From an uncultured Methylococcus sp. (lineage in GTDB: Bacteria; Pseudomonadota; Gammaproteobacteria; Methylococcales; Methylococcaceae), in NCBI GenBank assembly GCA_964386975.1, contig CAYLUS010000001.1, positions 67,630 to 131,629 on the forward strand: a stretch of 64,000 bases of DNA, read 5' to 3'. This document shows, in pieces, positions 1 through 64,000 of the stretch (position 1 is its first letter; each line of letters starts with the position of its first letter). Made by a program: the position numbers and the translations under genes. Below the pieces are notes generated by a model. The model did not search any database and was not told the origin of the DNA. It saw nothing but the letters and a program-made list of their open reading frames with translations.

Positions 1-965
1 TTCAAAAAGCCAGCGAAAAAGGACTCATGGTCGCCTTCGAAGCAGCGGTGGCCGGAGGAATTCCAATCATCAAGGCGATCCGAGAGGGCCTTGCAGGCAA
101 CACCGTCGAGTGGCTGGCAGGCATCATCAACGGCACGTGCAATTTCATTCTGACGGAGATGCGCGACAAGGGCCGAAGCTTTGAGGATGTCCTTCACGAC
201 GCACAAGCCCTGGGCTATGCCGAACAAGATCCAACTTTCGATGTTGAAGGCATTGATGCGGCGCACAAACTCACCATTCTGGCTTCCATTGCCTTCGGTA
301 TCCCTCTTCAGTTCAACACCCTGTATATCGAGGGGATTCGCTCGGTCGGCGCACTCGATGTTCGCTACGCGGAGGCGCTGGGCTACCGCATCAAGTTACT
401 GGGCATCGCCAGACGCCGGGAAAACGGCATTGAACTCCGTGTCCATCCCACCCTGATACCCGAGCGTCGACTGATTGCGAGCGTCAATGGCGTAATGAAT
501 GCCGTCCTGGTCAAGGGCGATGCCGTCGGTCCCACCCTCTACTATGGCGCCGGCGCCGGGGCTGAACCGACCGCCTCATCCGTGGTCGCCGACCTCGTTG
601 ATGTGGTCCGCACGATGACGTCAGACCCCGAAAACCGGGTTCCACACCTGGCATTCCAGCCCTCTGCCATCACGGCGCTTCCGATCCTTGGAATCGAGGA
701 TGTGCACACCGCCTACTACCTCCGCTTGAGCGCCAGTGATCAGCCCGGCGTTCTTGCAGACGTGACCCGGATTCTTGCCAACCATGGCATCAGCATCGAG
801 GCGGTCTTGCAGAAGGAGCCACCCGCAGGCGAGTCGCAATTGCCAGTCATCATGCTCACGCAACCGGTGGTCGAACGCGAGATGAACGCCGCCATCGGCG
901 AAATCGAGGCGCTTTCGACGATTCAAGCGCCGGTCCGAAAGATTCGCGTCGAAACGCTGGGCTAA
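1..965 (+). CDS. hom: homoserine dehydrogenase, C-terminal part (5' end lies upstream of the window)
   Basis: Frame 3 is open from nt 3 (QKASEKGLMVAFEAAVAGGIPIIK...), so the ATG at 27 is internal. Catalytic-domain motif DPTFDVEGIDAAHKL and a C-terminal ACT-like regulatory domain (YYLRLSASDQPGVLADVTRILANHGISIE) are present. Followed by thrC as in hom-thrC operons. Confidence 0.9.
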   Translation, partial: QKASEKGLMVAFEAAVAGGIPIIKAIREGLAGNTVEWLAGIINGTCNFILTEMRDKGRSFEDVLHDAQALGYAEQDPTFDVEGIDAAHKLTILASIAFGIPLQFNTLYIEGIRSVGALDVRYAEALGYRIKLLGIARRRENGIELRVHPTLIPERRLIASVNGVMNAVLVKGDAVGPTLYYGAGAGAEPTASSVVADLVDVVRTMTSDPENRVPHLAFQPSAITALPILGIEDVHTAYYLRLSASDQPGVLADVTRILANHGISIEAVLQKEPPAGESQLPVIMLTQPVVEREMNAAIGEIEALSTIQAPVRKIRVETLG

Positions 966-1007
966 TCAGTCGCCCGGCACACGTTCCACCCCATACTTCC
1001 CCAGGTA

Positions 1008-2150
1008 ATGACTTCAACTACCCGCTATACCGGCCTCATCGACAAATACCGTGACCGCCTGCCGGTTGCCCCATCCACGCGGGCAATTAGCCTCTGTGAA
1101 GGCAACACGCCCCTGATTGAACTGGTCAACCTTCCGCGCCTGGTGGGCAAGAACGTCAGAATGTTCGTCAAATTTGAAGGCTTGAACCCAACGGGTTCAT
1201 TCAAGGACCGGGGCATGACGATGGCGGTCACCAAGGCGGTTGAAGCAGGCAGCAAGGCGATTGTCTGCGCCTCCACCGGCAATACCTCTGCGGCGGCGGC
1301 AGCCTATGCCGCAAGAGCGGACATCCGCTGCTTTGTCCTCATTCCCGACGGCAAGATTGCCCTTGGAAAATTGGCCCAGGCCATGATCCACGGCGCCAAG
1401 GTGCTCCAAATCCAGGGCAACTTCGATGATGGCATGCGACTGGTCAAGGAGATCGCAGATCATGCGCCTGTCACCATCGTCAATTCCATCAACCCGTATC
1501 GGTTGCAAGGACAAAAAACCGCCTCGTTCGAAATCATCGAGGCGCTTGGGCGGGCCCCCGACTACCACTGCCTTCCGGTCGGCAATGCCGGCAACATCAC
1601 AGCCCACTGGATTGGCTACACCGAAGCGACTGTCGCCCCCGGGCACAAGCCGACGGATGCCTGTGCCTTCTGTGAAGGACAGTGTCAATACACTGCAATC
1701 GGCCAACTCGCTTCGAACCGGCCAGTCATGGTGGGTTATCAGGCCTCTGGCGCCGCCCCCTTCCTGCGCGGTCATATGGTCGATGCGCCTGAAACGGTCG
1801 CGACCGCGATCCGCATCGGTCATCCTCAGTCCTGGACTCAGGCTTGGGCCGCCCAGAAAGAGTCGGGAGGTTGGTTTGATGAGATCAGCGATGCTGAAAT
1901 CCTCAGCACGCAGCGGCTGCTCTCAGAACGGGAAGGGGTGTTCTGCGAGCCGGCATCGGCAACCTCCGTTGCCGGTGCCCTCAGGGACATTCGCTCCGGT
2001 AAAATTGCAGAAGGAAAGACCGTGGTTTGCACCCTAACCGGCACAGGACTCAAAGATCCGGATACGGCCATCGGGCAATGTGACACACAACCCAGCAAGG
2101 TCCCGGCAACCCTGGATGCTGTGAAGCACGCCATTCTCGAGTCCATGTAA
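1008..2150 (+). CDS. thrC: threonine synthase
   Basis: 380 aa. PLP-lysine motif FEGLNPTGSFKDRGM and glycine-rich GNAGN loop. Position directly after hom. Confidence 0.92.
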   Translation: MTSTTRYTGLIDKYRDRLPVAPSTRAISLCEGNTPLIELVNLPRLVGKNVRMFVKFEGLNPTGSFKDRGMTMAVTKAVEAGSKAIVCASTGNTSAAAAAYAARADIRCFVLIPDGKIALGKLAQAMIHGAKVLQIQGNFDDGMRLVKEIADHAPVTIVNSINPYRLQGQKTASFEIIEALGRAPDYHCLPVGNAGNITAHWIGYTEATVAPGHKPTDACAFCEGQCQYTAIGQLASNRPVMVGYQASGAAPFLRGHMVDAPETVATAIRIGHPQSWTQAWAAQKESGGWFDEISDAEILSTQRLLSEREGVFCEPASATSVAGALRDIRSGKIAEGKTVVCTLTGTGLKDPDTAIGQCDTQPSKVPATLDAVKHAILESM

Positions 2151-2188
2151 AGTCCGGGGCAAACCGCCGCACCGGCGTTCGATGCGGC

Positions 2189-2524
2189 TTAGGCCTTACG
2201 TAAAAAGCAGGCTTTCAGCAGATAACTGGTCTGGTCGATCTTGACGTCGACCTCGTGGTCGCCGTCACGCAAACGGATATTCTTGGCCTTGGTGCCCTTT
2301 TTCAAGGTGACCGATGACCCTTTGACCTTGAGATCCTTGATCAGAAGGACAGAATCACCGTCTTGAAGCCAGTTTCCATTCGCATCAAGCACCCCGTCCT
2401 GGTCCGCGGGGTCAGCCTCCGTTGATTCGACCTGCCATTCGTGAAAGCAGTCCGGACATGCAAACTGCTGCCCATCGTGATAGGCATTCCCCATCCCGCA
2501 GGCCGGGCAGACAGGACCTGTCAC
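2189..2524 (-). CDS. yjdM: zinc-ribbon protein of the PhnA/YjdM family
   Basis: 111 aa. N-terminal CPACG...CPDC zinc ribbon plus C-terminal PhnA-type domain ([21 protein letters not shown]). The GTG start overlaps the queF stop (GTGA). Confidence 0.8.
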
Positions 2525-2913
2525 GGCAGTTGCACGACTGGTTTGGCGCTCCAGCCCGGCTTTTGGTGCTCCGCCACGACCGCCGTATATACCCCCCCCC
2601 TGACGTTGAAGCGGGCGGTTAAGCGCATGAATCGAGGCGATGTCGCACGAACCAAATCATCCAAAATCCGGTTGGTCACGGCCTCATGAAAAGCGCCTTC
2701 GTCGCGGTAAGACCAAATGTAGAGTTTCAGGGATTTCAATTCCACACAGTGTTGATCGGGTACATATTCCAGGTGCAGGGTGGCAAAATCGGGCTGACCG
2801 GTCTTCGGACACAGACAGGTGAACTCCGGCATGTCAATCCGTATGGTGAAGTCCCGTCCAGGCTGGGGATTGTCGAAGGTTTCAAGATTTTTGGTAGGTT
2901 GAGCGGTGGTCAT
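2521..2913 (-). CDS. queF: NADPH-dependent 7-cyano-7-deazaguanine (preQ0) reductase, unimodular type
   Basis: [23 protein letters not shown] (catalytic Cys) and [21 protein letters not shown] motifs. I place the start at MTTAQP (2913). The ORF-track start at 2958 adds 15 non-conserved residues. Confidence 0.88.
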
Positions 2914-3038
2914 GGGGACAAAATAGTGGGTAAGTGAGACCCGGTGCATACCCTGCAACCCGGGCCAAAAGAGGCGCTAACGCAATCGGCTATAATAACC
3001 GATCTGCACCCTTCCAGCCCCCCATTTCCCGCCCTACT

Positions 3039-6000
3039 GTGCGTCTCGATCGAATCAAACTGTCGGGTTTCAAATCGTTCGTGGACCCCACAACGATTCC
3101 GACGCCCGGAAACCTGATCGGGATTGTCGGACCGAACGGCTGTGGTAAATCCAACATTATTGATGCCGTCCGCTGGGTCATGGGAGAGAGCTCCGCCAAG
3201 CACCTGCGGGGCGAAAACATGGCGGATGTGATCTTCAACGGCTCGAGCAGCCGAAAACCCGTAAGCCTTGCATCCGTCGAACTCGTTTTTGACAATTCGG
3301 AGGGCAAGGCACCCGGGGAATACGCCCAGTTCCATGAAATCTCGATCAAACGCCAAGTCTCCCGAGACGGGCAATCCACCTATATTCTTAATGGTACCCG
3401 TTGCCGCAGAAAGGACATCACTGACCTTTTCCTCGGAACCGGACTTGGCTCTCGAAGCTATGCGATCATTGAGCAGGGCACCATCTCACGTCTTATCGAG
3501 GCAAAACCGGCAGAACTTCGGGAGCTGATCGAAGAGGCGGCAGGCATTTCCAAGTACAAGGAACGGCGCCACGAAACCGAGCTACGAATGGGTCATACCC
3601 AGGAGAATCTCGCCCGCCTTCTGGACCTGCGGGAAGAAATCGCAAAGCAGCTGGAAAGCCTCAAGCGCCAAGCCAGAAAGGCAGAAAAATATACCGCGCT
3701 AAAAAACGAAGAACTCATCACCCGCGAGCAGTTGCTGGGGCTCAAGTGGCGCAAGCATCACGAGGAGTTTAGGGGGCTTCAGGAGCGGCTGATCGGCATT
3801 GAGACGGACTTCAGGGCGCAGTCCGAAGAAGACTATAGCCTTAGTGAATCCCTTCAAGCGCTGCGCGACGACCAAGAGTCTCTGCAAAGGAAACTCAACC
3901 AGGAACAAGCTGATTTTTATGAAGTCAGCTCGGATATCTCTCAACTGACCCAAACCCTTCGTCATGCCCGGGAGAACGAGGAGAACCTGATTCAAGAGCG
4001 CGAACGTCTCATCGAGGAAGAGCACAGCATTGCGGCCATCGTCGAGGATGACACCATCCGGCTCGAGGCGCTTCGTGAAGAAGCCGAACAACTCCTGATC
4101 GAAATTGAGCAGGCCGCATCTGGGGAGGGACGTCTCATATCGGTCCGCCAGGAGGCCGACAATCGCCTCAAAGAGGCCCGTTTGGACGTCACTCGGATGG
4201 AGGCAGAACGATCCAGATTCGCCAGCCAGGAATCCACGGAGGCCTCAAGAATCCGTCAGATTGAAATCCAGCTTGAGCAACTTGGCCAGCGGCGAGAGCG
4301 ACTGACCCATGAGAAGAGCGCACTGGAGGGAAGCCTTGATTCTCAGGCACTGAACACCCTCGAGGCGGATCATGAAAGGCTTGAGGCCGACAAAATTGAG
4401 ACGCTGACACAACAAAGCGACCTGCAACAGACCATCTTGGGCTTGAGGGATCACGCTTCGGAGAGCCTTCGACAGCTTAACCTCGATCGCACCGCGCTCA
4501 ATACCCTCAAGGGCCGCATCGCCTCTCTTGAAACCCTTCAAGAGCACGCCATGGGCAAGGACCGCGAGGCGCTTCAGACCTGGCTGGTCGAGATGGGACT
4601 GGAGACCAATGCGCGGCTGGGCGAAGTCATCGATGTCGAAAGCGGGTGGGAAAATGCGGTTGAAATCGCTCTGGGTGATCACCTCGAGGCGCTTTGCATC
4701 GGAGCACTTTCGGTGATCGCCCCCGCGATCGAAAACCTGAAAGGGGAATCGCTCTCGCTTATCGAGTCTGGGCCCAAACACCGGATGCCAGCAGTAACTG
4801 AGGCAGGTTTGCCTCGCCTGATCGACAAGATCAAGGGGCCCGTGGACCTCTCCCCGCTACTGGGCCACATTTTCTGTGCACCCTCCCTTCAGGAGGCAAT
4901 CGTCTGGCTGGACCGACTGGAAGGTCCCGCCAGCATGATCACCTCTGAAGGTATCCGCATCGGCCCGGGTTGGCTATCCGCTGAGAAACCCGAGGATGGG
5001 CATGCCGGACTGATTCAGCGGGAGCGCGAAATTAAGGCAATGAAGGGGGAACGCGACCGTCTCGAAGGGGCGATCGGCGCGCTTGAGCAGCAGCGTGAGT
5101 CGATCGAGGAGGCACAGCGGAAAGCGGAGCAACAACGCGAAGAGGTCCAGCAGGCTGAACGCCAGATTCATCAGGAATTGGCGCGGATCCGGGCCGATCT
5201 CAGCGCCACGCGCGCACGCCACGAACAATCCACCAAGCGCCTTGTCAACATCAACCTCGAACTTGATGACATCCAGATGACCTTTGAGGAGCAGATCGAG
5301 TCGCTGGAAAATGCCCGACTCCTTCGAGAGGACGCGACCACCCAGATTTTGGCCCTGAGCGATGTTCTGATCGGGCGGAGCGAGAGCCTTGAACGTGAAG
5401 AGATTGCCTTAAGCCGCTCTGATGCCGAGCTTGTCGAAGCAAAATCGCTGCACGGTCAACTCAAAAGTCGCCTTGAGAGCGCAACGGCCAGCGAACGGCT
5501 GACCGCGCAACATCTGGAGCGAAGCCAAAAACAGTTGGAATCGGTGGTAGAACGGCTTCGAGCCCTCGACATCAAGGCATCACACACCCTGAAGCCCTCT
5601 GAAGATTCGGAAGAACGACTTGAATTGCTGCAAGCCAAAAAGGGCCTTTTGGAGAGTAGTCTTGGGACCCTGCGTCAACGGCTCAATGACGTCGAGGGCG
5701 CCCTTAGGGGCGCCAGCGAAGCAAAGTTAAATAACGAGCACCGCCTGACCCAGACCCGCGAGCAGGCCGAACGTATCAAGCTGGATTTATCGGCCAACGA
5801 GGTCCGTCGCCAAACGGTGCTGGAGCAATTCGAAGAAACCGGATCCGAACCCGATCAGGTGGTCGCCAATCTGCCCCCTGAGGCCAATGAAAAGGTCTGG
5901 CAGGACAAGGCCAACGAACTGGCCAGCGAAATCGCTCGTCTGGGCGCCGTCAATCTGGCGGCAATGGAGGAACTGGTGGCTCAGGAGGAACGCATGGCCT

Positions 6001-6554
6001 TTCTGGAACAGCAGAACCTCGATCTCAGCGAATCGCTGGACACCCTCAAGGAAGCCATCGAAAAGATTGACCGGGAATGCCGCACCCGCTTCAAGGAGAC
6101 CTTCGACCTCATCAACGCGGGTCTTCAACGCATGTTTCCGAAGCTCTTCGGAGGGGGGCAGGCAAGCCTCGAACTGACGGACAGGGATCTTCTGGAAACT
6201 GGTGTTACCGTGATCGCGCGCCCGCCCGGGAAGCGGAACAGCTCCATTCATCTGCTTTCAGGGGGCGAAAAGGCCCTGACGGCAGCCGCGCTGGTCTTTG
6301 CCATTTTTGAGCTGAATCCGGCCCCCTTCTGCCTGCTGGATGAAGTGGATGCGCCTCTGGACGATGCAAACGTGGGGCGTTTCAGCCAATTGGTCAAGGA
6401 AATGTCCGAAAGGGTACAATTTCTGTTCATTTCGCATAACAAAGTAACCATGGAAATCGCTCAGCACCTTGCCGGCGTCACCATGAAAGAGCCTGGCGTG
6501 TCCCGGATCGTGGCCGTGGACATCGATGCGGCGGTTGATATGGCCACGGCCTAA
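3039..6554 (+). CDS. smc: chromosome segregation protein SMC
   Basis: Walker A GPNGCGKSN, long coiled-coil arms, hinge region, signature LSGGEKALTA and Walker B LLDEVDAPLD. The conserved N-terminus (V)RLDRIKLSGFKSF begins at an in-frame GTG at 3039. The ORF-track ATG at 2934 would overlap the divergent queF promoter region. Confidence 0.93.
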   Translation: MRLDRIKLSGFKSFVDPTTIPTPGNLIGIVGPNGCGKSNIIDAVRWVMGESSAKHLRGENMADVIFNGSSSRKPVSLASVELVFDNSEGKAPGEYAQFHEISIKRQVSRDGQSTYILNGTRCRRKDITDLFLGTGLGSRSYAIIEQGTISRLIEAKPAELRELIEEAAGISKYKERRHETELRMGHTQENLARLLDLREEIAKQLESLKRQARKAEKYTALKNEELITREQLLGLKWRKHHEEFRGLQERLIGIETDFRAQSEEDYSLSESLQALRDDQESLQRKLNQEQADFYEVSSDISQLTQTLRHARENEENLIQERERLIEEEHSIAAIVEDDTIRLEALREEAEQLLIEIEQAASGEGRLISVRQEADNRLKEARLDVTRMEAERSRFASQESTEASRIRQIEIQLEQLGQRRERLTHEKSALEGSLDSQALNTLEADHERLEADKIETLTQQSDLQQTILGLRDHASESLRQLNLDRTALNTLKGRIASLETLQEHAMGKDREALQTWLVEMGLETNARLGEVIDVESGWENAVEIALGDHLEALCIGALSVIAPAIENLKGESLSLIESGPKHRMPAVTEAGLPRLIDKIKGPVDLSPLLGHIFCAPSLQEAIVWLDRLEGPASMITSEGIRIGPGWLSAEKPEDGHAGLIQREREIKAMKGERDRLEGAIGALEQQRESIEEAQRKAEQQREEVQQAERQIHQELARIRADLSATRARHEQSTKRLVNINLELDDIQMTFEEQIESLENARLLREDATTQILALSDVLIGRSESLEREEIALSRSDAELVEAKSLHGQLKSRLESATASERLTAQHLERSQKQLESVVERLRALDIKASHTLKPSEDSEERLELLQAKKGLLESSLGTLRQRLNDVEGALRGASEAKLNNEHRLTQTREQAERIKLDLSANEVRRQTVLEQFEETGSEPDQVVANLPPEANEKVWQDKANELASEIARLGAVNLAAMEELVAQEERMAFLEQQNLDLSESLDTLKEAIEKIDRECRTRFKETFDLINAGLQRMFPKLFGGGQASLELTDRDLLETGVTVIARPPGKRNSSIHLLSGGEKALTAAALVFAIFELNPAPFCLLDEVDAPLDDANVGRFSQLVKEMSERVQFLFISHNKVTMEIAQHLAGVTMKEPGVSRIVAVDIDAAVDMATA

Positions 6555-6568
6555 CCCTGGACCTCAAG

Positions 6569-9354
<2,786 letters not shown>

Positions 9355-9364
9355 AATATTCACC

Positions 9365-9718
9365 ATGAACCCGACCCCTTCTCTTCAACGTCTCGGCATG
9401 GCACTGCTCCTGGTGACACTGTCCGGTTGCACCACCACCATGCTTCAGACCCAACATCGGCCAGATCCGAATCACAAGAAAGTGTGTCCGACGGTCTATG
9501 CCATGACCCGACTGGACCTCGCCGGTTTAGATTGGGCTTTTTCAAATCAAACCAAACCGGAAAGCCCCTGTTTGCAACTGTATTTTCCCAAAGCGGAAAA
9601 AGATGGCTTTTATCAGAACTCCGTGCGCTGGATGAGTCCCTTGATGATCCTGAGCCTACCGCCGGGCATCATTTTCGATACCCTCTTTCTTCCGGCAACG
9701 CTCAGCAACCTTGATTAA
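9365..9718 (+). CDS. YceK/YidQ-family lipoprotein
   Basis: Lipobox LVTLSGC after a signal peptide. C-terminal LSLPPGIIFDTLFLPATL resembles the YceK LDLP..L.FDT.LLP motif. Start placed at MNPTPS (9365), 19 codons inside the ORF-track call. Confidence 0.65.
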   Translation: MNPTPSLQRLGMALLLVTLSGCTTTMLQTQHRPDPNHKKVCPTVYAMTRLDLAGLDWAFSNQTKPESPCLQLYFPKAEKDGFYQNSVRWMSPLMILSLPPGIIFDTLFLPATLSNLD

Positions 9719-9766
9719 TCAGTCACCGGCCCGCGAATCCCCACCCCACCAACAAGCTCAGGTTCG

Positions 9767-10291
9767 ATGCGCACAGCGCCCTCCAAGGACAATGGCTTTC
9801 ATGATGCCCACGTGCGTCTGATCTTTGAGAGTTTCCACCGTCAAACAGGGATTGCCTTGGCCGCCCCACTCGATCCTCGTGCTCCAGATTTTGCAGAACA
9901 GGTCTTTTTTGCGCCTTTCGCACTGCTTTCGCATGATGCATCAGAAGATCCGGTATTTACCTACGCCAACCAGACTGCACTTTCGCTCTTCGGTCTCAGC
10001 TTTGAAGAAATCACGCAGTTGCATTCCCGGCTGTCAGCCGAACCAGGGCTTCGCGAAGAGCGAGAGCGGCTGCTTCGGGATGTCAGAGCAAAAGGCTATT
10101 CTTCAGGCTACCGCGGCATCCGTACAGGGAGGAAAGGACGGTTTGAGATCAATCGGGCATCGGTATGGAACCTTCTGTCTCCAGAGGGCAACCGCGTTGG
10201 CCAGGCCGCCTGGTTCGATCAGTGGTGCTGGCTGGATGGTCCCGACCCCCAAATGAATGGGACTCGGGACGTCCATAGGCACAACCCCTGA
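9767..10291 (+). CDS. stand-alone MEKHLA (PAS-like) domain protein
   Basis: 174 aa. APFALLSHD..DPVFTYANQTALSLFGLSFEEI...RLSAEP..REER..LL..V..KGY..GYRGIRTGRKGRRF.I matches my recollection of the bacterial MEKHLA family. Confidence 0.7.
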   Translation: MRTAPSKDNGFHDAHVRLIFESFHRQTGIALAAPLDPRAPDFAEQVFFAPFALLSHDASEDPVFTYANQTALSLFGLSFEEITQLHSRLSAEPGLREERERLLRDVRAKGYSSGYRGIRTGRKGRFEINRASVWNLLSPEGNRVGQAAWFDQWCWLDGPDPQMNGTRDVHRHNP

Positions 10292-12865
10292 TCAGCAGCT
10301 GAATACAATCCGGCCTTCCGCCGCATCGGCCGTCACCACATCGCCCGACCCGATGCGACCCGCCAGAATGTCTTGGGCCAGCGCATTCTCAAGCTCCTGC
10401 TGAATAGCGCGCTTGAGGGGCCTTGCGCCAAAGACCGGGTCAAACCCGACCTCACCCAGAAGGTCGAGGGCTGCATCCGTGACCTGAAGGGTGATATCCC
10501 TCTCCTGAAGTCGGGCCTCCAGCTGGGCAATCTGAATTTTCGCAATCGAGCGGATCTGCGCCTTCAGCAAGGGATGGAACACCACGGCCTCATCGATACG
10601 GTTGATAAATTCCGGACGGAAGTATTTGCCAACGACCTCCATCACGGCCGCCTTCATCTCGGCATAGCGGTCATCGCCCGCCAATTCCTGAATGCGATCC
10701 GAACCCAAATTCGAGGTCATCACGATCACGGTGTTACGAAAATCCACCGTTCTGCCATGCCCATCGGTCAATCGTCCGTCATCGAGAACTTGCAACAGGA
10801 TGTTGAAAACGTCCGGATGGGCTTTTTCAACCTCGTCCAGAAGGATGACCGAATAGGGACGGCGCCGCACCGACTCCGTCAGATAGCCTCCTTCCTCGTA
10901 CCCCACATAGCCCGGGGGCGCACCGATCAGGCGAGCCACTGAATGCTTTTCCATGAATTCGGACATATCGATCCGGATCATGGCCTCGTCGGTATCAAAC
11001 AGGAACTCCGCCAAGGCCTTGCATAGCTCCGTCTTGCCAACACCTGTGGGTCCGAGAAACAGGAATGACCCGTTGGGTCTGCGCGGATCGGAGAGGCCGG
11101 CCCTTGATCGGCGAATTGCATCTGAGACCGCCTTGATGGCTTCCTGCTGCCCCACAACCCGCTGGCCCAACTCGACTTCCATCTGCAGCAACTTCTCGCG
11201 TTCTCCCTCCAGCATCTTGGCCACCGGTATTCCGGTCCATTTGGAAACGACCTCAGCGATTTCCTCGTCAGTCACCCGATTCCGAACCAGCGTTGCCTCA
11301 ACATTCTCGACTTCATTCGATGCATCAAGCTGCCTCTGCAAGTCTGGAATCGCCCCATACTGAAGCTCCGACATACGCGCGAGATCACCGGACCGTCGCG
11401 CCGCCTCAAGATCCAGCTTGGCCTTCTCCAGTTTTTCCTTGATGGCCGTATTTCCCTGCAGGGCTGCCTTCTCCGCCATCCAGACTTCTTCCAGCTCGGC
11501 GTACTCGCGCTCCATCTCACCGATGCGCTCCTCCAGTTCAAGAAGTCGGCGTCGTGAGGCCTCATCGGTCTCCTTCTTAAGGGCCTCCCGCTCAATTTTG
11601 AGCTGAATCAGGCGTCGATCGAGACGGTCCATCGCCTCCGGCTTGGAATCAATTTCCATGCGGATACGACTGCTGGCCTCATCCACCAGATCAATGGCCT
11701 TGTCAGGGAGGTTGCGATCGGTGATGTAGCGATGAGAGAGCGTCGCTGCAGCAACAATCGCCGGATCGGTGATGGTGATTCCGTGATGCACCTCGTATTT
11801 TTCCTTCAGGCCCCGAAGAATGGCGATGGTGTCCTCGACACTGGGTTCATTAACGAGCACCTTCTGGAACCGGCGCTCGAGGGCCGCATCCTTTTCGATG
11901 TACTGCCGATACTCATCGAGGGTGGTCGCACCAATGCAGTGGAGCTCGCCGCGTGCCAGCGCGGGTTTCAGCATGTTGCCCGCATCCATGGCCCCATCCG
12001 CCTTGCCGGCGCCCACCATCGTATGAAGTTCGTCAATGAAGAGAATGACCCTGCCCTCTTGCTTGGCGACATCGTTGAGGAGCGCCTTCATTCGCTCTTC
12101 AAATTCACCCCTGAATTTGGTACCTGCGATCAATGCCGCCATGTCCAGCGCCAGAAGGCGCTTGCCCTTGACCCCCTCGGGCACTTCACCATTGATGATC
12201 CTGAGCGCCAAACCTTCAACGATGGCGGTCTTGCCAACGCCAGGCTCACCGATCAGAACGGGATTGTTCTTGGTTCTCCGCTGCAGCACCTGAATCGTCC
12301 TGCGGATTTCATCGTCACGGCCGATCACCGGGTCCAGCTTGCCCTCCTCGGCACGCAGGGTCAGGTCAATCGTGTATTTCTGCAGTGCACCGCGCTGCTC
12401 CTCAGCATTGGGATCGTCCACTTTCTGACCGCCTCGCACGGCATCGATGGCGGTCATGAGGCTTGCCGTTGAAAGCCCCGCGCGCTTGAGTGCATCGCCA
12501 ACAGCGCCCTTCTCATCCAGTGCTGCAAGCACAAAGATCTCACTACTGATGAACTGATCACCCCGCTTTTGGGCCAATTTATCGGTTAAATTCAGGAGTT
12601 TAAGGAGATCACTGGAGATCTGAAGATCGCCTCCGGTACCCTCGACCCGAGGCAGCCGGTCCAGTATCTGGCCAAGGGCCGTCCTGAGCGCCGGCGCATT
12701 GACGCCCGCCTGGGTTAAAAGCGGCCTGACAGTTCCCCCCTGCTGATCGAGAAGCGCAATCATTACGTGAACAGGCTCGATGAACTGCTGGTCGGATCCT
12801 AATGCCAGACTTTGGGCATCTGCCAAGGCCGATTGAAACTTGCCGGTCAATTTATCCATTCTCAT
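10292..12865 (-). CDS. clpB: ATP-dependent disaggregase ClpB
   Basis: 857 aa. Two AAA+ modules (GEPGVGKT and GPTGVGKT Walker A), middle coiled-coil domain and N-terminal Clp repeat. A sigma32-like promoter lies upstream. Confidence 0.95.
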
Positions 12866-12906
12866 AATCTTGAAGTCCCCCTGGTTCGGTTCGGTCTATG
12901 ATGGGG

Positions 12907-12935
12907 TTATGGGGATCACGCGGGCCATTCTCAAG
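12907..12935 (-). promoter_or_regulatory. sigma32 (heat-shock)-type promoter for clpB
   Basis: The minus strand reads CTTGAGA-14 nt-CCCCATAA (consensus CTTGAAA-N13-15-CCCCATnT). The -10 element ends about 40 nt upstream of the clpB ATG, and clpB is a canonical sigma32 regulon member. Confidence 0.6.
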
Positions 12936-13011
12936 TTTTCGGATGGTCTGATCCACAAACTCACCCCATTGGTGCGGAAATCGCCCGATTTTGGATGCCT
13001 GATGCTCTGAC

Positions 13012-14046
13012 ATGAAGACCCCTGAACGAATCCTCGTCATTCGCTTAAGCGCCATTGGCGATATCGTCATGGCCTCCGGCCTGATTCCGGCCATGCGCAA
13101 GCGCTGGCCCGAAGCCCACATCACCTGGCTGGTCGAAGAGCCAATGGCCGAACTCTTGCGCGCCAACCCCAGAATCGACGCCGTCAAGGTCCTCCCGAGA
13201 GCGCATTGGCGCCGCCTGCGGAAGGCGGGCCACTATGGCCTTTTGCTCAAGGAGTTCCAGCAGATGCATGCATGGCTTCAGGCTCAGGCGTTTGATTGGG
13301 TGGTCGACCTGCAGGGCCTTCTCAAAAGTGGCGTTTGGGCGTTTCTCAGCCGGGCTGCCCGACGCGTCGGCCTGGGATCCAGGGAGGGCAGTCAGTGGCT
13401 GATGACCGAGACGCTTCCCCGCATCATGGATGACCCCCGGATCGGCAAAGAGTATCGGGATCTGAGCCGTTACCTGGGTGCAGACCCAGATGACTTTCGC
13501 CTCGACATGGTGATCTCGGATGCCGACCGAGCCAGCGCCAAGGCCGCCTTGAAAAAAGTCGGTATCACGGCAAGTTATGGGGTGATTGCGCCACTGACGA
13601 CCCGCCCGCAAAAACACTGGCCCGACGCGTATTGGGGGCAACTGGCCAAACTCATAGGACCGCAGAGGCCTCTGATCATGCTGGGAGGGCCTCAGGACCT
13701 TGAGCGAGCGCAACGCATCATCGCGCTCTCACCCTATCCCTTGCTGAGCCTCGTTGGACAGACCCCTTTAATGCAGAGCGCTGCCATTATCGAATCGGCC
13801 CATTATCTGGTCGGCGTGGACACCGGACTGACCCATCTCGGCATTGCCCTTGGAACGCCCACCATCGCCATCTTCGGCTCAACCGCCCCTTATCTGGATC
13901 CCCTGAGCGACAATGCCCGGGTGCTCTATGAACCAAGGGACTGCTCCCCCTGCCATCGACACCCGAGCTGCGACAACCGGTTTGACTGCATGCGGGCACA
14001 GACGCCCGAGCGGGTAGCACACGCCCTGACCGCTGTCATTGACTAA
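13012..14046 (+). CDS. glycosyltransferase family 9 protein (LPS heptosyltransferase-like)
   Basis: N-terminal ILVIRLSAIGDIVMASGLIPAMR motif typical of GT9, and C-terminal GVDTGLTHLGIALGTPTIAIFG. The specific paralog (WaaC/WaaF/WaaQ) cannot be assigned by eye. Confidence 0.8.
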   Translation: MKTPERILVIRLSAIGDIVMASGLIPAMRKRWPEAHITWLVEEPMAELLRANPRIDAVKVLPRAHWRRLRKAGHYGLLLKEFQQMHAWLQAQAFDWVVDLQGLLKSGVWAFLSRAARRVGLGSREGSQWLMTETLPRIMDDPRIGKEYRDLSRYLGADPDDFRLDMVISDADRASAKAALKKVGITASYGVIAPLTTRPQKHWPDAYWGQLAKLIGPQRPLIMLGGPQDLERAQRIIALSPYPLLSLVGQTPLMQSAAIIESAHYLVGVDTGLTHLGIALGTPTIAIFGSTAPYLDPLSDNARVLYEPRDCSPCHRHPSCDNRFDCMRAQTPERVAHALTAVID

Positions 14047-14119
14047 AGCCTTGGATCATCGCCACCCAGTTTTCCAGAAAATTCCAAAAGCCGACCAGGC
14101 GCTGCGGTAAAATCGCCGG

Positions 14120-15106
14120 ATGCAAATTGGCCCTCACACTCTCCAGAACCAGCTGATCCTCGCACCCATGGCAGGGGTCACAGACCGCCCGTTCAGATCC
14201 CTCTGCAGGCGGATGGGTGCTGGCATGGCGGTGGCTGAAATGGTCTCTGCCAACCCACGGCTACTTCATGGACGAAAGACGCTGCTGCGGACGGATCACC
14301 GGGGTGAAACCGGTCTTCGGGCAATACAGATTCTGGGTAATGACCCCGAGGAAATGGCGCTCGCCGCAAAATTCAATGCGGATCGTGGCGCACACCTCAT
14401 CGACATCAATATGGGATGCCCGGCCAAAAAGGTTTTGAAAAAAGCTGCGGGTTCGGCACTGATGAGAGATGAAGTGTTGGTCCGACGCATTCTCGAAAAG
14501 GTCGTCCATTCGGTCGACATTCCCGTGACACTCAAAATGCGAACCGGCTGGGATCTGGAAAACCGCAATGCCGTTACCATCGCGCGCATGGCCGAAGACA
14601 TCGGCATTCGCGCCCTTACTGTCCACGGAAGGACGCGCGCCTGCGGGTTTTCGGGATCTGCTGAATACCTTACAATCCGGGAGGTGAAACATGCGGTCAA
14701 AATCCCGGTGGTCGCCAATGGAGATATCACGACCCCGGAAAAAGCGCGTTTGGTGCTCGAACAGACCGGGGCAGACGCTGTGATGATTGGCCGTGGCGCT
14801 CTGGGTCGGCCGTGGTTCTTCCAAGAGCTGATTGCAAGCCTCACCCCTGAGTCGGCAGCACCCGCCCTTTCCGCAGGGGAGAAAAGACGCATGATGCTGG
14901 AACACGTCATCGCCATCCATGACTTTTACGGCGAGAACGAGGGAGTGAGGATCGCGCGCAAACATGTGGGGTGGTACCTCGACCAGCTGCCGGCCGGCAG
15001 CGATTTCAAGTCGCTCTTCTACCAACAAGTGACCGCTGAAAAGCAGATTTCACTCATCCACGATGCGCTGGAGAGTCAAGGGCAGGGCGGCCCCTTCGGG
15101 CGTTAG
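14120..15106 (+). CDS. dusB: tRNA-dihydrouridine synthase B
   Basis: LAPMAGVTD...INMGCPAKKV (catalytic Cys)...HGRTR motifs. Directly followed by fis. Confidence 0.9.
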   Translation: MQIGPHTLQNQLILAPMAGVTDRPFRSLCRRMGAGMAVAEMVSANPRLLHGRKTLLRTDHRGETGLRAIQILGNDPEEMALAAKFNADRGAHLIDINMGCPAKKVLKKAAGSALMRDEVLVRRILEKVVHSVDIPVTLKMRTGWDLENRNAVTIARMAEDIGIRALTVHGRTRACGFSGSAEYLTIREVKHAVKIPVVANGDITTPEKARLVLEQTGADAVMIGRGALGRPWFFQELIASLTPESAAPALSAGEKRRMMLEHVIAIHDFYGENEGVRIARKHVGWYLDQLPAGSDFKSLFYQQVTAEKQISLIHDALESQGQGGPFGR

Positions 15107-15130
15107 CCGGATCTTGAGAGAGTTGAGGCA

Positions 15131-15391
15131 TTGACGGCGTCAAAGACCCCCCCCCACCCCTCCGAGCCGGAGTTGGGCCAGCTGGTCCGACAGGCCCTCA
15201 AGGCGTACTTTGATCGCCTCGACGGACATCAGGTGTCAGACCTGCATGCGCTGGTTTTGCGCGAGGTTGAACAACCACTGATCCAGGCTGTCCTCGAACA
15301 CTGTGATCATAACCAAACCAAGGCAGCGCAGATCCTTGGCTGGAGCCGCAGTACCCTGCGCAAAAAAATGAGCCATTACGGCATTGACTAA
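15131..15391 (+). CDS. fis: DNA-binding protein Fis
   Basis: 86 aa. C-terminal [31 protein letters not shown] start. Conserved dusB-fis operon. Confidence 0.85.
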
Positions 15392-15417
15392 CGCGCCAAG
15401 CGCACACATCCCCTGCC

Positions 15418-16980
15418 ATGAACCACTCCATCCAACGAGCACTGATCAGCGTTTCAGACAAATCCGGTCTTCTCGACTTTGCCCGTCGCCTTCGGGAGAT
15501 GGGCATCGAAATCCTCTCTTCGGGGGGGACCTATCATGCCCTTGCCACGGCCGGGATTGCGGCGACCGAAGTGTCTGATTACACCGGTTTTCCGGAAATG
15601 ATGGGAGGAAGGATCAAGACCCTCCATCCCCGCGTCCACGGCGGCATTCTGGGGCGACGAGGCACGGATGAAGCCATTATGGCCGAACATGGCATCCAGC
15701 CGATTGACCTGGTCGTGGTCAACCTCTACCCGTTCGAAGCGACCATCGCACGTGAGAATGCCTCATTTGATGAGGCCATTGAAAACATTGATATCGGTGG
15801 GCCCGCCATGCTGCGGGCCGCAGCAAAGAATCACGACGCAGTCACGGTGGTTGTCGACCCCTCCGACTACCCGCGGATCCTCTCAGAACTCGGCACCCAT
15901 GCGGGCTGCATTTCGCCCAAAAGCCGTCTGCGCCTGGCGCAAAAATGCTTCGCGCATACCGCCGCCTATGATGCCGCCATTGCCAACTATCTCTTCAATG
16001 TGACCGAGCCGGGAGGCTTTCCAGACCCACTCCTGCTGAAATTCAAGCATGCCCAGAAAATGCGCTATGGTGAAAACCCCCACCAGCAGGGTGCATTCTA
16101 TGTTGAATCCACGCCGGCGCCCGGCAGCATTGCGCAGGCTCGCCAAATTCAGGGCAAGGAACTGTCCTTCAACAATGTGGCCGATGCGGATGCCGCCCTC
16201 GAATGCGTCAAGGGGTTCGAAACCCGACCGGCCTGCGTGATTGTCAAACATGCGAACCCCTGTGGCGTCGCTACGGGCAACTCGCTGCGGGCGGCCTACG
16301 AACGGGCCTACGAGACGGATCCGACGTCCGCCTTCGGTGGCATCATTGCCTTTAATTTGGCGCTGGATGCGGACACTGCCAAGGCCATCATTGAACGCCA
16401 GTTCGTGGAAGTCATCCTGGCCCCGTCCATCCTGCCGGAGGCGCTGCCCGTGCTGGCCAGCAAAACCAATGTCCGTGTGCTTGAGACGGGCCAATGGCCC
16501 TCTACCCCCCGCCCTGAATGGGATTTCAAGCGGGTCTCAGGAGGATTGCTGGTACAGGATCGGGACCTTGGCCGAATCCATCCCGACGATCTTCGCATCG
16601 TCTCCAAAAGAGCGCCCGACGCGCGCGAACTGAAGGATTTATTGTTCGCCTGGCACGTCGCTCAATTCGTCAAATCCAATGCCATTGTCTATGCCAAGAA
16701 TGGCCAGACCATGGGCGTTGGTGCGGGCCAGATGAGTCGCGTCTATTCGGCACGGATTGCCGCCATCAAGGCACAGGATGCAAAGCTCGAAGTGCGGGGT
16801 TCTGTAGTCGCCTCCGATGCCTTCTTTCCGTTTCGAGATGGCGTTGACTCGGCCGCGGCGGCGGGGGTGACGGCAGTTATCCAGCCAGGCGGTTCGGTCA
16901 GAGATCAAGAGGTGATCGATGCGGCCAATGAGCACGAGCTTGCCATGGTGTTCACCGGTATGCGCCATTTCAGACACTGA
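15418..16980 (+). CDS. purH: bifunctional AICAR transformylase / IMP cyclohydrolase
   Basis: 520 aa. [10 protein letters not shown] (MGS-like domain), GGRIKTLHP, and C-terminal IQPGGSVRD...[11 protein letters not shown]. Confidence 0.95.
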
Positions 16981-17009
16981 ATTTCAGACCCAGCGAAAGG
17001 CAAGACCCC

Positions 17010-18224
17010 ATGCGCAATGAGGAACTGAGCGAGCAGACCGACCTTTGCGTCAAATGCGGCCTGTGCCTGCCCCATTGCCCCACCTACCGGCTTTCGGCCG
17101 ACGAGAATGAATCCCCCCGAGGAAGACTGTCGCTGATTCAGGGTTGGGCACGCGCCGAACTTGAGGCCGATGAGAAACTGCTCGCACATACACGTGAGTG
17201 CGTCCTGTGCAGAGCTTGCGAGGCGGTCTGTCCCGCCTATGTCCCCTATGGCTCGATCATGGATCGCTTCAGGTCCTTGAATCCCCTGCCCGATAACGCC
17301 CAGACCCAGGATCAAAAAACCCGCATGACCCTGGTTCAACAAACCCTGGATGGCCCATTCAAACGCCTTCTGCAGGGGGCTTCCCGCTCAGGCTCTCTGC
17401 GTAAGGCAGCAGACTTGCTCGGCTATGGCGACCTGACTCAAGGTCTCCCCGAACCCAACAACGACACACTGCCTGCCGCCGGATTGCATCCAGCAAAAGG
17501 GCCTTCTCTTGGGAAAGTGCAGCTCTTCATGGGCTGTACGGCGGAAATGCTGGATCTGGCAACGGCGCGCTCGGCAGTCACACTGCTGACCGCCATGGGC
17601 TATGAGGTTGAAATACCCAGAACACAAACCTGCTGCGGCGCTCTCGATCTGCACGCCGGCCGACATGCTGCGGCATTGAGCAAGAGCGAACAGAACCAGA
17701 CTGCATTTGGCGCCGAGGAAACGACTCCCGTCGTTAGTTTTGCATCGGGCTGCGCAAGCACATTCCGTGATCTTAGCCCCTCAGCCAACCCATCCTCGCT
17801 TGGCGCTCGGATGGAGGACATTACCGCCTTCATTGCGCGCGCTCCCGGGCGTGAACGTTTGCAATTCAGAGCGCTTGAAACGACTGTTTGCCTCCACTCG
17901 CCTTGCACGCTGAAACATGTCCTGAAGGCCGATCGATTCGCCGGCGAACTGCTGCGCACCTGCCTTGAGGCGCCGATTACGGCGCTTCCAAAGTCGAGCG
18001 GCTGCTGTGGCGCTGCGGGAAGTTACATGATTGAGCATCCGGAGACGTCCAGAGCCTTGCAACGTGAGGTCGTTGATGCCATCGTCGCCAGCGGGGCAAC
18101 CCTCTTGGTTACCTCCAACCCGGGTTGCGCCAGTCACCTAAGGTCAGGTGTTCGTGAGCGCGGACTGAACGACATGGAGGTACTGCACCCTATAACCCTT
18201 CTGGCAAGGCAACTGGAGGCTTGA
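17010..18224 (+). CDS. glcF: GlcF-like (Fe-S)-binding protein with two CCG domains
   Basis: Two 4Fe-4S ferredoxin motifs (CVKCGLCLPHCP and CVLCRACEAVCP) plus two cysteine-rich CCG domains (TQTCCGA, SSGCCGAAG). No glcD/glcE neighbours, so the physiological partner is unknown. Confidence 0.7.
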   Translation: MRNEELSEQTDLCVKCGLCLPHCPTYRLSADENESPRGRLSLIQGWARAELEADEKLLAHTRECVLCRACEAVCPAYVPYGSIMDRFRSLNPLPDNAQTQDQKTRMTLVQQTLDGPFKRLLQGASRSGSLRKAADLLGYGDLTQGLPEPNNDTLPAAGLHPAKGPSLGKVQLFMGCTAEMLDLATARSAVTLLTAMGYEVEIPRTQTCCGALDLHAGRHAAALSKSEQNQTAFGAEETTPVVSFASGCASTFRDLSPSANPSSLGARMEDITAFIARAPGRERLQFRALETTVCLHSPCTLKHVLKADRFAGELLRTCLEAPITALPKSSGCCGAAGSYMIEHPETSRALQREVVDAIVASGATLLVTSNPGCASHLRSGVRERGLNDMEVLHPITLLARQLEA

Positions 18225-18249
18225 TCCGGAGCCCCCATGGGGCCGGTCA

Positions 18250-19050
18250 TCAGCGCCGGAGCTTGTAGTTCCTTCCGTAGAAGATTTCCGCCATTTCGTG
18301 TTTGAGTTGGCGCTGGATAGCAACCCGCTCATCCGGAGTCAGGGCATCCTTGTCGGTTTCAAACAGATAGTTATCCAGTATGAAATCCTTCAGGATCATC
18401 TTGGTATGGAAGAGCTTTTCCTGATAGACGTTGACGTCAATCATCTGGTAGCGCTCTGCCGTGAGATCGGAAATGTAGTTCTGAATAGAGGTGATCTCAT
18501 GGTCAATGTAGTGCTTCTGCCCACTGATATCCCGGGTAAAGCCACGCACACGATAATCCATGATCACAATGTCCGATTCAAAACTGTGAATCAGATAGTT
18601 AAGGGCCTTCAGGGGTGAAATGCGTCCGCAGGTCGAAACGTCAATATCGGCCCTAAACGTACTGATTCCGCCATAAGGATGGCTCTCGGGATACGTATGA
18701 ACCGTGATGTGGCTTTTGTTCAGGTGGGCCACCACGGAATCGGGCATCGGGCCCGGCTCTTCCATGTTTCCAACCGGCGGCGCACTGTCACCCTCTGAAA
18801 TCAGCATGGTCACACTGGCACCTTGCGGCTCATAGTCCTGACGCGCAATGTTGAGGATCTGCGCCCCGATAATTGCATTAACGTCGGTCAGGATCTGGGT
18901 CAACCGCTCGGCGTTGTACATCTCATCGATGTACTCGATATAGCGACGTTGCTGCTGCTCCGTCTTGGCATAGCAGATGTCGTAGATGTTGAAGCTCAAC
19001 GATTTGGTGAGATTGTTGAACCCGTGCAGTTGAAGTTTTTCGAGATCCAT
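18250..19050 (-). CDS. speD: S-adenosylmethionine decarboxylase proenzyme (E. coli-type, class 1B)
   Basis: [24 protein letters not shown]-terminus and self-cleavage region [20 protein letters not shown] (K-S processing site) closely match E. coli SpeD. Confidence 0.9.
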
Positions 19051-19154
19051 GGACCTTCGATCCCCCCCTCGCAGTGAAATGTGGTCAGAGAACCGGCGTC
19101 AGACGCCGGTGAAAGAAATTCGGGGGGTTTGCCCCGTAGAGGTCTGGCCTGATC

Positions 19155-19574
19155 TCACGAGAGATCGACCAGTTCGAAGTCATGCGTAATGGCCGCAGTC
19201 TTGCCCAGCATGATCGACGCGGAACAGTATTTTTCGGCTGAAAGCTTAACTGCCCGCTCAACGAGCGCTTCATTCAAGCCTTGACCACTGACCACGAAGT
19301 GCAAATGGATTTTGGTAAATACCTTGGGGTCTGTCTCCGCGCGCTCGGCCTCGAGTCGGGCCTCGCAGTGGGTCACCGGATGGCGTCCTTTCTTGAGAAT
19401 GTGAACCACATCGAATGAGGCACAACCGCCCATACCCATCAGCAACATTTCCATCGGACGAACACCGAGGTTGCGACCGCCGGATTCCGGAGCGCCATCC
19501 ATGACTATGGCGTGACCACTCCCAGATTCGGCCAGGAACATGGCTTCTTCGACCCATTTGACGCGTGCTTTCAA
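19155..19574 (-). CDS. OsmC-family protein
   Basis: 139 aa. P.E.LL.G.GGCASFDVVHILKK pattern with conserved Cys, typical of OsmC/Ohr-fold proteins. Confidence 0.75.
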   Translation of the reverse strand: MKARVKWVEEAMFLAESGSGHAIVMDGAPESGGRNLGVRPMEMLLMGMGGCASFDVVHILKKGRHPVTHCEARLEAERAETDPKVFTKIHLHFVVSGQGLNEALVERAVKLSAEKYCSASIMLGKTAAITHDFELVDLS

Positions 19575-19658
19575 CGAGGTTCCCCGCAGGAAAAATAGCC
19601 GCGTAATTTAGCACAAGAATATGGTAAATGAGCGGTTTTTTTGCCCCCTGGCAAGAAA

Positions 19659-21704
19659 TCAGGCCGCCTCCGCAAGTCCGCTGTGCCGCAAAAGCGCCTC
19701 GATCGAGGGTTCCCGTCCACGAAAAGCCACAAAACACTCCATCGCTTTCCGGCTACCCCCCCGCTCGAGGATACCCTCGAGGAACCGGCGACCGGTGTCG
19801 GGATCAAAGATGCCTTTCTCCTCAAATAGCGCAAAGGCATCACTGGAGAGGACTTCTGCCCATTTATAGCTGTAGTAACCAGCCGCATAGCCCCCGGCAA
19901 AGATATGCGAAAACGCATGCGGAAACCGGTTGAACGCTGGTGGAATGACCACGGATACCCGCTGCCTGACTTCGTCGAGAATCTGATAAACCCGCCCGCC
20001 GGCCGCGGGATCATATTCCGCATGCAAACGAAAATCGAAGAGGGCAAATTCGATCTGTCGCAACATCTGCATGCCGGATTGGAAGTTCCGCGCCCGGATC
20101 ATCTTTTCGAGAATCGCTGACGGCAGTGGTTCGTGCGTCTCGTAGTGACCGGAGATCAGTGCCAGAGCCTCAGGCTCCCAGCAAAAATTCTCCATGAACT
20201 GACTCGGCAGTTCGACGGCATCCCATTCCACCCCGTGAATGCCTGACACCCCAAGATGATCAACCCGAGTCAGCATATGATGGAGCCCATGACCAAACTC
20301 ATGGAACAGGGTCTGAACTTCATCATGTCGGAGTAAGGCGGGCTGATCACCCGTGGGTGGAGTGAAATTACAGGTAAGGTAAGCGACTGGCACCTGTACC
20401 CCATCGGCTCGCTTCCTGCGCGTGACGCACTCATCCATCCAAGCGCCACCCCGCTTTTTCTCCCGCGCGTAGAGGTCCAGATAGAAACTGCCGCGCATTT
20501 CGCCCTGGGCATCATGAATATCGAAGAATCGGACATCTTGATGCCAGACATCGACCCCCATGCGCTCACAGATCCGAAGACCATAGAGGCGAGCGACTAC
20601 CGCGAACATGCCCTCAACCACCGTGGGCGCAGGAAAATAGACCCGAACTTCTTCCTCGGACAAGTCGTATTTGGCCTGTCTTAATTTTTCCGAGGCATAG
20701 GTCCAGTCCCACACGGTCGGCGCCTCGATGCCAAGCTGGGTTTCAGCGAATTCGCGTAACTCTCTCAGGTCCCGGTGCGCGTAAGGTAGGGAGCGATCAG
20801 CAAGGCCCATCAAGAAAGCGATGACCTCCGGAACGGAGGGTGCCATCTTGGTTGCGATCGAGAGTTCTGCGAAATTCGAGAATCCAAGCAGATTGGCCTC
20901 TTCATGCCGCAAGGCCAGAATCTTTTCAATGATTTCCGAGTTATCCCATGTACCCGCATTCGGCCCCTGATCCGAGGCTCGGGTCGCATAGGCGGTATAA
21001 AACAGCTCACGCAGCGACCGGTCGTCCGCATAGGTCATGATGGCAATGTAGGAGGGAAACTCCAGGGTGAAGAGCCAGCCGCTCTCACCTTTGGCTTCGG
21101 CTGCCTGCTTGGCCATCGCCAGGGCAGAATCGGGAAGGCCCGACAGCCGCTGCGGGTCCGTGATCAGGTGACTCCAGCCTTGGGTGGCATCCATGACATG
21201 GTCTTGAAACTGGCTGCCCAATTTAGACAACTCCAGTACCACCGCCTTGAACCGCGATTTGTCTTCACTCGGAAGGTCAACCCCCGAGAGCCTGAAATCC
21301 CGGAGCGCATTGTCAATGATCTTTTTTTGGGCTTGATCCAGATGCGCGTACCCGGGACTCTCCCTGAGACCACGGTAGGCCGTATAGAGCGCCTCATTCT
21401 GGCCGACTTCCGTTGCGTATTCGCTGAGTAGCGGAAGGCACGCGTTATACGCCTCGCGAAGTGCCTCACTGTTCTTGACCGAGTTCAGGTGGCTGACCGG
21501 TGACCAGCCGCGATTAAGCCGATCATCCAGATCCTCAAGCGGCTCAACCAGTTTCTCCCAGGTGACCGGCGGGTCTTGGCTGAGCACCTTGGCGATACCC
21601 GCGCGGCCCTCCTCAATCAGTTGCCGGACCGCAGGTCCTACATGATCTGGCGAAATTCTGGAAAAGGGCGGCAGGAAATGGTCTTCAAGCAAAGGATTGT
21701 TCAT
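19659..21704 (-). CDS. prlC: oligopeptidase A (M3 family zinc metallopeptidase)
   Basis: 681 aa. Zinc motif FHEFGHGLHH and overall M3A architecture. Confidence 0.9.
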   Translation of the reverse strand: MNNPLLEDHFLPPFSRISPDHVGPAVRQLIEEGRAGIAKVLSQDPPVTWEKLVEPLEDLDDRLNRGWSPVSHLNSVKNSEALREAYNACLPLLSEYATEVGQNEALYTAYRGLRESPGYAHLDQAQKKIIDNALRDFRLSGVDLPSEDKSRFKAVVLELSKLGSQFQDHVMDATQGWSHLITDPQRLSGLPDSALAMAKQAAEAKGESGWLFTLEFPSYIAIMTYADDRSLRELFYTAYATRASDQGPNAGTWDNSEIIEKILALRHEEANLLGFSNFAELSIATKMAPSVPEVIAFLMGLADRSLPYAHRDLRELREFAETQLGIEAPTVWDWTYASEKLRQAKYDLSEEEVRVYFPAPTVVEGMFAVVARLYGLRICERMGVDVWHQDVRFFDIHDAQGEMRGSFYLDLYAREKKRGGAWMDECVTRRKRADGVQVPVAYLTCNFTPPTGDQPALLRHDEVQTLFHEFGHGLHHMLTRVDHLGVSGIHGVEWDAVELPSQFMENFCWEPEALALISGHYETHEPLPSAILEKMIRARNFQSGMQMLRQIEFALFDFRLHAEYDPAAGGRVYQILDEVRQRVSVVIPPAFNRFPHAFSHIFAGGYAAGYYSYKWAEVLSSDAFALFEEKGIFDPDTGRRFLEGILERGGSRKAMECFVAFRGREPSIEALLRHSGLAEAA

Positions 21705-21792
21705 GGCGGTTGCTGCAAGGAAAGCGGATCAGTCACCTAGTCTGTGACCTGCCAGCCCAGGAAATGGTTCACCCAGCCCGCGCGAACCATCC

Positions 21793-22218
21793 TCAGCTCA
21801 GCCGCTTGTGCATCTCCAACACATTGCCCTGATCGGTTCTTGAGTAGCTGACGCTGTCCATCAGGGTTCGAATCATGAAAATCCCGCGCCCACGCTCGCT
21901 CAGGGGGTCCAATTCTGGCTCCGGCACCTGGTCAAGATCAAAACCTTGCCCATGATCAAAGACCTGAATACACAGGTCATCGTGTTCAATGAAGATGCAC
22001 ACGCGCACCGTCTGATCGCAATTTGCCGAGGAATGCTCGATTGCATTGACCATGGCCTCGGTCAAGACCACATTGAGATGGTACGCCAGGGCATCACGAT
22101 CGCCGTCATAATGGTCCAGAGCCCGCGCAACTTCCTCGGCAATATTGCCGATCAAGCTCAGATATCGCTTCTTGTTGGGGACCACGATATCGAGATGTAT
22201 GTCATCACCTTGCTGCAT
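21793..22218 (-). CDS. anti-sigma regulatory factor, serine protein kinase (RsbW/SpoIIAB-like HATPase)
   Basis: 141 aa. N-box LTEAMVNAIEHS, G1 box DHGQGF, G2 box GRGIFMI. Begins 3 nt after the STAS gene. Confidence 0.8.
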   Translation of the reverse strand: MQQGDDIHLDIVVPNKKRYLSLIGNIAEEVARALDHYDGDRDALAYHLNVVLTEAMVNAIEHSSANCDQTVRVCIFIEHDDLCIQVFDHGQGFDLDQVPEPELDPLSERGRGIFMIRTLMDSVSYSRTDQGNVLEMHKRLS

Positions 22219-22221
22219 GCA

Positions 22222-22569
22222 TCACCCGTGCGTGTCCAACTTTGCCAATGCCTCCTCGACTGTGGCAGCGATCGTAAACACCCGATGCAATCGGGTCAGC
22301 TCAAACATCGACTGGACCCGTGGCTTCAGCCCTGAGAGGATGAATGCACTGGATCGAAGGTTAGCGCTTTTATATCCCGACAAGAGCGCGCCAAGTCCCG
22401 AGCTGTCAATGAAATTGACCGCGGAGAGATCCACCACCAGCTGCTGCCCCCCCTTTTCCAGGAGGGAGAGAATGATTTCCCGAACCTCCCCGGAATTGGC
22501 GGCATCAAGCCGCTCTTCCTTGAGGGTCAGCAGCGTCTTGCCCTCGCGGGTTTCGGTTTCAATCTGCAT
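22222..22569 (-). CDS. STAS-domain anti-sigma-factor antagonist
   Basis: 115 aa. VVDLSAVNFIDSSGLGALL motif with the phosphorylatable Ser. Confidence 0.8.
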   Translation of the reverse strand: MQIETETREGKTLLTLKEERLDAANSGEVREIILSLLEKGGQQLVVDLSAVNFIDSSGLGALLSGYKSANLRSSAFILSGLKPRVQSMFELTRLHRVFTIAATVEEALAKLDTHG

Positions 22570-22590
22570 ATGTGCGTTCCAGAAAAGGCT

Positions 22591-23898
22591 TCAGGCGGAC
22601 TTGTCAACCGGATCCACATCTTCGCAGACCAGGATCTTATCGACCCGATTCCGATCCATATCCACGACCTCAAACCGGAGATGGCTCCAGACAAATTGAT
22701 CGGCCGCCTTGGGCACATCACCCAACTGCTGCATGACGAAGCCCCCCAGCGTATGGAAATCCCCGTCGGTGTTAACCGGGGCATCCTCGAGCCCGAAGAT
22801 TTGCCGGAATTTTTCAATGCTGAGGGTGCCATCCAGGAGCCAGCTGCCATCGCTACGCTGGACAGCTTCCGGCCCCTCATCCTCTGCCTCGTCCGAGGGA
22901 ATCTCGCCGACAATAGCCTCCATCACATCCTTGAGCGTCACAAGACCTGCGACCTCCCCATATTCGTCCACCACCATCGCCAGAGAAATCTTGGACCTTC
23001 TGAACTCTTCCAAAAGATGCACCGGCGAGAGCGATTTCGGAATATAGGTGGCCGGTCGCAAGGCCGAATTCAATTTAAGATCCTCACCGGCCAGCGCCCG
23101 GCGCATCAGATCCTTGGCCGTAATCACCCCGATCACATTATCAAGCCCGTTACGGCAGACCGGGATTACTGAGTGTGGCGTCTCGATCAGTCGCTTGCGC
23201 GTCTCTTCCTTGGCGCTGGCAATATCCAGTGAATAGATGTCCATGCGAGGGGTCATGATGGCACCCACCTTGAGGGCATCAAGGCGCATGACGTTGGAGA
23301 CCATGGCCTTTTCACCCTTGTGGAATACACCTGCCTCAGTTCCCTGGTCAATCATCAACCGGATTTCTTTCTCTGTGATCAGAGGCTCCTCCGACTTCTT
23401 GGCCCGAAGAACCCAAAGAAACAGATCCGTCGACCAACTCAGGAGCTTAACCAGCGGAAACGCCACGACCGAGAGGGCACGCATTGGCCGCGCCATGGTC
23501 AGGGCAATCTTCTCGGGTTTGAGCAAGGCCAGGCGCTTGGGAACCAACTCCCCAATCACCAGGGAAAAATAGGTAATGCCGACCACCACAGCGGCCAGGG
23601 CAATACCCTCACTGTAGGTCGCAAGCAGCGGGTACGTATCAAGGCGCTGTCGCAGCGACTCGGCCAGCGCAGCCTGGCCGTAGGCGCCACTCATGATTCC
23701 AATCAGCGTGATGCCGACCTGAACCGTGGAAAGGAAATGACTGGGACTGTTAGCGAGCTCCAGCGCCGTTTTGGCACTGGGCACCCCCTCATCGAGGGCC
23801 TGTTGAAGTCGAATCTTGCGGGCAGAAAGCAGCGCAATCTCGGACATCGCAAAGAGGCCATTCAAAATGAAAAGGCCCAGCAATATGAGAAGATCCAT
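22591..23898 (-). CDS. CNNM/CorC (TlyC 'hemolysin') family transporter: DUF21 membrane domain + CBS pair + CorC_HlyC domain
   Basis: 435 aa. N-terminal TM domain (LILNGLFAMSEIALLSAR), CBS pair (IMTPR...VIPV; ...GLVTLKDV), and C-terminal transporter-associated domain. Confidence 0.8.
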   Translation of the reverse strand: MDLLILLGLFILNGLFAMSEIALLSARKIRLQQALDEGVPSAKTALELANSPSHFLSTVQVGITLIGIMSGAYGQAALAESLRQRLDTYPLLATYSEGIALAAVVVGITYFSLVIGELVPKRLALLKPEKIALTMARPMRALSVVAFPLVKLLSWSTDLFLWVLRAKKSEEPLITEKEIRLMIDQGTEAGVFHKGEKAMVSNVMRLDALKVGAIMTPRMDIYSLDIASAKEETRKRLIETPHSVIPVCRNGLDNVIGVITAKDLMRRALAGEDLKLNSALRPATYIPKSLSPVHLLEEFRRSKISLAMVVDEYGEVAGLVTLKDVMEAIVGEIPSDEAEDEGPEAVQRSDGSWLLDGTLSIEKFRQIFGLEDAPVNTDGDFHTLGGFVMQQLGDVPKAADQFVWSHLRFEVVDMDRNRVDKILVCEDVDPVDKSA

Positions 23899-24032
23899 TC
23901 AGTGAGGACGTTGTTAGCCAGCAGCTAGGTTATAGGATCACTCTCTGGGATGCAAAAAGCATTCGAGTCCTCCTTTGGCACGTCGCTGAAGGCACACGGT
24001 CGAGCGGGCCCGGCCATCTGGCCCATCAGGCC

Positions 24033-25349
24033 CTAAAGGCGGCCGTCGACCTCATCCGGGGCAAATAGATATTTGACATCAAAGACCACAGCCCCGGCGG
24101 CGCCAAAACTGCGCACGCGTTCAATGCCCCAGCTGCGGTAACTGTCATGCGAGACCGCCATCACCACGGCGCTGTAAGCGCCCGACGCCGGCGCCTCGAT
24201 CAGCTCCACCCCATATTCATGACGCGCTTCAGCGGGGCTGGCCCATGGGTCATGGATCTCGACCAGAGCCCCATACTCCTCCAGGGCCCGAACGATATCA
24301 ATGACGCGGGTATTTCGAAGATCCGGGCAATTTTCCTTGAAGGTGAAGCCCAGAATCAGAATCCGGGAGGGATTGAGGGCAAGTCCGCGCCGGCTCATCA
24401 ACTTGACGATCTCAGCTGCCACATAGGCGCCCATCCCGTCGTTGATCCGTCTGCCGGCCAGGATCATCTCGGGATGAATTCCGATCTCCTGCGCCTTGTG
24501 GGTCAGGTAATAGGGATCAACGCCGATGCAATGACCGCCCACCAAACCGGGCTGAAAGGGCAGGAAATTCCATTTGGTGCCGGCTGCCCGGAGAACATCC
24601 TGGGTATCGATACCCAGACGCTTGAAGACCATCGCCAGCTCGTTTATCAGGGCAATATTGACGTCACGCTGGGTGTTTTCAATGACCTTGGCTGCCTCGG
24701 CCACGCGGATACTGGGCGCCAGATGCGTGCCCGCAGTGATGATGGATCCGTACAATCGGTCGACAAACCCAGCCGCTTCGGGGGTCGATCCCGAGGTGAC
24801 CTTCTTGATGTTCGCCAAGCGGTGCCGTTTGTCTCCAGGATTGATGCGTTCGGGGCTGTAACCACAAAAGAAATGGCCTTCGGCAAAGCGCTCGCCTATT
24901 TTTTCCGTTGACGCATAACGAAGACCTGAAAGGGCCTCAAGGATCGGGACGCAGTATTCCTCCGTCGCTCCAGGATAAACGGTCGACTCGTAAATGACGG
25001 TATCACCGCTCTTGAGGACCCGTCCGATCGTCTCGGAGGCCTTCCTTAATGGCGTCAGATCGGGCCGCTTGTAGCGATCGATTGGTGTTGGCACCGTGAC
25101 AATAAAGACATCGCAGGCAGAAAGGGCCTCAGGATCATCGGTAAAGGTGAGCTGATCGGCCTGATCAAACTCCTCCGGCTGGCTCTCAAGGGTTGCGTCA
25201 TGGCCCTTGCACAACGCCTGGATGCGCTCACGGCGCACATCAAAGCCAATGGTGGGATAATGGCGACCAAACGCAAGCGCCAGTGGCAAACCGACATAGC
25301 CAAGACCAATAATCGCAAGCCGGGGCGATGCAGATCCGAAATCGTTCAT
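24033..25349 (-). CDS. nucleotide-sugar dehydrogenase, TviB/WbpO-type UDP-N-acetylhexosamine 6-dehydrogenase
   Basis: 438 aa. Rossmann IIGLGYVGLPLA and catalytic-Cys segment GLVGGHCIGVDPYYL. The length and N-terminus resemble the TviB/WbpO/VipA group rather than Ugd. Divergent from the glycan array. Confidence 0.8.
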   Translation of the reverse strand: MNDFGSASPRLAIIGLGYVGLPLALAFGRHYPTIGFDVRRERIQALCKGHDATLESQPEEFDQADQLTFTDDPEALSACDVFIVTVPTPIDRYKRPDLTPLRKASETIGRVLKSGDTVIYESTVYPGATEEYCVPILEALSGLRYASTEKIGERFAEGHFFCGYSPERINPGDKRHRLANIKKVTSGSTPEAAGFVDRLYGSIITAGTHLAPSIRVAEAAKVIENTQRDVNIALINELAMVFKRLGIDTQDVLRAAGTKWNFLPFQPGLVGGHCIGVDPYYLTHKAQEIGIHPEMILAGRRINDGMGAYVAAEIVKLMSRRGLALNPSRILILGFTFKENCPDLRNTRVIDIVRALEEYGALVEIHDPWASPAEARHEYGVELIEAPASGAYSAVVMAVSHDSYRSWGIERVRSFGAAGAVVFDVKYLFAPDEVDGRL

Positions 25350-25464
25350 CTTTATTCCTGAATAATCCTCAAGGCGGCGGCTTGGCCTCTCATCCCCACA
25401 CGTCGAACGCGGCCCGCATGGACAGTACGCCGTCTCCCGATACCAGCCCCAAGGTTACCAGAAG

Positions 25465-26820
25465 TTGACAGCGTCCCCCTCTGCGCAACCGCTTTCCCAT
25501 CCGAAAGCCCATCGCATTCGTCATTTTCTGCAACCCGCGGTCATTGCAAGCTATGGCTTCATGGCCCTTTTGTTTCCGCCGGGATTTGCGCTCCTGGTGG
25601 CCATCTCGCTGCTGGCCTGTCCCTCGATCTGGGTCGCGGAACTGCGCTCGCCCCGCAAAGGAGTCGCCACGCTCTGCCTTAGCGCCCTCATGCTGATCCT
25701 GCTGCAAACCCTCGGTCTTGACGTCCCCGCCTTCGAAACACCCCGGATGCGCTGGGAGGATTTCTTCAAATGGCTGTTGCTGTTGCTTGGATTTTTCCCG
25801 CTGGCCCGGTGGATGGGTGGCTCCCCGGAGCGCATTGGCCTCCTGCTCGGTTCCGCGCTGGCAGGATTAATCACTGGCCTCCTGATCGCCGGCAACCTCG
25901 GCAAGATCCTCGCCTTCCGGCACACCCTTCAGACGGGCTTCCAGCTTCTGGCTTCAGTCGCAGGGTTCGCCTCCGGAATGGCGATTTTGGGCCTCATCCA
26001 GTTTGCTCCGCGCCTATTCAGACAGGCCCAACCCTTAAAAGGCCGCCTGATACGGGGCGTGACCTTAGGTCTTGCGATGTACCTGTCGCTTTACATCCTG
26101 GTGGCCTCGGAGTCGAGGGGGACGTACCTGGGATTAGTTCTGGTACTGCCCTACGCTCTCTGGCAGCTCCATCGATCCAACCACCAGCTGGCGCCTCAAG
26201 CCCGGCGCCGCATGGGTTTTCTGCTTGCCGGAACCCTGATCCTCATGGGGCTTGGCGCCTATGCCAATCAAGCAGCCTTTCGACATCGGCTTGAACCCGA
26301 CCTTCGGACCCTTTCGGCGCTGATGCAGGGGCAATATCATGACCTGACGCAGGTCAATCAGACGGAGTCTTCCCTGGCCTACCGATTCCAGGCCCAAATA
26401 GCTGGCTTTCAGGCTTGGCGGGAGCGACCCTGGCTGGGCTGGGGTCCCATTTCCAGTAAGGCGCTGATCCTGAATACCGGCGATCCATCGCTTCGCCTCA
26501 GCCATTCCAGCGGAAAATGGTTATCCCATTTTCACAGCGGCTACACGGAACTGCTCGTGCGATTCGGTCTCACCGGGCTGCTTTTGCCCCTTGGCGCCGC
26601 ACTCTGGCTGAAGCGCCGGGGCCCACAACTGCAGGCGAAGGCGCCCGAGGACTTTCGGATTTTCGCCACCAGCGGCGTGCTTCTGCTCCTGATCTGGGGA
26701 ATCAGCGGCGTTTTTTCCTCGGATGATGCCCGTGCCTGCATCACCATTGTGTTCGCGGTCAATCTCTCATTGATGATTGGCGAAAAAGACACGACCACCC
26801 GGATGGCATCATCTCAATGA
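25465..26820 (+). CDS. O-antigen ligase / polymerase-like membrane protein (Wzy_C domain)
   Basis: Polytopic membrane protein with the central loop motif VASESRGTYLGLVLVL typical of Wzy_C proteins. TTG start is uncertain. Ligase versus polymerase cannot be decided from sequence. Confidence 0.6.
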   Translation: MTASPSAQPLSHPKAHRIRHFLQPAVIASYGFMALLFPPGFALLVAISLLACPSIWVAELRSPRKGVATLCLSALMLILLQTLGLDVPAFETPRMRWEDFFKWLLLLLGFFPLARWMGGSPERIGLLLGSALAGLITGLLIAGNLGKILAFRHTLQTGFQLLASVAGFASGMAILGLIQFAPRLFRQAQPLKGRLIRGVTLGLAMYLSLYILVASESRGTYLGLVLVLPYALWQLHRSNHQLAPQARRRMGFLLAGTLILMGLGAYANQAAFRHRLEPDLRTLSALMQGQYHDLTQVNQTESSLAYRFQAQIAGFQAWRERPWLGWGPISSKALILNTGDPSLRLSHSSGKWLSHFHSGYTELLVRFGLTGLLLPLGAALWLKRRGPQLQAKAPEDFRIFATSGVLLLLIWGISGVFSSDDARACITIVFAVNLSLMIGEKDTTTRMASSQ

Positions 26821-28352
26821 TCACCAAGGCCTCCAAATCAAGGCGTCAGACCTACATGGATGCCATTCTCTCCTCGGTGGTCTGGACCCTTTTGGACCGG
26901 GGCACCTCGCTGCTCAAGCATGTCTTCATTGCCTCCGCCTTGGGCCTCGGAGTCGAACTGGATGTGTTTTACATGGCGGTTGGACTCATCAGTGTCTTCG
27001 TCTTCAGCTGGTCACGGATCGCCGATGTCATTGCCGTGCCTCGACTCATTGAATTGATTCGTGAGGGCGATGAGGAGAAGACGCTTCGTTTTACCGGTGA
27101 CCTCTTCAGTCTCAGCGTCGGATTTTCGGTGCTGCTGGCCATCCTGATGACCTTGGGCTGGCCGCTGTGCGTTCAACTGGCCTGGGGCTTTGATGCGCAG
27201 CGCAAGGAACTGCTCGAACAGACGATCTACCTTGCTGAACCGCTGTTGCTGCTGTCCATTCCTCTGAGAATGCTGTACTCGTTCGCAAAGGCTTACCGGC
27301 GTTTCTCGATCAGCTACCGCAATGAATTTCTGATTTCGGTGGTCATGCTGGCTTGCATTGCGGCCTACCCCCATGCGCCTGGCGTCATGATCGGATCATT
27401 CAGCCTTGGCATGACCCTCGCGTTCATCCTGGCCATCAGCACCCTGGGCCGGGAGGTCCGACTGCTGGGCTGCCCCTGGTCATACAACGTGAGGCAACTC
27501 CTTCCTCTGGTGCCCGCTCTGGGGCTCGTCTACGCAACCCAGTACCTCTATTCCATGGTTGACCGTCAGCTGGTTTCCTTTCTACCTGAAGGGCTTGTTG
27601 GGGCCATTGCCTACGGCTGGACCATCATCAATTTTGTACCGGCGCTACTGAGACTGGATGGCCCCTTCATCACGATTTATTCGGAAGCTGCCAAGGATCC
27701 TGAAAAAAAGGCCCACAAGTTGAATCAACTGATCTCCGGTGCCATTGCCATGGGTTCAGTCATCAGCATTCTGTGTTTCGGGTTTGCCGAGGATTTTGTC
27801 GGGCTGTTTCTGGAGCGCGGGGCATTCACACGCGAGGATACCCTCAGGGTTGCTGGATGTACGAGCTTCTTCGCCTTCTCGATTCTCCCCATCGTCCTGA
27901 TTGGCCCCATCGGCAATGTCTTCCAGGTGGAAAACCGGCTGCTGCTCATCACCAAGCGGGTGCTGTTCGGCCTGTTTCTGAATGTGATCTTTGGCGTCAT
28001 CTTCCTGTTTGGCCTGAACCTCGGCGCCGAGGGGGTTGCCCTGGCCACCTCGATCAGCCAGTGGGGCATGCTGTTAAGCTCGCTTTGGTCGGTTTCCCGC
28101 CTCGGCATTCCGGTCGCCTTCAAGCGTCATACCCGCTGGCTGCTGCGAAGCCATATCGGCGGCTTCCTCGCCCTGTGGCTGGTTGAACCCCTGAAAAGCC
28201 TGGATTCGTCCTATTGGATGCTGTTTCCAGAATCCTTGAGCTTTCTTTTACTCGCCAGCCTTCCTATTTTGATCGGCCGCGGCGAGGAGAGCCGATTTGC
28301 CCGGGCGCTGGCACGCCAGTCCTTTCAACGCTTCCTACCCGGCCGCTCATGA
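26817..28352 (+). CDS. MurJ/MviN-like MOP-superfamily flippase
   Basis: About 14 predicted TM helices. The N-terminal pattern LLKHVFIASALGLGVELDVFYMAV...AVPRLIELIREGDEE parallels MurJ (ARIFGAG..TDAFFVAF...VPILAEY). The ATG overlaps the upstream stop (ATGA). Confidence 0.65.
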   Translation: MITKASKSRRQTYMDAILSSVVWTLLDRGTSLLKHVFIASALGLGVELDVFYMAVGLISVFVFSWSRIADVIAVPRLIELIREGDEEKTLRFTGDLFSLSVGFSVLLAILMTLGWPLCVQLAWGFDAQRKELLEQTIYLAEPLLLLSIPLRMLYSFAKAYRRFSISYRNEFLISVVMLACIAAYPHAPGVMIGSFSLGMTLAFILAISTLGREVRLLGCPWSYNVRQLLPLVPALGLVYATQYLYSMVDRQLVSFLPEGLVGAIAYGWTIINFVPALLRLDGPFITIYSEAAKDPEKKAHKLNQLISGAIAMGSVISILCFGFAEDFVGLFLERGAFTREDTLRVAGCTSFFAFSILPIVLIGPIGNVFQVENRLLLITKRVLFGLFLNVIFGVIFLFGLNLGAEGVALATSISQWGMLLSSLWSVSRLGIPVAFKRHTRWLLRSHIGGFLALWLVEPLKSLDSSYWMLFPESLSFLLLASLPILIGRGEESRFARALARQSFQRFLPGRS

Positions 28353-29278
28353 CCCAGCCCGTCATTACCGTCATCACACCCACCTACAACCGAGCACCCC
28401 TGCTGCCCAGGGTATGGGACTCCCTCAAGCGGCAGACCGAGGCGCGCTTCGAGTGGATCATTGTCGACGATGGCTCCACGGATGCGACCCGATCGCTGGT
28501 GGCGTCTTTTGACGATCCGAGGATCCTCTATGTCCATCAACCGAATCGCGGGCAGAATGCGGCGCGGCAGCATGGCGAAACGTTCATGCGCAGTGATTAC
28601 GCGGTGTTTCTGGACAGTGATGATGAGCTCTTTGATGGGGAAACCCTGCGGATGATGCTCGACGTCATTCGTGAAACCCCTGAGGATATTGGCGTGGCGG
28701 CTTTTCAGGTGGTGACCCCCAATGGCGGAGCCGGCGCGTCGGATTTTGCCGAAGACCGCATGGTCCTGGGTTATGAGGATCTGGTCTGTGAATGCAAGGC
28801 CAGAGGCGAAGCCTTCAGGATCTTCAAGAAAAAAGCGCTGCTTTTTCATCCTTGGTGGGTAGAAGGGCCGGGTCTCCTTAACATTCGCTACTATGGCATT
28901 GCCACTCGCTTTAACTACCTTTACGTCGCCCGTCCCGCGCTGATCTATCACACCAATCATGGCGACAACCTGACCGGACCCGGCGCCTATATCCGGAGAT
29001 CCGGTGCCATGACCGAAGGTTTGAAGCTGCTGATCCGAGACCATGGCGACTGCATGCGGAAAGCCTGTCACCCGATTCTGGGTGCAAAGCTGTATGACGC
29101 AGCCATGAATTCGGCCATGGCCGGCAGGTCGCTGGATGCGGCCCGTTTTGCAATTCGCTCAATGCGCGAAAAAGGTCCCATTGCCAACAACAGCCGCCTG
29201 CTGCTGATCCTGCTGCTGCCGCTTGCCCTTCGACACCGGTTGTTTATCTGGCGTTCTCATCGGAGCGGCATTCGATGA
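28349..29278 (+). CDS. glycosyltransferase family 2 (copy A)
   Basis: ITVITPTYNR, VDDGSTDAT and LDSDDEL (DxD) motifs. Start at MTQPV (28349) overlaps the flippase stop (ATGA). The ORF-track start at 28214 lies inside the flippase gene. Confidence 0.85.
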   Translation: MTQPVITVITPTYNRAPLLPRVWDSLKRQTEARFEWIIVDDGSTDATRSLVASFDDPRILYVHQPNRGQNAARQHGETFMRSDYAVFLDSDDELFDGETLRMMLDVIRETPEDIGVAAFQVVTPNGGAGASDFAEDRMVLGYEDLVCECKARGEAFRIFKKKALLFHPWWVEGPGLLNIRYYGIATRFNYLYVARPALIYHTNHGDNLTGPGAYIRRSGAMTEGLKLLIRDHGDCMRKACHPILGAKLYDAAMNSAMAGRSLDAARFAIRSMREKGPIANNSRLLLILLLPLALRHRLFIWRSHRSGIR

Positions 29279-30219
29279 ACCGAGAACCCAACAGTGCCAC
29301 CCCTGAAATGAACCCGAGCAACAACTCGCCTGCCCGCATGATTCCAAGACCCAACTTCTTCATTGTGGGCGCACCCAAATGTGGCACCAGCTCTCTTGCG
29401 CATTGGCTGGGCAGCCATCGCCAGATCTTCTTTGCACCCGGCAAGGAGCCGCATTTCTTCAACACCGACGAGCATCGGAGCTACACGGTACTGAAGGACT
29501 ATGAGGCGCTCTTCCAGCCTGCTGGGCCTGAACATCGGGCGCTGGGTGAGGCCTCCACCTGGTATTTGTATTCAAAAACGGCCATTGCCAACATCGAGGC
29601 GTACAACCCGAAGGCACGCTATATCGTCTGCCTCAGAAATCCGATCGAAATGGCCCCCTCCCTGCATGAGCAGAAGGTATTTCTGGGATATGAAAACGAA
29701 CCCCGTTTTGCAAAAGCCTGGGCCCTGAACGCGGAGCGGGCCAGAGGCCGGGCAAAGAGCATCTGGTGCAAGAATCCGCGGCATCTGGACTATGGTAGTG
29801 CCTGCAAAATCGGCGAGCAGCTGGCGGCGCTGCTCCGCATCGTGCCACGCGAGCGGGTCATGACACTCCTGCTCGAGGACATGAAGCAGGATCCGGGCAA
29901 AGCGTATCGGGACACGCTTGCATTTCTTGGGCTCGAGGACGATGGTAAGACCGATTTTGATGTCATCAATCCTGCCAAAGAGAGAAAATCCAAGCTGGTT
30001 CATTACTCCATGCAGTCGCTGATCCGCCTGAAAGAACTGCTCGGACTCCGAAAAAGCTTAGGAATACTGACGGGCTTCGACCGTTGGAATGTGAAATTCC
30101 GTGACCGCGCACCCATCGATCCAGAGCTCCGACGCACGCTCCAGGCGCATTTCAGGGAAGATATCCAGACGCTCTCAGCGCTTCTGGATCGCGATCTCTC
30201 ACACTGGCTTACGCCTTGA
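29275..30219 (+). CDS. PAPS-dependent sulfotransferase family protein
   Basis: 5'-phosphosulfate-binding loop FFIVGAPKCGTSSL and 3'-phosphate-binding motif CLRNPIEMAPSLH. The ATG overlaps the GT2-A stop (ATGA). Confidence 0.8.
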   Translation: MNREPNSATPEMNPSNNSPARMIPRPNFFIVGAPKCGTSSLAHWLGSHRQIFFAPGKEPHFFNTDEHRSYTVLKDYEALFQPAGPEHRALGEASTWYLYSKTAIANIEAYNPKARYIVCLRNPIEMAPSLHEQKVFLGYENEPRFAKAWALNAERARGRAKSIWCKNPRHLDYGSACKIGEQLAALLRIVPRERVMTLLLEDMKQDPGKAYRDTLAFLGLEDDGKTDFDVINPAKERKSKLVHYSMQSLIRLKELLGLRKSLGILTGFDRWNVKFRDRAPIDPELRRTLQAHFREDIQTLSALLDRDLSHWLTP

Positions 30220-30265
30220 TGATGCTTAACACTCATTCGCCTTGCATGACATACCGACGTAGCTG

Positions 30266-30895
30266 ATGTCCTCGACCAATCCCAACATCATTCCCCATGT
30301 TCCCTTGATCAGCCGCGAGGACCGTGAGGCCCGCCAAGGCCACCGGGCCGCCGTTCTCTGGTTCACCGGCTACTCAGGTGCTGGGAAATCCACCTTGGCG
30401 CACGCTCTGGATGCGGCCATCCATGCAGAGGGCATTCATTCCTATGTCCTTGATGGTGATAATGTGCGGCACGGCCTGTGTTCTGACCTCGGATTCAGCC
30501 TGGAACACCGCTCCGAGAACATCCGCCGCATCGGGGAAACCGCGAAACTCTTCATGGACGCCGGCCTGATCGTCCTGACCGCGTTCATTTCGCCACTTCG
30601 GGCCGACCGGGACCGGGTCAGATCGCTGTTTAGGCCGGGAGACTTTCTGGAAATCTACTGCGAGGCCAGCCTTGAGGTCTGCGAGGAGCGCGATGTCAAA
30701 GGTCTCTATGACCGGGCACGAAAAGGACTGATCAAGGACTTTACCGGGATCTCCTCACCCTACGAGCCGCCACTGCATCCGGATTTGGTGATCAAGACCG
30801 GCGAGCGCGACCTCGGCGCATGCGTCAAGGAAACGCTTGATTTTCTGGTGATGCGCCAGATCCTTGGACCGGTGAACGACCCCAAGGCCCGATGA
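30266..30895 (+). CDS. cysC: adenylylsulfate (APS) kinase
   Basis: 209 aa. P-loop FTGYSGAGKSTLA, LDGDNVRHGLCSDLGFS, and FISPLRADR motifs. Confidence 0.9.
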   Translation: MSSTNPNIIPHVPLISREDREARQGHRAAVLWFTGYSGAGKSTLAHALDAAIHAEGIHSYVLDGDNVRHGLCSDLGFSLEHRSENIRRIGETAKLFMDAGLIVLTAFISPLRADRDRVRSLFRPGDFLEIYCEASLEVCEERDVKGLYDRARKGLIKDFTGISSPYEPPLHPDLVIKTGERDLGACVKETLDFLVMRQILGPVNDPKAR

Positions 30896-31818
30896 GCCCC
30901 ATCCTCAGCATCGTCACCCCCAGCTTCAATCGCGCCACACTGCTTCCCAGAACCTGGCGCTCGATTGCTTGCCAGAGTGAAGCGCGGTTCGAATGGATCG
31001 TGGTGGATGACGGATCCGACGATGCGACCCCCGAGGTCGTTCAGGGATTTTCCGATCCAAGAATCCGGTTGATTCGCCAGAGCAACCTCGGCTGCAACGC
31101 TGCACGCATGCGGGGGGAAAAAGAGAGCACGGCGCCCTTTGTGCTTTTTCTGGACAGTGATGACGAGCTGTATGAACCCGAAACGCTCAAGCAGATGCTC
31201 GATACCCTGAAAGCGGCACCGCCAGGGGTTGGGGTTGTCGCCTTCACGGCCCTCACACCGGAAGGGGGATCAGGCGCCTCCCGCCTGCAAAGCCCCGAGA
31301 TGATCCTGCGCTATGAGGATCTCCTTTTTGGGCAGAAGGTCCAAGGCGAGATATTGAGACTGTTTCGGCGGGAAGCGCTTCTGGGAACGCATTTCCAGAC
31401 CGACATCCCCGGCTGGGAGGCCCTCCGCTACTTCGAGATTGCCCGACGTTTCCAATTCCTGATAGTCGACCGGCCCGGCCTGATCTATCACATGAACCAT
31501 GGAGACAACCTGACCAGCGCCCGGGCGACCCTTCAACGGGCCCCTGGAATGACCAAGGGCTATGCCCTTCTTTTTAATACTCACGGCGACGGACTGGCAA
31601 AAGCGCCTGCCAGAGTCTTAGGCACGCACCTGTTTCATGCGGCCCTGAACTGCGCCATGGCCAATCAAAAGCAAGAAGCCCTTCGCTACAGTTTCGACGC
31701 ACTCCGGCACCAAGGCCCAAGAGCCCAGGTTTTCGCGCTCTTGGCCAGCCTTTTTCTTCCTGAGGCTTTCAGACATTGGCTATTCATCCAGCGATCGAAG
31801 GCCCGGGGAGTCCTGTGA
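30892..31818 (+). CDS. glycosyltransferase family 2 (copy B, paralog of 28349-29278)
   Basis: SIVTPSFNR, VDDGSDDAT and LDSDDEL motifs. Collinear over its full length with copy A. The ATG overlaps the cysC stop (ATGA). Confidence 0.85.
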   Translation: MSPILSIVTPSFNRATLLPRTWRSIACQSEARFEWIVVDDGSDDATPEVVQGFSDPRIRLIRQSNLGCNAARMRGEKESTAPFVLFLDSDDELYEPETLKQMLDTLKAAPPGVGVVAFTALTPEGGSGASRLQSPEMILRYEDLLFGQKVQGEILRLFRREALLGTHFQTDIPGWEALRYFEIARRFQFLIVDRPGLIYHMNHGDNLTSARATLQRAPGMTKGYALLFNTHGDGLAKAPARVLGTHLFHAALNCAMANQKQEALRYSFDALRHQGPRAQVFALLASLFLPEAFRHWLFIQRSKARGVL

Positions 31819-32954
31819 CCCCTCGCCGTCTCCTCATTATTTCCAGCGGTCTCCCAACAGGAGGTGCTGAGCTCCGCTTGCTTAGCCTGCTGGAAACGCT
31901 GGACCGTGGGCAATTCGAGCCCTGTGTTCTGAGCCTTTTGGATGCGGGCGACATTGGACCTCGCATCCGGCAACTGGGCATCGCGGTCGAAACGCTGAAT
32001 CTTGGGGGCATAGCCAGTCTGCCTCGGGCTATCCTCACGCTGGTGTGCCTGCTAAGGGGCTTTCGACCCGAGCTGATTCAAGGCTGGATGTACCATGCCA
32101 ACCTCGTTGCGCTGATGGCAGGATTGATCACCCGGGGCTCCTGCCCGGTTTTCTTTGGCATTCGCAACGCGCTGGGCAACTGGGATCAGGAAAAAACCGC
32201 AACCCGCCGGGTAATCCGATTGAATGCCTATTTCTCCCGATTTGCCGCAAACGTGATCTTTCCCGGCAAGGCCTGCGCCGAACAGCACTGGGCGCTCGGT
32301 TTTTCAAAGGCCAACAGCCGCCTGATCGAAAACGGCATCGATTGCCAGCGATTTCAGCCCGACCCGGAGGACCGCTGTGCCATTCGAAGCGAATTGGGTC
32401 TTGAACCTTCGGACCTGGTGATTGGTTTTGTCGCTCGCTTTCATCCCGTCAAGGACCACGCCAGTTTTCTGTCGGCTGCAGCCCGGGTGGCCGTCACCCA
32501 CCCGAACGCCCGATGGCTGCTCTGCGGTCCCGACATTGACCACCAAAACAGCCATCTGGTTGATCTCATCGATCAAGCAGGCCTTCGCGACAGCGCCCTC
32601 CTTCTGGGAAACCGCAAAGACATGCCTCGCATCTACCGGGCCCTTGATTTACTGGCTCTGACCTCCATCAGCGAAGCCTCGCCAGGGGCCGTTGCCGAAG
32701 CCATGGCGTGCGGAATTCCCTGCCTTGCAACCGAGGTCGGCGGCTGCCCGGAAACCCTGGGTGACACGGGCTGGCTGGTACCGCCCGGAAACCCGGATGC
32801 CATCGCCGAGGGTCTCAACACCGCACTTGCTGGGGGACGGGAACAACTCGAGCGCGAAGGCGCTCGCGCTCGCGGCCGGGCCCTTGACGCGTTCGACCTC
32901 CATTCCATGACGCACCGCTATGAGGATCTGTGGCAATCACACCTCAAGGTCTGA
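31815..32954 (+). CDS. glycosyltransferase family 4 (GT-B fold)
   Basis: N-terminal LLIISSGLPTGGAE and C-terminal E-x7-E region SEASPGAVAEAMACGIPCLATEVGG. A GTG start at 31815 overlaps the GT2-B stop (GTGA). The ORF-track ATG at 31776 is an alternative. Confidence 0.8.
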   Translation: MTPRRLLIISSGLPTGGAELRLLSLLETLDRGQFEPCVLSLLDAGDIGPRIRQLGIAVETLNLGGIASLPRAILTLVCLLRGFRPELIQGWMYHANLVALMAGLITRGSCPVFFGIRNALGNWDQEKTATRRVIRLNAYFSRFAANVIFPGKACAEQHWALGFSKANSRLIENGIDCQRFQPDPEDRCAIRSELGLEPSDLVIGFVARFHPVKDHASFLSAAARVAVTHPNARWLLCGPDIDHQNSHLVDLIDQAGLRDSALLLGNRKDMPRIYRALDLLALTSISEASPGAVAEAMACGIPCLATEVGGCPETLGDTGWLVPPGNPDAIAEGLNTALAGGREQLEREGARARGRALDAFDLHSMTHRYEDLWQSHLKV

Positions 32955-33061
32955 TGCCGAAAAAAATGGGACAATGCGCTTGTGATCCTGACGTGCAGGG
33001 CCCTGCCGGTCCTTCCGACCCGTCCGATCCGTTCTAACTGACCTGGAGAGCCAACCGCCTC

Positions 33062-35065
33062 ATGTGTGGATTTACCGGATTTCTTGACCGAACCGCCCGG
33101 GAACTGCCCGAGGCATTGGAGGAAACCGTCAGACGGATGAACCAAACCCTCTTGCATCGGGGACCTGATGATCAGGGAATCTGGACGGATGCATCGCAGG
33201 GGATTGCCTTGGCACACCGCCGCCTCTCGATCCTGGATCTCAGCCCGGAGGGTCACCAGCCCATGATGTCGCGGAGCTCCCGCTATGTCATTGCATTCAA
33301 TGGGGAGATCTATAACCACCTTGAATTGCGAGCCACGCTGGACACCGAGGGAACATCACCCCTCGTGCACCCCCTGGCCGACGAGGCGGCCAGAGCACCG
33401 GTGCACGGCGCCTGGCGGGGCCGCTCCGATACCGAGACGCTGCTGGCAGCGATTGATGCCTGGGGTATTGGCGAAACCCTCAAGCGGAGCGTGGGCATGT
33501 TTGCCTTCGCCCTCTGGGATCGGCATGATCACCTCCTTTATCTGGCCCGCGACCGTCTGGGCGAGAAACCCCTCTATTATGGCTGGCAGGGCGATTGCCT
33601 GCTGTTCGGCTCCGAACTCAAGGCTCTAAGACAACATCCGGCGTTTCAGGGGCAACTGGATCGGGGCGCGATGACCCTGCAGATGCGCCACGGATATGTG
33701 CCAACCCCGTACTCAATCTACCAGGGGATCCACAAACTTCCGCCCGGCACGTTCGTGGCACTTGGAGGCCATCGTCCGCAGGCTCAGCCGGTCACCTACT
33801 GGTCGGCATTGGATACGGCCTTGAAGGGGCAGATGCAACCCTTCCAGGGTTCCGATCAGGAGGCCGTCGACGCCCTTGATTCGATGCTTCGAAGGGCTGT
33901 TTCAGGACAGATGGTGGCCGATGTCCCGCTGGGGGCCTTTCTCTCGGGCGGCATTGATTCCAGCACGATTGTCGCCCTGATGCAGGCCCAGTCTGCGCAA
34001 CCGGTCAAAACCTTCACCATCGGCTTTAACGAAGCGCAGTACAACGAGGCAACCCATGCCAAGGCGGTTGCCGCGCATTTGGGCACCGACCACACTGAAC
34101 TGTATGTGACGCCTGAAGAGGCCATGGCGGTCATTCCGGATCTCCCTGCACTCTATGACGAACCGTTTGCCGATTCTTCTCAGATTCCCACGTTCCTGGT
34201 GGCAAAGTTGGCTCGGCAGAACGTCACTGTCAGCCTCTCGGGAGACGGCGGGGATGAACTTTTTGGCGGCTACAACCGGTATTTTTGGACCACTCAGTTC
34301 TGGCGCAAGATGCGACGGGTGCCCAAGGGGCTTCGCTCCAGCATCGCTGGCCTTCTGACGGTGATCCCCCCTCACCTTTGGGATGGTCTGTTCAGAACAT
34401 TCGGCTTTGCCCTGCCAGCCGCCCTTCGCTATGCCTCTCCCGGTGACAAGCTCCATAAGCTCTCGAGCTTTCTCGGCGCCAGCAATCCTGAAGCCATCTA
34501 CCTTGATCTTGTCTCTCTCTGGAAAGACCCGCGCCGCTTGAGCCTTGGAACCCCGGAGCCCGCCACGCTCCTTAATGATCCCCATCAATGGCCGGAACTT
34601 CGGGAATTCGAGCACCGCATGATGTATCTCGATACCGTCAGCTACCTGCCTGATGACATCCTCACCAAAGTCGACCGTGCGGCGATGGGCGTTAGCCTTG
34701 AAACCCGAGTACCGCTGCTGGATCACCGCGTGGTTGAACTTGCCTGGCAACTGCCACTGGCGATGAAAATCCGTAATGGGCAGGGTAAGTGGGCCTTAAG
34801 ACAAGTCCTGAACCGCTATGTCCCCGAAGCCCTGACCGAGCGTCCAAAAATGGGATTTGGTGTGCCGCTGGACCAGTGGCTCAGGGGCCCTTTGAAACCG
34901 TGGGCTGAGGCGCTGATCGACAAGCAGCGCCTCAAGTCCGAGGGCTTTCTCAATCCCAATCTGGTCAGGGATCGCTGGAATCAGCACCAGTCAGGGCGTC
35001 ATAACTGGTCCTCTCTTCTGTGGAACGTTCTCATGTTCGAGGCATGGCTCGACAGGTCGCGCTGA
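33062..35065 (+). CDS. asparagine synthase (glutamine-hydrolysing) homolog, WbpS-like glycan amidotransferase candidate
   Basis: 667 aa. N-terminal nucleophile MCGF, Ntn glutaminase domain, and PP-loop FLSGGIDSSTIVALM. Its location inside a glycan locus suggests sugar amidation rather than Asn synthesis. Confidence 0.85.
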   Translation: MCGFTGFLDRTARELPEALEETVRRMNQTLLHRGPDDQGIWTDASQGIALAHRRLSILDLSPEGHQPMMSRSSRYVIAFNGEIYNHLELRATLDTEGTSPLVHPLADEAARAPVHGAWRGRSDTETLLAAIDAWGIGETLKRSVGMFAFALWDRHDHLLYLARDRLGEKPLYYGWQGDCLLFGSELKALRQHPAFQGQLDRGAMTLQMRHGYVPTPYSIYQGIHKLPPGTFVALGGHRPQAQPVTYWSALDTALKGQMQPFQGSDQEAVDALDSMLRRAVSGQMVADVPLGAFLSGGIDSSTIVALMQAQSAQPVKTFTIGFNEAQYNEATHAKAVAAHLGTDHTELYVTPEEAMAVIPDLPALYDEPFADSSQIPTFLVAKLARQNVTVSLSGDGGDELFGGYNRYFWTTQFWRKMRRVPKGLRSSIAGLLTVIPPHLWDGLFRTFGFALPAALRYASPGDKLHKLSSFLGASNPEAIYLDLVSLWKDPRRLSLGTPEPATLLNDPHQWPELREFEHRMMYLDTVSYLPDDILTKVDRAAMGVSLETRVPLLDHRVVELAWQLPLAMKIRNGQGKWALRQVLNRYVPEALTERPKMGFGVPLDQWLRGPLKPWAEALIDKQRLKSEGFLNPNLVRDRWNQHQSGRHNWSSLLWNVLMFEAWLDRSR

Positions 35066-35080
35066 TCCTGAGATTACGCC

Positions 35081-36253
35081 ATGGCGATGACTTCCCCTCC
35101 TCCAAAGCTCCTTTTTTTCGTGACGGAAGACTGGTACTTTTGCTCGCATCGACTGCCGCTGGCAGAGGCCGCAAAGGCCAGAGGCTTCGAAGTCGCTCTG
35201 GTCACGCGCGTTCAGGCGCATGGCGATGCCATTGAAGCCGCCGGCATCCGCCTGATTCCAATCCCGCTTTCACGCGGCGGACGCAACCCGATGACCGAGT
35301 GGCTTACGGTCTGGCGCCTGATGCGCATCCTCCGGCACGAGACACCCGACCTCCTTCACAACGTAGCCCTGAAGCCCGTGCTCTATGGCAGCCTTGCCGC
35401 TCGACTCAGCCGGACCCGTGGCGTCATCAATGCATTGGCTGGGCTTGGTCATATCTTTGCCCTCGAAACCCGGGCCGGACTTCTAAGGCGGCTGGTTACC
35501 CTGGCATTTCGATGGCTTCTTAAAGGGCACGGTGCCGTCATCGTCCAGAATCCCGATGACCGCCAACTGCTGCTTGCATCGGGGGCCGTTCGGGCGGAGG
35601 ACGTCACCCTCATTCGGGGTTCCGGTGTTGATCTGACGCGTTTCCAACCCTCCCCGGAGACCGAAGGGCCGGCGCTGGTCCTGTTTGCCGCTCGTCTTCT
35701 CTGGGACAAGGGCATTGGTGAATTTGTAGCAGCGGCAGGTCCTTTGAAGGCGCAATTTCCCGGAACCCGCTTTGTCATCGTCGGTGAGCCTGACCCCGAA
35801 AATCACTCATCGCTGGCCCTCTCCCAACTCGAACAATGGCAACGCGAGGGGACAATCGAATACTGGGGAAAACGCCATGACATGGATGCGGTTTTTCGGG
35901 AATGCCATCTTGTCTGTCTGCCGTCCTATTACGGTGAGGGCGTACCCAAGGTGCTGCTCGAAGCCTGTGCCGCGGGCCGACCTATCGTGACCACCGACAT
36001 GCCCGGCTGCCGGGAGGTCGTTACCAGCGGGGACAATGGCCTACTGGTTCCCCCAAGAGATGTATCGCGCCTGATTGATGCCCTGAGCGAGCTGCTCAGC
36101 AACCCGGCGCTTCGGCACCAGATGGGTGCCCGGGGTCGTGCACGAGCAGTGGCCGAATTTGGAGTCGAGCGTGTCATCGATCAAACCCTGAGCCTTTACC
36201 AGAGCCTTCTGGAGCAACGCCGCCCCAAGGCGCCTGAGCATCAAACGTCATGA
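35081..36253 (+). CDS. glycosyltransferase family 4 (GT-B fold)
   Basis: KLLFFVTEDWYFCSHRLPLA N-terminus and GEGVPKVLLEACAAGRPIVTTDMPG (E-x7-E). Confidence 0.8.
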   Translation: MAMTSPPPKLLFFVTEDWYFCSHRLPLAEAAKARGFEVALVTRVQAHGDAIEAAGIRLIPIPLSRGGRNPMTEWLTVWRLMRILRHETPDLLHNVALKPVLYGSLAARLSRTRGVINALAGLGHIFALETRAGLLRRLVTLAFRWLLKGHGAVIVQNPDDRQLLLASGAVRAEDVTLIRGSGVDLTRFQPSPETEGPALVLFAARLLWDKGIGEFVAAAGPLKAQFPGTRFVIVGEPDPENHSSLALSQLEQWQREGTIEYWGKRHDMDAVFRECHLVCLPSYYGEGVPKVLLEACAAGRPIVTTDMPGCREVVTSGDNGLLVPPRDVSRLIDALSELLSNPALRHQMGARGRARAVAEFGVERVIDQTLSLYQSLLEQRRPKAPEHQTS

Positions 36254-36882
36254 TTCAACCAATGAACGCGTCCGACGAATTCGAATGTCTTGCCGAACAA
36301 CTGGTTCTCGCCGGTCGCCTGATCGACCAAAAGGGCTGGGTACCTGCGACCAGCGGCAACTTTTCAGCCCGACTGGCGGATGGTCGGGTTGCCATTACCG
36401 TCTCAGGACGACATAAGGGCCGTTTAACCCCGGACGACATCATGCTGGTGGATGCAGATGGACAATCGCTTGACGGCAGAACCTCCTCCGCCGAGACACG
36501 CCTGCACACGCGACTTTACCAACGCTACCCGGACATTCGCGCCGTCCTTCACCCGCATTCTCCGGGATCGACCTTGATCTCAAGACGCTTCAAGGGCAGC
36601 CTCGCGCTCTCGGGCTATGAACTGTTAAAGGCCCTTCCGGGAATCACGACCCATATGTCCCAGGTGACAGTCCCGATCTTCCCGAACGATCAGGATATCG
36701 GGCGACTGGCAGAGGGGGTGGATGTCTGGCTTGAAGCGCATCCCAAGACCCCGGGGTACATCATTGAGAGCCACGGGTTTTACACCTGGGGTGATTCTGT
36801 AGAGTCGGCGCTTCGCCATGTCGAAGCGCTGGAGTTTCTGTTCGACATCGAATTCCGTTTAAATGGGAATCCAACGCCATGA
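36250..36882 (+). CDS. mtnB: methylthioribulose-1-phosphate dehydratase (class II aldolase fold)
   Basis: WVPATSGNFSARL and LHPHS motifs. The ATG overlaps the upstream GT4 stop (ATGA). Followed by mtnD and mtnC. Confidence 0.85.
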   Translation: MIQPMNASDEFECLAEQLVLAGRLIDQKGWVPATSGNFSARLADGRVAITVSGRHKGRLTPDDIMLVDADGQSLDGRTSSAETRLHTRLYQRYPDIRAVLHPHSPGSTLISRRFKGSLALSGYELLKALPGITTHMSQVTVPIFPNDQDIGRLAEGVDVWLEAHPKTPGYIIESHGFYTWGDSVESALRHVEALEFLFDIEFRLNGNPTP

Positions 36883-37439
36883 GTATTTTGACCATTCATG
36901 AGGCTGCAAGGCCTGCGCAGTTCGAACGCATTGACGACCCCGCCGTGATCGCCGCTCGCCTTGGCGAGATCGATGTCCTTTTCGAACGCTGGAACACCAA
37001 ACTCGAGATTGGCGCCTCGCACACTCAGGCGGAGATCATCGAGGCTTACCGCTCCTCCGTGGACCGGCTGATGGACCGCTATGAATTTCAGTCCGTTGAC
37101 GTCGTCAGTCTCACCCCTGAGCACCCCGACCGGGACGCGCTTCGCGCGAAATTTCTGAGCGAGCATACGCACGCCGAATTCGAAGTCCGTTTCTTCATCA
37201 GGGGTCAAGGCCTTTTCTTCCTGCATGAGAAGGATCGGGTTTTTGTGGTCCTGTGCGAACAGGGCGACCTGATCAGCGTGCCTTCGGGCATGCGGCATTG
37301 GTTCGACATGGGACCCCATCCAGACTTTCAATGCATCCGCTTCTTCACCAACCCCGAAGGCTGGGTTGCCCAATACTCGGGCGATGCCATTGCCGATCGG
37401 TTCCCCCCCTTCGAGCAGTATCTTCGAGCAGTCTCATGA
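36879..37439 (+). CDS. mtnD: acireductone dioxygenase (ARD)
   Basis: Cupin motif EHTHAEFEVRFFIRGQGLFFLH...GDLISVPSGMRHWF. Confidence 0.88.
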   Translation: MSILTIHEAARPAQFERIDDPAVIAARLGEIDVLFERWNTKLEIGASHTQAEIIEAYRSSVDRLMDRYEFQSVDVVSLTPEHPDRDALRAKFLSEHTHAEFEVRFFIRGQGLFFLHEKDRVFVVLCEQGDLISVPSGMRHWFDMGPHPDFQCIRFFTNPEGWVAQYSGDAIADRFPPFEQYLRAVS

Positions 37440-38110
37440 TTCGCTGTGTACTGACTGACATTGAAGGCACCACCTCCTCCCTTGCCTTCGTTAAGGAGAC
37501 CTTGTTCCCTTACGCCAGAAGCAAGCTGGCCGATTTTGTCAGAACCCATCGCGAAGAGCCGCAGGTGGCCGCCATGGTGAATGCCGTTGCAACGGAGGTC
37601 GGACGGCCTCTGAGCCTTGAAAAGACCATCGAGCAACTGATTGCATGGATCGATCAGGACCTCAAGATTACGCCACTGAAAAATCTGCAGGGCCTGATCT
37701 GGGCATCGGGCTATGAAAACGGCGACTTCAAGGGGCATGTTTATGAAGATGCCAGCCGCCAACTCAGACACTGGCATCAGCGGGGCCTGAAACTCGCGAT
37801 CTTCTCCTCAGGCTCTGTCAACGCCCAGAAACTGCTGTTTGCACACAGCGATGCTGGCGACCTGACGCCCCTGTTCACGGCTTATTTCGATACCACCACC
37901 GGCGCAAAGCAGAGCCCTGAGGCCTACGAACGGATCGCGCAGGTCCTCGGAAACCCACCCGGGGAGATCCTTTTTCTCTCTGACATCGAAGCTGAGCTCG
38001 ATGCGGCAAGGGCTTCCGGCTTCAAGACCTGCCATCTGATTCGAGATCGTGCCAGCGAGGCGTCAGGACGACATCCTGTGGCACATCACTTCGATGAGAT
38101 CGTCATTTAG
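37436..38110 (+). CDS. mtnC: enolase-phosphatase E1 (acireductone synthase, HAD family)
   Basis: LTDIEGTTS HAD motif I, IFSSGSV, and FLSDIEAELDAA. Start at MIRCVL (37436) overlaps the mtnD stop (ATGA). Confidence 0.88.
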   Translation: MIRCVLTDIEGTTSSLAFVKETLFPYARSKLADFVRTHREEPQVAAMVNAVATEVGRPLSLEKTIEQLIAWIDQDLKITPLKNLQGLIWASGYENGDFKGHVYEDASRQLRHWHQRGLKLAIFSSGSVNAQKLLFAHSDAGDLTPLFTAYFDTTTGAKQSPEAYERIAQVLGNPPGEILFLSDIEAELDAARASGFKTCHLIRDRASEASGRHPVAHHFDEIVI

Positions 38111-38418
38111 CATCGAGCAAAAGACCATTTCTCCAGACGAAACAGGCTTCTGATCCGGACCGGCCCCATGTGGTCGGGGTGACCTGTATTAAACAAGCGT
38201 TTTACTGGCATGGTATGTGCTAAATCAAATAGGGGCGCGAACGCTTGATCCGGTCAGCGTGGGTCAGTACAGTGAGGACCTTGCCTTGGGACACCGCTCC
38301 CGCCCTTGCATCCAGAAATTCCCCACACACTCCTTCGTTTGTCTTCCACGGAAGCCGGGTGGCGGAGAATTCCTTGATGCTCATGCGCTAACACGATGTC
38401 AGAGAATACGAGACCGTT

Positions 38419-39015
38419 TTGCCTATGAGCCAAAAGACACAGAATTGTGGGCGCACCCGCGTCACTTCACCGGCCACGCTTTCTCGCCGGTCATTCCTGA
38501 CCCGCTCCGCCACGGCCGCCGCAGGCTCGCTGCTCCTGCCCTCAGCCAAGTCGGTCGCCAGCATCCTCTCCAGCGAAAGAACGCTTCACTTTCACAACGT
38601 CAACACGGACGAGGAACTGACGCTCAGGTGCTGTCCTGAAAAGGAATATGACCGCGACACCCGGATCCGCTTCAGCAGCCTCCTTCGCGACCACCATGCC
38701 GATGAAGTCCGGGAGATGGACCCGGGGCTGATTGATATCTTTTTTGCGCTCACTGCGTTTACAGGCGCCAGAGGCAGCTTCAAGATCCTGTCAGGCTATC
38801 GCTCACCGGAGACCAACAGCTGGCTTAAAAGCTTTCACCGTGGCGTCGCTGAACACAGCATGCACATTGAAGGGCGTGCCGTGGATATCCGCATGGACGA
38901 TGTCAGCGTTCGGGAAATTCGAGCAGCCGGACTGGCCTTGGCCATGGGCGGCGTCGGCTACTACCCGCGCTCGAACTTCGTCCACCTGGACACCGGCAAT
39001 ATTCGGACCTGGTAA
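38419..39015 (+). CDS. Tat-exported DUF882 / peptidase M15-like protein (YcbK/MepK-like murein endopeptidase)
   Basis: Twin-arginine signal LSRRSFLTRSATAAAGS. Metal-binding motifs SGYRSPETN, HIEGRAVD and FVHLD. Adjacent to a YcbB/LdtD-type L,D-transpeptidase, as in E. coli. Confidence 0.8.
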   Translation: MPMSQKTQNCGRTRVTSPATLSRRSFLTRSATAAAGSLLLPSAKSVASILSSERTLHFHNVNTDEELTLRCCPEKEYDRDTRIRFSSLLRDHHADEVREMDPGLIDIFFALTAFTGARGSFKILSGYRSPETNSWLKSFHRGVAEHSMHIEGRAVDIRMDDVSVREIRAAGLALAMGGVGYYPRSNFVHLDTGNIRTW

Positions 39016-39025
39016 GGCCTGCACG

Positions 39026-39244
39026 ATGAACATTGACGACGACGGCAACATGGAACTCTCCGCCGAGGAGAACCAGCGCCTCATGGACCAGCTTGAAATT
39101 GCCCCCGAGGATTATGAGGATCCACCGGTGGAAATCGAGTGCACGAGCATGGAAGATCATGCCGCCACATTCAAGGCCGTCAACACTCGAACTGGAAAAT
39201 CGATCGTTCTGGTGTTCGATCTCCTCGAGAATCCTTCTCGCTAA
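39026..39244 (+). CDS. hypothetical small acidic protein (72 aa)
   Basis: ATG 10 nt after the MepK-like stop, with a weak AAGG Shine-Dalgarno. The product is very acidic (MNIDDDGNMELSAEENQRLMDQLEIAPEDYEDPP...). I recognise no family. Coding status is uncertain. Confidence 0.35.
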   Translation: MNIDDDGNMELSAEENQRLMDQLEIAPEDYEDPPVEIECTSMEDHAATFKAVNTRTGKSIVLVFDLLENPSR

Positions 39245-39253
39245 CCCGCCCCC

Positions 39254-40942
39254 TCAGGACCCATAGGGAAACCCCCGAGCCAGCAATACCTGGAGGGTCC
39301 GGTCATGCCCGTAGATGTCCTCGTAAAAGCTGATTCGGCCTTGCGGGTCCGCCATGACCGTTGAATAGAGAATGTAGACCGGAATCGCCCGCTTGAGGTT
39401 GATGGTCTTCGTCACCTCGCCATTTGCAAAGGTTTCGATCCGCTCCCGACCCCAGTCGCCGTTCTCCTCCAGCACCCACTGCGCGAGCGCCAAGGGGTCC
39501 TGGACGCGAATGCAGCCATGACTGAAATCCCGCCGGTCCCGATTGAAGAGGCCCTTGCTCGGCGTACTGTGCAGATAGACGTTATTGGTATTGGGAAAGG
39601 AAAACTTGTAGAGCCCCAGCGCGTTCTCCGGACCCGGCTTTTGCCGCACCTTGACGGCGCCCGCAGCCAGCCGCTCGATCGTGTCATGGCTCGGCTCCAA
39701 AGCCTGGGCGCTCTGGGCAAAATTCGCGACAATCTCCATGTTGTTTTTGGTGAGGTAGCTCGCCTGCTTTAACAACGCGGGCACGATCTCCTTGGTTGCA
39801 ATGGCCTCAGGAACATTCCAGTAGGGCCTGAAGGTCACCGTGGTCATCTCCGAATGAAAGACCGGCGTGTTTCTGCCATCAATGGCCTCGCCGACCACCA
39901 CATTCATCTGCAACTCATGCTGCCCGATCCCCTCACCAGCGCGGGCGCCGTAGAGCTTGAAGGCCGGTATGTTGACGATGAGATACAGCCCCTTCACGTT
40001 TGCGGGTAGCCATCTCAATCGCTCCAGCCCCAACTGAATCTGCTTCAGCCGGTCGGGAACGGGGACCACCAAGCGGGAAAGCGTACCCTTGCCGATCACC
40101 CCATCATCACCGATTCCGTGGCGAATCTGGAAAGCCTTGACTGCGGCGACCAAGGCCGGATCGTAGACTTGGGACGCATCGCTACCGGGCCCCAAGGATG
40201 CCGGAAAGTCTCCCAGCGCCGTCAGCAACTTTCTGAGTGCGGGCACATCCGGATGCGACATGCCGGGCGTGAACTTGGCCGGAAAGGCAAAGCGGGCCTT
40301 CGGGATCTCTACCGCCAATCGGCGATAGCGCACCAGCGCCTCCTTGAGCGGCCTGTAGATTGGAAAATCCGGCTCAAGACTCGCCAGAAGACCCTTCGGG
40401 TTGGCTGCCTGCGGCAATTCTCGGAGGGCCTTGAGGACCAAAGGCCGCCTCGGCTCCACATCGAGCGCAAAACCGACACTTTTTGGATTGATGCGCCCGA
40501 GGGCAACGTTACCGGCATAGCGACTGACGGCCACACTCATGGCGACATCAAAAGCCGCCGATTCGTGAGGCGCTGACCGCAGCGCGGGTGACTTGATCCA
40601 CTCTGAAAGCAGGCCCACATCGTAGTCAGCGGCATTCAGACCGACATCATCCGCGAGGGAGAGCACCTCCAGAATGGCTTTCGCCTGCGCAGTCGGAACC
40701 CCGTCCCGGGTCCACAGTGGCACATCGGCGGGCATATAGAGTGCCGACAGGCTCTTGGATACATCCGCAAAGTTGCCCCAGCGTAGCCTTGCGTGCTTAC
40801 CGGATTTCAGGATCTGCTGGATCTCACTGCCGACAGACTCAGCTGACGCGAGGGCTCGGAGTGGGAACACCAACAAAAGTGCGGCCAGCAGCCCCAGAAA
40901 AAGAGTCGGTCGAGGCAAGGCTCCTGAATCAAGGCGGGTCAT
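39254..40942 (-). CDS. L,D-transpeptidase, YcbB/LdtD-like (PG-binding domain + YkuD domain)
   Basis: Signal peptide (MTRLDSGALPRPTLFLGLLAALLLVFPLRALA), PG_binding_1 motif (AVKAFQIRHGIGDDGVIG), and YkuD catalytic motif LHSTPS...FSHGCIRV. Start placed at 40942. The ORF-track start at 41236 would run through the divergent promoter into the suf regulator gene. Confidence 0.85.
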   Translation of the reverse strand: MTRLDSGALPRPTLFLGLLAALLLVFPLRALASAESVGSEIQQILKSGKHARLRWGNFADVSKSLSALYMPADVPLWTRDGVPTAQAKAILEVLSLADDVGLNAADYDVGLLSEWIKSPALRSAPHESAAFDVAMSVAVSRYAGNVALGRINPKSVGFALDVEPRRPLVLKALRELPQAANPKGLLASLEPDFPIYRPLKEALVRYRRLAVEIPKARFAFPAKFTPGMSHPDVPALRKLLTALGDFPASLGPGSDASQVYDPALVAAVKAFQIRHGIGDDGVIGKGTLSRLVVPVPDRLKQIQLGLERLRWLPANVKGLYLIVNIPAFKLYGARAGEGIGQHELQMNVVVGEAIDGRNTPVFHSEMTTVTFRPYWNVPEAIATKEIVPALLKQASYLTKNNMEIVANFAQSAQALEPSHDTIERLAAGAVKVRQKPGPENALGLYKFSFPNTNNVYLHSTPSKGLFNRDRRDFSHGCIRVQDPLALAQWVLEENGDWGRERIETFANGEVTKTINLKRAIPVYILYSTVMADPQGRISFYEDIYGHDRTLQVLLARGFPYGS

Positions 40943-41068
40943 GGCGGCTCGGAATGGGAAATGGAACTGCCACTCATTATAGGCAATGGTCTGACCTCGC
41001 CCATTTCCTGACAACTTTACTTGGTTTTTAATGAGTACTAAAATGGTCCTAAATAGAGGCAGACGACC

Positions 41069-41545
41069 ATGCTCCGTATCAGCAAACTTAGCGACTACGC
41101 CATCATCGTGCTCGGACACATGGCCCGCGATCCGGATCGGGTCTTTGCGGCCAATGATCTGGCAAGCCAGGCCAAAATTGCCCCGCCGACGGTCAGCAAA
41201 GTCCTTAAAGCGCTGGTCAAAGCCAAAATCGTTCACTCGACCCGAGGCGCGAAGGGCGGCTACCAGCTCACCCGTGCGCCTTCTGCCACCCCGATTGCCA
41301 GCATCATTGCCGCCCTGGAAGGACCGATCGCGCTAACCGAATGCGGTCTTGGCAGCACCCGATGCGAACAGTCCGGGTCCTGCGATGTCCGCGGCAACTG
41401 GTCCGTTCTCAACGGCGCCATTCAGACCGCTCTGGAGTCGGTAACTCTGGAGGACATGGCCGTGCCCATGAAAAAGGCACCGGAACGTTTCCGCATCGTC
41501 ATTCGCAACCTTGCCCAGCCGGCCAGCGGCTGTATTTCGGAGTAA
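41069..41545 (+). CDS. Rrf2-family transcriptional regulator (SUF system Fe-S assembly regulator, IscR-like)
   Basis: N-terminal wHTH MLRISKLSDYAIIVLGHMA...GGYQL and three clustered Cys (C-x6-C-x5-C: CGLGSTRCEQSGSC) for a cluster ligand. Immediately upstream of sufB. Confidence 0.85.
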   Translation: MLRISKLSDYAIIVLGHMARDPDRVFAANDLASQAKIAPPTVSKVLKALVKAKIVHSTRGAKGGYQLTRAPSATPIASIIAALEGPIALTECGLGSTRCEQSGSCDVRGNWSVLNGAIQTALESVTLEDMAVPMKKAPERFRIVIRNLAQPASGCISE

Positions 41546-41551
41546 GCCTCG

Positions 41552-42997
41552 ATGTCAAGCTCACAAGAGACGCTCGACCACCTGATCCAGAAGGAATATA
41601 AGCCCGGGTTCGTGACAGACCTCGAGGCCGATACCCTTCCGCCCGGCCTGAACGAAGACGTCATTAAGGAGATCTCAAGACGGAAGAACGAGCCTCAATT
41701 CATGCTCGAGTGGCGGCTTGAGGCCTACCGGCACTGGCTGACCATGAAAGAGCCGGAATGGGCCTACGTCGAATACGAACCCATCGATTACCAGAGCATC
41801 AGCTACTTTTCGGCGCCCAAAGTCAAAGAAGCGCCAAAGAGCCTTGATGAGGTTGACCCTAAGCTCCTGGAGACTTACAAGAAACTCGGTATTCCCTTGT
41901 ATGAACAGGAGCGGCTCGCCGGTGTTGCCGTTGACGCCGTCTTCGACAGTGTCTCGGTCGCAACGACGTTCAAGGACAAACTCAAGGCCGCCGGAGTCAT
42001 TTTCTGCTCCATGTCAGAGGCCCTTCAGGAGCACCCTGAGCTTGTCCGGCAATATCTTGGAACCGTGGTACCACCCTCGGATAATTTCTTCGCCGCCCTC
42101 AATTCAGCGGTGTTCTCCGATGGCTCTTTCGTTTTCATTCCCAAGGGTGTCCGCTGCCCGATGGAACTGTCGACCTACTTCCGGATCAATGCCGCCAAAA
42201 CAGGCCAGTTCGAACGGACCCTCATCATCGCAGAGGATGATAGCCATGTGAGTTATCTGGAGGGATGTACCGCCCCCATGCGCGATGAAAACCAGCTGCA
42301 CGCCGCGGTCGTCGAACTGGTGGCCCTGGACCGTGCCGAGATCAAGTATTCGACCGTACAGAACTGGTATCCGGGGGATGAGGAAGGCCGCGGCGGCATC
42401 TATAACTTTGTCACCAAACGGGGCGATTGCCGGGGGCAGCGATCGAAGATTTCCTGGACTCAGGTCGAAACGGGATCAGCCATCACCTGGAAATACCCGA
42501 GCTGTATTCTCAGGGGCGAGGCGTCGGTCGGCGAGTTCTATTCGGTCGCCGTCACCAACCATCGGCAGCAGGCCGATACCGGCACCAAGATGATCCACAT
42601 CGGCCGCAACACGACCAGCACGATCATCTCCAAGGGCATTTCAGCCGGCCGTGCACAAAACAGCTACCGTGGCCAGGTCAAAATCCTCAAAAGCGCCGAA
42701 AACGCCCGCAATTTCACGCAGTGTGATTCCCTGCTGATCGGCGATCGTTGCGGAGCGCATACCTTTCCCTATGTCGAAGTCCGCCAGCCCAGCGCCCGGC
42801 TGGAGCACGAGGCTACCACCTCAAAAATCAGTGAGGATCAGTTGTTCTTCTGCCAACAACGCGGACTCTCCGCAGAGGATGCCGTATCCATGATCGTCAA
42901 CGGCTTCTGCAAGCAAGTTTTCAAAGAGCTGCCGATGGAGTTTGCGGTCGAAGCCCAGGCCCTGCTTGGAATCAGCCTAGAAGGCAGCGTCGGATAG
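41552..42997 (+). CDS. sufB: Fe-S cluster assembly scaffold SufB
   Basis: 481 aa. Characteristic SYLEGCTAP and [17 protein letters not shown] segments. Followed by sufC and sufD. Confidence 0.93.
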
Positions 42998-43024
42998 ATA
43001 CTTCCAAAGAGAGACCATTGAACC

Positions 43025-43786
43025 ATGTTAAGCATCCAGAACCTTGAAGCCTGTGCGGACGAGAAACCGATCCTCAAAGGCATTTCCCTGAACGTCAAGC
43101 CGGGCGAGGTGCATGCCATCATGGGACCCAACGGGTCCGGCAAGAGCACGCTCTCCCACGTCCTGGCCGGGCGCCCCGGCTATACCATCACGGGGGGCAG
43201 CGTTCGCTTCAATGACCAGGACCTACTGGCCATGAAACCGGAAGAGCGCGCCTGGCAAGGCCTGTTTTTGGCCTTTCAATACCCGGTCGAGATTCCCGGG
43301 GTCAGCAATATCTATCTTCTGAAAGCGGCCTTGAATGCGGTCCGAAAACACCGGGGCGAACCCGAGGTTGACGCCATCGAGTTCCTGCAATTGGTGAAGA
43401 GCAAGATCAAGTCCTTGGGACTTGACGAGCAATTCCTTTACCGCGGCGTCAACGAGGGCTTCTCGGGCGGCGAAAAAAAGCGCAATGAGATCCTGCAGAT
43501 GGCGATCCTTGAGCCCTCTCTGTGCATCTTGGATGAAACTGACTCAGGACTCGATATCGATGCCCTCAAGATTGTTGCCGATGGCGTCAACAGCCTTCGT
43601 TCAGACGGTCGCGCATTCATGATGGTGACGCACTACCAGCGGCTCCTCGACTACATCAAACCTGACGTGGTGCATGTGCTCGCCCAGGGGCGGATTGTGC
43701 GCTCGGGGGGCCCGGAACTGGCGCTTGAGCTGGAGGAAAAGGGATACACCTGGATCGAAACCGGCACCCAGGGCGAGGGACATTGA
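43025..43786 (+). CDS. sufC: Fe-S cluster assembly ATPase SufC
   Basis: Walker A GPNGSGKST, signature FSGGEKKR, Walker B ILDETDSGLD. Confidence 0.93.
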   Translation: MLSIQNLEACADEKPILKGISLNVKPGEVHAIMGPNGSGKSTLSHVLAGRPGYTITGGSVRFNDQDLLAMKPEERAWQGLFLAFQYPVEIPGVSNIYLLKAALNAVRKHRGEPEVDAIEFLQLVKSKIKSLGLDEQFLYRGVNEGFSGGEKKRNEILQMAILEPSLCILDETDSGLDIDALKIVADGVNSLRSDGRAFMMVTHYQRLLDYIKPDVVHVLAQGRIVRSGGPELALELEEKGYTWIETGTQGEGH

Positions 43787-43790
43787 CGCC

Positions 43791-45056
43791 ATGGCAAACT
43801 CCACCTTTCCCTCAGCACAGGCCAGATGGCTCGGCGGCCATGCGAGCGAGAGCCAGAAAAGCGCTCGGCTGGCATTTGATCGCGTCGGCTTTCCAAGTGC
43901 CCGGGATGAGCGCTTTCGCTACACCCCGCTGATTGCTCTGACGCAAAAAGCCTTCCTCGAGCCAGTCCCTGAACCAATTGAACTTCAGGGCTTGCAGGCG
44001 CTTCCCCTTGAAGATGCAATCCAGCTGATCTTCATCAATGGTCATTTCTCGGGCGAACATTCCTCCAGCCTCGCGGACTTGCCGAAAGGGCTCAGGATCC
44101 GCATGGCTGCCCAGGACGAGACGGCAGCCGCGCGCCTTTTGGAACCACCCACCAGCGAGGCTCTGGCCCATGGTTTCGAACTGTTCAGCCGCGCCTACGC
44201 CACCGATGGCAGCCTGATTGAAGTCGAAGCCGGATGCGTGATTCAAACCCCCATTCATCTCCTGCACCTCGTAACCCTTTCCGACCATTATTTTGCTTAC
44301 CGGCATCATGTCCGTCTGGGTCGGGATGCCCGCCTTAGCCTGATCGAGTCTCATACCGGTCAGCATGACGAGAGCGCACTGACGGTCAGTGTCACCACCG
44401 CAAAATTGGACGAACGCGCCCAACTGGATCACCTCAAGCTCCAGAAAGAGGGCAAGGGTACGATTCATTTTGGCGCCATTGATGCTGATCAAGCCAAGGA
44501 TGCCCGCTTCAATCAGCGTCATGTCGCACTGGGTGCAAGCATTGCCAGAGCTGAAATCCATGCGCGGCTTGCCCAAGGCGCAGACTGTCAGCTCGATGGC
44601 CTGTTTGTCGCCACTGACAAGCGCCACCTCGACACCCAGACCTTGCTTCACCACACAGGCCCCGGAGCAACTAGCCGGGAACGCTATCGCGGGATAGCCA
44701 ATGGCCGGGGACGTGGCATCTTTACCGGCCGCATCGTCGTCGACCGGGCGGCACAAAAGACCCAAGCCGAGATGAATTGCAAGAACCTCTTGCTCTCGGA
44801 TCAGGCGGAAATCGACAGCCGGCCGCAATTGGAGATTCATGCGGATGATGTCCGCTGCGCACATGGACTGACCGTCGGTCAGCTCGATGAGAATGCCGTC
44901 TTCTTCCTGCGCTCCCGTGGCATCGAAGAAACCGAGGCTCGTCAGATTCTGACCCGCGCCTTCGCAGCCGAAATCATCGAAGAGCTTCAGCCGGCACCGC
45001 TGAAGCAGGTCATTCTTGCAGACCTCCTTCACCATCTCGACCCACAGCCAGAATGA
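43791..45056 (+). CDS. sufD: Fe-S cluster assembly protein SufD
   Basis: C-terminal beta-helix region shared with SufB (PQLEIHADDVRCAHGLTVGQLDE). Start placed at MANSTFP (43791), 4 nt after the sufC stop. Confidence 0.88.
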   Translation: MANSTFPSAQARWLGGHASESQKSARLAFDRVGFPSARDERFRYTPLIALTQKAFLEPVPEPIELQGLQALPLEDAIQLIFINGHFSGEHSSSLADLPKGLRIRMAAQDETAAARLLEPPTSEALAHGFELFSRAYATDGSLIEVEAGCVIQTPIHLLHLVTLSDHYFAYRHHVRLGRDARLSLIESHTGQHDESALTVSVTTAKLDERAQLDHLKLQKEGKGTIHFGAIDADQAKDARFNQRHVALGASIARAEIHARLAQGADCQLDGLFVATDKRHLDTQTLLHHTGPGATSRERYRGIANGRGRGIFTGRIVVDRAAQKTQAEMNCKNLLLSDQAEIDSRPQLEIHADDVRCAHGLTVGQLDENAVFFLRSRGIEETEARQILTRAFAAEIIEELQPAPLKQVILADLLHHLDPQPE

Positions 45057-46300
45057 ACGCAACCGGCACTTTGCATCAAACGCTGGACATACAGTCCATC
45101 CGGCGTGATTTTCCGATTCTCGCCCAAACTGTCCACGGGCATCCACTGAACTACCTGGATAACGGCGCATCCACTCAAAAACCACGCGCCGTAATCGACG
45201 CCATTCGCGATGTGTACGAAAACGACTATGCGAATGTCCATCGAGGGGTTCACTCGCTCAGCCAGCGGGCCACCGACCGCTATGAGGCAGCCCGCAGCAA
45301 GGTCAGGCAGTTCATCAATGCCCGCCACGATCATGAAATCATCTTTGTTCGGGGAACCACGGAGGCCATCAATCTGGTCGCCCAGAGCTTTGGCAGAAGC
45401 CGCATCGGGCCGGGTGACGAAATCCTGATTACCGCCATGGAGCACCACTCCAACATTGTCCCCTGGCAGATGCTCGCGCAGCAGACCGGCGCTCTTCTCA
45501 AGGTCGTCCCGATCACGACTACCGGAGAACTGGATCTTCATGCGATGGAGCAGCTCTTGGGCGAGAAGACCCGGCTGTTCTCCTTCGTTCATGTCTCCAA
45601 TGCGCTCGGCACCATCAATCCAGCCGCTGAAATGATTGCGATGGCCCACGCGCGCGGTATACCGGTGCTCCTCGATGGCGCCCAATCCTCGCCGCATATG
45701 CGGGTCGATGTCAGCGCGCTGGACTGCGACTTTTTTGCTTTCTCCGGCCACAAGGTCTACGGCCCCTCGGGTATCGGCGTCCTATATGGAAAAGAGGCGC
45801 TGCTCAAGGAAATGCCTCCCTACCAGGGGGGCGGCGACATGATTCGCTACGTGACGCTGGAAAAATCCGAATACAACGACCTGCCCTACAAGTTCGAAGC
45901 CGGCACCCCGAGCATCGCCGACGCCGTGGGTCTGGGTGCGGCAATCGACTACCTGAGCGAAAAGGGTCTTGATGCAGTTGCTGACCATGAACATCGGCTT
46001 TTGACCCTGGCGACGGAATTGGCGCAGAGCGTGCCGGAGCTCAGGATCATAGGTACCGCGCGAGAAAAAAGCGCGATCCTCTCGTTTACCCTTGGACGCA
46101 TTCATCCCCACGATATCGGCACGCTTCTGGATCAGTTAGGCATTGCGATTCGCGCCGGTCACCACTGTGCAATGCCCGTCATGGACTTCTTCGGCGTTCC
46201 GGCGACGGCCCGGGCCTCCTTTGGCATGTACAATACCGAGGACGAGGTGCACCACCTGTTTGAGGGGCTTCGCGAAATCATCGCGATGTTCAACCGCTAG
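45053..46300 (+). CDS. sufS: cysteine desulfurase SufS (group II)
   Basis: PLP-Lys region FSGHKVYGPSG and active-site Cys loop IRAGHHCAMP. The ATG overlaps the sufD stop (ATGA). Confidence 0.92.
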   Translation: MNATGTLHQTLDIQSIRRDFPILAQTVHGHPLNYLDNGASTQKPRAVIDAIRDVYENDYANVHRGVHSLSQRATDRYEAARSKVRQFINARHDHEIIFVRGTTEAINLVAQSFGRSRIGPGDEILITAMEHHSNIVPWQMLAQQTGALLKVVPITTTGELDLHAMEQLLGEKTRLFSFVHVSNALGTINPAAEMIAMAHARGIPVLLDGAQSSPHMRVDVSALDCDFFAFSGHKVYGPSGIGVLYGKEALLKEMPPYQGGGDMIRYVTLEKSEYNDLPYKFEAGTPSIADAVGLGAAIDYLSEKGLDAVADHEHRLLTLATELAQSVPELRIIGTAREKSAILSFTLGRIHPHDIGTLLDQLGIAIRAGHHCAMPVMDFFGVPATARASFGMYNTEDEVHHLFEGLREIIAMFNR

Positions 46301-46325
46301 ACCGCACCATTACGCATATCAGGCC

Positions 46326-46781
46326 ATGCTCGACCAAATCCGCGACCTTTATCAAGAAGTCGTTTTCGATCATAACCGCAACCCCCGTAACTTCAGGGTC
46401 ATGGAGGATGCAACGAGAACGATCGAAGGCTTCAATCCGCTCTGTGGCGACCGCATCACCCTTTATGCCAAGGTTCGCGAGGGCGTTATCGAGGATGTCA
46501 GCTTTCAAGGCTCGGGCTGTGCGATTTCCACCGCCTCGGCATCGCTCATGACCGAGATCGTAAAAGGTCAATCCGAAGAGGAAGCCCAGCATCTGTTTGA
46601 TCTTTTTCATCGCATCACCACCGGTCAAGAGGGTGATGACGTCAATCTGGATGAAATCGGAAAACTGGCCGTGCTGGCGGGTGTTCGCGCCTACCCGGCA
46701 CGCGTCAAGTGCGCGACCTTGCCCTGGCACTCCCTTCAGGCCGCACTTCAAAACGAACACGCTTCCGTTTCTACGGAATAA
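46326..46781 (+). CDS. sufU: SUF-system NifU/IscU-like sulfur-transfer protein (SufU type)
   Basis: NPLCGD, GSGCAIS and RVKCATLPW Cys motifs, with the insertion between the 2nd and 3rd Cys that typifies SufU. Start at MLDQIRD (46326). Confidence 0.8.
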   Translation: MLDQIRDLYQEVVFDHNRNPRNFRVMEDATRTIEGFNPLCGDRITLYAKVREGVIEDVSFQGSGCAISTASASLMTEIVKGQSEEEAQHLFDLFHRITTGQEGDDVNLDEIGKLAVLAGVRAYPARVKCATLPWHSLQAALQNEHASVSTE

Positions 46782-46783
46782 CG

Positions 46784-47101
46784 ATGGCGAAATGGATCCC
46801 TGTCATTCGGGAAGGCGCTCTCGCGCCGGGTGAACATGTCCTGATCGATGCTGACGGCATTCAGTTGGTGGTCTTCAACAGCGAGGGCCATTATTTCGCG
46901 ATCGAAAACCTGTGCAGTCACGACGGCAATCCGATCAACGAGGGCCGCGTTGAAGAAGGTGAGATCATCTGCCCTCGACATGGGGCGCGGTTCTGCCTCA
47001 AAACCGGCCAGGTTCTCGGCCCACCCGCCTATGAGGATATTCCCGCACACGCGGTAAGGGTCCACGATGGGCAGATTGAGGTCGACTCAGATCCCAGCTA
47101 G
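46784..47101 (+). CDS. Rieske [2Fe-2S] ferredoxin-like protein
   Basis: 105 aa. CSHDG...CPRHGARF Rieske ligands. Begins 2 nt after the sufU stop. Confidence 0.85.
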   Translation: MAKWIPVIREGALAPGEHVLIDADGIQLVVFNSEGHYFAIENLCSHDGNPINEGRVEEGEIICPRHGARFCLKTGQVLGPPAYEDIPAHAVRVHDGQIEVDSDPS

Positions 47102-47179
47102 GGGCCGCCCCGTCCTCACATTCGGCCGGGAATTGAAGACCGGCCTGTATAATTTACGAACACACACCGAGTAAGGTTC

Positions 47180-48278
47180 ATGCGCGAACTTAATCCCCTT
47201 TATAACCAGATCAAAGACCTCAAGGGCCGTGACGAGTCCCTTAGGGGGTATCTTTGACTTTGAAATCAAAGAAGAACGGCTTACCGAGGTCTTAAGGGAG
47301 CTTGAGGACCCCAAAATCTGGGATGATCCCGAGCGCGCCCAGGCGCTCGGCAAGGAACGCAACCAGCTCGAAGGAGTCGTTGATACGCTGAACCGCATTC
47401 GCCAAGGTATCCTGGATGCGGAGGAACTGCTGGAATTAGCCGTTGAAGAGGACGATGAGGCGAGCGTTGACTCGGTTGCCAACGACCTCGAAGCCTTTGA
47501 GACGGATATTGCCGGCCTTGAATTTCGCCGGATGTTCGCCGGAGAGATGGATCCCAATAACGCATTCTTGGACATCCAGTCAGGATCCGGCGGCACTGAA
47601 GCCCAAGACTGGGCTGCCATGCTCGAGCGAATGTATCTGCGCTGGGGCGAAAGGCGCGGCTTTAAGACCGAGCTGGTCGAGGAATCCGCTGGCGAGGTCG
47701 CTGGCATCAAAAGCTGTACCATTCGCTTTGAGGGCGAATACGCCTATGGGTGGCTTCGGACCGAAACCGGTGTTCACCGGCTGGTCCGAAAGTCGCCGTT
47801 TGATTCAGGCAATCGACGGCACACCTCGTTCTCCTCCGTGTTTGTGTCACCTGAAGTGGATGACAATATTGATATCGATATCAATCCTGCCGACCTCAGG
47901 ACCGATGTGTATCGGGCCAGCGGTGCCGGCGGCCAGCACGTCAACCGGACCGAATCTGCAGTTCGCATCACGCACATACCCAGCGGTGTGGTTGTCCAAT
48001 GCCAGAGCCAACGATCCCAGCATGCCAATCGCGACTGGTGCATGAAGCAGCTCCGCGCCAAACTTTATGAGCTGGAAATCCAGAAACGAAACACGGAAAA
48101 ACAGAAACTGGAGGACTCTAAATCGGACATCGGTTGGGGCAGCCAGATCCGCTCCTACGTCCTTGATCAATCCCGCATCAAGGACCTTAGAACCAATGTA
48201 GAAACCAGTAATCCGCAACCGGTGCTCGATGGAGACCTTGATCTTTTCATCGAAGCCAGTCTTAAAAGTGGTCTTTAA
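47180..48278 (+). CDS. prfB: peptide chain release factor 2, requires programmed +1 ribosomal frameshift: join(47180..47254,47256..48278)
   Basis: ORF0 [25 protein letters not shown] ends at in-frame TGA (47255-57) within AGGGGGTATCTTTGAC. The +1 frame continues DFEIKEERL... and carries SPF (RKSPFDS) and GGQ (SGAGGQHVN) motifs. The ORF track only reports the downstream frame (47229-48278). Confidence 0.93.
47243..47258 (+). promoter_or_regulatory. prfB autoregulatory +1 frameshift site (internal SD-like AGGGGG, 3-nt spacer, CTT TGA C slippery/stop context)
   Basis: The sequence AGGGGG TAT CTT TGA C matches the canonical RF2 recoding signal. Confidence 0.9.
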
Positions 48279-48287
48279 AAGAACGGC

Positions 48288-49781
48288 ATGAACGACTTCT
48301 CCGACGAGAACAAATTAACCCTGCAACGCCGCGAAAAACTCGCCCAGATTCAGGAGACAGGGGCCAACGCCTATCCAAACGACTTTAAAAGGGATCGTCT
48401 GGCGGATGAGCTGCATCAGGAATTCGGTGCCCTTGAGACCGAGGCACTGGAGTCGATGGCAACCGCTGTGAAACTCGGCGGCCGCATCATGACCAAGCGG
48501 ATCATGGGTAAGGCATCCTTTGCCCACCTCCAGGACATGTCCGGGCAGATGCAGCTGTTCTTCCAGCGCGACAGTCTGCCCGAAGGCGTTTATGACCAAT
48601 TCAAGAGCTGGGATCTGGGTGACATCATTGGGGTCGAGGGCCAGCTATTCAAAACCAAGACCGGCGAACTCTCGGTCAGAGTCAACAAGGCGAGACTCCT
48701 GACCAAATCGTTGCGGCCACTGCCGGAGAAATTCCATGGCCTGACCGATGCCGAGACCTGTTACCGGCAACGCTATCTGGACCTTGTGATGAACCCGACC
48801 TCGCGTCGCGTGTTCCTCATACGCAGCGCCATCGTGCGACATATCCGCGAATTCCTGAGTGAACGGCAGTTCCTCGAGGTGGAAACGCCCATGATGCAGG
48901 TCATCCCCGGTGGCGCTCGCGCCAAGCCGTTCGTGACGCATCACAATGCGCTGGACATGGACCTCTATCTCCGCATCGCTCCAGAACTCTACCTCAAGCG
49001 GCTGGTGGTGGGTGGCTTTGAGCGTGTCTTTGAAATTAACCGGAGTTTCAGGAACGAGGGGCTGTCGACGCGGCACAACCCTGAATTCACCATGATCGAG
49101 TTCTATCAGGCCTACGCCGATTACCGGGAGCTGATGGATCTGACCGAGGAATTGATGCGCTCCATTGCGACTTCGATTCTCGGATCCACCGATGTGGTCT
49201 ATCAAGGGACAACCTATGATCTCTCCAAGCCGTTCCGCCGAATGACGGTGCTGGAGTCGATCCTCTTCTACAACCCCGACATCTCGCTGTCCGAACTGGA
49301 AGACCGCAGCCTCGCTGAACAGCGAGCAAAATCCTTGGGCATCAAGATTGATGCTGCAGACGGTCTGGGCAAAATACAGACCGAAATATTTGAAAAAACA
49401 GTCGAAGATCGGCTGTTTGAACCTACGTTCATTACGGCCTACCCCGCCGAAGTTTCACCGCTCGCCCGTCGCAATGATGACAATCCCTTCATCACGGACC
49501 GCTTTGAGTTCTTTGTGGCCGGTCGCGAACTGGCCAACGGGTTTTCCGAATTGAATGATCCGGATGATCAGGCAGAGCGTTTCAAAAAGCAGGTCGAAAA
49601 CAAGGATGCGGGCGATGAGGAAGCAATGCACTTTGACGCGGATTACATCCGCGCGCTCGAGTATGGCATGGCGCCGACCGCGGGCGAGGGCATCGGTATT
49701 GACCGCTTGGTCATGTTCTTTACCGATTCACCCTCGATCCGCGATGTCATCCTGTTCCCGCATATGCGCCGTGAGGCCTGA
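48288..49781 (+). CDS. lysS: lysine--tRNA ligase (class II)
   Basis: 497 aa. OB-fold anticodon-binding N-domain and class II motifs (FLEVETPMM; FRNEG; GIGIDRLVM). Conserved prfB-lysS pairing. Confidence 0.94.
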
Positions 49782-49803
49782 TCCCCGCCAGCGGCTTCGG
49801 AAC

Positions 49804-50649
49804 CTACCGTGATGATCTGAGATTCCCCTGTTCATCGACCAGGGGAATCTCAAACTCCCTCAAGACAGCATCAATGGCAGTGGCCTCTTGCTTGAGAAGC
49901 CCATCCAGCTTCTCCTTCCGGTCTTTATCCGGTATTCGCACACCGACAGACATCGGGAAATCGAAGCGAATACCTGCCTCTGTCTTCATGGGAATCAGGA
50001 CATAGTTTGCCGGCTTTTGCCGCCCCACATGAGCCGCTATAGGTCCCCAGACGATCGCAAGATCGATCTTTTGATCCTGAAAATCCTGAGCCAGCACTTG
50101 CGCTGAATTCTGGGTGACATCACCCGTCATGCTCTGGTAAGGAATGCCTTGATTGACAAAGCCATGCTTCAAAATCCAGTCAGTGCCCGGCTGACGGTCA
50201 TACATGGCAAACCGCAGCTTGCTTTTGACCGTATCCGGGAGCTGATCCAGATCCGCTGGCGCCTTGATTGCATCCAGGCCCGTCCCTTTGCGAAGGATCA
50301 GAACATAGGTCGAACGGTAGTAGGGCGCCGTGGAGGCCACCATTTCTGCACCGGTCGGAATCCCCATGATCACATCACATTTGTACTCCTCGGAATCCGG
50401 AAGCTTAGCCTTGAGCGTGTTGCGAATAAACCCAAGCCGCTGAGGAAACCAGGTGTATTCGACCTTCTGATCCAACGATTTTGCAAGAAGATCGGCAATT
50501 CGATTCTCGAAGCCCTTGCCGTCCTTAGTCGAATAGGGGGGGTTATTCGGGTCGGCACAGACCTTGAATACGCCGGCCGCCTCGATCTGCATTGACATCA
50601 CCAACGTCGCTGCAAGGCACGGCACCTTAAAGAGAGTCATTTTGTTCAT
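49804..50649 (-). CDS. xoxJ: quinoprotein dehydrogenase-associated periplasmic substrate-binding protein (MoxJ/XoxJ-like)
   Basis: Signal peptide, then FKVCADPNNPPYS...FENRIADLLA, typical of the type-2 SBP fold of the MxaJ/XoxJ family. Directly downstream of xoxF. Start placed at MNKMTLF (50649). Confidence 0.7.
   Translation of the reverse strand: MNKMTLFKVPCLAATLVMSMQIEAAGVFKVCADPNNPPYSTKDGKGFENRIADLLAKSLDQKVEYTWFPQRLGFIRNTLKAKLPDSEEYKCDVIMGIPTGAEMVASTAPYYRSTYVLILRKGTGLDAIKAPADLDQLPDTVKSKLRFAMYDRQPGTDWILKHGFVNQGIPYQSMTGDVTQNSAQVLAQDFQDQKIDLAIVWGPIAAHVGRQKPANYVLIPMKTEAGIRFDFPMSVGVRIPDKDRKEKLDGLLKQEATAIDAVLREFEIPLVDEQGNLRSSR
49818..49852. terminator. perfect 13-bp inverted repeat (TGAGATTCCCCTG-9 nt-CAGGGGAATCTCA) between convergent lysS and xoxJ, inside the last codons of xoxJ
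   Basis: Read directly from the sequence. It starts 37 nt after the lysS stop. No U-tract on either strand, so it is not a canonical intrinsic terminator. Confidence 0.4.
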
Positions 50650-50697
50650 TTCGATCACTCCGATTCGAGACCCCAAAACCAAGGGGCTAAAACGCAA

Positions 50698-50727
50698 GAA
50701 GCCTCACCCGATGACGGGCGAGGCTTC
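50698..50727 (-). terminator. 13-bp stem / 4-nt loop hairpin between xoxF and xoxJ (partial terminator or mRNA-stabilising stem)
   Basis: On the minus-strand RNA, GAAGCCUCGCCCG-UCAU-CGGGUGAGGCUUC pairs fully with one G-U. It is followed by UUGCGUUUUAGCCCC (a short U run). Confidence 0.5.
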
Positions 50728-50778
50728 CTGACGTGTCAGACAGTCGGTGGAGCGGCCTTGACCGCTCCACGCCAGGTC

Positions 50779-52641
50779 TTAGTTCGGCAGAGCGAATACC
50801 GTGAAGACACCGCCCAGCTTGGTGTGCTGACCGAGGCTCTTGTACGCGCCTACAGCACCCAGGCCTTCGCTGTCACCTTCAAGGCCAGCTGCCATACCGA
50901 CACCGGCCCAGCCACCGATCCCCGAAAGGACACCGATGTACTGCTTGCCGTTGTACATCCAGGTGCTGACGTTGCCGATGATGCCAGAAGGCGTCTTGAA
51001 CTTGTAAAGTTCAGCACCGGTGTTGGCATCACGCACCTTGAGGTAACCCTCAAGCGTACCGTAGACAACGATGTCGCTGGCGGTAGAGACCATGCCGCTC
51101 CACAGGGAGAAAGGCTCATCGATCTGCCATGCGATCTTGCCGGTAGCAGGATCCCATGCAGTAAATGAACCCATGTGCTGCTTCTCTTCCTTCTCGCCGG
51201 TCTTGACGTTTGCCTTGGCCGGATAGATGTTCAAAGTCGCACCAACGTAGGGCTGACCTGCGGTGTACTCAACCTGGAAGGGCTCATAGTCCATACAGGT
51301 GTGGTTGCCCGGGATATAGATGAGCTTGGTCTTCGGTGAGAACGTGACCGGCGGCTCGTTCTTTGATCCCATAGCAGAAGGACAGATACCCTTCTGATTG
51401 TGATCTTCGCCACCCGCCTGGGTTGAGTACTGAGTGACAACCTGCGGACGACCGGTCTTGGCATCCACATGAGAAGCCCAGTTGACGGCCTTGTCGAACT
51501 TTTCGGCGACCAGAAGTTCACCCGTGATACGGTCCAGGGTATAGCCGAATCCGTTACGGTCAAAGTGGGTCAGCAGCTTGGTATGCTCCTTGCCATCCTT
51601 GTCCTTCATCGGAAGGTCAATCAAGGTCATTTCATTGATGCCGTCGAAATCCCACTCATCGTGGGGCGTCATCTGGTAAACCCACTTGGCAGCACCGGTG
51701 TCTGCATCACGAGCCCAAATGGTCATGGACCATTTGTTGTCGCCGGGACGCTGGACCGGGTTCCAGGTGGACGGGTTGCCTGAACCGTAATAGATCAGGT
51801 TGGCTTCCGCGTCATAGCTGTACCAGCCCCAGGTAGAACCACCACCGGTTTTCCACTGGTCACCCTGCCAGGTTTTCAGAGAAGAATCCTTGCCGACCGG
51901 GGCCATCTTGCCATCGGTCCAGGTCATGGTCTTCTCAGGATCCATCTTCATGTCAGCGTCAGGGCCCAAGCTGTAGACACGCCACGCCTGAGTGCCATCC
52001 TTGATGTTGTATGCCGCAATGAAGCCGCGGACACCGAACTCACCGCCGGAAATACCGACAATGACCTTATCCTTGACGATAAGAGGTGCGTTGGTGTTGG
52101 TCATGCCCGCCTTGGGATCACCATTCTTGACTTTCCAGACGAGCTTTCCGGTCTTGGCATCCAGAGCAACCAGCGTTGCATCGCCTTGTGCCAGGAATAC
52201 CTTGCCATCGCCATATGCGAGACCGCGGTTGACCACGTCACAACACATGACGCCAATGACCTGCGTGGGATCGGTTCCCTTGTCAGGCGCATAGTCATAT
52301 TCCCAGACCACGCTGTGCGTGTCCTGGCTCAATGCGTAGATCTTGTGGGGGTAACCCGTGTGGATGTAGATCAGACCGTTGACGACCAGAGGACCGCCCT
52401 CATGACCACGGAGCATGCCCGTTGAGAACGTCCACATCGGCTGGAGATTCTTGGCATTGTCCTTGTTGATCTGAGTCAGGGTGCTGAAACGGGAACCATA
52501 ATAGTCGCCGCCCCAGGTTGCCCAGTTCGCGGGATCGCGAGACAGTTTCTCGACCTCAGCATTGGCGAATCCAAGTGCTGGCGCCATCAACGCCGACGCG
52601 ACGGTCGTCGAGAGCAGCAAACTCTTGAGAGAGTTTTTCAT
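50779..52641 (-). CDS. xoxF: lanthanide-dependent PQQ methanol/alcohol dehydrogenase, XoxF type
   Basis: 620 aa. Signal peptide, vicinal disulfide [14 protein letters not shown] beta-propeller W-motifs, and active site [11 protein letters not shown]. The second Asp (codon 51645-51643) is the residue that distinguishes Ln-XoxF from Ca-MxaF (WDFAG). Strong SD AAGGAGG 8 nt upstream of the ATG. Confidence 0.88.
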
Positions 52642-52671
52642 CGTTTATCCTCCTTAGATAAGGCAAAAATA

Positions 52672-52692
52672 CGTTTGCAAACGCTTACGCTT
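52672..52692. promoter_or_regulatory. candidate operator in the xoxF leader/promoter: 12-bp perfect palindrome CGTTTGCAAACG overlapping a tandem hexamer ACGCTTACGCTT
   Basis: Read directly. The palindrome at 52672-52683 lies 31-42 nt upstream of the xoxF ATG, and the tandem hexamers are at 52681-52692. No regulator gene lies in the window to assign it to. Confidence 0.35.
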
Positions 52693-52957
52693 ATTTACAC
52701 CTAAGCTTAACGGGCCACTTTGTTCGCCAGTTATTTCTTTGAGACAACGGGAATAATCCCGGGGCGGCCGTCTGGTTGCGTAAATTGAAGGATTTCGGGC
52801 CAAAAGTCAATGTCCATGCGCGGTTAAAGCGGTTGCGGATCGCGGATCGATGACCGAGAGCCAGATCCGGCGCCAAAGAGGCGAGAGGATCGATTGATTT
52901 GTCCCTCTGCTGCGATGAGAATGCCCCTCTGAATCCTTACCAACGTCCCGATTTCGA

Positions 52958-53881
52958 ATGCAGCGCATCCTCATTCTGATTTGCCTCAGCGCCCTCACGC
53001 CCTTCTCATCGATGGCCGACGAACCCCTGCAGCTGGTTGAAATTGCCCCCGGAAACTTTGTTCATCAGGGCATTCACGCGCTCACCGACACTGTTAATCA
53101 CGGTGACATTGCCAACATCGGCTTCATCATCGGCGACACCTGCGTGGCCGTGGTGGATTCGGGTGGCAGCCCAAGACAAGGCGAGGCGCTGCGACGGGAG
53201 ATTGCCGCGCGGACATCGCTTCCGGTCTGCTATGTGATCAACACCCACGTGCATCCCGACCATATTCTTGGGAACCTCGCCTTCAGGCAGCCGGGCACCC
53301 ACTTTGTCGGTCATCGCAAATTAGAGTCGGCAATGGCCTCGCGGGCACCCTACTACACCGAAACGGCCCGCCGGGAAGCTGGAATCGAGCTACATCCTGA
53401 GCATTTCGTGGTGCCTGATCTCCCGGTTTCACAGGTGACCGAACTGGATCTTGGGGGACGCAGGCTGCAGCTGACGGCACATCGGACGGCGCATACGGAC
53501 AACGATTTGAGCATCCTTGACCTCAAAACAGGAACCTTGTGGCTTGGCGACCTTCTGTTCATGGGACATCTTCCGGTGGTTGATGGCAGCCTGCTTGGCT
53601 GGCTGAGAGAAATCGATGCCCTCAAAACAGTGTCCGCTGCTCGCGTGGTTCCGGGTCATGGCCCCGTCCAGGCAGCCTGGCCGCTCGCCCTTGCGGCGGA
53701 AGAGCGCTACCTCCAGAATCTTGCTGATGCCGTCCGCCATGCCATACAGTCCAACTGGACTTTGGAACGTGCCGTTGCTGAAATCGCCGCCATTGACCGG
53801 CCTGACTGGCAACTTTACGAGCCGTTCCACAAGCGCAATGTATCGGGCGCTTTTGCTGAAATGGAGTGGGAGGGGGAATAG
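52958..53881 (+). CDS. periplasmic metallo-beta-lactamase-fold zinc hydrolase ('quinoprotein relay system zinc metallohydrolase'-like)
   Basis: Signal peptide MQRILILICLSALTPFSSMA and MBL motif NTHVHPDHILGN, with downstream His/Asp ligands (HRTAHTDND, VPGHG). Divergent from xoxF and upstream of the SoxYZ-like carrier. Confidence 0.75.
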   Translation: MQRILILICLSALTPFSSMADEPLQLVEIAPGNFVHQGIHALTDTVNHGDIANIGFIIGDTCVAVVDSGGSPRQGEALRREIAARTSLPVCYVINTHVHPDHILGNLAFRQPGTHFVGHRKLESAMASRAPYYTETARREAGIELHPEHFVVPDLPVSQVTELDLGGRRLQLTAHRTAHTDNDLSILDLKTGTLWLGDLLFMGHLPVVDGSLLGWLREIDALKTVSAARVVPGHGPVQAAWPLALAAEERYLQNLADAVRHAIQSNWTLERAVAEIAAIDRPDWQLYEPFHKRNVSGAFAEMEWEGE

Positions 53882-53929
53882 CCCGTTCCACGCCAAAATC
53901 GCCACCCCACTTTAATGGAGTCACCCCTC

Positions 53930-54739
53930 ATGAACCGATCGCGATTGTTTCTCATCCTGGCCTTGATGACGACCGCACTCTCAAGCGGGACCGCTCTGGC
54001 GGAAGGTGAAGACGAATCCGCCTGGAACTCCAGGCTGAAACAACAGTTCTTTGGCGACAAGCGCATCGATGAAGACGGACAGACGCTGGAAATCGTCGCG
54101 CCCTATCGCGCCGAGGACCCGGCCCTCGTGCCCATTCAGATCCTCAGCAAATTCCCCCAGTCTTCCGAAAGGGCCATCAAGAGCATCACGGTCATCATCG
54201 ATAACAACCCGGTGCCGTTCTCGGCACGGTTCGATTTTGGCCCCCTCAGCAGCAAAGCCGACATCGCGACCCGCATGCGCTTTAATGCCTATACCTACGT
54301 TCGAGCGATCGCCGAAACGCAGGATGGTACGCTGCATATGGCAAAGGCATTTGTTAAAGCCAGCGGCGGATGCTCAGCACCGATAGGCACTGATGCGGAA
54401 GCTGCAAAGGCGCGCATGGGTAAAATGAAGTTCAAATTCGAGGGCGAGAAGGCCGTCCTGAACCAACCCAACGCGGTTCAGCTTCTGATCAGCCACCCCA
54501 ACATTACGGGCATGCAAATGGATCAGATCAGCCGCATTGTCCAACCGGCCCATTACGTGACGGATTTCAAGGTCAGCTTCAACGCGGAACCCGTACTGAG
54601 CATCAAGGGCGATATTGCAATCAGCGCGGATCCCAATTTCCGGTTCTACTTCACCCCCCGCCAGGCCGGCGAACTGAAAACCGAAATCCGTGACAATCTG
54701 GGCAACGACTTTATCGGCACCCAGCCTGTCAGCCCCTAG
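53930..54739 (+). CDS. SoxY-SoxZ fusion protein ('quinoprotein dehydrogenase-associated SoxYZ-like carrier')
   Basis: Signal peptide. The N-terminal half ends in the SoxY-like carrier motif VKASGGC (Cys codon 54371-54373). The C-terminal half is SoxZ-like (LLISHPNITGMQMDQ...FKVSFN). Start at MNRSRLF (53930) has GGAG 9 nt upstream. Confidence 0.7.
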   Translation: MNRSRLFLILALMTTALSSGTALAEGEDESAWNSRLKQQFFGDKRIDEDGQTLEIVAPYRAEDPALVPIQILSKFPQSSERAIKSITVIIDNNPVPFSARFDFGPLSSKADIATRMRFNAYTYVRAIAETQDGTLHMAKAFVKASGGCSAPIGTDAEAAKARMGKMKFKFEGEKAVLNQPNAVQLLISHPNITGMQMDQISRIVQPAHYVTDFKVSFNAEPVLSIKGDIAISADPNFRFYFTPRQAGELKTEIRDNLGNDFIGTQPVSP

Positions 54740-57700
54740 GCTCCAGAGGACTCAGGGGCCTTGGCGGCGCGGCGTCGCTCCCGCCACTCCTGTGTAATCA
54801 CATAGAAGACCGGCACGAACGGTATGGCGAGGATGGTGGATGCCAGCATCCCGCCAAATACCACCGTGCCAATGGCTTGCTGGCTGGCTGCTCCGGCCCC
54901 CCCCGCCTTCAGCAGTGGTACCACGCCGAGAATGAAGGCGAATGAAGTCATGATGATGGGGCGGAACCTCCGGCGTGTCGCCTCGATAGCCGCTTCCTGG
55001 ATGGTCAACCCCTCTTCACGGAGCTCGCGCGCAAACTCGACGACCAGAATGGCGTTCTTACTGGCCAGCGCGATCATCAGCACGAGCCCTACCTGGGTAT
55101 ACAGGTTGCTATCGAACTGGCGGACAATCAGCGCCAAGATCACCCCCACCAGCGCCATCGGCACTACCAGAATCACGGCCATGGGAGAACTCCAATCTTC
55201 ATACTGTGCCGCCAGCACCAGAAACACGAGGAGAATCGAAAGGCCGTAAACGAAGTAGGCGGTATTTCCCAGCTGCTTTTGCTGATAGGCCGTGGCCGTC
55301 CACTCCGAACTCATCCCCTCAGGCAGGGTTTGATCCGTCATCTGTTCCATCAATTGGATGGCATCACCGCCACTGAAACCGGGCGCAGGCGCCCCAAACA
55401 AGGGTGCCGCCGGGTAGAGGTTGTAACGCGACACCAGCTCTGAACCGACGCGACGATTCACCGTCAGCAGGGTACCCAGCGGGACCATGTCGGCGTTCTT
55501 GTTGCGGACGTAGAGGTTCTTGATGTCATCAAAGCTCTGCCGGTAGGGCGCATCGGCCTGCACATAGACCTGAAAGGACTGGTCAAACTTGGTGAACAGA
55601 TTGACGTAGGATGAGCCGAGAAAAGACTGCAGGGTCCCAAATACGTTGTCCATGGGCACCTGCAGCGACTGCGCCTTGGTGCGATCGATATCCAGAAACA
55701 GCTGTGGGCTTTGCGCACTGAATGTCGTTGCCATGAATGCCAGCCCGGACTGCGCAGCTCCTGCTCGCTGAACCTCCATCATGACCTGCTGCAACTCCTG
55801 CAAACCAAGACTGCGGCGGTCTTCGATCATCATCTGAAGCCCACCGGCCTGGCCCAGACCTGCAATCGGTGGCGGCGTCACCACGGCGACTCGCGCCTCC
55901 TGCAGGGCATCCATCCGTTGTTTCAAATGACCAATGATGGCCTTTTGAGACAATGATTCCCCGCGTTTTTCCCAGGAATCATAGATCGCGAAGATGCTGA
56001 AGGCATTGGAGAGATTAGCGGCATCCAGCATCGAGAAGCCCCCGATGGTCACCCAGGACTCGATTCCCGGGGTGGACTTGAGGATTTCATCAATGCGCGC
56101 AACCGTCTCCCTGACGCGGGGCTGGGCAGTTCCCTCCGGTAACTTGCCAACGATGATGGCATAGCCCTGGTCCTCGATCGGCAGAAACCCGGTCTGGTGA
56201 TGCACGAACAGATAGCCGCCGAGCAGGATGACGCCGGAAAACACCATCGCCATCAGGCGGGTTCGTGCCACCATCCAGCGGACAATCCGGGTATAGCCTG
56301 CCTCCACGCGCCCGTAAAATGCATTAAATGCCCGGTAAAAGGCATTGGGTTGATAATCCTTGGGGCGAGGCTTCAGGTAAAGCGCGCACTGCGCCGGCTT
56401 GAGGGTCAGGGCATTGATGGCGCTGATGATGGCCGTCGAGGCGATGACCAGAGCAAACTGGCGGAACAACTGCCCGGTAATGCCCGGCAGAAAGGCTGCA
56501 GGAATAAAGACGGCGGACAGGACCAGCGTAATTCCGATGACAGGCCCGGTCATTTGGCTCATGGCCTTGATCGCGGCCTCTTTGGGCGTCATGCCCGCTT
56601 CGATATGGCTGGAGGCGCTCTCGACAATGACGATCGCGTCATCGACGACGATGCCGATCGCCAGAATCAGCGCAAAAAGCGTCATCAGGTTCACCGAGAA
56701 CCCCATCATCGCCATGGCCCCGAATGCCCCAATAATGGTCACTGGGACAGTGGTCGCCGGCACCAGCGTTGCGCGCCAGTTCTGCAGAAACAGGACCACC
56801 ACGGCCAGCACCAGAAGCCCGGCTTCATACAAGGTCTCGTAGACAGAATGAATCGATTGCTCGATGAAGTCCGTCGTGTCGTAGTGCACCCCGTAAGTCA
56901 ACCCTTCCGGAAAGTGTTCGCTCAGCGTCTCGACCTCGGCACGGATGCGTTTTCCAAGATCAATCGCGTTCGCCCCAGGCAGGGCATACACCAGAATTTG
57001 GGCAGCCTTATGGCCGCTGATACCGGCAAAGTTGGTGTAGGCCTGCTGACTCAGTTCGACCCTTGCAACATCCTTGACACGAACGATTTGCGCGACGCTG
57101 CCATCAGGCCCCATGGTGGACTTGATGATGATATTTTCAAACTGCGAGGCATCCTCAAGCCGCCCGACGGCATTGATGGTGAGCTGATAGGGCTGATCAT
57201 CCGGCGCCGGCGGCCCGCCCAACTGCCCGGCGACCACCTGGTTGTTTTGCTGGCGGATGGCATCTGAGACATCCATGGTCGTCATGCCGTAGTACTTGAG
57301 CCGCTCGGGATTCAACCAGATTCGCATGCTGTAGGAGCCTGCCCCGAGCACCTTGATCTGACCCACGCCAGGAATGCGGCCCAGCGGGTACTGAAGGTTG
57401 ATCAACGCGTAGTTCGACAGGAAGGTTTCATCAAAGCGCTCATCCTCCGAATAGAGACTGACCGCCTGAAGGATATTGGTCGAGACTTTGCGGATGTTGA
57501 CGCCTTGCTTTTGCACGCCCTCCGGCAACTGCGCCAGCTGGCCATTGACCAGATTCTGGACCAGGCTCAGCGACGCGTTGAGATCCGTACCCACTTCGAA
57601 CGTGATGGTCAGGATGTACGTTCCATCCGAGCCGCTGGTCGAGTACATGTAAATGGATTTCTCGACCCCATTGACGCCCTCCTCGATCGGGATGCCGACC

Positions 57701-57882
57701 GTACGGGCAATCACCTCGGCACTCGCGCCCGGGTAACGGGTGGTAACCTGAATCGTTGGCGGAACGATATTGGGATACTGCGCGATGGGCAGGTTCATCA
57801 GGCTGACCAGCCCGAGAATCACGGTGATGATCGCGATTACATTGGCGAAAATGGGTCGCTCAATGAAGAATTTGGAGATCAT
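54736..57882 (-). CDS. RND efflux transporter, inner-membrane permease (HAE1/AcrB-like)
   Basis: 1048 aa. MISKFFIERPIFANVIAI N-terminus, 12-TM architecture with two large periplasmic loops, and conserved TM4 segment IGIVVDDAIVIVE. Confidence 0.92.
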   Translation of the reverse strand: MISKFFIERPIFANVIAIITVILGLVSLMNLPIAQYPNIVPPTIQVTTRYPGASAEVIARTVGIPIEEGVNGVEKSIYMYSTSGSDGTYILTITFEVGTDLNASLSLVQNLVNGQLAQLPEGVQKQGVNIRKVSTNILQAVSLYSEDERFDETFLSNYALINLQYPLGRIPGVGQIKVLGAGSYSMRIWLNPERLKYYGMTTMDVSDAIRQQNNQVVAGQLGGPPAPDDQPYQLTINAVGRLEDASQFENIIIKSTMGPDGSVAQIVRVKDVARVELSQQAYTNFAGISGHKAAQILVYALPGANAIDLGKRIRAEVETLSEHFPEGLTYGVHYDTTDFIEQSIHSVYETLYEAGLLVLAVVVLFLQNWRATLVPATTVPVTIIGAFGAMAMMGFSVNLMTLFALILAIGIVVDDAIVIVESASSHIEAGMTPKEAAIKAMSQMTGPVIGITLVLSAVFIPAAFLPGITGQLFRQFALVIASTAIISAINALTLKPAQCALYLKPRPKDYQPNAFYRAFNAFYGRVEAGYTRIVRWMVARTRLMAMVFSGVILLGGYLFVHHQTGFLPIEDQGYAIIVGKLPEGTAQPRVRETVARIDEILKSTPGIESWVTIGGFSMLDAANLSNAFSIFAIYDSWEKRGESLSQKAIIGHLKQRMDALQEARVAVVTPPPIAGLGQAGGLQMMIEDRRSLGLQELQQVMMEVQRAGAAQSGLAFMATTFSAQSPQLFLDIDRTKAQSLQVPMDNVFGTLQSFLGSSYVNLFTKFDQSFQVYVQADAPYRQSFDDIKNLYVRNKNADMVPLGTLLTVNRRVGSELVSRYNLYPAAPLFGAPAPGFSGGDAIQLMEQMTDQTLPEGMSSEWTATAYQQKQLGNTAYFVYGLSILLVFLVLAAQYEDWSSPMAVILVVPMALVGVILALIVRQFDSNLYTQVGLVLMIALASKNAILVVEFARELREEGLTIQEAAIEATRRRFRPIIMTSFAFILGVVPLLKAGGAGAASQQAIGTVVFGGMLASTILAIPFVPVFYVITQEWRERRRAAKAPESSGA

Positions 57883-59039
57883 TTTGACGGCTCATCCTGG
57901 ACCGGATCGACCGGACGCCCCGGTATGGCCCTCAGAAGACCGTTGGTAATGACCCAGTCCGTCTCCTGAACGCCCTCGTCAATGGCGATCTTGCCACCTA
58001 ACTGGGGACCCGGAGTCACCGCCCGACGCGCGACGATGTGTTTGTCATCGACCACCAGAACATAGGCGCCACCCTGATCGTAGGCAACCGCCTCCTGGGG
58101 CAACACCAATCCACTTTGAACGCCCGGACGATCGCCTTTGATCCTGACGAAAAGCCCCGGAAGAATCTTGGCATCGGGATTGGGGAGCGTTGCCCTGAGC
58201 TGGAGGGTACCCGTCGCGTTATCGACCTGAATATCGGCATAATCGAGCATGGCCTGGTGCGGGAATCCCTCTTCATTGGCCAAACCCACCCAGACCGGCA
58301 CATTGGGCGCACGGTCCTCCACCTTGCCTCCGGACTCAGTCTGCGTCTGTACCCGGCGGATCTTTAAGAGCTCCTGCTCACTGATGGTGAAATAGACGTA
58401 AAGCGGATCAATCCGGTTGATCTCGGCAAGCACGGTCTCTTCACTGTGGCCGACAACGTTACCGGGATCCCTGAAGCGGCGGCTGACCCGGCCGCGAAAT
58501 GGCGCCTTGACCGTCGTGTAGCTGAGATTGAGCTTGGCAATGTCGACCTGGGACTCGGCCGCCATCACCGATGCCATGTCGGAATCACGCTGATAGTGCC
58601 AGCGGTCTACATCGGTCTGGGCCGCTGCATCCTGCTTGAACAAACCCGTAAACCGCTTGAATTCGGTCTCCGAATGCATCAACTGGGCCTTGGCGGACAG
58701 AACCTGCGCCTGGGCCTCTTTGAGCTTGGCCTTGTAGAACTCCTGCTGGATCTGAAAGAGCACCTTACCCTCGTCCACCAGGTCCCCTTCCTTGAACAAG
58801 ACCTTTTCCAGATATCCCTCAACCCGGGCCCTGAGCTGAACGCTATAAAGTGGCTGGGTATTGCCGGTGAATTCCAGACTGTCCCTAAACTCCTGCATCA
58901 GGGGATGTGCAACCGTGACCTTGGGAGGCGGTGGCGGCTTGAAATCATTCTGGTTGCCACAAGCCATCAGCATCGAAACACCCAACCCTGCCGATCCAAG
59001 GCACACCCAGATCCGGGGAATTGCTCGCCATACCTTCAC
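57879..59039 (-). CDS. RND efflux periplasmic adaptor (membrane fusion protein)
   Basis: Lipoprotein-like signal (LMACG) and biotinyl-lipoyl/hairpin/beta-barrel MFP pattern (VEGYLEKVLFKEGDLV..G..LF.I). Its stop overlaps the RND start (ATGA). Confidence 0.9.
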   Translation of the reverse strand: MKVWRAIPRIWVCLGSAGLGVSMLMACGNQNDFKPPPPPKVTVAHPLMQEFRDSLEFTGNTQPLYSVQLRARVEGYLEKVLFKEGDLVDEGKVLFQIQQEFYKAKLKEAQAQVLSAKAQLMHSETEFKRFTGLFKQDAAAQTDVDRWHYQRDSDMASVMAAESQVDIAKLNLSYTTVKAPFRGRVSRRFRDPGNVVGHSEETVLAEINRIDPLYVYFTISEQELLKIRRVQTQTESGGKVEDRAPNVPVWVGLANEEGFPHQAMLDYADIQVDNATGTLQLRATLPNPDAKILPGLFVRIKGDRPGVQSGLVLPQEAVAYDQGGAYVLVVDDKHIVARRAVTPGPQLGGKIAIDEGVQETDWVITNGLLRAIPGRPVDPVQDEPSK

Positions 59040-59091
59040 TTCGAACTCCTCCCAAAATACATGGGGTCCCGTTGCGTACTCCGCTGTGGGG

Positions 59092-60735
59092 CTACCACTG
59101 CGGCGCCCTCACCGTTCCTTTGGCGGGACCCTTGCCGTCTGGCACGATGTCCAAAAGGCTTCCCCATCCCGTGCGATTTTCCATGGCGGACTGAATTTCC
59201 GGCGGAATGAATGACTTGCCCTCTCGAATCTGCCAGCCACCGCCCATACCCCGGTAAACCAATACCAGGCTTGAGGCCACCTCACCCAGCGTTGTAGCAA
59301 AATCTTCCTGCTGCGTGAGGAGCGATTGCTCCGCCGTCAGAACCGTCGTGAAATCAGCAATCCCCTCCCGGTATTGGACGGTCGCGAGCTCCAAAGAGCG
59401 CTTCGCAGCCGCCGTGCTTTGTGCGAGAAACTCAGCCGAGTCCTGTCCTTTGAGGAAGAAGATCAGCCCGTCTTCGACCTCTTTTTGCGCCTTAAGCACG
59501 GTCTGCTGATAGTCCACCAAGGCTTCCTGGTAACGCGCATCCTGACCTCTGACCTGATTCGTGATTTGTCCGTAGTTGAGGACATTCCATTGAAACGCCG
59601 GACCAAACCGGTAGAACTGATTGCCCCAGGCAAAAATATCACTGAGGCTATGACCACTGGCATTGGAGGAAACAAAGGCGAAGCTCCCGCTGATTGAAAA
59701 AGCGGGATACAGGTTGGCCTTGGCCACGCCGACCTGGGCAGCCTGCGCGTGCGCATAATTTTCAGCCTGGCGGACATCCGGCCGGCGCCGCAAAAGATCG
59801 AGCGGAATCCCAACAGCCACCTGCACCGGGGGCACCGGGATAGCCGCGACTTGTTTGCCGGCGCCGAGGGGCTTTTCAAGATCATTTGGCGCCATGCCCA
59901 ACAGCACCGACAACGCATTCTTGACTCGCCGAAGTTCGGCCTCAAGCATCGGGATCTTGGCCTGCGTGCTGCCTAACACGGTTTTGGCCTGCTCCACGTC
60001 TCTCCGCGAAGAGCTTCCGCCCCGAAATTTGGCCTCGGCGATCCGCAGACTCTCAAGCTGCACATGGACGTTGTTGTGGGCAATTTCAATTTTCTTTTCA
60101 ATGGTTCGAATGCGGATGTAGGCGACCGCCACATCCGCAGTCAAGGTCACCAGCACGTTGTCATAAGCCGCAACCGAGGCCAGCAGGCTGGCATCGGCCG
60201 ATTCGATGGCGCGGCGCAGTTTTCCCCAGATATCCAACTCCCAGCTCAAGGTCGGCCCGATCCGATCCAACCAGAGGCCCGTGACCGAGCCGCTACCATC
60301 CGTGGATGGAAGACGCTCGCTCAGGCCCGACTTTGGGAGGTGAATATCCCAAACCAGGCCATCCAGCTTCTGCTCCTGAGGCCAGAACTGGCCGATACTC
60401 ACACCCAGTTGCGCCTGTCCCTGGAGCACCCGCAACCCGGCAGCGCGCAGGGTCAGGTTCTGCGCGTAGGCTTTTTCAATGAGGCCATCGAGGATGGGAT
60501 CCTTGAAGGCTTTCCACCAGGTCTTGGCATCGGTTGACTGGCTGGTGATGCGGGTATCCTCAAGATCCCTCCAGGCTGGGTTGATTTGCGTATCAGGCTT
60601 CTCGAAATCAGGGCCGATCAAGGTGCATCCCGAAAGCAAGAGGCCCAGCAGCGGACTGATTCGCAGAGGGCGAAAGCCACACCGCTTTTGATCCGAAAAT
60701 CCTGCCCTGACCCATGGCATCAAACGCACGCGCAT
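59092..60735 (-). CDS. efflux outer-membrane factor lipoprotein (NodT/OprM family)
   Basis: Lipobox LLLSGC followed by GPDFEKP, and two TolC-like repeats. Start placed at MRVRLMPW (60735), 13 nt after the glgX stop. The ORF-track start at 60846 overlaps glgX. Confidence 0.88.
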   Translation of the reverse strand: MRVRLMPWVRAGFSDQKRCGFRPLRISPLLGLLLSGCTLIGPDFEKPDTQINPAWRDLEDTRITSQSTDAKTWWKAFKDPILDGLIEKAYAQNLTLRAAGLRVLQGQAQLGVSIGQFWPQEQKLDGLVWDIHLPKSGLSERLPSTDGSGSVTGLWLDRIGPTLSWELDIWGKLRRAIESADASLLASVAAYDNVLVTLTADVAVAYIRIRTIEKKIEIAHNNVHVQLESLRIAEAKFRGGSSSRRDVEQAKTVLGSTQAKIPMLEAELRRVKNALSVLLGMAPNDLEKPLGAGKQVAAIPVPPVQVAVGIPLDLLRRRPDVRQAENYAHAQAAQVGVAKANLYPAFSISGSFAFVSSNASGHSLSDIFAWGNQFYRFGPAFQWNVLNYGQITNQVRGQDARYQEALVDYQQTVLKAQKEVEDGLIFFLKGQDSAEFLAQSTAAAKRSLELATVQYREGIADFTTVLTAEQSLLTQQEDFATTLGEVASSLVLVYRGMGGGWQIREGKSFIPPEIQSAMENRTGWGSLLDIVPDGKGPAKGTVRAPQW

Positions 60736-60748
60736 CCCGTCTTTCTCG

Positions 60749-62896
60749 CTAACGATTCGATACAAGAATCTGGAAACTGCGGCCCTGAACGGCATGCAGC
60801 GGACCTGATGGTACCCTTCTGGCATGGCCGCGATCGACAATGTCATTCGGCGCTGCCAAGGCCGTATCTACCAGAAGCTGCCATTCGCTCATGATGGCAA
60901 CCACCGGCAACTGAAAATCCAGGGTCTCAGGGGTCGGATTGGCCATCAGGCAGAGGCTGTAATTCCCGGCATGAGGGTGCAGATGGCAACCTATAGCGGC
61001 ATCCGTATGCCAGTCGGGGGCCTGTCCCTGGGACTGAAACCAGGTAATCTCATCGGGATCATAAAACCGATCACTGGAGAGCACCGGGAACTGCCGACGC
61101 AAGGCAATCATCTCTCTGACAAAACGGACAAACTCGGCATTTTTTTCCACCAAGTTCCAGTCAAACCAGGAAATTTCGTTGTCCTGGCAATAGGCGTTGT
61201 TGTTGCCGTTCTGGGTTCGCTTAAACTCGTCCCCCCCAAGCAACATCGGCACCCCCCGGGACACCAGCAGCGTGGTGATGAAGTTCTTGATCTGCCGCCC
61301 GCGCAGGGTCTCAATCTCGGGATTATTGCTGGCCCCTTCTACGCCATGGTTCGCGCTGTAATTGGCGGAACAGCCATCCCGATTGTCCTCACCATTGGCG
61401 AGGTTCCTCTTCTGTTCGTAACTCACCAGGTCATAGAGCGTGAAGCCGTCATGGCAGGTCACGAAATTGATGCTGTTGACCGGCGCTTTGCCGCTGTGTT
61501 CGTAGATGTCCGCGCTGCCACACAGGCGACTGGCAAAAGCGCCAGCCATGCCCGGATCGCCCCGCCAATAGCGACGGATATCATCCCGGTAGAGGCCATT
61601 CCACTCCGACCAGCGCTCGCCAGGAAAACGACCCACCAGGTAAGCCCCGCCGGCATCCCACGCCTCCGCAATGAGTTTGACGTCCCGAAGAATAGGGTCT
61701 TCTGCAATTTGCTCCAGAAGCGGTGGGTTAGCGACCAAACTGCCATCACGATCGCGGCCGAGGATTGAGGCGAGATCAAAACGGAACCCATCCACGTGCA
61801 TTTCAACGACCCAGTAGCGGAGGCACTCGAGAATGAAATTCCGTACCACCGGGTGATTGCAGTTCATGGTGTTGCCGCAACCGGAGTAATTTTTGTAATA
61901 GCGCCGGTCATCCTCGAGGATGTAATAGATGCTGTTATCCAATCCCCGAAAGTTGAGGGTGGGACCCGTCTCGTTGCCTTCGGCGGTGTGATTGAAAACC
62001 ACATCCAGCAGCACCTCGATTCCCGCCTTGTGCAAGGCCTTGACCATGGTCTTGAATTCATCGACCTGGCAGCCAGGGTAGAGCCGCGTGCTATAGCCCT
62101 CGAAGGGCGCAAAAAAGGCAATCGTGTTGTAGCCCCAGTAATTAGTGAGGGGAACCCCTGTCTCAGGGTTAACCACTGTCACCTCTCTGGGATTGAAGCT
62201 TTGCAGGGGCATGAGCTCTACGGCATTGATGCCGAGCGACTGCAAATAGGGAATCTTGTCGATGACGCCAAGAAACGTTCCGGGGGATTGGCTCTCCGAC
62301 GAGGGATGAATGGTCAGCCCGCGGACATGGGCCTCATAAATAACAAGGCTTGACCAGGCGTGATGCAACGGCCGATCATCCTCCCAGTCGAAGGTGCTGT
62401 CGGTCACAAGGCACTTGAGAAGGGCGGGCGCCTGCAATTCGCGACCGGCGCGAACCGAGCGATCGCAGATTCGACCAAAATCAACCCGATCGGGGCTTAC
62501 CAGCGCTGTTGCACAGGGATCCAGGAGAGGAAAAGACGCATCAAACCGGTGCCCTTTCTCGGGCACGTGCGGACCTGCCACCTGATACGCATACACCGTG
62601 CCACGACCGAGCCCTTGGACCCGGATATGCCACATATCGCCAGTTTTGTTACAAGCCGGGTCCAGCGCGATCACTTCGACCGGCAAATCATCCGAGGGCG
62701 CCGCATAAAGCAGCAGGGAGACGCGTTCGGCATGTCGGGAAAACAGGGCAAAATTGACGGCATCACCGATGATATGAGCGCCTTGAGGCAACGGCGAACC
62801 GGGCGTGCAGCGCGAGGGCCATTTGGGCGTAACCCCGTTATTCACGATCGTTTTCACGACAGGGCCAGATGCGCAACCACCGGCACGATTGTCCAC
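60749..62896 (-). CDS. glgX: glycogen debranching enzyme GlgX (GH13)
   Basis: 715 aa. N-terminal GA..IGDAVNFALFS, and GH13 conserved regions VLLDVVFNHT, GFRFDLAS, LIAEAWD and FVTCHDGF. Confidence 0.9.
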   Translation of the reverse strand: MDNRAGGCASGPVVKTIVNNGVTPKWPSRCTPGSPLPQGAHIIGDAVNFALFSRHAERVSLLLYAAPSDDLPVEVIALDPACNKTGDMWHIRVQGLGRGTVYAYQVAGPHVPEKGHRFDASFPLLDPCATALVSPDRVDFGRICDRSVRAGRELQAPALLKCLVTDSTFDWEDDRPLHHAWSSLVIYEAHVRGLTIHPSSESQSPGTFLGVIDKIPYLQSLGINAVELMPLQSFNPREVTVVNPETGVPLTNYWGYNTIAFFAPFEGYSTRLYPGCQVDEFKTMVKALHKAGIEVLLDVVFNHTAEGNETGPTLNFRGLDNSIYYILEDDRRYYKNYSGCGNTMNCNHPVVRNFILECLRYWVVEMHVDGFRFDLASILGRDRDGSLVANPPLLEQIAEDPILRDVKLIAEAWDAGGAYLVGRFPGERWSEWNGLYRDDIRRYWRGDPGMAGAFASRLCGSADIYEHSGKAPVNSINFVTCHDGFTLYDLVSYEQKRNLANGEDNRDGCSANYSANHGVEGASNNPEIETLRGRQIKNFITTLLVSRGVPMLLGGDEFKRTQNGNNNAYCQDNEISWFDWNLVEKNAEFVRFVREMIALRRQFPVLSSDRFYDPDEITWFQSQGQAPDWHTDAAIGCHLHPHAGNYSLCLMANPTPETLDFQLPVVAIMSEWQLLVDTALAAPNDIVDRGHARRVPSGPLHAVQGRSFQILVSNR

Positions 62897-63517
62897 TCAG
62901 CGCGAGGCACGCTGAATTTCCGCCGCAATCTCCCGATTCAGCTTTTCAAGACAGCCATTCAATGCTGACACGATCAGGCTGTAATCGCTGACAGAAGCCG
63001 GCTGCCGACAAGAGAACCGATGAGGCACCAGCCCCGCCTGGCCAGACTTCAGGGACCACGACGCATCGAGTCGGGCCTGCCCGGCTGCGTCAGCATGCAT
63101 TTCCTGAATACTGATACCCACGACCACGTCCGGCTTGGCATCCCTGCCCCACGGAGCCATGACAATTTTTTCCGTGGGAATGAGGAGACTGAGATTCTGC
63201 AGGGTGACCCGAGCGACATTCTCATCAAGCCGCTCTGCCCAGCGGTTGTCCTCCGAGACCTGATAGCCGTGACCATTCAACGCGGTGACAATTTGGGGGC
63301 GGTCAAGGTAAGCGGGAATTCTGACCGGCGTCATGCCGACCAGGAGCGCCGCAGGCCGGGGGGCGGCCGAGAGGCTGGCGCTGGCATCGATCGGCTTGAG
63401 CATGAAAAACTGGTCTGACCCGGCTGACCGCATGCAGCCTGCCATGGCCAGCATCCAAACCGCCAGCACACCGACAACGGGTGCCTTGCTCATCACATTG
63501 AAAAAAGGAACGGCCAA
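62897..63517 (-). CDS. PqiC/YmbA-family (DUF330) ABC-type transport auxiliary lipoprotein
   Basis: Lipobox LAMAGC. PVRIPAYLDRPQIV motif typical of PqiC. The TTG start at 63517 has GGGAGA upstream, with an alternative ATG at 63493. Follows an MCE-family gene. Confidence 0.7.
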   Translation of the reverse strand: MAVPFFNVMSKAPVVGVLAVWMLAMAGCMRSAGSDQFFMLKPIDASASLSAAPRPAALLVGMTPVRIPAYLDRPQIVTALNGHGYQVSEDNRWAERLDENVARVTLQNLSLLIPTEKIVMAPWGRDAKPDVVVGISIQEMHADAAGQARLDASWSLKSGQAGLVPHRFSCRQPASVSDYSLIVSALNGCLEKLNREIAAEIQRASR

Positions 63518-63600
63518 CAGCCTGTCTCCCGATACGTGCGAAGGATCTTATATGCAAAGGATACCATGCCGGCATACTTAGCCCCGAAGCCCAAGACGGT

Positions 63601-64000
63601 CTAAGGCTTTTTGCCAAACAACAGCGAGTCCGGGTGTCGCTCCAAGTAATCCGTCAGGTTGCGAATCGAGCGCGCCGCCCGCTCCAACGCGACCAGTGTC
63701 GACTCAAGGGCGGCATCATCCGAGGTCACGTCCGCGACATTTTCAGCCGCCGCCTGTGTCGATTTAAGGGTATTTTCTGCAGCGACCATCATCGGTTTTG
63801 CATGCGACTTCATCGTGTGGGCCGCAGAGGCCACATCCTCTCCGGCAACACTCAGGTTGTTCATCAATCCCGGGAGGCGTTTCTCCACTTCGGCCAAAAT
63901 CCGTTGCGTACTTTCAAGTGATTTAGCCAGGGCCAGCTGCGATTTACGCGCATCCTCGGAGCCCATCAGGCGGTGAAGTTCTGCCAATGAGCCTGCCAAA
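63601..64000 (-). CDS. MlaD/PqiB (MCE) family protein, C-terminal part (5' end beyond the window)
   Basis: The ORF is open to the window edge. The helical C-terminal extension ends ...RSIRNLTDYLERHPDSLLFGKKP, as in MCE-domain proteins that precede PqiC-like lipoproteins. Confidence 0.6.
   Translation of the reverse strand, partial: LAGSLAELHRLMGSEDARKSQLALAKSLESTQRILAEVEKRLPGLMNNLSVAGEDVASAAHTMKSHAKPMMVAAENTLKSTQAAAENVADVTSDDAALESTLVALERAARSIRNLTDYLERHPDSLLFGKKP

Follow-up and report, generated by a model that had tools for sequence, protein, structure and literature searches.

A probably sulfate-decorated surface-sugar operon pairing a sulfotransferase with a stand-alone APS kinase in a relative of Methylococcus

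The region from 28349 to 31818 of the window, as we call the whole 64,000-nucleotide stretch that was analysed, carries four genes on the forward strand in the order GT2a (28349..29278), a PAPS-type sulfotransferase (ST, 29275..30219), the stand-alone APS kinase CysC (30266..30895) and GT2b (30892..31818). A preliminary description had named these four open reading frames at the same positions, and both their coordinates and their identities hold, each with Pfam support; every Pfam domain assignment reported here lies above the Pfam threshold. Its placement of the genes in a surface-glycan operon is likewise confirmed, as they belong to a locus of 10 genes (24033-36253) that also encodes a Wzy_C protein, a MurJ-like flippase, two family-4 glycosyltransferases next to the two of family 2, an AsnB-like amidotransferase and a divergent TviB-like dehydrogenase. 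The ATGA overlaps that it had reported are present at 28349 (flippase stop and GT2a start), 29275 and 30892 (CysC stop and GT2b start), and a GTGA overlap at 31815 joins GT2b to the next gene, GT4a. MurJ-GT2a-ST and CysC-GT2b-GT4a are two overlap-linked runs, with a gap of 46 nt between ST and cysC, and no terminator-like sites were found in the intergenic gaps of the operon. A further ATGA overlap (36250-36253) connects the stop of GT4b to the start of mtnB. We regard this region as a genuine but fairly ordinary surface-sugar-chain operon whose product is probably decorated with sulfate.

The divergent gene (24033..25349, reverse strand) encodes a TviB/WbpO-like nucleotide-sugar 6-dehydrogenase with three UDPG_MGDP_dh Pfam domains. 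It scores 560.6 bits against the NCBIfam TviB model, just below the cut-off of 592, and 370 bits against the NDP-sugar dehydrogenase model TIGR03026 (cut-off 190), and its product is probably a UDP-HexNAc uronic acid. The remaining genes lie on the forward strand. A polytopic membrane protein (25465..26820, start codon uncertain; Pfam Wzy_C, 69 bits) may act as O-antigen ligase or as polymerase, and has no sequence match among solved structures. The MurJ/MOP-family flippase (26817..28352; Pfam MurJ, 80.2 bits) reaches only 60 bits with the true-MurJ equivalog model, far under its cut-off of 235 bits, and a Wzx-like role is assigned to it. Downstream of GT2b, GT4a (31815..32954) is a family-4 (GT-B, retaining) glycosyltransferase with Glycos_transf_1 and Glyco_transf_4 domains and a TIGR03088 score of 149 bits, under the cut-off of 409. 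It is followed by the AsnB-like glutamine-dependent amidotransferase (33062..35065; Asn_synthase, 412 bits, with GATase_6 and GATase_7), which scores above the cut-off for TIGR01536 (474 bits) and below that for TIGR03108, the XrtA/PEP-CTERM amidotransferase (584 versus 817 bits); it would amidate the carboxylate of the uronic acid. The last glycan gene encodes a second family-4 glycosyltransferase, GT4b (35081..36253; Glycos_transf_1, 116 bits; Glyco_trans_4_2, 69.8 bits). Among the large ORFs of the window, we found no priming phosphoglycosyltransferase, Wzz or export genes at the locus.

Pfam assigns ST to Sulfotransfer_1 (44.3 bits, cut-off 22) and Sulfotransfer_3 (38.1 bits), and the translation contains both PAPS-binding motifs noted previously (GAPKCGTSSL and CLRNPIEMAPS). 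Across 16 homologues, the 5'-PSB residues K35/G37/T38, the 3'-PB residues R121/N122/P123 and the pair K57-E58 are invariant; in the alignment with heparan-sulfate NST, this Lys-Glu pair falls in the catalytic region. The protein is predicted to be soluble, with no transmembrane segment. Its first 21 residues form a poorly conserved extension of low model confidence, and a GGAG 9 nt upstream of the ATG supports the start at 29275. A profile search of the PDB returned 3rnl as the best match (E = 2e−47), followed by NDST and 3-OST, and a Foldseek search with the AF2 model (pLDDT 88.4) again placed 3rnl on top, ahead of 3-OST and NDST entries. The best neighbours of known function are 3-OST-1/3/5 and NDST1 (E ~1e−10, TM 0.6-0.73), so that ST has a heparan-sulfate 3-OST/NST-like fold. 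ST has homologues in at least 590 GTDB species. We surveyed the 113 nearest-neighbour ORFs of homologues from 57 other species in many phyla and found mostly Wzx-type flippases and glycosyltransferases: 19 Polysacc_synt flippases, 17 GT4, 6 GT2, 4 MurJ-like proteins, 4 additional sulfotransferases and 2 Wzy_C proteins. Given this breadth and these neighbours, we take ST to be a common glycan sulfotransferase and not a rarity. Sulfated bacterial glycans had been called uncommon, but sulfotransferases of this kind are not, as far as genomes show. The suggestion that this locus makes a sulfated glycan is strengthened by the folds and neighbourhoods described above.

CysC, which converts APS and ATP to PAPS, scores 216 bits against Pfam APS_kinase and is above cut-off for two NCBIfam models (NF003013, 284 bits, cut-off 163; TIGR00455, 249 bits); its P-loop GYSGAGKST and the motif LDGDNVRHGL are present in the translation. 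None of the large ORFs in the 64-kb window encodes cysD or cysN, in agreement with the earlier remark that ATP sulfurylase is missing locally, and the same set contains no cysH, cysQ or sulfate permease. It had also been stated that glycan sulfation typically relies on an extra PAPS supply. As a local arrangement this is not typical: outside the Methylococcus-like clade, cysC was found within 10 kb at only 6 of 78 ST loci.

The chromosomal site, between a CNNM gene and mtnBDC, is common to related lineages, and we observed three variants of the locus there, all of which keep cysC. Among relatives named Methylococcus sp., the site holds either MurJ-ST-CysC-GT2-ST2 or a layout with CysC and no ST. 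One group of relatives conserves ST-CysC-GT2 and lacks the upstream GT2; another has MurJ-GT2 and lacks ST. The dehydrogenase has a counterpart of 65% identity in the L089 variant but none in the L001 variant, and the AsnB-like protein is conserved at 65-67% in all variants and GT4b at 61-63% in relatives. GT2b is syntenic with the sole GT2 downstream of cysC in L001-type relatives, which have no gene at the position of GT2a, a lineage-specific extra copy. With one GT2 more than its relatives, the lineage of the window probably builds a longer unit.

We consider it likely that the four genes form the modification core of a flippase-dependent, sulfated surface-glycan operon; the best reading of the sequence is a sulfated, probably uronamide-containing O-unit or EPS assembled on undecaprenyl-pyrophosphate (Und-PP). 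The analysis itself establishes what the genes are, their motifs, the fold of ST, operon coupling, synteny, the neighbourhoods across the family, and the age of the GT2 paralogues with the selection on them; which substrate is used, in what order the steps run, whether the product bears a sulfate ester and what finally accepts it are inferred. In a gammaproteobacterium related to Methylococcus, this Wzx-type operon would assemble an oligosaccharide unit on Und-PP at the cytoplasmic face of the inner membrane, using GT2a, GT2b, GT4a and GT4b and a priming transferase presumably encoded elsewhere. The TviB-like dehydrogenase would probably supply a HexNAc-uronic acid, which the AsnB-like enzyme would then probably amidate. 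The cytoplasm is the only compartment that contains PAPS. Here soluble ST would O-sulfate a sugar of the lipid-linked unit, while co-translated CysC would boost local PAPS, drawing on APS from an ATP sulfurylase whose genes would lie elsewhere. The MurJ-like MOP flippase would flip the completed unit, and the Wzy_C protein would either ligate it to an acceptor or polymerise it.

It is also conceivable that CysC is simply the general, possibly sole, APS kinase of the organism, serving assimilatory sulfate reduction with a PAPS-type CysH and merely resident here, so that only ST is specific to sulfation. Consistent with this, cysC is retained in L089 and L091, where sulfotransferases are missing within 10 kb, suggesting that cysC may serve beyond ST. 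At 57-67%, it is conserved to about the same degree as the housekeeping genes on the flanks, neither cysQ nor cysDN lies beside it in the window, and among 80 metagenomic loci with cysC only 3 showed an ST-like ORF, as judged with few ST families. However, cysC begins 46 nt after ST within the operon and runs at its stop into the start of GT2b; in L089 a GT4 and the sugar dehydrogenase share its orientation; and genes for nucleotide sugars and polysaccharides make up most of the nearest neighbours of 35 metagenomic cysC homologues, with only 2 of 68 of the PAPS_reduct type. Further, stand-alone cysC adjoins sulfotransferase-containing polysaccharide loci in the cultured relatives Methylosarcina fibrata and Sulfuricystis thermophila. 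In addition, where a bacterium has a reductase of the APS type, its APS kinase is there for sulfation alone, as established for M. tuberculosis (PMC4373884). We therefore consider a purely general CysC unlikely. Far less probable still is that ST acts on something other than a glycan, such as a small metabolite, lipid or peptide, with its operon position incidental. The Sulfotransfer_1/3 families do include small-molecule and lipid enzymes, the ST family appears to have no characterised member (3rnl is a structural-genomics entry), and sulfotransferase genes associated with methanobactin, whose sulfation would be of this type, are known from methanotroph genomes (PMC3621798). Yet the ST gene lies between two glycosyltransferase genes and in translational coupling with its surroundings, its nearest folds of known function are all glycosaminoglycan sulfotransferases, with SULTs, PKS sulfotransferases and TPSTs ranking much worse in the structure search, its homologues adjoin flippases and glycosyltransferases across many phyla, and the 64-kb window holds no natural-product genes.

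Two GT2 genes (GT-A, inverting; Glycos_transf_2, 105.5 bits for GT2a and 95.6 bits for GT2b) flank ST and cysC. An identity of 40-50% had been estimated by eye, and alignment gives 147 of 305 residues (48%) without gaps, far above chance (E = 1e−104); GT2a retains its VDDGS and DSDDEL motifs. The DNA similarity reported with it stands for short in-register segments (70-77%) and not for the genes as a whole, which are 55% identical overall and 37% at third positions. The preliminary description had offered insertion of ST-cysC into a duplicated GT as one explanation. The collinear, gap-free copies, their in-register DNA repeats at 2540-nt spacing and their place in one GT2 sub-clade specific to this locus type would fit a recent local tandem duplication split in this way, but as a recent event it is refuted: synonymous sites are saturated and dS is not computable; the copies differ from each other as much as each does from the GT2s of lineages that have a single copy (48-53%; GT2b against L001/L007, 50-52%); and they are not sisters in an NJ tree, where GT2a groups with GT2s of other lineages to the exclusion of GT2b, though with only 64% bootstrap support. 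The same 48% gap already exists in L088, an 82%-related lineage whose orthologues are 87% (GT2a, dN/dS 0.05) and 71% (GT2b, dN/dS 0.09) identical to those of the window, and between the two lineages GT2a, GT2b, ST and CysC are all under purifying selection (dN/dS 0.05-0.09, dS ~1.5-2.2). A recent duplication is therefore almost certainly wrong. Rather we propose that the two are ancient, functionally distinct paralogues forming two different linkages, possibly after an old duplication. Whether the unit is polymerised turns on the Wzy_C protein, which might instead move one short sulfated oligosaccharide en bloc, to lipid A-core if WaaL-type (as in LOS or a one-unit O-antigen) or to proteins if a PglL/PilO-type O-oligosaccharyltransferase. 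It is the lone Wzy_C protein at a locus without Wzz, Wza or Wzc, it diverges fast among the variants together with the glycosyltransferases, as expected of a glycan-recognising enzyme, and it carries HSGYTELLVRFGLTG, a match to H[NSQ]x9Gxx[GTY] conserved in orthologues that are only ~35% identical overall, which we take to be the motif of WaaL ligases and PilO/PglL. However, the Wzy_C domain occurs in true polymerases too, no PglL-specific domain appears in the Pfam results, the protein does not match solved WaaL structures in sequence, and Wzy or Wzz could be encoded beyond the window. Transfer of a single unit is possible, though we lean against it.

The closest solved relative of ST, 3rnl from Alicyclobacillus acidocaldarius, aligns over the full length at 28% identity and superposes on the model with TM 0.69/0.87 and an rmsd of 2.1 Å. 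Neither a substrate nor a function is known for this protein, and none can therefore be carried over to ST. The animal heparan-sulfate 3-OSTs and the NDST sulfotransferase domain share with ST the fold, the 5'-PSB and 3'-PB motifs and the Lys-Glu at the catalytic Glu region, although sequence identity is only 15-20%. Those enzymes act on finished polymer in the Golgi lumen, whereas ST is soluble and cytoplasmic and presumably acts on a lipid-linked oligosaccharide.

Pairing a carbohydrate sulfotransferase with a dedicated supply of activated sulfate is the logic of rhizobial NodH with NodPQ (PMC11625862 for NodH) and of mycobacterial CysNC with Stf (PMC4373884). The locus studied here would follow the same logic, although NodPQ combines ATP sulfurylase with APS kinase and only the kinase is present here, and the substrates differ: lipo-chitooligosaccharides or trehalose lipids for NodH/Stf, and Und-PP-linked repeat units as proposed here. 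Sulfated capsules have been chemically proven in Vibrio sp. KMM 8419 and Cobetia marina KMM 1449, where sulfotransferase and PAPS-synthesis genes likewise lie among glycosyltransferase and transport genes (PMC11641403, PMC11766843). Our product is predicted from its genes, and we found no paper with chemical evidence of glycan sulfate in this organism or any Methylococcus relative. Both of those clusters have a full second cysD/cysN/cysC set, with cysQ and a sulfate permease added in Cobetia, as opposed to cysC only; they export through an ABC transporter (Kps) and not through a MOP flippase and Wzy_C protein; and their hosts are marine, whereas in our case MAGs named Methylococcus sp. are the nearest relatives. 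The synechan (xss) cluster of Synechocystis PCC 6803 is of the Wzx/Wzy type, with two sulfotransferases among eight glycosyltransferases. As described in the accessible part of that report, xss differs from our locus in being plasmid-borne, regulated by XssQRS and equipped with a PCP component, and no PAPS-supply gene is listed there among the xss genes. In the scheme proposed there for its synthesis, sulfation of the lipid-linked unit precedes flipping (PMC8205485), the order that we propose for ST and the MurJ-like flippase.

Four collinear genes on the forward strand of the window encode a family-2 glycosyltransferase (GT2a, 28349-29278; Glycos_transf_2, PF00535, 105.5 bits), a PAPS-type sulfotransferase (ST, 29275-30219; Sulfotransfer_1, PF00685, 44.3 bits against a cut-off of 22, and Sulfotransfer_3, PF13469, 38.1 bits against a cut-off of 27), the APS kinase CysC (30266-30895; APS_kinase, PF01583, 216 bits) and a paralogous family-2 glycosyltransferase (GT2b, 30892-31818; Glycos_transf_2, 95.6 bits). 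A preliminary description, made from the sequence by eye, had read them as a sulfation cassette bracketed by two GT2 genes inside a surface-glycan operon; the six-frame ORF list and Pfam assignment agree with its coordinates and gene identities, and every motif that it cited is found in the translations. The start/stop overlaps that it reported are likewise present as ATGA at 28349 (junction of a MurJ-like flippase gene with GT2a), 29275 (GT2a with ST) and 30892 (CysC with GT2b). A GTGA at 31815 joins GT2b to a following family-4 glycosyltransferase gene (GT4a), and a gap of 46 nt separates ST from cysC. The ST start at 29275 is supported by a GGAG 9 nt upstream of its ATG; the N-terminal 21 residues are poorly conserved and were modelled with low confidence.

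The ST protein contains a 5'-phosphosulfate-binding loop (PKxGT[TS]; GAPKCGTSS, residues 32-40) and a 3'-phosphate-binding motif (RNPxxxxxS; LRNPIEMAPS, residues 120-129). In an alignment of 16 homologues with 47-82% identity, residues K35, G37, T38, R121, N122 and P123 are invariant, as is the Lys57-Glu58 pair of the sequence KEPHFF, whose KEPH segment aligns with EEIQFF of the heparan-sulfate NST domain. A profile built from this alignment gave 15 matches in the PDB, the best of which was 3rnl, an uncharacterised Alicyclobacillus sulfotransferase (E = 2e-47), followed by heparan-sulfate N-sulfotransferase domains and 3-O-sulfotransferases and, as the last, the polyketide-synthase sulfotransferase domain 4gox. 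When the AlphaFold2 model of ST (pLDDT 88.4, pTM 0.85) was searched against the PDB with Foldseek, 3rnl was again the top match, ahead of about 20 chains of 3-OST and NDST enzymes. The 3-OST (3-OST-1/3/5) and NDST1 chains matched with E values near 1e-10 (range 1e-7 to 5e-11) and TM scores near 0.6-0.7, polyketide-synthase, small-molecule and tyrosyl-protein sulfotransferases scored far more weakly, and the best 50 matches listed were all PAP(S)-binding sulfotransferase-fold proteins. With carbohydrate sulfotransferases as its closest characterised relatives and a conserved acidic residue as putative catalytic base after the first strand-loop-helix, ST groups with the heparan-sulfate 3-OST/NST-like enzymes. 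No hydrophobic segment was predicted in ST, so we take the protein to be cytoplasmic.

Homologues of ST number 3918 database proteins at E ≤ 1e-3, and the representative genomes of GTDB species contain at least 590 loci, spanning the Proteobacteria, Chloroflexota, Acidobacteriota, Actinomycetota, Cyanobacteria, Bacteroidota and others; the rarity put forward in the preliminary description was therefore overstated at the level of genes. We surveyed the nearest ORF on each side of ST homologues in 57 GTDB species and scanned the resulting 113 ORFs against Pfam. The neighbours included Polysacc_synt (Wzx-type) flippases (19), GT4 (17) and GT2 (6) glycosyltransferases and, more rarely, MurJ-like proteins (4), further sulfotransferases (4) and Wzy_C proteins (2), and no metabolic or natural-product theme was apparent among the 113. 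These counts are the strongest available evidence that the family may act in sulfating lipid-linked glycan units, and they also show the window ST to be a typical member. We know of no characterised member of this family. A triad of GT4, AsnB and GT4 genes like that at 31815-36253 in the window recurs near ST homologues at seven loci in unrelated Proteobacteria (Burkholderiales, Rhodobacter, Halomonas and Sulfuricystis), and triad and sulfotransferase may form a mobile functional module.

CysC is a canonical stand-alone enzyme, with NCBIfam scores above the cut-offs (NF003013, 284 bits against a cut-off of 163; TIGR00455, 249 against 139), and its translation is that of a full-length adenylyl-sulfate kinase with the P-loop GYSGAGKST and LDGDNVRHGL. 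Methylotrophs, nitrifiers and sulfur oxidisers carry hundreds of homologues at 60-68% identity. Two cultured organisms were sampled for the context of cysC: in Methylosarcina fibrata, CysQ-like and CysC genes adjoin a polysaccharide locus whose products include a flippase, a Sulfotransfer_4 protein and a GT2, and in Sulfuricystis thermophila the gene order is rml genes, CysC, Wzx, Sulfotransfer_1, GT4 genes and AsnB. Among 68 nearest-neighbour ORFs from the 35 longest of 80 metagenomic cysC loci, nucleotide-sugar and polysaccharide genes predominate, with 6 carbamoyltransferases, 6 ManC-type nucleotidyltransferases, 5 GDP-mannose dehydratases, 4 Polysacc_synt_2 proteins and 4 CysQ-like proteins; PAPS_reduct-type neighbours made up just 2 of the 68. 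Stand-alone cysC genes often reside in glycan loci. The commonest genes adjacent to stand-alone cysC in this metagenomic set, namely NodU/CmcH-type carbamoyltransferases (6) and members of the GDP-mannose pathway (5-6), hint at other glycan loci whose products are both sulfated and carbamoylated. An ST-like ORF was detectable at 3 of the 80 loci, a lower bound since detection used four query families only. Conversely, only 6 of the 78 ST loci from beyond the Methylococcus-like clade have a cysC within 10 kb, and together with the sampled cysC contexts this makes a local cysC a minority but recurrent feature of sulfotransferase-bearing glycan loci.

According to Pfam and NCBIfam annotation, the cassette forms the middle of a ten-gene glycan locus. 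A TviB/WbpO-like nucleotide-sugar 6-dehydrogenase gene (24033-25349, reverse strand; TviB 560.6 bits, slightly below the cut-off of 592) is transcribed divergently from the forward-strand genes for a Wzy_C membrane protein (25465-26820) and a MurJ/MOP-type flippase (26817-28352), which scores far below the true-MurJ cut-off and so probably has a Wzx-like role. Downstream of the cassette follow GT4a (31815-32954), an AsnB-like glutamine amidotransferase (33062-35065) and a second family-4 glycosyltransferase (GT4b, 35081-36253), all on the forward strand. ST and cysC thus have glycosyltransferase genes on either side and a flippase and a Wzy_C gene upstream of them, the kind of placement by which sulfated-polysaccharide clusters are recognised (PMC11641403). 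The local PAPS pathway is only partial, consisting of cysC without cysDN or cysQ: among the large ORFs of the 64-kb window we found no cysD or cysN, in agreement with the preliminary description, and no cysH, cysQ or sulfate permease. A priming phosphoglycosyltransferase, Wzz, Wza and Wzc were likewise absent from these ORFs. The Wzy_C protein carries HSGYTELLVRFGLTG, which fits the pattern H[NSQ]x9Gxx[GTY], presumably the ligase/O-oligosaccharyltransferase-type motif of WaaL, PilO and PglL, and the pattern is kept in orthologues at just ~35% identity. The motif points, though not decisively, to an enzyme of the ligase type and to a glycan that is short and not polymerised; a comparison of the protein with solved structures for assignment as ligase or polymerase gave no match.

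The large ORFs outside the locus are housekeeping genes, including thrA-like, SMC, zipA, ligA, clpB, GT9 heptosyltransferase, dus, purH, speD, prlC, CNNM-family, mtnBDC, L,D-transpeptidase, suf operon, prfB, lysS, PQQ dehydrogenase, SoxYZ fusion and RND efflux genes. GC content and skew show no anomaly across 24-37 kb, no tRNA gene was found in the window and no repeats were found flanking the locus; the locus thus bears no sign of being a recent island, and horizontal acquisition as an island was rejected on these grounds. We also rejected a PEP-CTERM/XrtA exosortase-associated EPS locus, as the equivalog scores for the stp glycosyltransferase (TIGR03088, 149 and 98 bits) and the XrtA-system amidotransferase (TIGR03108, 584 bits) lie well under their cut-offs of 409 and 817, and no exosortase was found among the window ORFs. 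A promoter scan returned fewer promoter-like matches than the shuffle expectation, and every terminator-like match falls within a gene. At the downstream end of the locus the GT4b stop overlaps the mtnB start (ATGA at 36250-36253), so mtnB, mtnD and mtnC (36250-38110) look co-transcribed with the glycan operon; in two relatives (loci L001 and L004) GT4b and mtnB are separated by ~130-145 nt.

Elsewhere in the window, a single ORF (53915-54739) encodes a fusion of SoxY and SoxZ domains and immediately follows a gene for a metallo-beta-lactamase-fold protein (52958-53881), and no other sox genes were noticed nearby. A 620-aa PQQ-dependent dehydrogenase with an XoxF/MxaF-like beta-propeller (50779-52641, reverse strand) is consistent with a methylotrophic host; after it comes a 297-aa ORF that matches no Pfam family (49804-50697, reverse strand). 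The sequence CTTTGAC at 47252-47258, at the start of the RF2 gene prfB (47229-48278), is the classical site of programmed +1 frameshifting, which makes the GTG start listed for prfB an ORF-calling artefact. A stand-alone MEKHLA-domain protein of 174 aa (9767-10291; 148.5 bits) adjoins clpB.

Comparison with other genomes revealed several variants of the locus. One metagenome contig (L087) is 99.3% identical to window positions 28957-33873 (4.9 kb); at its positions 2820-3997 (4.8x coverage) GT4a is broken into two frames by a 1-nt indel, to be explained by an error of assembly or else by natural inactivation/phase variation of this glycosyltransferase. A more distant metagenomic relative (L088) has the same order of GT2a, ST, CysC, GT2b and GT4, with an ST 82% identical to that of the window. 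The best matches in the genome collection, GTDB MAGs named Methylococcus sp., show identities of 60-64% for ST, ~70% for PrlC and 94% for SpeD, and carry their loci at exactly the same chromosomal site, between the CNNM-family gene and mtnBDC, in two other layouts. The first of these, represented by L001, reads Wzy_C-MurJ-ST-CysC-GT2-ST2-GT4-AsnB-GT4 and lacks the upstream GT2 and the dehydrogenase. Its second sulfotransferase (ST2; 12501-13451 in L001, and also in L004 and L007) lies directly after GT2, is unrelated to the first at just 24-26% identity and has no counterpart in the window, which suggests that the number of sulfate groups differs by lineage. The other layout, represented by L089, consists of Wzy_C, then CysC-GT4-dehydrogenase on the opposite strand, then MurJ-GT2-GT4-AsnB-GT4. 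In L089 (3956-15267) and L091, cysC is thus retained, on the opposite strand and co-oriented with a GT4 and a sugar dehydrogenase, and no sulfotransferase lies within 10 kb; either another part of those genomes encodes the sulfotransferase or cysC serves a different purpose there. Across the variants AsnB, GT4b, CysC, ST and the dehydrogenase are 57-67% conserved, about as much as the flanking housekeeping genes, while Wzy_C (~35%), GT4a (45-49%) and the GT2 proteins (48-53%) diverge fast, an unevenness typical of serotype-determining loci.

The products of the two GT2 genes are 48% identical over 305 residues without gaps (E = 1e-104), within the 40-50% first estimated by eye; the similar DNA also described is confined to short in-register stretches of 70-77%, against 55% overall and 37% at third positions. 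Both copies have aligned and intact VDDGS (nucleotide-binding) and DSDDEL (DxD) motifs of inverting family-2 GT-A enzymes, and in the PDB they come closest to GalT1 and the chondroitin synthase K4CP domain. The preliminary description had suggested, as one of two readings, that the cassette was inserted into a duplicated GT2. The two copies resemble each other no more than either resembles the GT2 that other lineages have as a single copy (48-53%), and several single-copy homologues in the database share more identity with GT2a (51-58%) than GT2b does. In a neighbour-joining tree with 100 bootstraps, GT2a of the window pairs with that of L088, and GT2b with its L088 counterpart, each at 100% support, and GT2a and GT2b are not sisters in a star-like topology whose deep nodes have 13-64% support. 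The dS between the two copies is saturated, and L088 already shows 48% identity between its own GT2a and GT2b. The non-sister placement, the saturated dS and the third-position identity reject a recent tandem duplication or gene conversion, and with the gap already present in L088 a duplication split by the cassette is wrong as a recent event. Between the window and L088, dN/dS is 0.05 for GT2a, 0.08 for ST, 0.08 for CysC, 0.09 for GT2b and 0.13 for GT4a, so that all five genes are under strong purifying selection. Together with the intact DDGS and DxD motifs, this indicates that both GT2 copies are functional, long-retained and non-redundant.

This leaves two explanations of the GT2a-ST-CysC-GT2b arrangement, namely a duplication of old date and a mosaic assembled from two variants of the locus. 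GT2b lies after cysC and before a GT4, like the GT2 of the L001 type, and the GT2a start overlaps the MurJ stop; this synteny, along with identity differences of 2-3 points, hints that GT2b is the counterpart of the L001-type GT2 and GT2a that of the L089 type. We tentatively put forward, as a possibility that we ourselves hold to be rather doubtful, that the site between the CNNM-family gene and mtnBDC is a serotype-like recombining glycan locus in the Methylococcus-related group, with cysC as core, the numbers of sulfotransferases (0, 1 or 2) and GT2 genes (1 or 2) varying, surface sulfation variable as a result, and the window arrangement a mosaic of two ancestral layouts. Sulfation-gated chain extension, with GT2b needing the sulfated acceptor made by GT2a and ST, is a further possibility.

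We propose that, after a priming enzyme encoded elsewhere, the inverting GT2 pair and the retaining GT4 pair would build a lipid-linked unit in the cytoplasm. One residue would probably be a HexNAc-uronic acid made by the TviB-like dehydrogenase and amidated by the AsnB-like enzyme, a proposal that draws on the WbpS- and WbtH-type amidotransferases found in O-antigen loci containing GalNAcAN. Soluble ST would then sulfate the unit with PAPS supplied by CysC, before flipping since PAPS is cytoplasmic; the MOP flippase would export the sulfated unit and the Wzy_C protein would ligate or polymerise it. The analysis itself establishes the identities of the genes, their motifs and operon coupling, the fold of ST, the synteny of the locus, the context of the ST family and the selection on the genes, and we infer the substrate of ST, the order of steps, the presence of sulfate and the final acceptor. 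A sulfated glycan is the likely product, so this part of the earlier interpretation stands, shorn of the recent duplication and of rarity at the gene level.

The literature on sulfated glycans is dominated by cyanobacteria, rhizobia and marine heterotrophs, and a search for reports of sulfated glycans in Methylococcus and its relatives, and of how Methylococcus assimilates sulfate, found nothing relevant. If sulfate is present, no earlier sulfated surface glycan from a methanotroph lineage would, as far as the literature found goes, have been described, and sulfated bacterial glycans would reach methanotroph-related gammaproteobacteria. With the ST family present in at least 590 GTDB species, and mainly beside flippases and glycosyltransferases in those surveyed, bacterial glycan sulfation is probably much commoner than the chemistry literature suggests. 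The main interest lies in this large, uncharacterised family of flippase-adjacent glycan sulfotransferases and in a naturally variable locus: characterising one tractable member would provide annotation for thousands of genes, and the variants with 0, 1 and 2 sulfotransferases offer a natural comparison for finding which sugar is sulfated.

Clusters of sulfotransferase and PAPS genes underlie the chemically proven sulfated capsules of Vibrio sp. KMM 8419 and Cobetia marina KMM 1449, and this gene combination has been termed a hallmark of sulfated polysaccharide synthesis (PMC11641403, PMC11766843). The synechan xss cluster is a Wzx/Wzy system with two sulfotransferases (PMC8205485). The window locus shares the logic of these clusters but differs from them in having cysC alone, in its MOP-flippase and Wzy_C export signature and in its host lineage. 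We regard it as a well-behaved example of a known cluster type rather than a new mechanism.

Follow-up and report, generated by a model that had tools for sequence, protein, structure and literature searches.

The methanol dehydrogenase locus in this 64-kb window (the whole stretch of DNA that was analysed) is an ordinary XoxF5 locus of an uncultured, Methylococcus-like type Ib methanotroph (Methylococcaceae). Divergent from its xoxF and xoxJ genes lies an operon for an MBL-fold hydrolase and a SoxYZ-like carrier, which would be an accessory module for PQQ alcohol dehydrogenases generally and not an alternative route for electrons. We are highly confident of the gene identities and architecture, which, with conserved residues, synteny, co-occurrence and gene fusions, were observed directly. 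The explanation as a whole, in which an ordinary XoxF5 locus is joined by a pair that performs adduct chemistry on the carrier cysteine, seems to us about as apt to be right as wrong. The features are as follows.

49804–50649, minus strand: xoxJ, periplasmic solute-binding-fold protein of the MoxJ_2 family
50692–50770, minus strand: two stem-loops in the xoxF–xoxJ spacer (RNA fold)
50779–52641, minus strand: xoxF, 620 aa, XoxF5-type lanthanide-dependent PQQ methanol dehydrogenase (lanthanide dependence predicted)
52782–52810, minus strand: putative xoxF promoter (TTGACT 52810–52805, 17-nt spacer, CAATTT 52787–52782)
52894–52922, plus strand: putative promoter of the MBL–carrier operon (TTGATT, 17-nt spacer, GAGAAT)
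52958–53881, plus strand: MBL-fold gene, periplasmic binuclear metallohydrolase, 'quinoprotein relay system zinc metallohydrolase 2', SoxH-related
53930–54739, plus strand: carrier gene, SoxYZ-like carrier (TIGR04557), 269 aa from ATG 53930

All four open reading frames are real and had been correctly identified and placed in an earlier, sequence-only reading of this DNA; each product scores above the curated cut-off of its family. In HMM searches XoxF matched TIGR03075 with 737.9 bits (cut-off 480) as well as PF01011. Its best PDB match, over the full length, is the XoxF of M. buryatense (6DAM, E = 1e-301); the XoxF structures 6OC5/6OC6 gave E = 6e-245, MxaF structures about 1e-180 to 1e-190 and PedH/ExaA about 1e-96 to 1e-103. 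Judged by these E-values rather than by a tree, the enzyme is closest to characterised XoxF5 enzymes and not to MxaF or the ethanol dehydrogenases. Its vicinal Cys pair is C133–C134 (GVMCCDVV), and WDFDG occupies residues 330–334 with D333 as the second Asp (codon GAC, 51645–51643), exactly as previously described. The CC and DxD columns are common to the other XoxF sequences in the alignment, most of which read WDYDG where the window has WDFDG, and the DxD signature suggests lanthanide dependence, as the earlier reading had it. XoxJ, whose gene adjoins the PQQ dehydrogenase gene, matched TIGR03871 (256.7 bits, cut-off 212) and fell below the cut-off of the MoxJ equivalog TIGR03870 (112.9 versus 258). 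Although its reading frame extends to TTG 50697, ATG 50649 is preceded by GGAG, yields a product of 281 aa and is the most likely start; gene calls made independently for identical contigs use this start, and likewise ATG 53930, the most likely start of the carrier. By analogy with MxaJ-type proteins, which are PQQ-insertion chaperones (PMC12276312), XoxJ is a probable PQQ-insertion chaperone for XoxF. Signal-peptide-like N-termini (basic n-region, hydrophobic core and AxA-type site, read by eye) are visible in all four products, and the periplasmic location proposed for the set is correct.

We expect xoxF and xoxJ to form one operon with the stem-loops between them. The hairpin that had been noted in this spacer is there, but as two strong stem-loops rather than one: a 10-bp stem at 50770–50747 and a stem of about 19 bp at 50734–50692, followed by a U-rich tail. 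The fold has a minimum free energy of −70.5 kcal/mol against −47.3 ± 3.7 for shuffles (z = −6.26), and it probably sets the XoxF:XoxJ ratio, either by terminating transcription in part or by stabilising the RNA. The divergent control region measures 316 bp (52642–52957), as given before. Among 20 type Ib loci, the intergenic alignment contains a single strongly conserved block, 45 bp long and nearly invariant, inside which we read the putative xoxF promoter; a strict sigma-70 scan did not flag this promoter. A second, weaker conserved block is a candidate promoter for the MBL–carrier operon.

The sequence-only reading had described an island with no cytochrome partner, wired instead to the hydrolase–carrier pair; its observations are confirmed, and its interpretation is borne out only in part. 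As it noted, xoxG, mxaI, pqq and regulator genes are absent nearby. Neither a c-type cytochrome nor a pqq gene nor a CXXCW protein lies in the 64-kb window, and tblastn of the window with alphaproteobacterial XoxG, PedF, CXXCW, PqqBCDE, LysR and FdhA gave no match. Neither a plausible CxxCH cytochrome gene nor a XoxG/PedF tblastn match occurs in the window or in the flanks of 80 Methylococcales genomes, and a xoxFGJ-type cluster with a dedicated cytochrome is rejected at this locus, where no xoxG for a TIGR03874-type cytochrome adjoins xoxF. Apart from one real gene, CxxCH occurs in no plausible gene of the whole window; the exception is a 347-aa reading frame (13003–14043, CSPCH near the C terminus) that looks glycosyltransferase-like by eye, and the other matches are short spurious frames. 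This arrangement is unexceptional: xoxFJ alone is the norm in Methylococcus, all of whose genomes carry xoxG at a separate site (PMC8527097). By analogy, the cytochrome partner of the window XoxF probably has its gene at another site in the genome, and the enzyme would oxidise methanol in the periplasm and pass the electrons to this XoxG-type cytochrome c. The pair does not behave as a cytochrome stand-in either. It adjoins xoxF together with xoxG in Phyllobacterium and Alloyangia and shares one operon with cytochrome c-550 PedF in Paracoccus marcusii; the S. meliloti gene table has a cytochrome c and the carrier, with no MBL, and xoxG was found there by tblastn only. In Alphaproteobacteria the pair is accompanied by xoxG, pedF or some other cytochrome c, and it therefore supplements rather than replaces the cytochrome.

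Nor is the pair wired tightly to xoxF. HMM searches bear out the four families, but the pair stands beside xoxF in a minority of Methylococcales loci (directly adjacent in 24 of 80 genomes), and in at least 35 of the 80 the carrier, with or without a hydrolase gene beside it, has no xoxF within the flank. An fdh–LysR insertion separates xoxF from the pair in Methylocaldum and other loci, and no quinoprotein lies within 9 kb of the pair in Azospirillum or of the single MBL2–carrier–CXXCW operon of Sinorhizobium mexicanum. The loci with no xoxF or no quinoprotein nearby, some with the carrier alone, and the apparently separate promoters of the two window units are compatible with a purely historical adjacency, in which the pair would be a small sulfur-handling unit of the periplasm with no link to quinoproteins that merely shares methylotrophy islands with them. 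We regard this as very improbable. The pair recurs beside PQQ dehydrogenases of different clades across Alpha- and Gammaproteobacteria, sometimes in the same operon; the NCBIfam families were built on quinoprotein association; and co-induction of the PP_2678 protein with PedE/F/H/I has been reported in P. putida (PMC9795978). The association with xoxF and the rival hypotheses are already in print, and both partner families had rightly been described as neighbourhood-defined and uncharacterised (PMC12997753).

The chemistry of this accessory module is suggested by its conserved residues. The MBL protein matched TIGR04559 with 387.7 bits (cut-off 280) and fell below the cut-off of the type 1 model TIGR04558 (177 versus 300). 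Its binuclear ligands H97, H99, D101, H102, H179, D198 and H234 are all invariant in 28 homologues, which argues for catalysis by the stand-alone protein; C62 and C91 are invariant too. The nearest folds to its AlphaFold model (pLDDT 81) are 8D2Z, chlorothalonil dehalogenase, B2 lactamases, alkylsulfatases and PqsE, and with both alkylsulfatases and a thioesterase (PqsE) as neighbours the fold search cannot tell sulfatase-like chemistry from that of a thioesterase. A glyoxalase II identity was rejected: GloB (TIGR03413) gave 21.4 bits against a cut-off of 200.8, a weak match with E = 1.3e-4, and the top 50 Foldseek matches of the model include no glyoxalase II.

The carrier unites SoxY and SoxZ domains in one chain (PF13501 and PF08770), scores 276.3 bits with TIGR04557 (cut-off 140) and belongs to a family of about 295 clusters at 50% identity with E ≤ 1e-30. 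Its model matches SoxY in Foldseek with a TM of 0.83. The carrier Cys, in GGCSAP (codon 54371–54373), is invariant in 27 close homologues, and the GGC motif is present in 138 of 150 family representatives. This residue aligns with the carrier Cys at the C terminus of SoxY (4UWQ_B) and, in the structure model, opens a low-confidence loop (residues 153–163) between the domains, so that it is predicted to sit on a flexible inter-domain loop. The module thus resembles the Sox system in its SoxY and SoxZ folds, the homologous position of the Cys and its SoxH-related MBL. It differs in that the Cys of Sox is borne on a C-terminal GGCGG arm, with SoxZ as a protein of its own and SoxAX/SoxB as partners, whereas here the Cys lies in an internal GGCSAP loop because the two domains are fused. 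Canonical Sox membership was rejected, the carrier also falling below the cut-offs for true SoxY and SoxZ (TIGR04488, 77.3 versus 125; TIGR04490, 55.7 versus 76). The search of the window for Sox partners covered only cytochrome and rhodanese partners; SoxAX is excluded there because these partners gave no tblastn match and plausible genes contain no c-type motif.

From these features we infer adduct chemistry and a protective role. The invariant Cys between the SoxY-like and SoxZ-like halves would take a covalent S-linked adduct, which the binuclear metallohydrolase would then cleave to regenerate the free thiol; for an adduct resolved in this way the case is evenly balanced. Homology and the partner genes point to a sulfur species as the likeliest adduct (a persulfide, a mixed disulfide, or an S-sulfonate or thiosulfonate), one that might otherwise attack the vicinal disulfide of the dehydrogenase, its PQQ or the cytochrome. 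That the adduct is sulfur and the role of the pair protective or one of maintenance, we propose only tentatively. We favour sulfur or thiol chemistry on the carrier Cys over a thiohemiacetal relay because a CXXCW rhodanese-like gene (TIGR03865) recurs beside the pair, in six alphaproteobacterial replicons, and is once fused to the carrier (P0342, one lineage, with an Ala/Pro-rich linker). This protein, encoded outside the window, may exchange sulfur or disulfide with the carrier. The alternative mentioned in the earlier reading, a sulfur-containing substrate, thus appears to fit the partner genes better than the relay it put first, and the alkylsulfatases among the neighbours of the modelled MBL would point the same way. 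Against a sulfur adduct counts the absence of CXXCW partners, by tblastn, from the window and all 80 Methylococcales flanks; in methanotrophs the carrier, MBL and CXXCW genes are not a contiguous unit. So do the formaldehyde-oxidation islands that contain the pair (the Azospirillum island has H4MPT genes, those of S. meliloti and Alloyangia GSH-FDH/FghA), which would equally suit an aldehyde-related role. The mechanism is further weakened by the minimal phenotypes on alcohols in P. putida RB-TnSeq under lanthanide-free conditions (PMC12997753), by PqsE standing beside sulfatases among the fold neighbours and by two carrier–MBL fusion proteins whose MBL domains both lack HxHxDH; these fusions would support contact of the partners, not hydrolysis.

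The relay first proposed for the pair would hold formaldehyde (acetaldehyde for Ped-type enzymes) on the carrier Cys as a thiohemiacetal, which the quinoprotein oxidises to a thioester and the MBL hydrolase releases as acid. It would be the periplasmic counterpart of glutathione-dependent formaldehyde oxidation, and shares with that pathway (Gfa, S-hydroxymethylglutathione dehydrogenase and FghA), and with glyoxalase II, the logic of thiol adduct, oxidation and thioester hydrolysis; the glutathione pathway, however, is cytoplasmic and NAD-linked and uses a small-molecule thiol and an alpha/beta hydrolase, FghA. Formally, S-hydroxymethyl-cysteine counts among the primary alcohols, on which methanol dehydrogenase acts as a class (textbook chemistry), the pair accompanies aldehyde-producing dehydrogenases of several clades, and the formaldehyde islands, the modelled flexible loop, the thioesterases of the MBL fold, PqsE included, and the weak GloB match would all suit such a relay. 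Yet we think it improbable, as the GloB score and fold matches speak against a glyoxalase II, the CXXCW partner and its fusion to the carrier are given no role, and most type Ia methanotrophs encode their carriers at a distance from every quinoprotein. Moreover, SoxY bears its Cys on a free C-terminal arm, but the Cys here lies in an internal loop, from which it would need to extend to PQQ at the base of the narrow funnel known from established methanol dehydrogenase structures; the P. putida phenotypes tell against the relay as well. Its specific form for XoxF, with the carrier as a protein-bound thiol cofactor that traps periplasmic formaldehyde, which the quinoprotein would oxidise to an S-formyl thioester and the metallohydrolase release as formate, is more doubtful still; if true, methanotrophs would have an unnoticed periplasmic, cytochrome-linked route of formaldehyde oxidation.

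The vicinal Cys pair is present in each of the six associated dehydrogenases that were examined, lanthanide- and calcium-type enzymes alike, and the pair of accessory proteins could instead serve maturation or maintenance. The carrier, CXXCW protein and, where present, a thioredoxin-like protein would form or re-form the strained Cys–Cys disulfide, or would act with XoxJ in cofactor insertion, the MBL being a scaffold or editing enzyme. Such a role was proposed in a review of the ped cluster (PMC12997753). It would suit the CXXCW motif, which resembles a redox-active dithiol in a protein with a weak match to a rhodanese/DsbD-like family, the thioredoxin-family gene in the Phyllobacterium cluster, the chaperone function of MxaJ-type proteins and the fused MBL domains, whose loss of catalytic ligands is compatible with a scaffold. 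We nevertheless judge it unlikely: the stand-alone MBL keeps every binuclear-site ligand, a single-Cys carrier would be an odd disulfide catalyst, and active enzymes are made without these genes in P. aeruginosa and when MxaF is heterologously assembled in E. coli (PMC12997753, PMC12276312).

Protection from sulfur species, the role that we tentatively prefer, has a precedent in the SoxYZ-S4 clade of lucinid and bathymodiolin symbionts, in which a SoxYZ fusion clusters with xoxF and formate dehydrogenase and is proposed to protect methanol dehydrogenase from thiosulfate (PMC11237559); the window differs in that xoxF and the pair are not separated by fdh and LysR genes. According to work cited in PMC11237559 and PMC12997753, thiosulfate inhibits growth of H. 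denitrificans on methanol and not on formate, and the cluster of that organism also holds YeeE-like PmpAB (PMC11582611). [quoted passage not shown] In the alphaproteobacterial Ped-type loci that we examined, the carrier precedes an MBL of type 1 (TIGR04558). XoxF-type enzymes carry much of the environmental methanol and methane carbon flux, and the carrier, hydrolase and CXXCW helper set is widespread. Protection or repair of the dehydrogenase in the face of reduced sulfur, if that is its role, would help to explain how methanotrophs live at sulfidic oxic–anoxic interfaces; a thiol-linked aldehyde relay would be a new branch of C1 metabolism.

The gene order prfB–lysS–xoxJ–xoxF, followed divergently by MBL–carrier, is also found in Methylococcus capsulatus, whose locus likewise has no xoxG, and in many type Ib methanotroph genomes and MAGs. 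The present window is one more copy of this known arrangement and adds no information on the function of the helper set. Its XoxF is 82% identical to that of M. capsulatus, its MBL protein 62% and its carrier 63%, and the downstream neighbour is an RND efflux operon, compared with a gene matching the CBM_48 and alpha-amylase Pfam families in M. capsulatus.

Four genes in two divergent units make up the locus, and all lie where a sequence-only reading had placed them. Together with the features of the two spacers discussed below, they are:

49804–50649, minus strand: xoxJ
50692–50770, minus strand: two very stable stem–loops in the xoxF–xoxJ spacer (minimum free energy −70.5 kcal/mol, z = −6.3)
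50779–52641, minus strand: xoxF
about 52766–52812, read on the xoxF strand: nearly invariant 45-bp block in the xoxF–MBL spacer, TTGACT-17 nt-CAATTT and then conserved ACGCAnCCAGACGG
52894–52922, facing the MBL gene: weaker block, TTGATT-17-GAGAAT, 36 bp upstream of the MBL start
52958–53881, plus strand: MBL metallohydrolase
53930–54739, plus strand: SoxYZ-like carrier

The family assignments proposed for the four proteins were all correct, each scoring above the curated NCBIfam cut-off. XoxJ matches TIGR03871 (quinoprotein dehydrogenase-associated substrate-binding protein; 256.7 bits, cut-off 212), the 620-amino-acid XoxF matches TIGR03075 (PQQ methanol/ethanol family; 737.9 bits, cut-off 480) and the MBL matches TIGR04559 (quinoprotein relay system zinc metallohydrolase 2, here MBL2; 387.7 bits, cut-off 280); the carrier reaches 276.3 bits with TIGR04557 (cut-off 140). 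Pfam concurs, with PQQ matches for XoxF, Lactamase_B for the MBL and SoxY plus SoxZ for the carrier. The probable starts of xoxJ (ATG 50649) and the carrier gene (ATG 53930) match independent gene calls on identical contigs. The carrier open reading frame, taken as 274 amino acids, has no exact-sequence database match because databases call a 269-amino-acid form; an identical MBL sequence (P0121) places this locus in a number of metagenome assemblies. XoxF carries the lanthanide signature ascribed to it, Cys133–Cys134 and WDFDG with Asp333 at codon 51645–51643. Among solved structures it comes closest to 6DAM, the Methylotuvimicrobium buryatense XoxF5 enzyme (E = 1e-301, full length); MxaF proteins (about 1e-180 to 1e-190) and then ethanol dehydrogenases (about 1e-96 to 1e-103) rank lower, and by this ranking it is an XoxF5-type enzyme. 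Residue 332 (51649–51651) is Phe, where XoxF5 of Methylococcus capsulatus and Alphaproteobacteria has Tyr (WDYDG); Phe also occupies that motif position in a calcium-type enzyme of Paracoccus marcusii (WDFSG).

The lack of a CxxCH haem motif, first noted for the island, holds for every credible gene across the whole 64 kb. Neither XoxG, PedF, the rhodanese-like protein CXXCW (TIGR03865), PqqB–E, LysR nor FdhA from related clusters gave a tblastn match in the window. A carrier-profile scan of one genome per species yielded 80 loci, 79 of them labelled Methylococcales or a higher rank and the remaining one Methyloversatilis universalis, and no XoxG or CXXCW homologue was present in any of the 80 flanks. 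A study of Methylococcus genomes described an xoxFJ cluster without other methanol-oxidation genes, and located xoxG apart from it in every genome (PMC8527097). Given these flanks and the separate site of xoxG, the missing cytochrome gene beside xoxF is lineage-typical gene order and not the sign of a cytochrome-less enzyme. The earlier proposal of an XoxF with no cytochrome partner therefore fails as a functional claim, since Methylococcus xoxG lies elsewhere (PMC8527097) and the MBL–carrier pair is found alongside cytochromes.

All four proteins have their nearest named relatives in Methylococcaceae (Methylomagnum, Methylocaldum and Methylococcus). The string prfB-lysS-xoxJ-xoxF, divergent from MBL-carrier, recurs in M. 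capsulatus genomes, and metagenomic relatives have the same string plus the same downstream RND pump. Of the 80 carrier loci, 24 have xoxF directly next to the carrier genes in divergent orientation, whereas in 7 it lies 2.7–6.2 kb from them and in 35 it is absent from the flank; the contigs of the other 14 are too short to judge. Both examined loci of the seven distant ones have a formate-dehydrogenase-like pair and a LysR gene in between. This insertion, an alpha/beta pair plus LysR regulator between xoxF and MBL/carrier (carrier loci L029:3367–8977 and L059:4040–9660), occurs in Methylocaldum and some other Methylococcales and agrees with the published ‘SoxYZ-S4 with fdh and xoxF’ context; in Methylobacter luteus (L071) the same LysR directly precedes the MBL/carrier pair. 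Loci unlinked to xoxF come mostly from type Ia methanotrophs (Methylobacter, Methylomicrobium, Methylomonas), which have the pair, or a lone carrier, amid unrelated genes. A small secreted protein of 113–134 amino acids with conserved cysteines (EYVxGCM...C.CSID...CF) and no NCBIfam match is encoded convergently just downstream of the carrier in Alphaproteobacteria and type Ia methanotrophs (L085:9991–10341, L086:9881–10234, L087:9793–10134, L069:12033–12437 and about 12 other type Ia loci). This further unnamed conserved partner is absent from the window.

As the genome scan gave almost only Methylococcales, we took the wider context from annotated plasmids and chromids, in which tblastn with the carrier found 134 records. 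The order in Phyllobacterium is a thioredoxin-family gene, cytochrome c, ABC genes, MBL2, carrier, a small hypothetical gene, XoxF5, xoxG, xoxJ, CXXCW and pqqABCDE. Sinorhizobium meliloti and Alloyangia have CXXCW-xoxJ-xoxG-xoxF-cytochrome c-fghA-GSH-formaldehyde dehydrogenase and then the MBL2/carrier pair (for S. meliloti the gene table gives the carrier only, not MBL2, and xoxG is from tblastn), and in Azospirillum the pair comes after H4MPT-pathway genes. In P. marcusii, a CXXCW-like gene is divergent from pedF-carrier-MBL1-PQQ dehydrogenase, MBL1 being the type 1 relay metallohydrolase (TIGR04558); Novosphingobium and Dinoroseobacter have carrier-MBL1, the former also with rhodanese-like and cytochrome genes nearby. 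We conclude from these contexts that the pair accompanies cytochromes rather than replacing them, that it serves several dehydrogenase clades and that CXXCW is its regular third partner. A restriction of the pair to lanthanide-type enzymes was considered and rejected, as the dehydrogenase in the P. marcusii operon is of the calcium type (WDFSG). The Cys–Cys pair is kept in six of six dehydrogenases examined, and linkage to Cys–Cys PQQ dehydrogenases and their cytochromes is recurrent. In Sinorhizobium mexicanum the genes MBL2-carrier-CXXCW form an operon, and a quinoprotein is lacking within 9 kb of it; a merely coincidental linkage between the pair and xoxF is nevertheless very unlikely in our judgement. 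The window locus is a typical example of a gene neighbourhood that has already been recognized, named and discussed.

The carrier Cys (GGCSAP; codon 54371–54373) is invariant among close homologues, and the GGC motif occurs in 138 of 150 family representatives; in eight aligned exceptions, Cys is retained in six and replaced by Phe in two. A profile search pairs it with the carrier Cys at the SoxY C terminus (4UWQ_B). An AlphaFold model (pLDDT 76) has SoxY-like and SoxZ-like domains, with low confidence for residues 153–163, which start at the Cys, consistent with a flexible loop. Whereas the arm of SoxY is a free C terminus, that of the window carrier is not. In the MBL, the seven ligands of the binuclear site are all present, as are two invariant cysteines. 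Its thioesterase versus sulfatase/sulfohydrolase chemistry was probed by PDB sequence search and Foldseek: the nearest folds to its model (pLDDT 81) are 8D2Z, an uncharacterized Burkholderia MBL, and chlorothalonil dehalogenase. Next come B2/B1 lactamases together with enzymes of both kinds in question, namely the alkylsulfatases SdsA1 and PisA1 on one side and PqsE, a thioesterase, on the other. Glyoxalase II is not close (21 bits, cut-off 200.8; none in the top 50 fold matches). The carrier is a single-Cys SoxY homologue, predicted to be periplasmic, and is encoded with an MBL that its ligands indicate is catalytically intact.

An exhaustive profile search (about 295 carrier clusters at E ≤ 1e-30) uncovered fusions outside the window. 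In P0342 an Ala/Pro-rich linker connects a carrier with a complete CXXCW domain, so this partner is fusible to the carrier; P0272 and P0383 join a carrier to a relay-type MBL domain in which HxHxDH has degenerated to THSRAEF or THARAEF. These fusions argue for direct contact of the carrier with both partners. We dropped the MBL fusions as Rosetta-stone support for adduct hydrolysis; having lost HxHxDH, they support contact only. No fusion of the carrier to a quinoprotein was seen among these clusters.

We infer that the carrier Cys would bear a covalent adduct that the MBL would resolve. The likeliest reading, tentatively held, is a sulfur adduct (persulfide, S-sulfonate or mixed disulfide) with a protective or maintenance role, because all three families derive from sulfur-transfer systems, the rhodanese partner then gains a role and Hyphomicrobium physiology ties thiosulfate to inhibited methanol oxidation. 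[quoted passage not shown] A SoxY family study tied a SoxYZ fusion clade to xoxF and fdh, methanotrophic symbionts included, and suggested that methanol dehydrogenase is shielded from thiosulfate (PMC11237559). A review of the ped cluster lists PP_2666 (rhodanese-like), PP_2677 (SoxYZ-like) and PP_2678 (SoxH-like) as conserved PQQ dehydrogenase companions with minimal RB-TnSeq phenotypes, and proposes that they either maintain the disulfide or cofactor or guard PQQ against sulfur nucleophiles (PMC12997753). A maturation role for the pair seems unlikely. Less probable still is the relay first put forward, in which an aldehyde would pass over the carrier Cys as thiohemiacetal and thioester: it suits the formaldehyde-island contexts, and MBL thioesterases exist, but it leaves the rhodanese partner unexplained and requires an internal protein loop to reach buried PQQ. 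The window makes the function of this helper module no more tractable than do model organisms with the same genes.

The divergent spacer was compared by alignment with its counterparts from 20 type Ib loci. From its conservation, the 45-bp block is likely to be the xoxF promoter and perhaps an operator too; with the weaker block, it suggests that the xoxF and MBL–carrier units each have their own back-to-back promoter. A strict sigma-70 and terminator scan of this spacer returned nothing useful. The Pseudomonas putida homologue of the MBL, the protein PP_2678, is induced along with PedE, PedF, PedH and PedI (PMC9795978); our literature search turned up no methanotroph expression data on the pair, the M. 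capsulatus tags MCA0297–0300 returning the genome paper only. Between xoxF and xoxJ, where one hairpin had been described, there are two stem–loops, and a U-rich tail follows the second. They could be an attenuator or mRNA-stabilizing element that sets the XoxF:XoxJ ratio. By analogy with MxaJ, a demonstrated PQQ-insertion chaperone (PMC12276312), a similar role for XoxJ is plausible.

Convergent with the carrier gene, and sharing 4 bp with it at the stop codons, is a three-gene RND efflux operon (54736–60846, minus strand; outer-membrane factor, membrane-fusion protein and RND pump), called from size, gene order and Pfam matches of syntenic relatives. This neighbour is not found in M. capsulatus and is shared with the closest metagenome-assembled genomes. 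On the other side, prfB (47180–48278, plus strand) has the classical site of programmed +1 frameshifting, AGGGGGTATCTTTGAC, in which CTT TGA C occupies 47252–47258, after a short upstream frame of 25 codons from ATG 47180.
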